Source: Blasia pusilla
Lineage: Eukaryota
Direction of reading: 5' to 3'
Assembly (NCBI GenBank): GCA_050084515.1
Contig: CM114271.1
Coordinates: 48,360,001 to 48,424,000, forward strand
DNA length: 64,000 bases
Made by a program: the position numbers and the translations under genes. Numbering within the stretch: position 1 is the stretch's first letter; each line of letters opens with the position of its first letter. The notes under the pieces were generated by a model. The model was not told the origin of the DNA, made no database searches, and saw nothing but the letters and a program-made list of their open reading frames with translations. Shown here one piece after another: positions 1-64,000 of the stretch.

Positions 1-230
1 CCCATAGTTTTTTTTTCCTCTTCCACATTTGGGCAACCCCTCTGAGTCTGATGAGTTGCAAATTGCACAAAATTTATAAAATTGAAAAAATCAATGGAAT
101 CATAAGTGTGGAACCAATCACTTTTTCCATCCAAGATCTGGGAAAAATCTATCATTTGCCCTGGGCTAAATAGAGTTGAAGCTCAAAGTGAAGGTTTTGG
201 AGAATGAATCTAAAACCTCATTTTGCATCC

Positions 231-1330
231 TTATAGTGGTTTGTTTAGAATACTTCGCACTTCTTTGAGGGACAGAATTGGTTGGTGGATTCCTACTCCT
301 ACCTCCGACTCTCTTAAAACTACAAGCAACACATAATACATGTGCTTATAAGGGAAATACCTTTTGCCACTTGTCTCTCTTTGGATAAAGTCATCATATG
401 AACATGTGGGAAAGCAACAGATGTGCACCACATACACCCGTGTGACACTTGAATTTACAGTGTTGTTCCTCACCCAATAATTCCTTCCTATTCCATTGCC
501 ACTATGGACATCTTTTGTGGCGATGATCTCCATTTTTGCCTCTTGAGCTGATGCAATTCGCTTTGCTCTCTCCACCGTTGGCCTACACATTCTGTTTCTC
601 TTCACCCCATCTCTAGACTCAAACAGAAATAATGGATTGAGATCATCCACCTTCTCCAGGTACATGTTGACATCAATCTTGGGTTGAATACGAAATGCAA
701 AGGTCTCTGTAATGCAAACATGCTCCGAACTTCCTCCGTCTACGAGTCTGAAACCGGCACTTCTAAGATTGTCCACTTCGTCTTAAGTGCAATTCGTACC
801 TGCGACAATGGGCCAAATCGTGGGGGTATTCCCCGGAGCTCCAATGGCAGCCGGATAAGAGTTCCAAAAAGCGCAAGATTCATTTGGGTAGAAGAAGTAC
901 TTTAATTGATCCCCGGTCCTCGTGAAATGATCAAAGGTTTTTCCCCAAAACCCAGGCAGTGGTCGTCCAGTCCTTGTACAGTTCATATTTAGGAAAGTGC
1001 CTCATGCTCTCCTAATGCCATCAGATCCTGCTCTGCAAGTGGGTCCACGTCCAGGGTTGCTCCGAGATATATGCCATCGTTTCAGGTTGCAATCCACCTC
1101 CATGACCGGAATCCCATATTGTTGAACCACCCCAGCCACCGGATGTTGCGAACTTCTAGCAACGGAGGGCTTGTGAAATAAAACATTCACTGATTTTGGA
1201 GAAGTTACTCCATGAGGGATTTGGGAGCAATCCAATTTGCATTGGGACACGGAAACAAAAAAAGGAACTGGGTGCTTCGCAACCCACGTTCCCAAATTCT
1301 GCAACCCATCGGACTCCAACACGTTGCAAC
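231..1330 (-). pseudogene. SWIM zinc-finger-containing fragment, probably the C-terminal half of a MULE-like transposase
   Basis: Consecutive - strand ORFs 1002-1322, 783-986 and 231-776 are separated by stops. The last contains YVVHICCFPTCSYDDF...PYKHMYYVL, a CxC-x(n)-CxH SWIM pattern with two Cys>Tyr changes. Confidence 0.6.
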
Positions 1331-1799
1331 AAAATTGAATCCATCATGTCAAATAGTCTCACCTACCAAACTTCATCTTGTCACTCAAATTCCGTCAGGA
1401 GAATCTGAGTCCCTATTCACTATAAATTGAACATTCTCATTCTCATTCTCATATCCATTCCCATTCTTATTCTCAGTCTCCTCCCAGTGAATCTTCTGGG
1501 AATGGATAATTATGTGAAGCTCACTTGTGGCAGTCATCTAGCGGCCCTTCCTCAATCAGAAATCGTTCGACCATAAGCTCGTGAGTCTTTCATACTAGTG
1601 GATGAAATTTTTCTCTCAGTTCGATTTCTTCTCCAAATTGGAACCATCTTTGTGTCGAAGGATGTTAGAGTGGACGGCACAAAGGACATAATAGGTGAGA
1701 TAATCCAGCTGGTGATTGCAGACCATAAAGTATGGAATCTCCTACCTCTAGCAAATGGTCAATACAGAGTTTACGGCTTGCCTCTGAATTCCTCAGTTT

Positions 1800-4652
1800 C
1801 CCAAGTAGACGGTAGAGAATTTCCTAGTGCACCGAGCTCTACGTTTGCAACTCCTAGCTCAGTAGATCCGGCATCGACTCCAACTTCATATGTTCGTTAC
1901 AATGTTGAACTTCCTGAAGAAATTCTTGATGTTTTCAACCTTAGTGGATCACTCAGACACCAATCGGGCCCTTTGTCCGCCTACTCGTTCCTCTTGCGAA
2001 TATCAGGCAATAGTTTGCTATCGTCTCTGGCCTTGAGAATGTTCAAGCACATTCTTGTTGACGAGCTGCCGCCCACGTACGATGGTAATTGCATTTTTGA
2101 GTTGCCTCCACTTGCTGCTCCTGCTCAAAAGAAAGATGGAGGACGCTTGAAGGGTATGGACAGAAAGTCTGATTGTCATCGATGGTGTAGGCTTCAACGG
2201 ACTAGTGCTTCAATTCCAGATGGTCCTTGGATTGTCTTCCGCCGCCAATGCGTTGGAGCCTTGGAGTGTAGAATTCCAGCATGCCCGTATCTAGAGCACA
2301 ATGGGCGGGTCAATACGTCACAATTCCCTCCCAAGAATGCAGAAACTCCATATGAGGCCGGTGCCACCATACCGCTGGGAGGCCATCGATGTCCTCATTG
2401 TCAGGCATCCCCTTTCTGCGTTGGAGCGTGTCCTGCATACATATTTTTCATTGTCCACAACTTGGGTTCCACCTCAGAGTACACAAGGTTGGCAGTTCAT
2501 GTTGGCTCCCACACTTATCCTGTGACCGATGCAATTCAGAGACACATCAAGGAGGATGTGGCGAAGAAAGTGGTCGAGGTCTTCATAAACTCTCCGAGTT
2601 CAAAGCCCGGAGTGATCAAGTTAACAACACCATCACAAATTTAGGAAAAATTGCTTGGAATCCTTGGACGGGGCGAGATGACGGTTGCTGAGGAGAAACA
2701 ACTCTGGGAAAATCTCGCATTTCTTGCTGATCTTGAATGCTTCCAAAATTTGATGCTTCCAAAATTTGATGGGTCAAATACGGATACTGGATGGAAAAAC
2801 GGCCAAAATGGATGCCATTGCCAGAATCAAGTCCAACTCTAGATTTCCATTCATTCAAAGATGGCAGTTCATGGGCCAGGGAGGCGAAGGATCCACGGCC
2901 TATGTCTTCAAAATGTCAACGACAGGTCCATCGAGTGGCCTCAATCTTATAGATCAAATGAGGGAAGGGGAAGATCTTTACGGCAGTTGGATAAGCGTTG
3001 ATATTTGCTATAGAGTGCTGAACGGATGGTTGACAATGGGTGGTCACGTTTATGACCATGTGGAGAAGGGACTCAAAACTATATTTTTCTGTGAAGTAAA
3101 AGCAGAAGACGTCGGCAGTTTGAAGATTTGTTGGTTACTCTTATTGGAGGTGGTGAAGGAAAACAAAAGGCCACCTCCGGAAATTTATGGGTTCATGGCA
3201 GACAATGCACAACCGGTTCATGGCGGACAATGCACAACCTGGGTGGATTGCTATCAGGGAAGTGTTTTGGGATGGGAAGGTTCAACCGGAGAGAGAAAGG
3301 TCGGATGCTTTCCATTGGCAACAGTCTCTAACCCGGTACACCAAATCTTGCATCAAGGAGAATTAGAGGACGGAGCATGTCACTCTACTCCAATGCTGTA
3401 AGGACAGCAAAACCTTGAAACATGCCATGGAATGCCAAGAACAAATTCATCGGTGGTGGAGGAAACATGCGATTGAGGGGAAGTACAAAGAGTTATGCTC
3501 TTGGTTGAGTTGGTGGACTGTACAAATGAGACAATGGGGAAACTTCATGCAGGAGGTGGGTTCACTAATTTGTCTCGTTGAAAATTGTTTGAAGAGTTGT
3601 AGCTAAAGGTGAGAAGTGTGGGCACTATAGGGATTTCAAACCGAAGAAACCAAGCAACTTCTCGGATACGACAGATTGCCTCCCTGAGTGTTCAACCCGT
3701 CGCTTACCGACGGGTTGCCTGAGTGTGCAACCAGTCGGAAACCGACGGGTTGCAAGTCGCACGGTCAAATTTACTTGCAATCCGTCGGAATTGGACGGGT
3801 TGGTTGAGAGTGAAACCAGTCGGAAAAGGACGGGTTGAGGGGTTGCCTGAGTGTGCAACCACTCAGAAAAGGACGGGTTGCAAGTCGCATGGCCAAATTT
3901 ACTTGCAACCCGTCGAAATCCGACGGGTTACAATAGGTGGTTCGTGGGCGTTGCAACACGTCAGGAACCGACAGGTCGCAGGGTCGTTCATGGGATGCCT
4001 TGGCCTTGTAACCCGTCTGGTTCCGACATGTAGCTTATTTCTTTGTCACACATCCCCTTTTTGTTCCCTTCTCACATTGGGGTCGTTGCAGGGATTGAAC
4101 ATTCATGAAAATGCCTTCTGCCCCAACACAAGTGGAGCAGAAAGTGTTCATTCTTCTTGGAGGTCATCACAAGCATGCCAAAGAATTTCACTTGTGGAGG
4201 CATGCCAACAAGAACAGGCAAGAGTAATGCTGCAGTCTGCAGCATCCCATATCTTCCTCACAAAAGGCATAACAAAAGGAAGGGGGCCTTCGATCTACGA
4301 GCTCTATATCAGGGCGGTTGTGAGATCAAGTGATGAGAAACTCTATATGGAAGCCTTCAACCGGTGCGTAGCAGGAATTCCCCTCGAGCAAGACGTACAC
4401 ATTGGTAGGGATATTTTTGGGTGCGTGTCAAGACCTCCCATACAGATGGTGGTAGAGCAGTCCGAGCAAGACTCGTGGAGACTAGATAAGTATCTTGACT
4501 TCAAGCATGTGAAGAGGCAGCATCAAGGAATGAACCCGGTGATTTATTTGGATGAGGAAATTACGCCGCCCAGGTATTCGGAAGTCTTCAGGATGCACGA
4601 AATTGGGGATGTCGTCCCTACCTGCGGCCACTGCATCATAGACCGGGCGTAG
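1800..4652 (+). mobile_element. MULE/Mutator-like DDE transposase pseudogene with one intron
   Basis: Cys/His-rich N-terminus (CVGALEC..CPY, CPHC..CPA..HVGSH). DDE core ISVDICY...GFMADNA...DAFHW...NTSGAESVHSSW. Phase-0 GT..AG intron 3556-4091 joins ...NFMQE to GLNIHEN... Frameshifts near 2640, 2760 and 3220. Confidence 0.7.
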
Positions 4653-5159
4653 ATTTTTCTCGGAGGAGCAAGCCCTCGAGACAGTGGAGTTGGTGTCCAA
4701 GGTCGTCACCGCCAAGGAAAAATCTACAGCGGGTCTCAAAGCCAAGGCGAGGGGATCGAAGAATTCCAAGGCCGAGTCTTCCCAAAAATAGGCTGAGAAT
4801 TCAAGGCGAGAGGTGGAATCATCTGGGTGAGCGGGGAGAGAGGGTCGGACCAGGTCCTCCACCAAAAAAACTCCACCAGAGTCAGAGGTAATAGAGACCC
4901 CAACAAGCCGATCGCAGACTCGGGAGAAGCGGAAGCAAGAGTCGCAGGTTTGTCCCAGGGAGCATACCAAGATGTGGAATACACTCCATCATCCGTGGGA
5001 AGACATAGAGAAACAACGACCCAGACAAGCGTCATCATTCAGTGCACGAATCTTCTGGATGAGCTGCAAAGTTTCAGTTCCCAAGCGTCGACACCCACCA
5101 TCGACAAATTGACAACGCTGGGACGAAAGCTTCAACAAAATGGGCTCGCTCCCTGGATG

Positions 5160-6524
5160 GTCCATGGGGAGGTCGAGGAGGTGGCGGTGGATCTCCTCGT
5201 CGCTGATTTACCCTCGGGGTTGCGCTTGTGGGACGAGAATCGGTCTAACGATGTCCCAGACTGGAATGTCCCTCTTTCTTATGACCAGATCGCGCTCCTG
5301 TTTTCCTTTGCAGAAAATTATCTCAGTGACAAGGGTTGTTTCTTAGTCTTGACAGGAGGGATCAAGGATGAGCTCTTCAACTTGCAATTCATCAAGAGGT
5401 CGCTGAAGTGGAGGACGGCGCAATCGTGGGTCATCAAGAACGAGTACCCACTCTGATCAGCGACGAGTCAAATCCGGGTAAGGCCTCTAAATCCATATCC
5501 AAATTGTCTTGCTCCGACGGGTTGCATCTCTGCATGCAACCCGTCGGATTGTCTGAGCTAGAGACTTTGGTGGTGCAATCCGTCTGAAAGCGACGGGTTG
5601 CAAATTTATCGCAAGTCTCCATTGGGTGAATGAAACCCGTCGAAACTCAACGGGTTGCAAGTGCTTATGCTTTTCCTTGTGTTTCTGGATGATGCAACCG
5701 GTCTGAAAGCGATGGGTTGCTCTTAGCCAACCATAGGCTGTTCTAAGCCAGCAAACTGTCGCCTTCCGACGGGTTGCTTATGGCAAAAAAAATCACTAAT
5801 ACTTGTAAAACAACCCGTCGGACTCCGACAGGTTGCTCCAATGTTAGGACTATAACTAAGTTCTTTGGGGTTAAGCGAAGTTCTTTGGGGACGAGTTGCA
5901 CATTGTGTCACCATACTCATGGTAGACCTTTCTTGTTGTTGGATACTGAAATTAGCTCTTTCTTGTTGCTGACATTGTTTCCAACCTGCTTCTTTACAGA
6001 TGGACCACTCCTTTGTCTACTGTTTTGTAAGGCCCGAGCACAACTTCCAAGTGTTTCAGATCCTCGATCCAGTGGATCCATGCTCCGATGGGTACACCTT
6101 AGATAGTTTATACAATTCCCCCCCGGGAATTTACATGCAAAATGGTACCCCCTTACTTGGAGGAAGGAAAAAGTCGCCAGTGCTGATGCAAACGCTCATC
6201 AAGCTCTGCTCAAGGCCGGGTGACTTGGTGTTCGACTTAGTGGGCCTTTCAGGGGTGAGTATAAGAGGCGCCTGGCATAGTGGCAGGAACATTCTCTGCC
6301 TTGAGGGAAGGCAGGAATTGTTTGACCTTTGCAAAGAGGCAAAGGGAGATTACGACAGGCTAGATGGGGTGTACAACTCTCCTCCGAAGCCGAGAGCTCC
6401 GGTTCCAAACCCACCATTGGTATTGACACCATCGTCACTTCCCACGATTCCGAAAATCGGGAGGGCAAGGCCGATAGTGATTCTCGAAGAGGTCTCGGAC
6501 GATGACAATTTTTTTGAACGATGA
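5160..6524 (+). pseudogene. Beta-class N4-cytosine/N6-adenine DNA methyltransferase-like domain (N6_N4_Mtase), two exons
   Basis: VDLLVADLPSG resembles motif IV (DPPY-like). It precedes KKSPVLMQTLIKLCSRPGDLVFDLVGLSG...GRNILCLE, resembling motifs X/I/II (KP..L..LI..S.PGD.V.D.FxGxG..GR...E). Phase-0 intron 5478-5999 keeps the frame. One in-frame TGA at 5454-5456. Confidence 0.7.
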
Positions 6525-7530
6525 TGGTGTTTGTAAAAGTTTGTCTTGTCGATTGTGATCGTCTACGTACTCCAATAGTTCATATTGCAACCCGTCGGAT
6601 TGCCACGGGTTGCAACTTTTGACTTTTTGACCACTGCATCTTTTTAACCACTTCCAAGCAACCTGTCAGATTCCGACAGGTTGGCTATGTGAGTGATCGG
6701 ACTCTTTCCCTATTAGTCCAACTTTATAGGCATTCCGGCGGGCTTCTTCACTTTGGCACCTTCCCCTAGTTCCGTCAAACAAGTCTTAGGCTTCCTCTCT
6801 TCTCTAAGACGTGTTGGATTCCTGCTACTTGTCGGGTTGCCATGATGGTGTCCCCAAGGACGGAGCACATATTGATAGCGGATGGGTGTTACCTTGCAGA
6901 GCGTACAAGATTTATTGCTGAGGAAGGCGGTGGGACTCAAATCATGTTACATGGGACCGTTATGGTGTACCTAGGGGGTGCCAAGGCTCTCGAATTCGCC
7001 AAAAATTTCAATCCCTGTCTACAATCGGCCAGAGGAGGCACTTGTATCCCAGGACATTCCTTTTGTACACGAACGTAGGAGAGTTAGGAGTAAATTTGTA
7101 GATGACGAGACTGAAGAAATCATAGACTAGATCAAATGTACATTTTCGAGCTTCCTTCGGATGTAATAAGGACAAGATTTTTTCAAATGATAATGATGTT
7201 TGTAAAAGTTTGTTGAATATTTTTTTTGGACTTGTCGATTGTGTTCATCTAGCTACTCAGAATATTTATTTTGCAACCCGTCGGATTCCAACGGGTTGCA
7301 ACTTCTCACTTTTTCACCACTGCAACTTTTTAACCATTTCCAGGCCAAGATGTCGGATTCCGACAGGTTGGCTGCTTGAGTGATCGGACTCTTTCCCTAT
7401 AAGACCAACTTCTGAGGTATTGTGGCGGGCTTCTTCACTATTGGCTCGTTCCCCTAGTATCGTCAAACCAATCGTAGGCTTCTCTTCTTCTCTAAGACGT
7501 GCTGGATTCCTACTACTATCAGATTGCCAT
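6520..7530 (+). repeat. Diverged ~330 bp direct duplication (6520-6845 vs 7190-7530)
   Basis: Shared blocks tgtaaaagtttgt, ttgcaacccgtcggatt, gagtgatcggactctttccctat and ttctctaagacgtg occur in the same order in both copies. Confidence 0.85.
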
Positions 7531-8599
7531 TTCGGATCCCAACCAGTTGGATTTTCGTGGGTGTAGGGTGGAATGGAATCACTTCTCAAAATCTTTCCTT
7601 TGTTATGGTGAGCTTGCTTGCAAGGGTGCAAGCCATCTGTTTTCGATGGGTTGCAAGAGTTGCAACCTATAAAATTCCGACAGATTGGGAGGGGTGCAGT
7701 TTCTCGGTTTCTCAGATTTAGGATCTGAATGAAGGGACATCAGTTCCTCTTTACTCCAGACAGCTAACAATCTTTTGGTTCAATTATCGTCTCATGTGTT
7801 CACATTTCACAAATTTGGTCTTGAGCTGATACCATGCATTATGGGGCAATTCAAAGGAGGCCATGATGTAGGCAAAAATCCTTGAAAAAGGAGTGGTTGG
7901 CATCGTACCCGATGCGCATTCGGGTGAGGTCTCATGATACATTAACACTTCAGAGACACTTGGGAATGGGGGAAGCTTAAAATTCTCATTTTGGTACTAT
8001 GTTCCCAATGGTTTTCCATAATGTATAATGAGTATTGATGCCTTCTACAAGAAGAGTCAACAATCATTTACAGGCATTTTCTTGTGCCTTTCTTTTGCAA
8101 GAAGAGATGTCAATCCATAATGTCAACCAAATATTCCGAGAAGTTAAACCTTGAAAAGCACCACAGTCTGTTGAGACCATCGTTAGAGTCTTTATTTGAA
8201 CCTTTCATTGAGATGAGATTGCTACTTCTCGTCAAATTATTTGCCAATGGTCCTCCAACAAAAATACCCCTTGGCACAACTTATTGTAGACTGAGACAGG
8301 CAATGTGAAGAAACTTAGGCTCATATGGAGAGTGATGGACAAATGTTTGTAGTGGTCTTATGATGTCTACTTGTTTTTTTCCCCCTGGAAAAAGAGGTTT
8401 CTTTAGGCCCGAATGTGGACCACTACATACTCTCTTCTAAAGATTTCATGAATTTGAAAGCAAACAAAAATTTCAAATATGTCAAAAAATTTTGAAGAGA
8501 GGAGGCAGATTTGGCCCTTTTTTTGAAGAGAGACTCTCCTCTCTTCCTTTTTCCTGCCAGAATACCAGCCCCCGCAAATAGCGCACTCTCTTGCAGAGT

Positions 8600-9188
8600 A
8601 GACGAGCTACCGTTGCCTACCGGCGCATCTCTTCACTGATCAATAGAGGAACTAACTCTTGAAAGGTTGGATACTTCTCTCTCACAAAGATAGAGGTCTC
8701 AAAGGACTTGTAATCCTTTGGAAGGCCTTGAAGAGTTAATAAAATCAGATTATCATCTTCTATTGTTATTCCCATGCTATTCAACTGATCAACAATATGT
8801 CTGATACTCAAAATATAATCATTGATGCTCTGCGATCCTTTCCTCACTTCGTTCAATAGCTATTTCAATTGAAGCTTTCCGGCCTTTGTAGATGTGTGGA
8901 ACAACATTTCCAATGCATCCTAGGCCTCCTTCGGAATATCAACATCTTGAATATAACCTATCATTGGCAAAGTGATCGTTATTGAAATGTAGTGGATTAC
9001 TTGCCTTGTGCGTTTGTTCCAAGCGCGAACATTCAAGTCTATTGAGTCACCTTCTGGCTTGGCCTCATTACCTTTGACAAGCTCCCATAGTTTTTGACCC
9101 ATGAGAAATTGTTTCATGGAAAAATCCAGACATTGTGGTTCTGCTTATCTAGCTTGTCGCTTGTGATTGCTATTGAGGAATACTCCAT
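8600..9188 (-). mobile_element. Ty1/Copia gag fragment (UBN2-type)
   Basis: DKLDKQNHNVWIFSMKQFLMGQKLWELVKG...SINDYILSIRHIVDQLNSMG...LQGLPKDYKSF...LISEEMR, with in-frame stops. Confidence 0.8.
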
Positions 9189-11459
9189 GATGAACGATTT
9201 CACTCACAAAAACGTGATTTCAGGCTTTCTATTGGTCCAATTGAAGCATAGACCACTCCTACACAGAAATCGACGTGAAATTTGCCAAAATTGATCAACT
9301 CTATGAAAGAACTAGTCGAAACTGGCCTGTAGAGAGCAAACTGCACAACTTTTCTTCACTAATTGCACTTTCCTACACTGAAATTGCTACTCCAGAAGCT
9401 CAGAGTGTCAAAATTGAGCGATTTTGGGTGCATTGGAAAGCTCTCAACAAACTCTGCAAGACGGCTAAAACCAGACTTTGATGTCATTGTAGCCATTGCA
9501 GACCCAGATGCCTAAATCGATCGGGAAAGCCTTCAAAATTGCCTCCAAAGTTTTATCACCGTCAAAGCTCCAGATGAAATCTACACCCACTGAGCTCTGA
9601 ATAAAAATTCCTTCTCCCAAACTGAAATTTTGCCTTCTTAACCCTAACGTTAACCATAATCTCAAGTTAGACTAATTGTGATAAACTAACCATAGTTAAG
9701 ATAATCTTGCTTAATTGACTAACCAAGATTAAGCTTCCCTACTTTGTGTGAGTACCAAATGTACCAGTTCAGGTGTCTCATGAGTTTGATTGTAACTCAA
9801 TCTTCAATACGGATCGAGGGCGAGAGAGGGCATCAGAGCGAGAAGCCGGTCCGGATGGGCCTAGAGATTGTGCATCAGGTGGTCTCATTGGGGGATGAGG
9901 AGCTAGAGTTGTCTGACAGGATGATGAAGCTGCCCATGGAGGAGGTAGAGTCCCACCACCTAGATGCATCAAGGAAGACGCCAAGCGCTAGGATGGCTGC
10001 TCACATGCAGCAGTTATAGGAGCAGATTTTGACTATGACATTGAGGTTACCCGATGCCGGATCTGTGGCATCGACATCATATGGAGCAGCCAGAGATATG
10101 GAGGATCTTGGTTGGATATGCGGGGTTGCCCCAATGGAGGCCGCCATAGTTTTGACGTGTGGAGCAGCCGTAGAGTTGGATCCACAACGAGAGGAAGCCA
10201 AAAAATAGACCAGACTTCCTGAGTCTTTCACGTTGTGGGAGGCGATGAGGATCCCATCGATGGGTCCTGATCAGAGTTCTCAAAGAGTTGGTGATATTAT
10301 TGGTGTGCAAGTACAAAGGATAATGGGAGAAACAAGTGCGATGACTTCTATTGCTGATGCTCGGGAGGAGCATATGTCGAGTACGATGTTGGGGGCGGCC
10401 ACGATGGTGTACCGTGCTCCGCTATTTTTTTCTTTTGATTTTATGACATTGGAAGGCACACCCGCCGAGGTGTTTCGGCTGGCTGTTACGCTATGTGAGC
10501 TTGGAGTTGGAGATCTTGCATCACGTTTAGAGGTGATTGCAGAGGAGGTGATGGACTTGCCCTTGGAGCGGATGCTCGGGCCGTCCACGTCAGATTCATG
10601 GCACGTTGCGGCTACTAGGATGGGAGAGATGCTTGCTAGACCCACGATAGAGCGTGCCATGGCTTCTCCTGGTGTTGTGTTGCTGGATAACCGGGGAGAG
10701 GTCTTCTAGTTGGTGAATCCTAGAGGTAGAGCCTTTAGTCTGCAGCGCGTCTTGTTGGATTCAGGAGCGCAACCCCTGATGTTGGGGAAAGCGTCATTCG
10801 AGGATTGGCCTTAACGAGAGCCGATGTGGAGCGTTGTCCATTTTAGATACAAACATCCTTGGGTGGAGCGAGTACCACACAGTATATCATCCGAGAGGAA
10901 GGCATGGTGAGGATTTTCCCCGGATATCCTACAGATGAGTCCGTGGTGCGAGCCAAGGCAATAGTGACTGATGCAGAGTCCTACGACGTCTTGGTTGGTG
11001 GAGTAGTGTAACAACTGATGGGGTTTTCCCTGAATAACTAGGAGGAGTGAGCGTCCTACAGACGAGGATGGCAGTGAGGTGATGGGTGCCTTAGCTCGTT
11101 ACCCGTTCGATTCACAAGTGCAGTGATCGAGTGACGCCCAGGGGAGATGGTGACATTTAGCAGTGCCATCACTTGGCCTAGTGATTTGATTGAGGGACAT
11201 GTCCATGTAGAGGATACTCTCGTTCCTGACATTTCTATGGAGAGGAGTGTTATGGTATCTGCATCAATCCGTGGGGGAGAGGTGCCGCTTTGGGGCTCGA
11301 CTGAGGAGCTTCGACGCTTAGCCACTGAGCATGTGCAGACCGCATGGAGCAAGACGTTTGCACCAGAGTGTGACGGGTCAAAGGAACCCCAGGTAGGAAG
11401 GAGTGTTTCTATGACCTCTTTGGACACCATCTTGATTGTGTGATGCATCCCAGAGGAGG

Positions 11460-12380
11460 GTATTTGGGTGTTGGATCTCTTTGGAGGGATCAGCAGTAGG
11501 TTAGCTGCTGTTTTGCACGAACAAAAATACATGTATGTGGAGATTGATGATGTTGCGAGGCGCGATTAACTTCATAATATGGCGCAATTACGCCTCCGTT
11601 TTCCGAGTTTTTGTCTACGTTCGCCATTTAGGGTTACCAGAGTTCCCTACCGAGGGACATTTCATTGTTGGGGGCGTAGGAATTGGAGCGCGTAAAGACC
11701 ATAGACTTGGTCATTGCTCGTTGGCCATGTTAGGGCTAGTCGAGTGCTGGATGGGGTAGCGGATTAGCTGATTCTCGGTCCAGGTTATTTTGGGAGATGA
11801 TGTAGATCTTGCGAAACTTGCAGGAGCATCAATCTCGTCCTCCGACATATATTTTGGAGAATGTACCGATTTTGGGCGATTGGAGGTCCTGTGTAGTGAG
11901 AAGTGCACATCAAGTGCATGCATGGATCGGCCTGGTAGCTTTTTTGGATGCCGCGAGTGTGGGTTCACGAGCACATTACCTGCGTCTTTGGTGGACCAAT
12001 TTGGTACCACACGAGGTGTTGCGGAGGGCATATGCGAGAGTGGAGCGTCCCTCCGATTTGTTGATGGATTCTATATTGGATCCGGGCCGTCGATCACAGG
12101 CAGTGAGGCTAGATAATTGACCATCGTTAACTATGGTCAACAGGATTGGCATGCCACGGGCAGCCTTTCCCACATTGGTGAGTTTTCCTGCTTCCTATGC
12201 ATTCAAGGAGGCCGGACTTGGCTTGGTTTGGGATGACCAGGTACAAAGGTTGGTGGAGGCCAACGCCAATAAGCGAGCGTGAGTGATGGGATTTCCCACA
12301 GGAGTGACGGCAGTAGGGTCACTATCAGAGGCATCACGACGTCATGTCTTGGGTCAGGCGATGGACTTGAACTGCTTAAC
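11460..12380 (+). pseudogene. C5-cytosine DNA methyltransferase domain inside the pol of copy A
   Basis: Motifs in canonical order: VLDLFGGIS (I), LVIARWPC*G (IV), YILENVP (VI), LRLWWTN (VIII), MGFP (IX), VLGQAMDL (X). Disrupted by stops and frameshifts. Confidence 0.85.
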
Positions 12381-12504
12381 ATGGATTTTCAGCTTAGGAG
12401 TAGCTGAGCTACGTTGTTTCAGGATGCGACAGATCACAACAGTTGCGTTGGTGAACCCCATGCCTACCAAGACGGTTGAGGCGGTGGCTGGGGCTGAGAC
12501 CCGA

Positions 12505-13516
12505 TGAGATTGAGTTTCGCAACCCTCATGACCAAACGAGTCCCAAAGCGGAACATCGGAACACTAGCGGGCTCACGCTAAGATGGTTTGCGCGTTGGAG
12601 TGGTCTCGGAGAAGAGACAAGAGACGAGACGCAAGTGAGGCTTCGCGTTTCATATTTTGTGGTCGCGACTGAAAAACCTGGACCAAACGCGGATCAAGAC
12701 TTGAGAGGAGTCAAGTCTAGGAAGTGGATTGCCAAAGGAAGGAATCCGGATTTGGGACGCCACTAGCGTTTGAGAGTTTCCGATTGTATTTGTGACCATA
12801 ACTTTTAGTGCCATGATGCGCTTGGGACGACTAAGAATGCGTTGGAAAGCTTATGGAAAGTCTGTTCAGGTGCACTAAAGATCTCTGCAAATGCATGCGT
12901 AGCGGCTGAGAAACAACCCGAAAATGACTATAAGTAGAGTCGGATTGAGGGCCACAATGAAGGGCCCGACCATCCTTTTCCAAAGGTGGGGGGTTAGTGG
13001 AGATCCCCAGAAGTACTATTAAGGGGGAAGGTCTCCAAGGGTGCTTGGGACTTGAACGCCACTTTGGGCGCCACGGGGCGGCTCAAGGGCATGGAACGGA
13101 TTGGGAGTTTGGAGTTGGGTTTGGAAACCTGAACCAAGTCTATTGAGGTGAATTTTAGAGATCCCTCTTGGATTCCAACCCGTGACTCAATTACTTAGGT
13201 CTCGGTTAGGAACTCGCGCGAGGTTTGTTGAACAGTTGGGACCTCTAAGCATGCAAGTGTTGTTTTAGGTTTCTGGACTAACCAGAAAGTATGTTCCAAG
13301 TCTTGAAGGATTTGCCATGTTGGGAACTTAGGAATGAGGGAAGGTTGAGCTTGATGAGATGCTGAGTTGAGGACTCGGTGGGTTGGAAGGCCGCTTGACC
13401 CAAAGCAAGACTAATGTGAGTGCGTTTGGGTGTAGGTTGGCGATGAGAGCGTGTCCTACTAAACGTACGCTTCCGCAACACTAAGATTGACGTTCAAGGA
13501 GAGTAGGCGCATGACA
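12505..13516. mobile_element. ~1 kb insertion interrupting copy A between DNMT and RT (possible solo LTR)
   Basis: Absent from the homologous site in copy C (41440-41480). Begins TGAGAT and ends ATGACA. No clean TSD visible. Confidence 0.5.
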
Positions 13517-16500
13517 TCGACACACCAAGGGTGATCAGGAGCGAAACCCTTGGACTTCTTGGGATGTTTTGCATGTACGCCAGGAGATGGTAGCCACAGC
13601 ATCGAGCGTGGTTCAGGAAATTACACATGGAGATCCAATTTTGTAGTTGGCTGGAAGGGAGCAGTCGAGTTTTGTTGTCCGAGACGGGGTTGCACCATAG
13701 CAACCACCGACACCCACGTCGGAGAGTTCTACCCTAGTCACAATGGAGACTTGGGAACCAGATATGGGCCCTAAGTTGACAAGAGGAGAGCGGCACGGCA
13801 TATACTAGTTCCTTAGGAGTTATAGGAGCTGTTTTTCATTTAGTATGCATGATTTGGGTACACTGAAAGGTCCAGGGATCCGCATTGAGTTGTCGAGTAA
13901 CACTCTGATCTTGCGAAGACCCTACAAGTATAATGACATGGAGAAGGATCTTATTTAGAGTAGGAGCCAAGACTTGGTTGGAGCAGGACTAGTGGAGATG
14001 TTGCATGGAGAGTATGCATGTGCCACTATCATGCCCGCCAAGAAGGATGTGCATGGCAACTAGACGGATAGGCGGATGTGTGGAGATTACCGACCTATCA
14101 ATCGACAGAAAAATTCCGATAGGTATGCCATGCCCACTCTTGAGGAGATCTTTGATGCTATTGAGCATGCAAAGGTCTTCAATTTGTTAGATCTTTGAGG
14201 CGGATACCATCAACTGCCTATCAAATTGGAGAACAGGCAGAAGACGACATTTTAGGGCATCGATCCTCACGGGAAGGATTGCTTGTACTAGTGGCGGTTC
14301 TTACCATTTGGGTTAAAGAATACCTTGGCTGAGTTTCAGAGGGTCATGTGTAGGATCTTGGTAGGTCTAGATTTTTCTAGGTGTTATATTGATGACATCG
14401 TAGTGTTTAGCGCCACGATTGAGGAGCATGAGCGACATTTAGAGGAGGTGTTTCGACGATTGCAATTACATGGGCTAAAGCTATATCTAGGCAAGTGCAA
14501 GTTCTTCTATGACCAGATTGAGTACCTGGGTCATACGATATACCTATTGGTTCTTGGTGTGCAGCAGACAAAGGTAGAGGCTATTTCACACATTCCACGC
14601 CCTAGAGATATGAGTCGAGTTTGTGCATTCATGGGATTGGCGAACTTCTATTGACGGTACGTCAAGGGTTTTACTTCGATGGCAAAGCCGCTAACCTTGC
14701 TGACCAAGGTGGATCAGGAGTGGCACTTGGGGGATGAGCAAGAGAGAGCATTTCAGCTGCTTAAGGATAGATTGACGTCCGCGTCCATATTGAGGAGACC
14801 GATTAAGGGGCGTCCTTTCCAGTTGCATACAGTTTGGAGCATGTTGGGGCTTGGATTTGTGCTCAACCAGCATGACGATGATGGTAGAGAGTTTGTGGTG
14901 GCTTACGCTAGTCGCTCAAACAATGCTGCAGAGGCAAAGTATAGCTTGTATGAGGGTAAGTGCTTGGCTGTAGTGTGGACTGTCGCACATTTCAGATGTT
15001 ATCTATTCAGAAATCCCTTTACCATCATTACTGATCATCAGCCATTAAGTGGTTGATGCAGTCCGATAAGCTTATAGTGTAGCTTGCAAGGTGGGCTCTT
15101 TTATTGCAGGTCATAGACCTGGGAGGCTCAACCAAGATGTAGATGGTTTGAGCCGTAACCCATGCCCGAGTTAGCAAGATGCGATTGGAGCTCGTTGACA
15201 TGGTGAGAGTGATGAGGAGTTGGTGCCAAGATGGCATGCGTCAGCCTATTTGGGTTTGTTGGTTATCAAGAGCCAGATTACAGAGACTTCGATGGCGAGG
15301 TCTGATGGAGAGTCCTTAGATCCAGAGGCTGGTGAGGAGACGACAGGTGGCCGAGACATTCACGACGATGGAGTGGTCTTGGAGTACCTACGTACTGGCA
15401 GCGTCGCGAGCACAGTGGGTGCTAGAGAGCGGGATCGATCCTACAGCGAGCCATACAGTTCTGGTGGGAGGGGACACATGTGTTGTAGGTGTGGGAGGAT
15501 GGTAGAGTGCGTGTAGTGCCTCATCCTTTGTAGAAAGCACGTTTGGTGCATTATGCCCATAAGGAGTTGGGTTATTTTGGAGTGAAGCGGACGTACAACT
15601 TGCTCCAGATTCAATATTGGTGGCGAGGCATGTAGAATAACGTTTAGCAGTTTGTAGCGAGATGCATGGTGTGTGATTGAGTCCGAGCATCGTTCAATGC
15701 TCCGACTCCATAGTTGCATCCACTTTCGATCATGGGTTTAGGTTATAGATGGAGTTTGGATTTTGCAGGACCTGTACCTTTGACAAAGCGCCATAGTTGT
15801 TTTGTGTTGGTGATGGTTGAGCATTTCTCCAAGTGGATAGAGTTGGTTGCATTGCCTGACAAAGCAAGTGAGGGAGTAGCGTATGCCTTCCTGGATCGGG
15901 TGTGGAGTCATTACGGCGCATCAACTGAGGTATTGACAAACCACAGTACAGAGTTCCGCGGGGAGTTTTAGGCCTTGTGTGATCAGGCACTGATCGACCA
16001 CTACACTACTTTGCGAGATCATTGAGAGGCGGATGGACTAGCGGAGCGGGTTGTGCAGACGGTGAAGAGAAAACTACGCAAGTATGGCTTGCAGAGAGGT
16101 CACCTAGGAGATTGGGACCTCCAGTTTCCGTGGTTGGCGATGGGATACAGATTCAGCAAGCAGGCATCCTTAGCGTCTTTCTCACCGTACTTGCTTTTCT
16201 ATGGTCGAGAGCCAGATTTACCTATGGCCATTCGTCAAGATGTTGGTAAGGTATTGAACCTTGATGACCTTGATGTATGGATGCGAGCATGTTCTCAGAG
16301 GGCTGAATTATTTCGGAGTGTGATGCCCATGGCGTTTAAGGACTTAGCGATTGTGTAGCATCGGCATACATTGAGGTACGCGACTATACGGGGAGGAGGT
16401 TATCGACCTACTATCTGGAGGTTTCATCAGGGAGACTATGTCTACTTGCAGCAAACGGCACCCACGATATTGGATGTGACTGCAGGGCGCACCATCTTGA

Positions 16501-16970
16501 GAGTGCCTGAGGTTTTGCCATCATCTGTTCTCTTATTGGAGGGATGCGATGGTATGGTTTGGAAGGACCATGTGCGTAATTGTGCACCGTGTCACCTTTC
16601 GAACATTGACAGTACAATTGATATGAGCTTAGAAGTAGTTCCTACAGGCTTGCGATGTAGGTTGTGTGGTTTTGCCCGCGGTGTAGCCACTATGCTAGTC
16701 TCTGATGGATGTTTGAGAGGATGGCATATGGCATGTTTGACACCATCTCTCACCTTAGGGACAATGGATGTGTCCCAGATATACATTGCGTAGGTAGTTC
16801 TACATTCTGACTTGTGTCTGTGATATGGATGATAAGAAGGCGACTAATGATGGGGCCACATGAGCACTCGACCTTCTTGCTCTTAGCGCCCGAGAGATGT
16901 ATATCATGGTAGGTAGGGATAGATGGCTATCTGGAGTTAGAGGGACCTAACCATCAGCTAGGAGGGCGAT

Positions 16971-17742
16971 TGGAGATATTTTGGTACTTCTTGTCTCGTT
17001 GTTTAGAAGCCATGAGTTAGCATGGGATCATGCGTGTTTGTGTGTGTGAGTTCGGTGATAGCAATGTATGTTGTGTAGCGATGTGTATGCGCACAACAAC
17101 TATCACGTCATTTAGGATAGATCGGTGAGATCTAGTAGAGCGCCTTCGCGAGCAGTGGAGGATAGGCTGTGGAGGTTGAGATGACTTGCTAAGGCCCTGG
17201 AAAACTTGAGAGAGCAGGTTTCCCCTTCGTTTCGGCTCATTTGGAGCCATATTGAGGAACTTACTATTTTAGGTAAATACCATTTTGAGTATATGGTATA
17301 ATTTCTATTTTTGGTAAGTGGTCTTTGACCTCCTACATCAGGTCAAGAGCCAAGGAGGTGACTTGGGAGCATAGGTTATCATGGAGAAAGCTTGGGAGAG
17401 GGAAGGGGTATACCTCAAGGAGAGAGAGGTTGAGAGCTCATTCTCTCTTTGTAAAACCTCTTTGCATGAGGCGACGGAGCTATAGTCTTGCTTGCCTTGT
17501 ATGTGTAACCCAAGCCTCTCATTAGGAGAGTGGGTTTGGTTTGACATTGAAAGAGATATGTGAGAGTGCACACATTTGAGAGATCTGGTGTTGAGAGAGA
17601 TTGGATCTTGATTTATTGAAGATATTTTGGTACTTATTGTCTCGTTGTTTGGATGTCATAAGTTAACATGGGATCGTGTGTGTTTGTGTGTGTGTTCGGT
17701 GACAACGATGAATGTTGTGTAGCGATGCGTATATGTATGACA
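16971..17742 (+). repeat. 3' terminus of copy A: A1 (16971-17098) - B (17099-17616) - A2 (17617-17742)
   Basis: Two ~127 bp TG..CA direct repeats (gatattttggtactt...gtagcgatg) flank a ~520 bp segment directly after the PPT. Confidence 0.85.
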
Positions 17743-17789
17743 AAGTAGACAAAGGAGCGGCTCTTGCTCCCGTAAGCACTAACGTGAAT

Positions 17790-18028
17790 AGGGAACACGT
17801 TCAAATACCACTTCCCAAAGTAGAAAGTCAACTCTACTCCTAATGATAACTTACCTGAAAGAGTTAGTTTCTCTATATACTTTCAAATGAGCCGAAACGA
17901 AAGGGAAATCTGTTCTCTCACGTTACCCGTGACGTGAGTAGGTCATTCACGATCTCTTGAAGTTGTCCTCTAATTTTGTCAAAGGCACCCTACTACAAAT
18001 TTATTGATCCATTTTAAAAGACTTGACA
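17790..18028 (-). repeat. Inverted, diverged copy of the B segment of a related element
   Basis: aaatgagccgaaacgaaagggaaatctgttctctca (17885-17920) is a near-exact reverse complement of 17208-17243. The copy starts TGTCA at 18028 on the - strand. Confidence 0.65.
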
Positions 18029-21000
18029 AAGTCATATCTATCATGCAATTTAGAGACACTTCGTCAATCCATAGCATGCTCAAAATAAGATGGAAATAGT
18101 TGCACAATAATAATTCATTATCATCGGAACATTGGAAGTGTGTATACCATTAATTTGTAGTACATCATCGTGGAACCCCATTCTACACTAAGGTTTATAG
18201 TGACCCCACCACAATATCACCAGGCAGGCAATTCCCACTTCCTTGGCCAATGGAGTGGGAATGGTACCCAAATGTCCCTTTCCTGATCTTCCCGATGCTG
18301 CCAAACATGTTCGGGTCGTTAGAACAAGAACTTTTATATTTAATGTGGCTAAACAAGAGACTAATCAACTTACGGAAATTTATATAGTCATTCGAGGATG
18401 TAGTTTGTTGTGACTACTTCGTTTGACACGGGTCATTTTCTGTTAAAAATACTTTTGGTCACCTTAGTTAGAGTCCTACGAAGTGGGAAGAGAAATTGAT
18501 AAAAAATAAATAAATGTTTAAATAGGGATCGGTGCAACTTAGGGCCCGTAAGATGCACTAACTAGTGTACGTCAAAAGGAGGGATGCGAAGACGTAGAGC
18601 CATGTATACTTCCACACATTTGACGATCCAAATTTGAAAATAAACTCGAAGCCAGTTATGAGAGACTTTCAAAACTAAAGCACATAGAAAGTATCACAAA
18701 ATTGAATCTAGCATGCCACGGATACTAACCTATGGGGTTAAACAAAGAACTGGACGATAAGTGTCCACATGACCTGAGAAACCTTGGACCATATTTCAAG
18801 AGATGAGCTTGTAGAGATGGTGGATTTGCTTACACCTCAATTCAACAAATTTGATGGTGAAAGCTTTTCTCGTAACAGGACGTGGCATATACTATCACCT
18901 GTAAGTCAAGTGAAGTGGGAGGAAGGTTACAAAAGTGCGGACAGCAGGCGTTCGGTGATCGAGAGTTTTGGTGAGCTGCATAAGTCTCGGAGGTCCTGGA
19001 GTTATCTGTAGTTCATCCCAATGAACATCTCTCATACGCTTCTGAAGGTTGGCTAAGTGCATAGCTTATGTGCGCACTAGCTTGAAGGGGTCGATGTCCC
19101 CGAATCTTGAATCGACTAGTAGAATTGCTCGCGGAGGATTCCCAAGATGTTAAGAGCACGCTGCATGTCATTTGTGCACTCGATTGACGAGATATATAGG
19201 CAACGGAAGCATTTTCCCAAATCTAGAAGAGAGTACTGGGCGTGTATGCAGCCACTTCCCAGTCTTGCTTAACACCTGACATATCATATGCCCGCGTGCT
19301 AGTGGAGGCCACAGTTTCCAACATCTCCAATACACTGTTGTACAGGTTATTGCGTTCGGGACAGAGTCTAATTCTATACGAAATGTCGCAGCCCTGCTAT
19401 TTAGAACGTGTCGATGTTGTTACACATTTCACCAGGAAAATGCTCTTCGTGAAACGAGTTACATCTGAAGCGTCTGCAGACTTGTTAGTAGAAGAACTGG
19501 AAATTAGTAATATAGAATCCATTTGCTTCTCTCCGGTGTACATCAAAGCACTTCTGAATCCTGTGATCGCATTGTAAGGGGTTAGTGATGAGATGTACAT
19601 CGGTGTATGGATGCGTGAATGGTCTACTCGTTCACAACCTTTTCTGCTTTCTCCTTCTCGCAGCTCAACGCTTGAGTCGGTATTTGGTTGATGGCAATCA
19701 GAATTTCCTCCAATCTAGGAAGTCGGTGTTCCTGGTTCCATAAAGTACGCCTGGCAGGATGTCAGAAAGCAGGCCCCGGCTATCATTCAGCAAAAACTCT
19801 ACGAGAATCATAAACGTATGAGCACTCCTCTTACGATGAGTGTGCATGTGATGTTACATGATCGATGGATGTGATAACAAGGGACACTTAAGAATAGCTC
19901 GTCCATTTACCTTCAGTTTTGAGAAAAGGATGTGTTCACCAGCGGTTACCTCAAACGCTCCATCCCTGTCAAGAATCGCACATCACATTCCTTAGGAAGC
20001 CATCCCTATGAATGTAACCCCGCCTTTTGCATTGAATTTCAATTTCTCAGTGAAAAGCTGCGGTACCACTACACGTACTGAGAGTTCAATTTTTTCTCTC
20101 ATATCTCCTCAAGAGAGGGTACTGGGGAAGCGGAATGCATGTGCACCACTTAACTTCGAATAAAGCGATCATTGCTGCGGACATTGAATTGCAAGATTAG
20201 GTCCAAGGTTTCGTCGCCATTCCTTCGTAAGACTAATCAGTACAGGAGCTGTAAATTGAAATCTATCATGTGCAGATGCAGTGAAAGACTAACCCGACCA
20301 GAACAAAGAGACCAGTCAAATGCATGCAGGGCCTACTTCAAGAACTTGTCATAGGAGATTCTGCAAAGTCAAATTTCAGCACTGAAGAAACGCCTGCGTT
20401 ATCGCTATGTTAGGGGGTCACCGCACGTACTCTTAATCCTCAAAAGTGACAGACATGTAGTGTTAGAGGTACGAGATCTTTGTGCGATAGTGAGGTGGAG
20501 AATCCTGTCTGCCGTGATGAAAGGAGTTCTTCACCTTGGTTGGATGTTCTCGTTTCCTAAAACCATGATGTCAGGATGTGCGTTTTCTGCATACAAGATA
20601 GCGTACGTCAGGAGCATATTGTTCATTTTCGAAGTCCGAGTTTGCATCTGCGCAGCCCTCGAAGTAAGTGTCCAGAGTAAACTCGTACGAAGGCCTGCCA
20701 GGAAGTGTAGATGCGGTGACGATGGAAAGGCAGTTTGAGACGGCGAGACGATGGCTGGATTGCTTACCTATTCCATCAGCAATTTTGATGAAATAGTCGG
20801 TACTTTCGGGTTTCTCGTGATACTCCACCAACACCTGCAATTGAATCGAGTGTAAGGTCATCAAGAATCCAGAGAATATCATGCAGGCAAAGCAGATTAT
20901 CCATGACCGATCGTGCTGGTATAATTGTAGTCATGGCGAAACAGTCGGCCACGAGCTATCAATTGCTAGGAACTCACGACGTTTGTACTGGGATCAATTT

Positions 21001-23899
21001 CTTCATGTTCCCACAACAGAAAAGCTGTCCCAATCTTCAGCTCCAGCTTTCGGCTATGGTGGTTCAACTCTTGAGTCCTGAAGGTGGATTCCAGGTAGTT
21101 TGCTACACCGACTGCCATCGCTAGACTACCAGCTTATCTGAGAGTGTCATAGGAGTTCACTTCTAGAAGTTGGACACCATATTCGAACGCCGAATTGACT
21201 TGCTTAGAGGTCACAAACACCAGCACGAGAGACGACAAGAAAGAAGTGTGAGATACCTCGCGAGGAGGAGGGACTTCCACTTTCGCACAGCAGGACATAC
21301 GATTCATTTGCCCCGCTTGAGTCGGGGAGTATTTCTGTATTTGACAGGGCAATCCATTCAAGACAGAGCTTCCCAAGGCAGCCGCAGCTTTCAGCGCCTT
21401 CAATTCTCCATAATGTTTGGCTGCTCCACCGGCAAACCTTGTTCCCAATGCCCAGCAGCTCCTCAAGTGCACCATTCTTACCTGATCCAATTCTCAATTC
21501 CACTCCAGCTCTGAAATCAATTGCAAACCCGTCTCGATCTGATTGCCTTCGGCCTCCTTCCTTTTCAGCTCAAACCCCAGCCATGTCTGTCCAGTGCTGA
21601 ACAGTAATTCCAATGTCAGGAACTCCTCGCAAGAAACAGGAACCTGGCCAATTCCTCTGTTCATGCACTAGACGGTTTCACATCTTCACCTGTACTTCGC
21701 TTCTTTTATTGCACCCTTGAGTTCTCCTTCTCCGATCTCCACCACATATACAAGCTAAAAGGTGGGAGGTCCAGATATCCCGCACGATAGAGCCAGAACG
21801 CAGAGCACTTATTCTCGCCCGTGCCCGGGATGGAGTGACGGGTCGGAGGACGATGTTCCCAGAGCCTTAATGGCTCCGGGTTTAGAGGTTCCCACTAAGT
21901 GGGAACCCGTGAACCCCTAATCTAGCCGCGATCCCATATCCCCCTTCCCGGGCGAAAGCCATAAGAGTCTTGCGGGAGACAATTTTCGACTCTGGCGAAT
22001 CTTGCGGGAAACACGAGGAAACACATCAAGTTTGAAGGATACGTCTACGCAACTTCGTCAAAGTTGCAGAACCAAGTGGCAGCTCTGGTTATTGACGATC
22101 AGCAATGAGAAGCCACGGTAGCAGACGTAGCAGCCGTGAACCGAGCTCATCTCAAGGTTGTCAAGCAATACGAGGGCACTCTCGAAGAATCGCTCTACTC
22201 GCACGCAAGCACTAGACCGAGTTGAAGACTTTAAGCACCCGCCAGGGCAAGGGGAGTAGGGCGTTGGATAAACTAACAAATTAAAGACCTGGAACTAGAA
22301 AATGAATTCAACGAATCTCTTGATGTATTGATCAAGGGAATGATTGTGTGGAGTCGTGTGGAATTCTGACGCTCTCTATGGTGCGTCTTAAGAGCTTCAG
22401 GATCTCATGTTGCACCCCATGAAACAAATATTTCGAAGACGGAAGCAATCCAGTGTATCCATTCCCTCAGTTTCGAGTGGTTTGCCCCTTCTGCTGGAGC
22501 ACAAGAAAGCTTGAGCGCCCACAACATTAATTTGATGTATAGGGTGAACCGGAGATCCCATCGAGTGAATCCCTGAGGTTATTGTGATCTCAAGTGTAGA
22601 CCTTTGATGTAGGTCTTGCAGACATGGACTTCAAGGGCAGCATACCGTCTGTAGGATCGACAAGAGAGAAATGCGCAGGGTGAAAACTGCGAGAAAACAT
22701 AGAACAGATGTAGTTGCTAACAACTCTGGAATTCCAGCTTGAACCAGTCATGAGATGGAGTGAAGAAACAGGTTGGCATTTCTCATTAGCTTCACATCCA
22801 GCAAACACCTCCAGACCAGCAAATGCAGTCATGGTACTCTTGAAGCAGTTGTTAAGTTTCGACCAATGAACCAAGACAAACCAACTCGTACAACTCCCTT
22901 GGGCACGATCCATAGAGTTTCCTATGGAACCTCTGGCAGATCGATCGATCCTCGAGTTTGCACTGGCTCCTCTGTCAACGAAACAAAGGTGTACCCACGT
23001 GCACATATGTGTGCATGTGAGTGGTTTTCCGCGCGAACAACAAAGCTACTTGCGTGCATTGAACACTTAGACACATGACATGTTTTCGAAAGGCATTCCA
23101 TCTGCTTCTACTAGCCACGGATCGAAGTGTAGAAATTCATCACTATTCAAGAGCAGTAGAGAGGAACCCAGGATCTTTCTATGACTGGCGCGGCATACAA
23201 CATGAAACATCGACTAACCGCTCAATCGACAAATACGTCCAACCAGTTACATGCTCAATCTATCGATTAATGATATGTATATGCAGTCTAGTAGTCGGCC
23301 ATGTGTAAGGAATGCCATCTACATCCAGAATCTCCATGTGTTCCTGAGGTGTGCAGCGATCACGTAAATTGGCATGACATTCGCTCAATATAAACAAATA
23401 TCATATTTAATTTAAAGAATGTTAGATCCATGAGGCAAGGTCCGAGTACCTTCCCATACAATCTATGATTTGAAGCTTTAATAAGATCAGCAAGTCAAGA
23501 ATCGATCGGCCTCCCTTGTCCTCCCTCAAAAAGTCCTGTTGGTAAATTAAAATAACAGCACACTCTCTATTGAACTCCAGGCCCCGCAAGCAATCAGCCA
23601 CTCCCATCCACCTCTACATTACTGGCGCGCCTGGTCGAAAACAATGTGAATGTCTGCAAGCACCTTACGTAGGGGTCAAGTACATAAAAGTACATTGCGA
23701 ATCAATCGATTTTCACGTTCTACCCTCTGTGCTCGATGTGGCACTGTATCTATTCTGGTACTACTAATTGAGTTCCTGGAGCTACAAAAAGCCTGATTAG
23801 AGGTAGATCGTTCCAAACCCCCGAAAAAAAATGAATCAAGAGAGAGAAGAGAGTTTAAGATCTTCAGCTTCCCTAACAATGCACATCCGGAGAGACTCT

Positions 23900-24410
23900 T
23901 TCAGTTGTGCCTGTCGTCGCCTTGCGACCCTAGACTGTAGACTGGGATGGGTGTAGAGAGAGGAAGAAGGTACCATTTGAGAGGAGGGAGACACTCTCAC
24001 ATAGTGCGAGTGCTGACCATACAAAGTGGAGAGAGAATATTTCTTCACATCCCATGGCAATGTGGTAGTACTCTCATAGTGTGAGTGCTCACCATACAAA
24101 GTGGAGACAGAGAGAGTGTGTGTACTCATTAAGTAGTGCCTGTCCTGGTTTGGACGGTGCAGAGACTCGCAGAGTGTGTACTTATTAAGTAGTGCATGTC
24201 GTAGCCTTGCGACCATGAGAGAAAATGTCCTCATTACGGCCCTTGCATACACTCCCAGTTTTTTTTTCTCATCATCTAGCCTATCCACGTGTCTTTCACA
24301 CGAAATCAATAACTAATGCCCGCTCTCACAGGACCACACACTGGTTAAGTAGTGCCTAATGCCCCCTCTCATAGGACCACACACTGGTTAAGTAGTGCCT
24401 GTCGTAGCCT
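23900..24410 (-). mobile_element. Cluster of LINE 3'-end fragments of the same family as the 47.7-51.4 kb LINE
   Basis: The reverse complement matches 51210-51371 (GGTCAGCACTC..ATGGTACC..ACACCCATCCCA..GCAAGGCTACGACAGGCACTACTTAATGAGT). The terminal motif recurs at ~23905, 24125, 24185, 24345 and 24390. Confidence 0.8.
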
Positions 24411-24947
24411 GAGAGAATCTTGCTCAAGATCCCATGGCAATGTAGTAGTACTCTAATGTGGTAGTACTCTGGGAAACATAACACCCAGAGGATTCATTCC
24501 TTCTGCAGGGAACCGCTCGCTCGAGTCCTCAATCGGGAGCTGCCGTAATTAAAGAGCCAAATCAGTGAGTGCCCACCAGAGCTAATTAATCTAAGCTTCG
24601 TGGTGAGAATCTCACTAGACTTACGGCCACCTTGAAATGATTCCGATAAACGACCAAAAACTTCCAATTAAGCTAGCAGCGGTCCTCCGATAAAAAACTC
24701 TATTCTACACTAGGCCGGAGTAGGCTGCACTTGCATTGCGTCCGCGGCAGGCGGGGGTGGGGGAGGGAGGTCGAAGGATAGAGTTATGGTTGAGATTGCA
24801 TACAAAATTCTTCGATAACACCCATTGCACCTATGCTGTATCCATGAATTTAGGGAGCATTAGAGCCAGTGGTTCTAAATCATCTATGGCATTTCATGAT
24901 TGATCAATCACTTCAAACAGTTCCGTGTACATCTCCTCCGATCGAGC

Positions 24948-27818
24948 TCAGAAAGTAGGCAGTGGCGTATTGGCAATTTGAGAGGCTTCAGGAGGCGGAA
25001 AAGACGGAGTGCGAATCTTGTATGGAGGTTTGCTGATAGTGGAATGTCGTTGGTAGACACCGTCTTCTAAAATCTCAAGTTGGGAATCACCCTTGACACT
25101 TCGGGGGGTCTTGTATTGAGCAAGAGAGGTGCCTTGGCTGAAGGCGTAGTTCGCGAGCTTGTCGAACGTGCCTATTCGGAGAATCCGCAGTTGCAGAGGT
25201 CCTATGAAATCTCTACTCCGGTCCCTTTTATAGATCTCGCTGAGAGTGGCCTCCAGAATGGTGCAGCATTTCTCCAGCTCGTCATCAGGCAGACACTCCG
25301 GTTCCGAGTTGGAATCCGATGCCGACAGTTCCCAGAAGACCACATAGCATCCCGGCGTTTTCGAAAAATCTACAGTACTCGTGTACTCCAGGAGCCTCGA
25401 GCCCGTGCTCGCCTCAAGCGCGTTGGCAGCTTTGGTCACGCTCGTGTGCAGGTCCTTCTCGTCCGTTTTGTCTGTGTCCACCGAGAGGACAACCCTTTTT
25501 CGCTGCATGAACTGGAAGCATGGGGTCGCATTGTGGGATCCCACCACTTTCAGAACGTCCCCCATCCGATATCGATACAATCCTGTACACGAACGCAGCG
25601 CAGGTCAGCTCTACAAAATCTGGGAAATCCGTGATCCGCTCCAAACTCGGGAGGCAGAGCTTCAATTCAAGGAATTCTCTAGAATCATCCAAGTTATGCT
25701 GTAGAGCAGGATGCGCACAGAGAATGAATGAAGTGAGTTATTAGAGAGAGAAATGATTTAAGAGTATGGGACCCCCCGTAGCTGTTCGCGTTTGTTAGAA
25801 GTTCTCCATAAGCCTAGATTTTCTCCAAGTTCTCAGCCCGCGATCATCCTCAAATCAACCCAGTTCCGCTCACAGTGCGTGACCCCCTTGATGAGAGGAT
25901 TTGAAAAACTTCATGGAGAAAGAGCCAACATCGAAACAATGAACCAGTACATGGGTTGGAGGAAATCTGAAACGGAGCGAGAGAGAAAAGGAATATACCG
26001 GAGACAGTGGTGACGAGGAGCTCGTACTCTTGGCCCAGCTGGAGTCTCGAAAGGGTTAAGGCCTCGTCCTCCTTCGACTCTTCTGTTTGGTCCACCGGAA
26101 TGAACTCGTAAAACGCCACGGTCGGAAGCAGAGTGTAGGCAATTTTTTCTGGGGGACAGATTGGATTCAAGTTGAGCCCAAAGTAACCCTCCGTGGCCCC
26201 ATACAGCTGAGTGCAAATTACGCGCGTGTTGTCGCTGTAGTACGCGAGCATCGGCAAATACGCTTCCATCGAGCCTGTGCACACGGTGTCCAGCAGCTTC
26301 ATGTTCGGCCATAGCCTCTTCAGGATCCCTTCGCTCGTCTTCGAGCACTCGGCTTGGACGACCTCTGCGAGTTCGGGATCGGCCCGGAGCAGGGGCAGCA
26401 CGCTGGATCGCACCCACGGAGTCTGAACTTGCCTCTCGCTCAGCGTGCCGTTCCTAATGTCGTCGCATAACTCCCGCCACTGGACCTCAAGCTTGCGAAT
26501 TGCGCGCACCATCACGGCCGGGAAAATGGAGCCCATGCGCACCACCTCAGTGCGCTGCAGCAGTCCGCACAGCAGGTGACAGTACATAGCCTCCTCGGGA
26601 TCCCGAGCCTCAATGACCTCGTCGGGGCTCGTGAGCCTATACGTCGGATCGAAAGGCCTTTCCTTGAAATCCTTACTTCTAATGAAGCTGGTGACAGCCG
26701 TCTGCTGCACATGCCCGCTCGCTGTCACGATTGTTGGAGATACGAAGTAAAAGAAAAGAGCCTTCGACTTCTCCAGACCCGGAAACTGTCTGCATTTCAT
26801 CCCATCCCATCCCATCCGTCCATAGACTTCTTAGAACCATCAACGGAATTTCTACTCGGTCGTACATATTAAAAATTCGCCTGAGAAGACTGGAAGACTC
26901 CCTCAGTCATTACTAGCGATTCCTCGGGACTGTCAGCTCATTGGCACATTGTGGGAGACCTACATGTGCGGTATCCGTTGTTTTCTACGCCATAGCTCGG
27001 TCAGAAAGGAAGCTGCAACAAAGGTCGCAAGACAGAGGATTAAGAAAAATGCCAGACGGGGAGAAAACTTACCGGTTGAGAACTGGGCGCATGAGGCTCC
27101 ATATCAGTCCTCTCAACCTCAAATCCTGCTCCGTGATGGGAAATAGCTTGCATTCGCCATTAGTAGTGCCGGAACTGTCAGCACAACCCAAAACACGACG
27201 AAACTTTACGTCCGGAGAATCGCACAACAGTCCCATCTTCTCTCATGCATGCTCTCTACTAAGACTCCTCTTGCCAATAATCGATCTCATTCTCTTCACG
27301 AACTAAAGAGAGGGTAACTGGTGACAAACGCTCGCCAAGAGCAGAGAAGGGCATGGCGTGCACCTGGACATAATTTCTTCGATAGGATCTGCACACAGGA
27401 TAGGGGAAGTCTCTCCTTTCATGATGCGGAGAATGGCCGGGCGAATTTCGTCGTAGTCGCTTATGGGCACGCGCTCTCGAAACAAGTCGATATCCGTGGA
27501 GCCATTCAACCCGTACTGCTGCAAGTATTCTGTGTGTGCGTGTTTCTCCAGAATCCCCCGCAGCAATGCGTCCTGCTCGTACTGTGGGTTCTTAGTCACA
27601 TGTTCCAAATACTCATTAAACTTAGCTTCTCTGTCTCGCCATTCCTTGTATTCCGCGGGCTCATCGTCTTCCACAGTTCCTTCTGCCAGCTTCTTCCCCT
27701 CCTGAGAAAGAGAAAGATCTGCTCCACTTGTACTCTCCTCCAACTTCCCAACTCCTCCTTCCTTCTTGAATTTCTGCTCGTGGCACTTCGTGTTCATTTC
27801 CTGATCCATCACTGCCAT
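24948..27818 (-). CDS. GH3: GH3 family acyl-acid amido synthetase; exons 27818-27364, 27174-27073, 26789-25999, 25582-24948 (660 aa)
   Basis: GT-AG junctions give one open frame of 1983 nt. Motifs SSGTTNGECKLFP, LYGATEG, GLYRYRMGD and QYKTPR are present, as is the 102-bp second exon typical of GH3 genes. The start ATG is my best guess. Confidence 0.95.
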
Positions 27819-28130
27819 CTGTTCTTCAACGATTTCCCAGAGAACTCCGAGGAGCACTTCCACCCGATTATCGTGTTATGCTACACGAACGCAAACTGCT
27901 CTCTCCCCTCTTTCGTCTCTCTCGATGCCCGTCGTCCTGCCAGGGAGACTCCAACTCTGTTCCTGATGTCAATTGTTTGATTGGTCTTTTATCACTCCTT
28001 ACCAGTTTTCGGACCTTGCCGGCCCAATTCTCATCCTGCTGCGGAAGGTAGCTTCAAACCGCGGCAGCCCAAATGTACAAGCTGCATCGGCACCGGCACC
28101 GTTCATAAATCCACGCGCGGGGACCGGGGA

Positions 28131-28631
28131 TCCCTTCTAGTGTCGCCAGGGCGGACCGGCGACCCCTTCTAGTGTCGGCAGGTGTCATCTATCCATCGGG
28201 GCCCGAATGTCCGTCATAAGGGTTGGGCGTTCTTCTTAACAATAGCCCATTTACTTTTGAGATAATTGTCAATCGAGATCGGGTTTTATTTAGTTTCCCG
28301 GCTCAAAATTAAATTTCCTGAGAATTCTCTTCAAAAACAGGCGAAACTTTCCACATTCCTGGCTTACTTTCGTTGCTCCGGGAAATTGTCAGGCTAAGAT
28401 AACTAGGGGAACGCTGGTCCGTCACCAGGACTAGGAACCGAGAAATGGAGTTATGAGTTGGGAGCAGAGGATGCGGAGCAGGCCAAGGTTCACGTCACTA
28501 CCGTGTGTCCCAGACTCCCAGTCCGGTCCCAGAGTCCCAGCCGCCTCGCCCTACGGTACGGTAGTCTCTATGCTATGGTCGTGGACTCGTGGCAGTGTCT
28601 GTCGGCTCACATGCGGCACGTGACCCACGTG
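28131..28631 (-). promoter_or_regulatory. Putative GH3 promoter elements: TGTCGG AuxRE-type sites and tandem G-boxes
   Basis: TGTCGG at 28173-28178 (inside a duplicated cccttctagtgtcg unit) and at 28600-28605; CACGTG at 28617-28622 and 28626-28631. Confidence 0.4.
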
Positions 28632-29374
28632 CGTTTCAATCCTCCCTGCCGCCGCCATCGCTCTTGTCCACTTCTTCCTTTCCGTCCTACGAGTGCCTAG
28701 AACCGGCCTTCTTTGTAACGCCAGCCGGTAGAATTTAAGACTTTCTGATCAGACAATCAAAAGTTCGGGAAAATCCCGACCCGAAAATTTTCTTCGTAAA
28801 AATGAAAAAACCCGCCATATGTGGGAACTCCTCATCAGACCCCAATGTATATCACCCCATCGACAGTCGGGGAAAAACCGACGCGCTCGGAAAATCTATG
28901 CGCCTCCCGTTGCCGTCCCCGACGACGAATCTCTGCATCAGCTCGGGAAATAATTAAGACTTTCCATGGCCCTAAAACATGTAAGTACTAATAGGACCTC
29001 TAAAATACCCGTGTCATGTACGGATTCCAATTAAGGGGAATTTAAACACATGTATAAAAAATTATTAAAAAATGACATCCTTATATTTTAAACTTCAGAT
29101 TAGTTTAAAATATAGAAGGGGGGGCTTACTTATGTTGGGTAGTTATTTTTTCACAATAAGTGAAGCCTATGGGGAACTAGTCATCCTAATTATCCTTCTT
29201 CCTTTTCTGGTCGTGTTGTGGCCTTCAGGTTTTGATTCTTTGAGTCCCCCTCTTTTGTACTTCCGATGGGTTTTCCATCACTCGTTTTTATCGAAGTGCA
29301 TCTTTCTTTTTACTAATTATGCTCTTGAAGGAAAAAGTTGAAAAACTATCTAATTACAAGAGAAACTCGGGGCA

Positions 29375-29595
29375 TTTTTCGGGTTTTGAGTGTTTAGGTT
29401 TAAAATTTGGGGTTTATGGTTTAGACTTAGTGTTTAGGGTTTATGACTTTGACTTAGGCTTATGATTTAGGGTTTTTGGCATAGACTTAGGGTTTAGGAT
29501 ATATGACTTAGGGCCCAAGGTTTATGACTTTAGGGTATTGAGTGTTTAGACTTAGGATTTAGGGTTTAGGGTGTATGGTTTGAGTTTTAGGACTT
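29375..29595 (+). repeat. Degenerate interstitial plant telomere-like (TTTAGGG) array
   Basis: Repeated tttaggg, tttatgg and acttaggg variants. Confidence 0.8.
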
Positions 29596-30209
29596 ACCCG
29601 TAATGTAGTTATTCTAGGTTGAATATTGAAAATTGGGCATATTGTTCAATATTTATAATGGCCAACGAATTAATAGGATTATATATTGTAAGGTTGTATA
29701 ATGATTTGGGATTAACATAGATTCAAAGAATGAAAGCTTCAACACAACTATTTATTCCATAATCTCATACTATATCTAAATTTATAATTATTTGAATAAA
29801 AATATATATAAATTCTCCTAGAAATTTCATGTGGTCCATGGCATTAATTATACCAAGAAAATGGTACTTATATTGAATTTCAAGTATAACTATAATGTCA
29901 CTAAGTTGAACGCACTTTATATGATAAAGGTCATGAACCTTAACAACATTATATTAAATTGTAATCAAGGTTGAGTAATGGTGTTCCTGTCAATAAACTC
30001 AATCTTCTCGTACTTAGTTAGCGCCAAAGGTTATTCTAGACTTTACAAAATTAGCCACATTAGTGGGGATACTCACTAGTCTTTCCTCCACTGCATATGT
30101 TGAATTAGCAAAAGATGCTATAACTGAGTCAGGTGGATACAACATTGGTTTTTCACTAACATTCTTCTCTCATTTCTTTACATCCCAATGTAAAAAAATG
30201 GAAGAACTA

Positions 30210-32518
30210 CCTACTCTATGTACATCTAGGACACATCCATTATCCCTGAGGAACCCTAGTGAGATGTGGCGTCAAACATGCCATATGCCATCATCTCAAA
30301 CATCCATCATAGACTAGCATAGTGGCTGCACCACGGGCGGAACCACACAACATACACCGCAAGCCTGCAGGAACTATTGCTAAGCTCGGATCAACTGTAC
30401 CGTCAATTTTTTTGAAGATGACATGGCGCACAGTTACGCACATGGTCCTTCCAAACCATACCATGGCATCCCTCCAATATGAGAACACTGGATGGCAAAA
30501 CCTCACGCACTCTCAAGATGGTGCGCCCTGCAGTCTCATCCAAGTTCGTGGGTGCCGTCTGCTGCAAGTACACATAGTCTCCCTAATGAAACCTCCAGAT
30601 AATAGGTCGATAACCACCTCCCTGAATAGTCGCATACCTCAACATATCCCGAAGATGCGCAATTTCCAAGTTCTCAAAGGCCATGGGCATCACTCTCCAA
30701 AACAACTCAGCCCTCTGAGAATATGTTTGCATCCATACATCACGGTCATCAAGGCTCAACACCTCACCAACATCTCGACGAATGGCCGCAGGTAAATCTG
30801 GCTCTCGGCCATGAAGCAACAAGTACGGTGAGAAAGACGCTAAGGATGCCTCCCTGCTAAATCTGTATCCCATCGCCAACCACGGCAACCGAAGGTTCCA
30901 ATCTCCTAGGTGACCTCTTTGCAAGCCATACTTGCGCAGTCCTCTCTTCACCGTCTACACAACTCGCTCCGCTAGTCCATCCGGCTCAGGATGATCTCGC
31001 AAAGTAGTGCAGTGGTCAATCAGTGCCTGATCACACAAGGCCTAAAATCTCCCGCGGAACTCTGTACTTGGTCTGTCAACACCTCAGCCAGTGCGCTATA
31101 ATGACTCATTACTCGATCTAGGAAGGCATACGCTACTCCCTCACTCACTTTGTCAAGCAATGCAACCAACTCTATCCACTTTGAGAAGTTCTCGACCATC
31201 ACCAACACATAATGACTATGGCGCTCCGTCAAAGGAAAAGGTCTTGCAAAATCCAAACTCCATCTATAACCTAAACCCATCATCATAAGTGGATGCAACT
31301 GTGGAGTCGGAGCATTGAACAATGCTGGGACTCAATCACACACCATGCATCTGGCAATAAACTGTTGAACGTCAGTCAGCATGCCTCGCCACCAATACTG
31401 AATCTGGAGCAAGTTGTACATCCGCTTCACTCCAAAATTACCCAACTCCTCGTGGGCATGACGCACCAAACGTGCTCTCTGCAAAGGATGAGGCACTACA
31501 CGCACTCTACCATCCTCCCGCACTCGCAACCCATGTGTGCCCTCCCACCGGAACCGTCTGGCTCGCTGTAGGATCCGATCCCGCTCTCTAGTATCCACTC
31601 TGCTCGCAACGCTACCAATACGTAAGTACTCCAAGACCACTCCATCGTCGTGAATGTCTCGGCCACCTGACGTCTCCTTACCAGCCTCTAAATCTAAGGA
31701 CTCTCTATCAGACCTTGCCATCAAAGTCTGAGCAATTTGTCTCTCCATAGCCAACAAGCCCAAATAGGCTGACGCATGCCATCCTGGAACCAACTCCTCA
31801 TCACTCTTACCATGCCAAGGAGCTCCAATCGCATCTTGCTGACTCGGGCATGGGTTACGGTTCAAACCATCTACATCTTGGTTGAGCATCCTAGGTCTAT
31901 GCACCACTTGGAAGTCATACTCCTGCAACAAAAGAGCCCACCTCATAAGCTTACATGTATAGCTTGTCAGACTCCATCAACCACTTAAGTGGTTGATGAT
32001 CAGTAATGATGGTAAAGGGATTGCCGAAAAGATAACATCTCAAATGTGCCACAACCCACAGTGCAGCCAAACACTCACTCTCATAAGAGCCATACTTTGC
32101 CTCTGCAGCGTTGTTTGAGTGACTAGCGTAAGCCACCATGAACTCTCTACCATCATCGTCATGTTGGGTGAGCACTGCTCCAAGCCCCAATATGCTCCCA
32201 TTGGTATGCAACTGGAAAGGACACCCCCTGATCGGTCTCCTCAATATGGGCACGGACGTCAATCTGTCCTTGAGCATCTGAAATGCTCTCTCTTGCTCAT
32301 CCCCCCAGTGCCACTCCTGATCCACCTTGGTCAGCAAGGTTAGCGGCTTCGCAATCGAAGTGAAACCCTTAACGTACCGTCGATAGAAGCTCGCCAATCC
32401 CACGAATGCATGAACTCGACTCACATCTGTAGGGCGTGAAATGCGTGATATAGCCTCTACCTTTGTCTGTTGCACACCAAAGCCCCCTGGGTATATCGTA
32501 TGACCCAAGTACTCAATC
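30210..32518 (-). mobile_element. Gypsy copy B fragment (end of RT, RNase H, integrase, PHD)
   Basis: VAYASHSNN, TDHQPLKWL, HEELG..YWW..C..C, MVENFSKWIE, CMLCGSARGAATMLVYDGCLR; closely similar to copy A. Confidence 0.9.
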
Positions 32519-32589
32519 TTACATCACTTTGTCTCTTGACTATTTTCTTGCTAAAAACCACCATCTTTCTCCAAAGCCCAACATGTCCA

Positions 32590-33160
32590 ATCCACAAAAT
32601 ATGATCTTTGAGTGCAGTGCCTAGTGTAGGGTCAAGTTCATGGTCAAGGCAATAGATCATCAAACGTGTCTAATCATGTGGTGTGTGATGCCAAGCTACT
32701 CTCTCACTAGCATATCCACATTTTTGAATATCCTTAGGAAAACCAATATGCCATGTAGTTGGACATCTCAAACACTGAATGGCATCATGTGCCAAATGTT
32801 CATCAACATGCTCTTGCTTGCATGTCACTCATCTATGGAGTGGGCAAGATGTGGCATGATAGGGCAAGCATGCGTAACAGTAAAATCTCACGCAATATGG
32901 ACGAGGGCATTTCCTGATGATATTGGAATATATAGGATAGACATGGCGGCACTTGAGACATATTGCTCTCTCTGTTTCACACTCGGGACAATACCAACGA
33001 TCGTGCATTTTCTCTAGTGGAATAACTACAATAGGGCATGAACCAACTGTCTTGCCAACATCGTGAACAAAATGAAATGGGCGATGGCAAGGCCCATCAT
33101 AGATAACCAAATCTCCATGAAAATCACATATGGAAAAAATATATGGGCTACATTGTTTTA
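32590..33160 (-). pseudogene. EDM2-like tandem PHD-finger fragment
   Basis: One frame with two stops: SICDFHGDLVIYDGPCHRPFH...WYCPECE...CLKC...CPRPYCVRFY...CPLHR*VTC...CLRCPTTWH...MIYCLDHELDPTLGTALKDHI. This mirrors the EDM2 PHD array and its LIYC..HE.D..L.T..DH tail as I recall them. Confidence 0.65.
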
Positions 33161-33638
33161 ACTCTAAGTCTGAAAACCTAGAAATGAGAGGAACTTCTTC
33201 AAAAGAAGAGGATCCCTTCTCGTTACAAAACTTCATTGAGTGAGGGTTATTCATGCATTTTTGTTTCTTCCTAGGTATTGTGCATGCTGAATATAAAACA
33301 AACAACATGAAATAGTTATTGAGATGAATATTTTATCCAATAGATTAATAAGCATATATGGAATATTAGCCATAAAACTCATGAATGTCCTTTACGTGCT
33401 ATACCAATCTACTATTCATTAAAAAATTTATGTATGTACTACAAACATGTTCCTTGGATGTCAAGATTCTAGGGGAGAAAGTCTTGGGATAGGCTTGACT
33501 TGGGGGAGTGGAGCTGTGAGGATTCAGATGCGCTTTGATTTCATCACATCGACATGACCTCTCAAAGTGGATTTTGGATGGAAATCTCACTTCTCTCAAA
33601 ATCAACACTCGGGGAGCCTCGCATCCCCCATAGTTGTC

Positions 33639-33800
<162 letters not shown>

Positions 33801-34199
33801 TTATAGTTTTAGAGAAGCTATGAAACTAAAAAATTCTTTTTTACAAACAACCAAGAAACTTGCGTCTACTGTAGAGCGTGAGCTAAAGGGGAATTCAATT
33901 AAGTGACACTGACTGAGAGGAGGCAACACCAAACCAAATGCTACGGAAAGATGGTCTGAGCTTGAAATTTAGTGGGAAGTCCTACACTTAATTGTTATCC
34001 TTTCTACTTGAGACTCATGTTCTTGTGGCATTGGAAGCTGAGGCCACAAAATGGGAATGAGATAGGAACTGCGAGAATCCTTGAAAGGTGAAAGCTTCCA
34101 CTAAGATGGCGGCCCTGATAACCATGAGCCTTGCTCTCCCAATATCTTCTCGGCAATTTCGGCCATTGAAAACATAACTTTGCATGTGAATCTCAGCAA

Positions 34200-34300
<101 letters not shown>

Positions 34301-35977
34301 ATTCCAATCAAGTAAAGTAGATGGTGAATAGATTCTTGATTGATCCTTGAAAGCGCCGCACAAACTTTCCAGCTTGGACTCGTTGCCAATAAAGTGAGCC
34401 CCCGAGGATACAGATCCCTAACCTTCAATAGGAAGACTTATTAACAAAGAAAATTTTAGCCTATGGATCACTTCCGAAGGGAAGAAACCACCCAACATAA
34501 AAGTGTTTCCTGTGGTCCCATTTTGGACTACTTTTCAAGGTTTAGCTCTATGCTTTTGTCGTCGATGACATTGTGTACAACGCGCTCATGAAGTTTGCGC
34601 GCTCTCAGGAGGATTTCAAAAATATGGGATTAATTCAATTGAGTCTCTTTCATGTGTAGATTGACCAAAACTAACTAGTTTACATAGTGTGACATTGTCA
34701 AATGATCCCATTAGGTTTGACGAGATATCATTCCTTCACCGACTTGTTTTCTCTTGCATCAAATTATGATCGTTGTACAATGAGATTTAGCTCTGATTCC
34801 CTCCAAACTTCAGAAGCCATGGTGAGGATATAGCCTTCACTAGCAGTCAAAGTCCATAACTTTGAGGTCTCACAATTGCCCTCAAACGGACGCGTATTTG
34901 TTTTACAAAAGACAAACATTACACCATCAAACTATCTACCCTTTTAAACACCTAAAATATGGACCAACGATTCTGACAATGTGGAGCTTGCCGTCATCCT
35001 CTAGTGTTGCACTAGACTTGAAACAAATCTACTCTACGCCTTTCTTGCTATATGAAGGCTTCTCGATTCATAAATTTTTTAGCACAATCATTGGAACACC
35101 TGGCTAGCGGTAATCTTGACATCAATCTTGGTAGCATGGAAGGAAAAGTGACTATGTGCATCTGGTTCTCCTCCACCATCACAAGATCTGTGAGCACCCA
35201 AGCCGCGTAGTGTTGCGTGCTCTCCGAAAGATCCTTTGCAAGCTGTCCCACCACAAGGCATTTTTTTAATCTTTTCTCTCTGTAGATTCAATTCATCCCT
35301 CCCTCTCTGTCCTCTCTCTCTGTGACTTTCAGAAGCATAGTTGCGAAGCCCTTTCAAGTGCACCCTCTCTCTAAATCAATTATATTCTATTTATCTCTCT
35401 CCCGTTATCAAAATCCAAAGCCTTTATGGATCCTATCTGTCTCTCTCTCACTCTTTCTCTCTATTTTTGTAACCCACCGGATCCTTTAGCGTCTTTCTCT
35501 CTTCTCCGCATTAATTCAATTTGTCTATCTTCATCTGATTCTATTTCCAAATCGGATGTCCCCAAGCTTAGAAGCTAAAATTTTGTCTTGAAATTTGATG
35601 GTGCGCGTATAGGCGTTGCAACATCCCTTGAGAAAATATCTCTCGTATAACAATCTTGAGCATGGGCAAAATATATTCCAAATTTCAGACTTGCAGCTTC
35701 AAAGCAAGAACAAATGCAATCAATGCAACAAAAATAGCACAAAAAAAAAGAGAAACATACAAGAATATGTGGAGATAAGCTCTGGCGCCCTTAGATGCTT
35801 CATTCTTGATTGCAAAGCGCCATCGGAGCCATAGAATTACAAGATGCTCACTTGCAAAAATTGTGGAAATCGCCCACGCCCTCGGTATTAAAAGCTCAAA
35901 ATATCAACAACGCAATGGCGCGCTTTAGACATGGCCACCACACTCTCGGATCGCAACGAGAGGCCTAATATTTGAAG

Positions 35978-35980
<3 letters not shown>

Positions 35981-36064
<84 letters not shown>
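35981..36064. repeat. (GA)n microsatellite
   Basis: Read directly from the sequence. Confidence 0.99.
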
Positions 36065-36068
<4 letters not shown>

Positions 36069-36599
36069 TGAATGAATAGATTTATTGTCCACGGGGACCC
36101 CACAGGGCCATGGGACTTAGTTTTGACACTTAACAACAAATTTGGAGAGAGAGCAAGCACCAGCGAGGGCCTAAGGGGTCTTCAGAGCCAGGTGAGTGTC
36201 CCTGGTCTTCACACAACTTTGCAAGAATTTTGCAATCTGAGTCTGATTCTGCCTAGTCATGAACAAGAGGACCCTGGGAGCTCGGTGAACAAAGAGATCC
36301 GGGAAGTCAAGCCTAATATGATCGTGAAAGGTGCAGTCGAAGAGGTAGTGATGTTCATCATCAACAAGCCCCGAGTTGCAAAATCTACATAACTCCCTCT
36401 TTTCTTCTGTGAGAATTTTCCTTTCTCAATCTTCAGGTCAGTAGAGCCACATCTGAATCTCGCTGGGGCCCCACACTTCAGATGCATAGAGTGTGGCTGG
36501 GATCACCAGAGCTTTGAAGAGATGGAGTTTCGTGGAATATGCCGAGTTCCATTCTTCTACAATTGGATTGTAGCAGTGTAGACCCTCAAGCCTGCATTG

Positions 36600-38312
36600 A
36601 TCTTGTTACGACTCCCATTAGCTCTCCATTGGTTGTTGGGTTTGAGTTGCACCCCCTGTATATGTACTCACCCACAATCTCAATGATCTCCCTTCTCATT
36701 CCCTGGTGAAGGTGAAAGTGTGTCGCTTGCGCCAGTAGGGGAGTGTGATCCAAAGATGATTATCTTCGTTTTCAGCAAGTTGACTTCCATGCCCGATTTG
36801 TTGCAGAAGCTTGAAAGTACATTCAGGTAAAGTTGTTTCCTTCCTCTGGATCAAGGTCAACAAAGAAGTGGGGTTACCGAAAGATCTCCTCATTGCTGTT
36901 TGCTACTTCAGTCCCATTGTGCTCAAAAGAGAATTCCCGTATGAGGCTCTCTCTATATCTATTGAGCACCACATGCACAAGGGAAATATCCTCCTAGTAG
37001 GAGATTTCAACGGGAGAATGGTCAACACTCAAGCTCCAGTCTACATGTCAAACAACACCAACGTGGAAGGGATTGATACTCAGTCGGCTGATGGGTCTCT
37101 CAGAGAAGTATTCTTCCCACACATGCAGCGCAAATCAGTGGACAAGGAAAAAACAGCCAATGGAGAGAAACTTCTCCAACTTTGCTCATCACATTGTTTG
37201 GTACTCGCCAATGGCATGGCTATGTGGCCATAGTCAGGAGGTCGCACTTCCATTGGACACTCTGACTCCAACAGAGAAACCTCGACATCAATGGTTGACT
37301 ACCTGATTTGGGAAGTACATCAACTACCACATCTGGTTGCCAATGTGCGGGTCATACCCGTTCTAGAATCTGATCATGAACCACTCTACTTTGACATCAT
37401 GGTCTCCAAAACCATCCCACAGGCTGCAGAAAAATTAACCCTACCGTCCAAATGTCGATACACTTTCCTTCGGAAAAGAAAGATGAACTCATCACACTCG
37501 TCAACAAGGCTCTTAGAGTGCTCACCCACGATGAACACGATCGAGTTGATGACATCCTGCATCAATGTTGCAGAAAAGTCATACCTTTCCAAGCCTGCGA
37601 GGCAAACACATTAGATCCACTTCTACGTTCTTCTCCCAACCCTGGTTTGACAAGGATCGCAAAGAGGCCCGCAGGAGCTGAATCACCGGTGAGGAGGATC
37701 CACACTCTCCACACACTCGATTGCTGCAGAAAACTTACAAACGATTGGTACGTAGGAAGAAACACAAATACATTGCCATCAAGATCACTGAGTTCACACT
37801 TGAGATGAAATACCAATCGGCCAAATTCTGGAGAATACTCGGGAATAGACAGAACATCATTCCACTCCAGGATCTACAGATCTGGACCAAATATGGTACC
37901 CAACTTTTACCACTCCAACACTGCCGCTCCCCACCGACCCTGGACAAATGGGCTTCGGGATCTACCGGACCTCTTCACCATTGACGATGTCACATCAGGA
38001 ATCAAAAGGCTACATAACAAACCAGAGGATGGCCAGGGTGCCAGGTTCAAATGTTCAAATTCGCAAGTGAGGCAATTGGCCCAACCTCACGAATGTTCAA
38101 TATTGCATTCAACAGGGGCTTCCCACCGAATGGCAAATGAATACGATCTACCCACTCTTCAAGGTGGAGACCCAATGATACCATCCAACTACAGAACGAT
38201 CATGGTGAGCTCCCTCATGGCCAAGTTGTATGGGCTATTGCTGGAAAGGAAAATCAGCGACTGGGCTGAAGAAAAGAAGGTGCGAGCCAGAGGACAAGGA
38301 GGTTTCCAACCC
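36600..38312 (+). mobile_element. LINE fragment (APE endonuclease plus N-terminal RT), 3'-truncated
   Basis: ILLVGDFNGR, NGEKLLQLC...LANG, VDYLIW, SDHEPL, then NYRTIMVSSLMAKLY and GQGGFQP. Homology ends at ~38312. Confidence 0.85.
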
Positions 38313-39866
38313 TGTTGTTCACCAACGATGATAAAAATAATCCATTTTTGCGAGGAGATTTATGGAAAGAGTCACCTCAAATCACTTTGTAATGTCACTT
38401 TGCATGGAGCTGTCGATGCATATAGATTTCTAGTGGGCCGAATCGACAAATTTCCAAAAGTTCTATTTGACTGGTGAAATGTATGCTAGCGACAGAAATA
38501 GAAAGTGTGCTAACCTATTTGCCACCTTCACCTTTGCGTCTTTGAACCTTGTTTGTTCACAACTTTCTTGTCCATCGTCTCTTAGTCTGCTTCTCTTCCT
38601 GTCTCTAAGTCTGCCTCTCTCCTTTGCAATCTCTATTTCAACCTCACGACTTTAGGGTGTGTCTGAGACCCATGCTCCCAATTTTGGTTTCTCTCATACT
38701 CAAAATTTTGGTTTCTCTCACGTTCAAAATTTTGGTTTCTCTCACACCAATAGAGGGGACGTTAGGTCAGAGTAGTGCCCTTGCTTTTGTCCCCTCGTTT
38801 TTCATTCACTCATTCCCTTTGTCCCTCCCTTTCCACCCCAACCTGCTCGACAAGGGCGGGAGATGGAAGATCTGCTCAAAATTGAGGGAGATCGATAGTG
38901 CTCCTACTCGACCAGAATCGCAAACCTAAATAAAAAATCCTACACAACCCACAAAAATTCAAATCAATCTCCTTCCTCAAACCCGGGAGGAAATGCCCGC
39001 CCATCCAACTTTATAATATTCACTCTAAAGTTTTCAATTAAAGCATATTTCCATATCCTTATGTCTGACATATGGTCCAATGAGTAGGTGATATGTGGCA
39101 AATTGGAAGTTTTCTATAAAATGCCCTATCTTTATCTTATAACTTTATTAGATTATGCATCAAATTAAACTACTTTGTTATACTTTTAAATCATTTTGAA
39201 AATTTATATTTCCCTTACTTTCTTCTATTTATCTTTTAAAGTCTTTTGTGAAATGGAATAAGAAAACCCTATGCTTTTTTGCACGTGATGGGTCCAACCC
39301 AATAAAATGACCCCCTCGAGCTTGAAAGATTTCAATACCCTCACACGGTTGAAGTCCACGATATGTAAAAAGTAGACGAAGTTCAGAGGTTGTCACTAAT
39401 GGTATACTAGGAAAACAATCATTGAAAACAAAGCCCTCGATGACACTATGGAATACTGAAATTAGTGTACAGACTACTCCTACAAGATAACACTTCAAAC
39501 TTTGAATGGCGTAGTATCACGCAGAAGTAGACAAATGATCGAATGCTATTATTCACATTTGATGGTACAGGAGAGAGATACAGGCATGAGAGCTTCAAGA
39601 TACACCATACCCAAAACTTTATAGCACTATGTCACATTTTGAATTCCAAGGTCTAACTAATTCACCAGGCATAAAAGCGCGCTATCTGGCCTCAATTTTA
39701 CTAAGCACATCCGCCGAGAGAGGGGACCTTGTCTACATACTGGATGAAATTGGTGCACGCTAGAATGGTGGAGAGCTGGGAGAATCGCTCAGAAGGTTGG
39801 CTCGTATTCGTTGGAGGCGATGGTGAGGATGAAGAAATTGACAGCGTGTCCTGAAGCTCCCCATGA

Positions 39867-40005
39867 GGAGAAAAGAGGAGAGGAGAAGAGAAGAGAAGAG
39901 AAGAAAAGAGAAGAGAAGAGAAGAGAAGAGGAGAAGAGAAGAGAAGAGGAGAAGAGAAGAGGAGAAGAGAAGAGGAGAGAAGAGGAGAAGAGAAGAGAAG
40001 AAAGA
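39867..40005. repeat. (GAGAA)n-like purine tract
   Basis: Read directly from the sequence. Confidence 0.95.
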
Positions 40006-40199
40006 TAGATAAAATACCTCATTGTTCATATTAATAAATTAGTATCTAATTGTGACTCCACTACGATGTGAGTATTTCTGGAGTAACTAGGCCAGTTTCA
40101 AAGTAACTAAGAGTAGTAAAAATGACTCTAAGTAGCACGAGTCACAAGGATATGGGTTTAAAATGACCCCTTTTCTACTAATGACAGGGTTGGGCCCGA

Positions 40200-43100
40200 C
40201 GAGGGCTAATGTGTAGCATTGTCCATTCAAGATACAGACATCCTTGGATGGAGCAAGTACGATGCAATTTATCATCCAACATGAGGTCGTGGTGAAGATT
40301 CAATCCATCCATCAGATGAGCTCGTGGTATGAGTCAAGACGATAGTAATCAATGCTAAGACCTATGACGTCTTGGTTGGAGTAGTAGTGTTGTACCCGAA
40401 AGGGTTTTCCGTAGATTACAGGGAGGAGTCAATATCCTTCAGACCAAGGTGGCAATTAGGTGATGGGCAACTTAGCTCGTTACCCGTTCGATTCACGCGT
40501 GGAGTGATCGGGCGACAGCCAAGAGAGATGGCGATATTAGCAACATTCAACGGCGCCAACACTTGGCCTAGTGATTTGATTGAGGGACATGTCCATCTAG
40601 ATGACACACCTGAGCTTGACACTTCTAGAGAGAGGAATGTTATGGTAGCTACATTATTCCATGGAGGAGACGTGTCGTTGTGGGGCTCGAGTGAGGAACT
40701 TCGACCAAGGCCAGTCAAGTGTTGGACAAGGTAGCAGGTTAGTTGATGGAGATGGTGAGGCTCTTGCGACACTTGCAAGAGCATCAGTCCCTTTCTCCAA
40801 TATATATTCTAGAGAATGTATTGATTTTGGGCAATTCAAGGTTAGAGGTGGTGACGAGTGCACATCAAGTGCGTGCTTGGATCGACCCAACAATGTTGTT
40901 GGATGTAGTGAGTATAGGTTCACAAGCACATTTCCTGCGTTTATGGTGGACCAACTTGGTTCCCCATGAGGTACTGCGGAGGGCGTATGCAAGATTGGAG
41001 TGCCCCTCCCATTTGTTGTTGGATTTTATTATGGATCCAAGTCGTCAATCATAGGAGTGAGGCATGATGATTGACCGTCGTTGACTTTGGTCAACAAGAT
41101 TAGCATGCCACGGGCAGCCTTTCCAACCTTTGTGAGTTTTCTCCCTTCCTATGCATACAAGGAGGCCTGACCTGGCTTGGTTTGGGATGATCAAGTGTAA
41201 CAGTTGGTGGAGCCCATAGCCAACGCCGATGAGCGAGAGCAAGCGATGGGATTTCCCATAAGAGTGATTGCACTACGGTCATTGTAAAACGCATCACAAC
41301 CTCATATCTTGGGTGAGGTGATGGACTTGAACTGCTTCACATGGATCATCAGCTTAGAAATAGTTGACAGCCGTCAGATGAGATTGCGACAGGTCATAAC
41401 TGTTGCATTGGTGAGCCCCATGCCTATTGAGGCAGTGGCTGGGGACGAGATCTGAGAAGATTGACATACCAAGGATAATCAAGAGAGACAAGCTTGGACT
41501 TCTTGGGATATTTTGCAAGTACGCTGAGAGATGATAGCCACAACATCAAGCGTGGTGTCAAATACTACATGTGGAGGAGATGAGAGATTGCAGGGAAGCA
41601 ATAGAATCATATTATCCGAGATGGGGTTGCACTATAGCAACTACCGATACCCGCCCTTGAGAGTCCTACTGTAATAACAATGGAGACTTGGGAGGCAGAT
41701 ATGGGCTCTAAGTTGATAGGAGGATAGCGCCATCAGATACAACACTTCCTTAGGAGTTAAAAGGGTTTTTCTGAATTTAGCATGCATGATTTGGGTAGGT
41801 TGAAGGGTCTAAGGATGCGCATTAGGTTGTGTAGCAACACGCCGATCTTTCGTCAATCTTATAGGTACAGTGATATGGAGAGGGCTCTAATTCAGAGTAG
41901 CAGCTAGGACTTGATTGGAGCACGACTAATGGAGATATCGCATGGAGAGTATACATCTACCACTATCATGCTCGCCAAGAAGGGTGTGGATGGCAACTAG
42001 AAAGATAGGTGGATGTATGGAGACTACCGAACTATCAGTGGGTAGACGAAGTCTTGTAGGTATGCTATGCCCAATCCTAAGGAGATCTTTAATGCTATTG
42101 GGCATACAAAGATCTTTAGTTCATTGGATCTTTGAGTCATATACCATCAGTTGCCCATCGAATTGTAGGACAAAAAAAAGATGGCATTCTAGGCGGGGCA
42201 TCGATCCTCACGAGAAGGATTTTCTGTACTAGTGGTGGTTCTTACCATTTGGGTTATAGAACACTCCGGCTGAGTTTTAGAGGGTTATGGATATGATCTT
42301 GGCAGGTCTCGATTTTGTTTCATATCATATTGATAACATCGTAGTCTTTAGCGCCACGGTTGAGGGGCATGAGCAACATCTGGAAGAGGTGTTCCAAAGA
42401 TTTTAGTTACATGCATTAAAGCTACATCTAAGCAAGTGCACGTTCTTCTATGACCAGATTTAGTATGTGGGTCGTAAGATATATGCAGGTGGCCTTGGTG
42501 TGTAGCAGATGAAGATAGAGGCTATTTCACACATTCCAAGTCTTATAAATGTTAGTCGAGTTTGTGCATTCATGGGATTGGCAAATTTCTATTGATGGTA
42601 CGTCAAGCTTTTCAGTTTGATTGCGAAGCCGCTAACCTTGCTGACCAAGGTGGATAATGAATGGCACTGGGGGATGAGTACGAGAGAGCGTTTTAGCTAC
42701 TCAAGGAGAGCTTGATGTCTGCGCCCATATTAAGAATGCCTATCAAGGGCGTCGTTTCCATTTTCATACAGATTGGAGCATGTTGGATTTTCATACATAT
42801 GGGAAGATGGTAGAGTACGCATAGTGCCTCATCCTTCGCATGCCCATGAAGAGTTGGGTCATTTTGGAGTGAAGCGGATGTACATCTTGCTCTAGATACA
42901 ATATTGGTGGCGAGGCATGTAGACTGATGTTCAACTGTTTGTTGAAACGAGCATGGTGTTTGATCAAGTCGGGGCATCATTCAATGCTTTGACTTCACAA
43001 TTGCATCCACTACCGCTCATGGGTTTAGGTTATAGATGGAGTTTAGATTTTGTAGGACCTTTATCTTTGATGAAGCGCCATAGTTATTATGTGTTGGTGA

Positions 43101-44020
43101 TGGTTGAGCACTTCTCAAAGTGGATAGAGTTGGTTGCATTTCTTGACAAAGCGAGTGAGGGAGTAGCGTATGCCTTCTTAGATCGAGTGTTGAGTCCTTA
43201 TGGCGCACCAATTGAGGTGTTGACTGACCACAGAACCGAGTTTTGCAAGAAGTTTCAGGCGTTGATTGACCAGCATACCACGTCGTGAGATCATCTTGAG
43301 GCATATGGACTAGCAACGAGGGTTGTGCACACGGTGAAGAAAGGTTTACGCAAGTATGACTTACAGTGAGATCGCTAGAAGATTGGGACCTCATGTTGCC
43401 GTCGTTGGCGATACGATACAAGTGTTGATTGACCAAGGAACCTAGTTTTGCAAGAAGTTTTAGGCCTTGTGTGATTAGGCGTTGATTGACCACTGTACCA
43501 TGTCGTGAGATCATCTTGAGGCGGATGGACTAGCAAAGAGGGTTGTGCACAGGGTGAAGAAAGGTTTACGCAAGTATGGCTTACAGTGAGATCTCCTAGA
43601 AGATTGGGACCTCATGTTGCCGTCGTTGGCGATAGGGTACATGCTTAGCAAGAAGGCATCCTTAGCATCTTTCTCACCGTACTTGTTGTTTTATGGGCGA
43701 GAGCCAGATTTACTTGTGGTCATTCGTCGAGATGGTGGTGAGGTGTTGAACCTCATCAGTATCTCGAGAATATTCTCAGAGGGTCGGGTTTTTTCAAAGA
43801 GTAATGCCCATGGCCTTTGAGAATTTGGCAGTTGCGCAATATCGGGATATGTTGAGGTATGCAAGTATTCGAGGAGGTGGTTATCGACCGACTACCAGAG
43901 ATTTCATCAGGAAGATTATATCTATTTGCAATAAAAATCACCTACAACGGTAGATATGAATGTAGGACACATCATCTTGAGAGTACGTAAGGTATCACCA
44001 TTTGGTGTTCTCTTGTATGA
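40200..44020 (+). mobile_element. Gypsy copy C, internally deleted (PR tail, partial C5-DNMT, RT, INT)
   Basis: YILENV and LRLWWTN at 40800-40955; RT remnants 41770-42500; deletion across RNase H at ~42790; integrase with an internal duplication (43260-43410 / 43480-43640). Confidence 0.85.
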
Positions 44021-46880
44021 TTTGGATAACAATTTTGCGAGTATGTTGAGTCTGGATTGATCGATAACAATTTTCCCTTTTCACTATTTTTAAATAACAC
44101 CCACTAACAAAAGGACATTTAGAATACTCAATAAAGGGACCTTAGAGTACCATGTAAACCCACTCTAACCTCTTATGATGGGATCCATGAATGAAGTGAT
44201 GGCCTTATTCTAGAACTAACATAAAGTAAATTCTTCCGCTAAAATAAGTTTAACCATGAACATACCAATTAGTTACTAGATACCTACGGAGGAAGATGCC
44301 AAGATACAAAACTAGTTCATGCATCAACTACCGATTCCCCCATAGTTCCCCAAACCAAAAGGAACCACTTTCAAGTGAGTTTTGACTTTAGCAATCCCCA
44401 CTCCACCCCTCGAAGTTCATACAAGAGTTAGTACACTCCCCACGAAGTACCCACCCATCGCCCTAATCTCGATGCTCGAAGGACCTGATTTCAAGTGTGG
44501 TTTACTCCCCCGTCTACTCGACTCCACTCCAAGTTCCAACAAGAGGGAGTGCCCCTTTGTCCCCGCTCCTGCAAGGAGAACTTCAAGGTTATTTACCTAT
44601 TCCGCCTAAACTCATCTCCACTTCACTCCAATGAGAATGACACCCTCGAAGTTATTTACACCAAGAATGAATGACTGAATGCACTCACCACGCACGGAAC
44701 ATAAACCTATCGCTCGCTCTCCTCCCCATGCTGCACCAGCGTGATTTGAAGAGCTTGAAGAGGGTTTGACTTTAGTCCTGCGCTGCTCCGGATTAGTTGT
44801 TTGTGAACTGCTATGTAACAAACGACACGTAGGATGACCACAGGAGTTGGAGATGCGAGGAGAGAGAACTGTGCACGGATGGACATGCGGAGCTTCGGAT
44901 ATCGGCATGTGAGGCTGAAGGGGCGGTGTTGTGTTTAGATTTGTTTCAAGTGGAAGAGAATCAGGAACGGATGTAACTTCAATGTTAGGATGGAAGGAGA
45001 GAGACGCCCAAGCATGTGGGTGGGCTGCTGTGCATGATCTCCCGAGATTTGTGGTGGTTGGTTCGAACACTCCAAGTACCAACTCACTGATTGATTGAAT
45101 AATTGAATAATGGCAAGGGAGTAGTGTAGACCCTCGCAACGAGTGACGAGCGCCATGTTTGACGTAAGCTTCCACACTGTTTGCGGTTATTCGCCTTCAT
45201 CCCGAACATATGCTGCAGGCTTGTCCTGATGGAACTGTAGTATTCCGTAATCCGTAGGATGATGCGCGCAACGGTACCACTCGACCATGGAGGACCGCCA
45301 TCGCCATCGCCACCCAACTGTTATGGATCTGCTCTTTTTCCGCGACAGTATTCCAATCATATCCACAGGACATCTCTCGGGATTTGCCTACTTTCTTGAT
45401 GGATGATGCAGACCCAGGGGCTCCCAAAAGTTGTTTTCGCAGGTGGAATCTGCGCAACCCTACAATTGCCAATCGCATGAAGTTGGTGCATTCTCTACTT
45501 TTCAATGCGTCATATCTGGTCGACTCCCACTACGAGAATCCTAAGGGATCTGACAGACTCTCGTCGTGGGGAGAGCTCCAGTCATCCCAATCCGCCAATA
45601 TCGTCAGGTGACAGGACGATCAGCCGCGACTCCTCACATTTTTTAAGCTGGTAATGTACCTTATTTACTATGACGAAAGACTATGTAGAAGCTCAAGCAC
45701 AGCGACCTTCAAAATTTCGCGACGCCAGTCGACCGAGCGGATGGGCTGCCTTTGATGAATCCATTGTTAAAAAGCTGATGGATGATATTGCCTTGGTTCC
45801 CACAATTTACACAATGTGAAGTACAAGAGAAGCTCGCTCCCTCCCTCGCTCACTGACTATACCGCGGCTACCGCCCCCTGTTTATGGCCGTTTCTTCTTA
45901 CTGCCTGAGCTATTAGGTACAGATCGGAAAAGTAAATGACGAAATAGTAACGGAATCAAATGCTATTATTGAGAAACTTACAAGGTGGCCATTCCTCTGC
46001 AGATGGTGGACGGTACTATGTGGTGAATGGTACTTAGTACCATCCACGAACCAGCAAACTTCTCAATTCCCCATCCTTCACGTCAATATTGCCCCATCTT
46101 ATAAAATCGGCTTTCCTCCGATACTCGAGGGTCTGCATTCACTCAAGAGCCTTGTTACCAACTTTCCCTGTATAAAGAGCATTAGCTCAGTGCAGCAACT
46201 TTACACATGGAGTCCGAAGCATATTGAACTAAGAAAATCTTTTTTGATCGGATCTTTTATGCCCAATCATTAAACAAGCTTTTCGTAGTTCAATCTGACT
46301 CCTTGTTTAATCGGATCCTCTCATTAGGATTGACCCACCGGTGCGATACTCCCTTCCAGCGGGGTATCCTTCCCAATCCTGCCTTAGTATTTCCTTTCCG
46401 CCTCCTTTCACTATTTCAGATTACGGTACGCAGATGCGTGGATCCAGCTTCCATACCATTCGAACGGAACAGTGCCTTTATTTGCTGTAAATGTCAGTTT
46501 GGAGCTCTTCTGTACACCCACGCGGTTTTCCCGACGGAATGGAGACCTGTTCATTCTTTTCGCATATTATTAAGGTCCACGTGCTTATAGATACCCGTAA
46601 GGTGCCCGTGCTATTACCGGGTGCAAGATGTGTCTTTGTACATAAAATGTAATTTCTTTTTTAAAAAGAATTTTGATATAAGTATCTTTTTATTTGCAAC
46701 ATGGATGGAATTTTTTTCACTTCTAGATAATACAATTCATCATGAAAAAATGTGAGAGCAAATAAATATATTCAAATATTTTATATAATTTGATTTTGAG
46801 AATTATTAATAATCATAATAAATGTAGATAAATAGGAAATTAAAAATTACGTAAATAAAATGGAAAATAAACGTTAGAGG

Positions 46881-47017
46881 TGTTATATGCAGATACATCG
46901 TTATGTAACATATATTGTTGTCACCGAGCATACACACGAACACGTACGATCCTATGCTAATTTATGACATCCAAATATCGAGACAAGAAGTACCAAAATA
47001 TTTCCAATTAAATCAAG
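46881..47017 (-). repeat. Isolated copy of the B-end/A terminal segment of the copy-A family
   Basis: Reverse complement cttgatttaATTGgaaatattttggtacttcttgtctcg...cggtgacaac...tataaca matches 17607-17742. Confidence 0.8.
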
Positions 47018-47101
47018 TAGTCCTATCTGTAAGTGACAATTAAATCAAGTAGTCCTATCTGTAAGTGACAATTAAATCAAGTAGTCCTACCTGTAAGTGA
47101 C
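47006..47101. repeat. Three tandem 32-bp units (aattaaatcaagtagtcctatctgtaagtgac)
   Basis: Read directly from the sequence. Confidence 0.9.
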
Positions 47102-47749
47102 TGTGGAAAGAGCCAACCAACACCAAAGGGTTAGAACTTGACAGAAATAAAGCTGAAACTGTAACTAAGACCTTTCTATCCTCGAGGCAAAAAATTGTCT
47201 CACTTCAACTTAGCTCTCTCACAACCCAGCATCCCCAACCTGGATGGGGAATACCAGCATGTTTATGTGAGATGCTCAAAGGCCCCCCAGAGTTCGGACG
47301 TGGGCAGCGAGTTCAATCTGGTCTACAGGAGGAGACCACGGTTCCACATGATCATTTTTGGTGTACGTACCCCGATGAGACTTTGTCTCATTTAAGATCA
47401 TGTCGCAGTTTGGGCTTTGAATTCGGCTCTTCTTTGGGGTTACTCGGATGATGAACGGCAATCAATGTATCTTCAAGGCGTCTATCAAGGCGAGGAGGCC
47501 AATACTTGGCTTGCCACAAAAACCAGGTGTCTCAAGATCCGAGACGTGCCTACAACCGGAGAGCTATGGTAGTCGAGGGTGGTTCGGCTTGAAGGAAAGG
47601 CCCATCTCCACAAAACCGCTGGTGATCTACACACCTAATGTCTTTAGTATTCTCCAAGGGACCAGCGATGAAGAGCCTGCACATGAAGATGTTCCATGTC
47701 GCATGACCACACCGACGCCAAAAGCGTGCCCGCCAATCCCCAACCCACT

Positions 47750-61079
<13,330 letters not shown>

Positions 61080-62315
61080 TGTCGTGTCGAGAATCTTTCT
61101 TCGAGCAAGGGCGGGCCTTCTAGCTGCGGTAGATGCGGTCGATGCAAGATGAACTCTCTAATAAGTTCTCCTTTTTCAATACAAAATTATGATGTACATT
61201 CTCCATTCTCTCACGAAAGGTATCACAAATGGAAGTGCCGAGGCGATCACTTCTTCTTAATATCGGACCCCGAAATTTCTAACTATAAAATCCCTATAAA
61301 CTATTTTACGCTTGTACACGAGGAAGATAGCACAATTAGTGTTAAACCCTACTTGACCACGCCTATTGACATCCATGGATCGCTATATAAGGACATACAA
61401 AGTACAATCCCATGTCCTTCCATATGTGATGATAGGAAGAATCACCGGAGTTGGAGATTGCATGACCTGGTTCATGAACGCCTCCCCCATAGTGATAAAC
61501 TAAATAGCGAGTGAACCAGTGCCTATCTACAAAGAGTACCTTGACATGGTAAGGATTGAGGAAAGGAAAGTCGGGCACAACTCGTGCTCCACCCCTATCC
61601 ATGCTTGACAGACATTCTCTACTCTCCTCAAGAATGGGTTTTGGCGGAGTTATTCTCCCAAGAGGGGTAATCCACTCTCATTGGGAAAGTAACAAGCCAA
61701 AACATCCGCTATTTTAGTATGACTAAACTCCTCTACGGTGACAAACCTCTCATCCCCCCCACACACACACACCACACTCGAGAAACCTCTCGAAGAATAG
61801 ACCATGATCAAGTTACTCTCCCAAGAGGGGTGATCCACTCTCATTGGAAGAGCAAGCAATCCCAAAGCCATACACTCAAGAGAGACACGAGAGACTCAAG
61901 ATGTGGAATACAAGGTGATGAACCCTTGAAGGTCCCTCCTCTTTATATACTCACAAGGGATCCACAAGAGTACGAAATAGAGCTTATCTTATCTTGTGCC
62001 ACATGGCTTCCTCTCAAGGCTTAGCCAATCACATTTTGACACAAGTAGATTTCCTCTTATCTCTTCCAAAATATCCTCTTTTACCCACATGATATTTTCC
62101 AAATTACCCCAACTAACCTAACCACCAACCAAGACTACTTTTGCTTTTCATTAAAGCAACTACTTTACTTTTATAAAGTCATCTTTTATTTATTACCTCC
62201 TTTTCCTAAAGTTAGGCCCGCATAAAAGAGGCACCATAAAGAGTTTTAAACATAAGAATTTCCTTTTTCTAAGCCAATTTACTTAATACTAATGAAACTC
62301 TATCTAACACTTAAT
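61080..62315 (-). mobile_element. LTR of a different Gypsy family (E), inverted, lacking its first ~40 bp
   Basis: 61510-62315 is the near-identical reverse complement of 63203-64000. It ends ...CACGACA at 61080 on the - strand. Confidence 0.9.
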
Positions 62316-63068
62316 TTTATTCTAGAGGATATTGTTGCTCAATATGGGAGTGTCGGGAGAATCCGTGCAGATAGAGGTGAGCTGAATGCGGAGGAAGCAC
62401 GAGAGTTCTTCAAGAGATATGGAGTCCAGTTGAGATTAACAACCTCCATGAATCCGGAGGCAAACGGCAAGAGCGAAAGGGAACATCCACCAATCATTCA
62501 AGCATTGGTAAAGGCGTGTGGAGATCGTTATGGTGATTGGCCTAGATTACTTCCATTTGCTTTATGGGCTGATAGAACCACTCACAACACCATTACAGGG
62601 TTCATGCCTACAAAGTTGATGACAGGTCAAAAGCTGATAATGCTTGCAGAAGGAGATATACCCACTTGGATGGGTTTGCCATGGAAAGACGGGCTCGATA
62701 GGGAAGAGCTCCTAGCACTTGGAATGCAGTAGCTAAAGCGGCGGGAAGAAGATATTGCAGAAGCATTAGTCAAAATGAAGGAAGCAAGGTTGAAAAATAA
62801 GGAGCGCTTCGACAAAACTCATCGACTTCGGAAGGAGCCGATAAGAGAAGGAGATTGAGTCTTGGTGCACGACAACAGCCTCGACAACCAGCATAGTACA
62901 ATTAAAAAGTTTGCACGTCGCTGGTTTTGTCCATACGTTGTAGTCTTTGCTTTTGACAATGCCACTTACAAACTACGTGAACTAGATGGCACGATTCTCA
63001 AGCTGCCCATTGCGGGAAAAAGAGTCAAGATTTTTCGTAGACGTGAAGGATTTCTTGATTTCGATTGA
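62313..63068 (+). pseudogene. Gypsy integrase C-terminal fragment (family E)
   Basis: RIRADRGE...NPEANGKSERE...LPFALWADRTT...KFARRWFCPY...ATYKLRELDG; in-frame stops. Confidence 0.9.
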
Positions 63069-63144
63069 ATGTGTCTAGAGGCACAACATAAATAAGTCTA
63101 TAGCAAGAAGTCACGATGTTTCGAAACATACCGGAGGATGTGCA

Positions 63145-64000
63145 GGTTAGGAGGGGGTGAATGTCGTATAGTAAAATCAATCAGTATGTAAATTCCTTCG
63201 TCATTAAGTGTTAGATAGAGTTTCATTAGTTTTAAGTAAATTGGCTAAGAAAAAGGAAATTCTTATGTTTAAACCTCTTTATGGTGCCTCTTTTATGCGG
63301 GCCCAACTTTAGAAAAGGAGGTAATAAATAAAAGATGACTTTATAAAAGTAAAGTAGTTGCTTTAATGAAAAGCAAAAGTAGTCTTGGTTGGTGGCTAGG
63401 TTAGTTGGGGTAATTTGGAAAATATCAAATGGGTAAAAGAGGATATTTTGGAAGAGATAAGAGGAAATCTACTTGTGTCAAAATGTGATTGGCTAAGCCT
63501 TGAGAGGAAGCCATGTGGCACAAGATAAGATAAGCTCTATTTCGTACTCTTGTGGATCCCTTGTGAGTATATAAAGAGGAGGGACCTTCAAGGGTTCATC
63601 ACCTTGTATTCCACATCTTGAGTCTCTCGTGTCTCTCTTGAGTGTATGGCTTTGGGATTGCTTGCTCTTCCAATGAGTGGATCACCCCTCTTGGGAGAGT
63701 AACTTGATCATGGTCTATTCTTCGAGAGGTTTCGAGTGTGGTGTGTGTGTGTGGGGGATGAGAGGTTTGTCACCGAGAGGAGTTTAGTCATACTAAAATA
63801 GCGGATGTTTTGGCTTGTTACTTTCCCAATGAGAGTGGATTACCCCTCTTGGGAGAATAACTCCGCCAAAACCCATTCTTGAGGAGAGTAGAGAATGTCT
63901 GTCAAGCATGGATAGGGGTGGAGCACGAGTTGTGCCCGACTTTCCTTTCCTCAATCCTTACCATGTCAAGGTACTCTTTGTAGATAGGCACTGGTTCACT
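63145..64000 (+). mobile_element. PPT plus 3' LTR of family E, running off the window
   Basis: PPT ggttaggagggggtgaa followed by TGTCGTA at 63162. Confidence 0.9.

Follow-up and report, generated by a model that had tools for sequence, protein, structure and literature searches.

The window is a 64,000-nt stretch of Blasia pusilla DNA (contig CM114271.1), and its bases ~33-7654 are all part of a single repeat family. The plus strand of this repeat carries a transposase-like gene that is split into three exons. Exon 1 (1502-3555) begins with an ATG at 1502. Exon 2 (4092-5477) encodes, in one frame, the end of the transposase, a basic, Ser-rich linker and the N-terminal half of a methyltransferase-like domain, and exon 3 (6000-6524) encodes the C-terminal half of this domain and an acidic tail. 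Intron 1 (3556-4091, 536 nt) and intron 2 (5478-5999, 522 nt) on the same strand are both GT-AG introns in phase 0, as the sequence-only reading had described. A degenerate open frame on the minus strand (231-1343; three pieces in one frame, with two stops) diverges from the transposase gene, and it has no Pfam match and belongs to no known family. RNA depth at 335-1002 was 4.7-14, with the first mate on the plus strand (RNA runs X15/X16). The 3' region (6508-7530, plus strand) contains two copies of a ~340-bp unit (6508-6843 and 7177-7530), which are 80% alike and have palindromes in each; an RNA-covered block (6854-7169) lies between them.

A 27-nt CpG-rich palindrome with the cores CCGACGG/CCGTCGG is confined to the element. 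Pattern search revealed 20 full palindromes of 26-27 nt, all between 33 and 7654. The leftmost one (33-59) is degenerate, one lies between the two diverging genes (1301-1327, found by both pattern and half-site searches), and the rightmost one is located at 7628-7654, just before genomic depth and CpG content drop. The half-site CGACGGGTTGC, with one mismatch at most, matched 23 times vs 0.44 expected, and none of 100 shuffles reached 23. Eight half-sites are in intron 1, nine in intron 2, five in 6525-7700 and one in 1-1501, and none was found in the three exons or in 7701-64000; the earlier observation that both introns are filled with the same palindrome is thus confirmed. Intron 1 contains nine palindromes and a 128-nt higher-order repeat, and intron 2 contains five to six palindromes. 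The four tested palindromes all gave a DNA hairpin on folding, with energies of -7.9 to -11.1 kcal/mol and z of -3.5 to -5.7. The private palindrome that these regions have in common speaks for their being parts of one element.

The putative transposase contains a Cys/His-rich region (2174-2521, plus strand), presumed from its composition and ESM Atlas leads to be a zinc-finger DNA-binding domain. Its nearest ESM Atlas cluster (0.95) has GCM in 12% of members and an ALS2CR8 cluster follows at 0.83, while no Pfam or PDB match was found for this region. The candidate catalytic core (2988-3318, plus strand) contains the first Asp (WISVDICY, 2988-3011), the second Asp (GFMADNAQP, 3189-3215, within a 25-bp duplication) and the DxxH motif (SDAFHW, 3301-3318). 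Exon 2 supplies the candidate catalytic Glu motif (4125-4151) and a CGHC (4617-4640). Read by eye, the triad is spaced as D-67-D, with DxxH at +26 and E at +126; the yardstick for this reading is the typical D-D-E / DxxH spacings of Mutator transposases. ESM Atlas neighbours of the core are MULE / ZSWIM1-3 RNaseH-like clusters (0.91), and all ten of the best matches having a family share the same one. A weak match to an ISL3 transposase (E 0.0037) was also observed. The transposase pieces, which are short owing to frameshifts, matched no Pfam family at E<=10, and a profile search of the transposase against PDB sequences gave no match. Language-model neighbours and the D..D..DxxH..E spacing suggest that the transposase probably belongs to the Mutator superfamily. 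The proposed order of transposase and then beta-class domain on one strand was upheld; support for the transposase, coming from ESM Atlas and not from Pfam, proved weaker.

Genomic reads revealed that the first 10 kb of the window is repeated throughout. From ~1% of a WGS run, 76,161 reads were placed on these 10 kb. Just 86 of them showed at least 99% identity to this copy and 71,823 showed less than 95%, the majority falling at 80-95%. Depth was ~800-1600 across 1-7650, similar over the element's separate parts, and ~340 at 7683-8350, just past the outermost right palindrome. CpG observed/expected was 0.46-0.97 over 501-7500 and 0.43 in the bin 7501-8000, vs 0.16 in 1-500 and 0.24 in 8001-8500. 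By rough calibration of read depth, the family has roughly a thousand diverged copies. Read depth marks it as a multi-copy and presumably dispersed family. Mutator elements are defined, in the cited part of PMC6446971, by terminal inverted repeats (TIRs), or a documented non-TIR type, and a target site duplication (TSD) of 8-11 bp. A comparison of 1-1600 with 6400-16000 gave no TIRs, the palindrome itself being the sole match, and no TSD around the element was found within the window; its left end may lie beyond the window. The claim of a mobile cut-and-paste element therefore holds as far as a multi-copy family goes, while the MULE-like label was returned by no HMM and obtained no TIRs or TSD.

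This copy is a dead pseudogene. It has six in-frame stops, three in exon 1 (1574, 2642, 3364) and three in exon 2 (4650, 4794, 5454), and exon 1 has two frameshifting tandem duplications, of 16 bp (2738-2753/2754-2769) and of 25 bp (3190-3214/3215-3239). The 25-bp duplication is missing in 465 of 1034 genomic reads and kept in 569. At position 3364, A replaces T in 713 of 727 and 729 of 737 reads, and the stop there is therefore private to this copy. Past 6506 this copy is rearranged, as 600 genomic reads continue differently. Relatives of this copy are transcribed, with RNA reads on exons and not on introns. RNA depth was 0-0.5 in 3675-4008 of intron 1, where genomic depth is half that of the exons, and at the edge of intron 2 it was ~1-2 in 5345-6012 vs 25-38 in 6013-6346. 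RNA reads that align from ~5998 rightwards with unrelated letters before it numbered 14 (X15) and 21 (X17).

Homologues of the methyltransferase-like domain are hypothetical proteins of the moss Ceratodon purpureus, including three paralogues on three chromosomes with 90-93% identity. The motif IV-like strand and loop VDLLVADLPSGL (5187-5222) begins a segment that extends to a motif V-VI-like helix and strand (5187-5351, plus strand), as found by tblastn, hhalign and MAFFT, and the motif X/I/II block is at 6195-6308, or 6141-6308 in its wider extent. Residues 435-522 of the moss protein P0003 align to 5184-5453 (tblastn, E 1e-6) and residues 585-646 to 6141-6326 (E 5e-10). P0003 thus matches first exon 2 and then exon 3, so the two exons form one domain. 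Exon 3 matched Pfam N6_N4_Mtase (PF01555) with E 0.0021 and 18.5 bits, and so did each of the four independent homologues (E 7.6e-6 to 0.022), every match being in region 159-220 of 221. The methyltransferase profile hit that had been anticipated was therefore obtained, but below the gathering score of 26.7 bits, which the homologues (15.2-26.5 bits) did not reach either. Exon 3 also matched M.RsrI (E 0.006). When the family profile was compared with PDB sequences, nine of the 11 matches were beta-class DNA amino-methyltransferases, the best being DpnA (1e-5).

Hhalign against 10 bacterial enzymes gave 96.5% probability (E 7e-10). With relaxed settings the alignment was collinear over 216 columns (96.8%) and the AD[AL]P[ES]GL loop was beneath the bacterial DPPY, where it was also put by MAFFT in an alignment of 18 sequences. 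Both methods showed the permuted motif order, namely IV, a variable region, and then X, I and II. The bacterial set used in hhalign and in the second AF2 alignment was picked with the family's own GRH[FY]FG[IM]E pattern, so these tests are not independent. The AF2 model of the moss homologue had pLDDT 60 (60.1) and pTM 0.67 with bacterial enzymes in the alignment, and pLDDT 40 when they were left out. In Foldseek, top matches of the model were all beta-class (E 3e-11 to 1e-7), and in VIA beta-class enzymes occupied ranks 1-11 (Z 14.3-17.7), followed by MT-A70 (Z 8-12) and the rest (<=6.7). The model, whose alignment included bacterial enzymes, is thus predicted to have the permuted class I methyltransferase fold. 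Profile comparison, collinear alignment and predicted fold show that this domain is remotely homologous to beta-class DNA amino-methyltransferases. The earlier proposal of a motif IV-like stretch ahead of an X/I-like block, with beta-class ancestry, was borne out, and the structure prediction that it had called for placed beta-class enzymes at the top.

The transposase end and the methyltransferase-like half of exon 2 share one strand and one reading frame. Copies of the family are structurally different at 4581, between the two parts (depth ~1200): 310 reads link 4581 to 1226 across opposite strands, the sequence ahead of 4581 is different in 387, and a local inversion is seen in 181. The arrangement in this window may be a minority one. 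Because copies differ in structure at 4581, linkage of the two parts in the family is likely rather than proven, and active copies would carry them as a fusion. The methyltransferase-like exons might instead be a captured host gene fragment, as in Pack-MULEs, or a chance neighbour, with no role in the element. This would fit the break at 4581, the joining of exon 3 in RNA reads to an upstream exon absent from this window, and the genomic depth of 830-970 over 4677-5344 vs ~1600 over 2005-2338. It would also fit the moss homologues, in whose gene models no transposase part is detectable (their first 430 residues have no similarity to this transposase). However, exon 2 has one frame throughout, and the only in-frame start upstream of the domain is 10 residues before motif IV. 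Furthermore, the intron that splits the domain is packed with the private palindrome, as is the 3' flank, the domain itself is at several hundred-fold genomic depth, and the dispersed, closely similar moss paralogues resemble a mobile family. We thus regard a captured fragment as unlikely, and favour a domain that belongs to the element.

At the site of the catalytic (D/S/N)PP(Y/F/W) tetrad, the window has DLPS and the moss proteins P0003, P0006 and P0007 have DAPE, whereas all 10 bacterial sequences have DPPY/SPPY at the same MAFFT site. None of the four family sequences covering the loop has an aromatic residue in the tetrad. DLPS itself might be a private change, as this copy is a pseudogene. 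In motif I, L, S or N stands in for the first Gly, and most of the 18 aligned sequences retain the second Gly. With six stops, two frameshifting duplications, DLPS and the lost Gly, this copy is disrupted and non-canonical in motifs IV and I, as had been noted from its letters. According to the cited part of the rotifer study, activity of N4CMT is abolished by SPPY -> APPA (PMC8885841). Because DLPS/DAPE sits where the catalytic (D/S/N)PPY belongs, a working 4mC/6mA writer is unlikely, and the domain appears to have lost catalysis. It was also proposed that the element encodes a working N4-cytosine/N6-adenine DNA methyltransferase, perhaps the source of plant DN4MT1-type genes. Beta-class homology and fold and transcribed relatives are in line with such an enzyme, and so are three nearly invariant residues of the 18 aligned sequences, namely the Asp preceding motif I, the Glu of motif II and the Arg. 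Nevertheless, the tetrad, the first motif I Gly and scores below the Pfam cut-off in all members argue against the writer, and the family profile is not particularly close to rotifer N4CMT chains (E 0.045), which match more weakly than adenine enzymes (DpnA 1e-5). A working enzyme is thus quite improbable, and neither the writer nor its part in the origin of domesticated plant N4C enzymes was supported.

We consider it reasonably probable that this locus is a defunct member of an old and abundant cut-and-paste family with a transposase and a diverged, non-catalytic beta-class accessory domain. In intact copies, the transposase gene, with its zinc-finger region, D-D-E core and two introns, would continue in frame into the C-terminal accessory domain. 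This domain would descend, with great divergence, from prokaryotic beta-class (permuted) DNA amino-methyltransferases. It keeps the order of the fold and some of the cofactor-binding half (the Asp ahead of motif I, the motif II Glu and the Arg) and would have lost the catalytic loop. Its likeliest role would be that of a non-catalytic DNA-binding or SAM-binding module, not of a 4mC/6mA writer. The palindrome arrays, present in non-coding parts only, would most likely be a cis element bound by a protein that the element itself encodes. Amplification by other means, be it within a larger element that carries the repeat along or through segmental or tandem duplication, would agree with the lack of a detected TIR or TSD, the repetition of the entire first 10 kb and the multiplication of defective copies with the frameshifting 25-bp duplication (569 of 1034 reads), but it is very unlikely given the D-D-E-like core with MULE-like neighbours, the fall of depth and CpG content near 7650-7700, and the fact that defective copies are movable in trans.

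The family defines an unannotated protein domain that moss hypothetical proteins also have. An inactive domain would add a case in which an enzyme fold has been put to new use as a sensor of DNA or cofactor; a domain that works in spite of its unusual loop would mean that amino-methylation reached eukaryotes by a third route. The pairing of the domain with a private palindrome array invites a binding test. A bolder version of the accessory-domain reading, which we hold to be a long shot, is that a methyltransferase-fold 'reader' recognises its own palindrome arrays in introns and flanks, maybe by base flipping or clamping in the manner of its ancestral enzymes, and that it may shield the element from host CG methylation or recruit the transposase.

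Beta-class enzymes such as M.RsrI, DpnA/M1.HpyAVI, CcrM, M.PvuII and N4CMT are like this family in motif order and predicted fold, and in the cofactor half both have the conserved Asp, Arg and Glu. The family differs from them in having D[AL]P[ES] for DPPY/SPPY and GSREK/GGRKK for HPTQKP, an intron-split gene in a eukaryotic repeat, and a score below the Pfam threshold. Marchantia DN4MT1a/b and bdelloid N4CMT are likewise eukaryotic genes of beta-class ancestry, and the moss homologues provide a bryophyte connection. These are low-copy host genes, whereas our family is multi-copy, far more diverged and without the SPPY motif. In the cited portions of their descriptions, DN4MT1 and N4CMT cluster with bacterial N4C enzymes (bioRxiv 10.1101/2021.02.12.428880; PMC8885841), and SPPY is retained in N4CMT (PMC8885841); the string SPPY does not occur in the cited portion on DN4MT1.

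Elements carrying DNA-modifying or anti-silencing functions reveal how parasites handle host epigenetic defence. Retrotransposons with DNMT domains are known carriers of DNA-modifying functions, and fungal KDZ elements carry TET/JBP. DIRS and DAM-LTR retrotransposons are described, in the cited part of the source, as carrying prokaryotic-like DAM domains with a preserved catalytic pocket (bioRxiv 10.64898/2026.05.21.726589). They are thus also mobile elements with a prokaryote-derived DNA amino-methyltransferase domain, but on that description they are retrotransposons with DAM and an intact pocket, whereas ours would be a DNA transposon with a beta-class domain and a lost pocket. ULP1-protease KI-MULEs and Pack-MULEs are MULEs with acquired extra domains. 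Like them and giant-virus Mariner elements, this family would have taken up a non-transposase domain, although of a different type. Methyltransferase ORFs are reported for the Mariner elements in the cited part of PMC3627910, and the word methyltransferase is absent from that of the MULE diversity survey (PMC6446971). In the literature that we searched, no cut-and-paste element, from plants or otherwise, carried a domain derived from a beta-class amino-methyltransferase. VANDAL Mutator-like elements, as far as the cited part of PMC5735166 describes them, encode the anti-silencing protein VANC and have a family-specific short motif in tandem repeats of their non-coding regions. On this description, they resemble our element in having an accessory protein and an amplified family-specific motif; here the motif is a CpG-rich palindrome, which the protein may bind. 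If the 'reader' does exist, it would make an anti-silencing or targeting system comparable to that of VANC and the tandem repeats it targets, but with a restriction-modification enzyme of bacteria as its raw material and of such age that mosses have it too.

The element at about 33-7654 carries a domain derived from beta-class amino-methyltransferases. What the sequence-only reading had observed was confirmed as a whole in the sequence, and its interpretation was partly supported; an element with a beta-class-derived domain stands, and a working canonical enzyme is unlikely. On the plus strand, exon 1 can be traced from an ATG at 1502 to 3555. It has stops at 1574, 2642 and 3364, and its two frame changes are explained exactly by a 16-bp (2738-2769) and a 25-bp (3190-3239) tandem duplication. 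Exon 2 follows intron 1 and is interrupted by stops at 4650, 4794 and 5454, and exon 3 runs after intron 2 from 6000 to a stop at 6522. Both introns (3556-4091 and 5478-5999) are GT..AG and placed between codons, in line with the phase-0 intron that had been read in each part. A second decayed frame, of 370 codons, runs on the minus strand from 1343 down to 231, in divergent orientation to the transposase gene; a single palindrome lies in the gap. It matched no Pfam family, and RNA of relatives over 335-1002 has the orientation expected for it; this frame possibly represents another gene belonging to the element. By tblastx and sensitive blastn, the 64-kb window holds no second copy of the element, and 1-1600 has no homology to the remainder of the window. 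The same searches led us to reject an impression by eye that 1196-1270 resembles 4581-4650.

The element is marked by a private repeat. A palindrome of 27 nt, approximately GCAACCCGTCGG, 3 nt and CCGACGGGTTGC, occurs in 20 copies, all within 33-7654 and none in the remainder of the 64-kb window. Its half-site, with at most one mismatch, was observed 23 times in the window against 0.44 expected, a count reached by 0 of 100 shuffles. One half-site lies in the 5' flank (1-1501), eight in intron 1 (3556-4091), nine in intron 2 (5478-5999) and five in the 3' flank (6525-7700), and there are none in exons 1, 2 and 3 or in the rest of the window (7701-64000). The introns are thus filled with the palindrome, as had been claimed. 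A stable DNA hairpin fold was predicted for all four copies tested.

Evidence on other copies comes from public sequencing reads of the same organism. We aligned about 1% of a whole-genome shotgun run to the first 10 kb of the window at 80% identity or more. Among the 76,161 aligned reads, 86 were at least 99% identical and 71,823 were below 95%. Depth over the coding parts was 1200-1600. Taking the 86 reads as single-copy depth (about 1.3-fold), we infer roughly a thousand copies of the family. Intron depth was about 640, half of exon depth, and read alignments skipped ahead or stepped back at many points among the palindromes, indicating that the palindrome arrays vary in length among copies. 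The stop codon at 3364 is peculiar to the window copy, since 1442 of 1464 reads have A there. The 25-bp duplication is absent in 465 of 1034 reads and is therefore common to about half, suggesting that defective copies multiplied. The window copy is rearranged after 6506, where 600 reads continue otherwise. Depth falls to about 340 beyond 7683, and reads skip 7620-7684 (116 reads) and 7818-8187 (86 reads), which are insertions in the window copy or deletions elsewhere; because of these skips, the repeat family reaches past 7700 in some form. Observed/expected CpG is 0.16 at 1-500, 0.46-0.97 at 501-7500, 0.43 at 7501-8000 and 0.24 at 8001-8500.

The transposase-like part was assigned mainly through its neighbours in the ESM Atlas. 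Its pieces gave no HMM match in Pfam, a PDB sequence search with the core found nothing meaningful, and a word-indexed search with the 355-aa transposase frame found no match among longer proteins; 3367-3603 gave a single weak match to an ISL3 transposase (E 0.0037). In the ESM Atlas, the core frame of 215 residues adjoins MULE / ZSWIM1-3 RNaseH-like clusters (0.91; recognition 2533), and all ten best matches having a family agree on this. For the frame upstream of the core, the nearest cluster has GCM in 12% of its members, and an ALS2CR8 cluster was also found; a PDB sequence search with the Cys-rich region found nothing meaningful. These GCM and ALS2CR8 neighbours presumably agree with the WRKY-GCM1-type fingers of Mutator transposases. 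Read by eye with intron 1 removed, the core has two Asp separated by 67 residues, a DxxH at +26 and a Glu 126 residues past the second Asp, and Cys-Gly-His-Cys follows near the transposase end. A putative assignment to the Mutator superfamily is therefore reasonable. The earlier view of a MULE-like DDE transposase is supported by the Atlas neighbours and the D-D-E spacing, and not by an HMM match.

Homology of the methyltransferase-like domain is remote but consistent. Among eight translated pieces, exon 3 was the sole one matched in Pfam, to N6_N4_Mtase (E 0.0021) with 18.5 bits, below the cut-off of 26.7 bits. Its best match among PDB sequences was M.RsrI (E 0.006). The exon 2 half of the domain found nothing meaningful in the PDB sequence search, and exon 3 found no match among longer proteins in the word-indexed search. 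HMMER against 1.8 billion representatives gave five matches at E 0.001, four of which are real. The fifth (P0001), a 1449-aa low-complexity repeat matching in 22 short stretches, was discarded as an artefact. One of the four is P0003, a hypothetical protein of 758 residues from the moss Ceratodon purpureus, with two paralogues at 90-93% identity whose locus tags suggest other chromosomes; the three genes bear the tags M758_9G084500, M758_1G310400 and M758_6G158200. P0003 aligns to exon 2 at residues 435-522 (E 1e-6) and to exon 3 at 585-646 (E 5e-10). The order is the same, which argues that exons 2 and 3 encode one domain. All four homologues match the same end of the N6_N4_Mtase profile, each below threshold. 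A family profile searched against PDB sequences gave 11 matches at E ≤ 1, nine of them beta-class DNA amino-methyltransferases, led by DpnA/M1.HpyAVI (1e-5) and followed by TTHA0409, RsrI, CcrM, rotifer N4CMT and MboIIA. Weak tblastn matches of the moss proteins at 31.5-31.9 kb in the window lie inside a Ty3/gypsy-type polyprotein and were discarded as noise.

A narrow metagenome scan gave 16 loci, whose translated frames look like ordinary prokaryotic amino-methyltransferases; none was a transposase-linked, eukaryotic-looking relative, and ten ordinary bacterial enzymes among them served as comparison rows. Profile-profile comparison of the family with these ten gave 96.5% probability over motifs X-I-II. 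When relaxed, it was collinear over 216 columns with AD[AL]P[ES]GL of the family under DPPY, where MAFFT independently puts it as well. Structure prediction reached pLDDT 40 with the eight eukaryotic rows alone, and pLDDT 60 and pTM 0.67 with the bacterial rows added. The top Foldseek matches of the model were only beta-class enzymes (E down to 3e-11), and VIA ranked beta-class enzymes 1-11 (Z 14.3-17.7), then MT-A70 (Z 8-12), with all else at 6.7 or below. Because the bacterial rows were picked by the family's own motif and were also fed to the model, the profile-profile, alignment and model tests show compatibility without giving independent proof; matches in Pfam and among PDB sequences do not depend on these rows. 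The proposed beta-class character of the domain is supported by the N6_N4_Mtase match, short of the cut-off as it is, and by the nine PDB sequences, and the predicted fold is compatible with it.

Catalysis is another matter. The base-holding tetrad is DPPY or SPPY in all ten bacterial rows, DAPE in the three moss proteins and DLPS in the window. Different residues stand at the aromatic position in the window and moss lineages, an argument that the old constraint no longer acts on it. In rotifer N4CMT, a change of SPPY to APPA abolishes 4mC formation, as described in PMC8885841, and this speaks against the idea that the element carries its own 4mC/6mA writer. The cofactor half is better conserved. 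In an alignment of 18 rows, a Gly and an Asp before motif I, an Arg and the Glu of motif II are nearly invariant, though the family has lost motif I's first Gly. The domain is probably not a canonical enzyme. We read it as a pseudo-enzyme that may still bind SAM or DNA; its window loop comes from a single pseudogene copy.

In the window, the exon 2 frame spans 4092-5477 and so carries, in one exon, both the closing stretch of the transposase-like part (4092-4649) and the domain's N-terminal half (4797-5453); the single Met in this frame upstream of the domain lies 10 residues before motif IV. Position 4581, 70 nt before the stop at 4650, is a breakpoint in many copies. At a depth of about 1200 there, 310 genomic reads connect 4581 with the opposite strand at 1226, 387 carry a different, open-frame sequence ahead of 4581, and 181 show a local inversion from 4581 towards 4661-4666. 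In one reading, about a quarter of copies have the transposase-bearing block 1226-4580 inverted with respect to the domain; transposase and domain would then still be one unit, not one transcript. The domain may instead be a captured or separate gene. This explanation stays alive because of the breakpoint between transposase and domain and because the first 430 residues of the moss proteins are unrelated.

RNA evidence comes from three raw-read RNA-seq runs. None of their reads was at least 99% identical to the window locus, so the locus itself was not seen as expressed; its relatives are transcribed. In the orientation expected for the plus strand, depth was 7-19 at 3341-3674 and 25-38 at 6013-6346. 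It was 0-0.5 in intron 1 (0 in the plus-strand RNA orientation) and 1-2 in intron 2. Some reads pass from exon 1 into the diverged start of intron 1, and no RNA joint that would give a direct view of intron 1 splicing is among the joints listed, 15 of 275. Thirty-five reads from two of the runs (X15 and X17) match from about 5998 on and have before it open-frame sequence absent from the window, so the intron 2 acceptor is used, though the exon joined upstream is another one or has diverged. Separately, the block 6854-7169 is covered 11-18-fold by RNA of relatives. Read starts pile up at 7169, and 6854 is a sharp left edge, with other letters before it in 77 reads from the three runs. Flanked by the two 340-bp repeats, the block resembles the terminal exon and 3' end of a further, nested transcription unit.

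Elsewhere, the window contains a GH3-family gene (auxin-amido synthetase type) on the minus strand at 24948-26830, in two frames between which lies a probable intron (about 25605-25849). Its N-terminal, central and C-terminal domains matched Pfam at E 5e-53, 8e-13 and 5e-29, and its presence indicates land-plant nuclear DNA. Decayed Ty3/gypsy-type frames lie at 30583-32523 and 54025-54873 (minus) and 49811-50437 (plus); Pfam identifies reverse transcriptase and RNase H in them, and a further stretch resembles an integrase when read by eye. Long (GA)n/(CT)n and (GT)n microsatellites occupy 33399-34296 and 35888-36181. Long blocks of strong GC skew cover 10001-18000 (+0.22 to +0.24) and 52001-62000 (-0.23 to -0.27), possibly the coding strands of large retroelements.

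The window element is probably of the cut-and-paste type and has acquired an accessory domain, a known kind of combination. Its main interest is the unannotated methyltransferase-derived domain and the possible link of this domain to the private palindrome arrays. Working eukaryotic beta-class enzymes, Marchantia DN4MT1 and rotifer N4CMT, are described as clustering with bacterial N4C enzymes (bioRxiv 10.1101/2021.02.12.428880; PMC8885841), and N4CMT keeps SPPY (PMC8885841), whereas the window has DLPS and the moss proteins have DAPE. Amino-methyltransferase domains have been described in DIRS and LTR retrotransposons; according to that account they belong to a different family (DAM) in which the pocket is preserved (bioRxiv 10.64898/2026.05.21.726589). 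Mariner elements of giant viruses are reported to carry methyltransferases as separate ORFs (PMC3627910). The text of a survey of Mutator diversity (PMC6446971), supplementary tables apart, does not mention methyltransferases, and full-text literature on PF01555 / N6_N4_Mtase with transposon or plant, again apart from supplementary tables, gave no case of this kind. The closest functional analogy to the window element and its palindrome arrays is VANDAL/VANC, in which, as described in PMC5735166, an accessory protein binds family-specific motifs that are tandem-repeated in non-coding parts.
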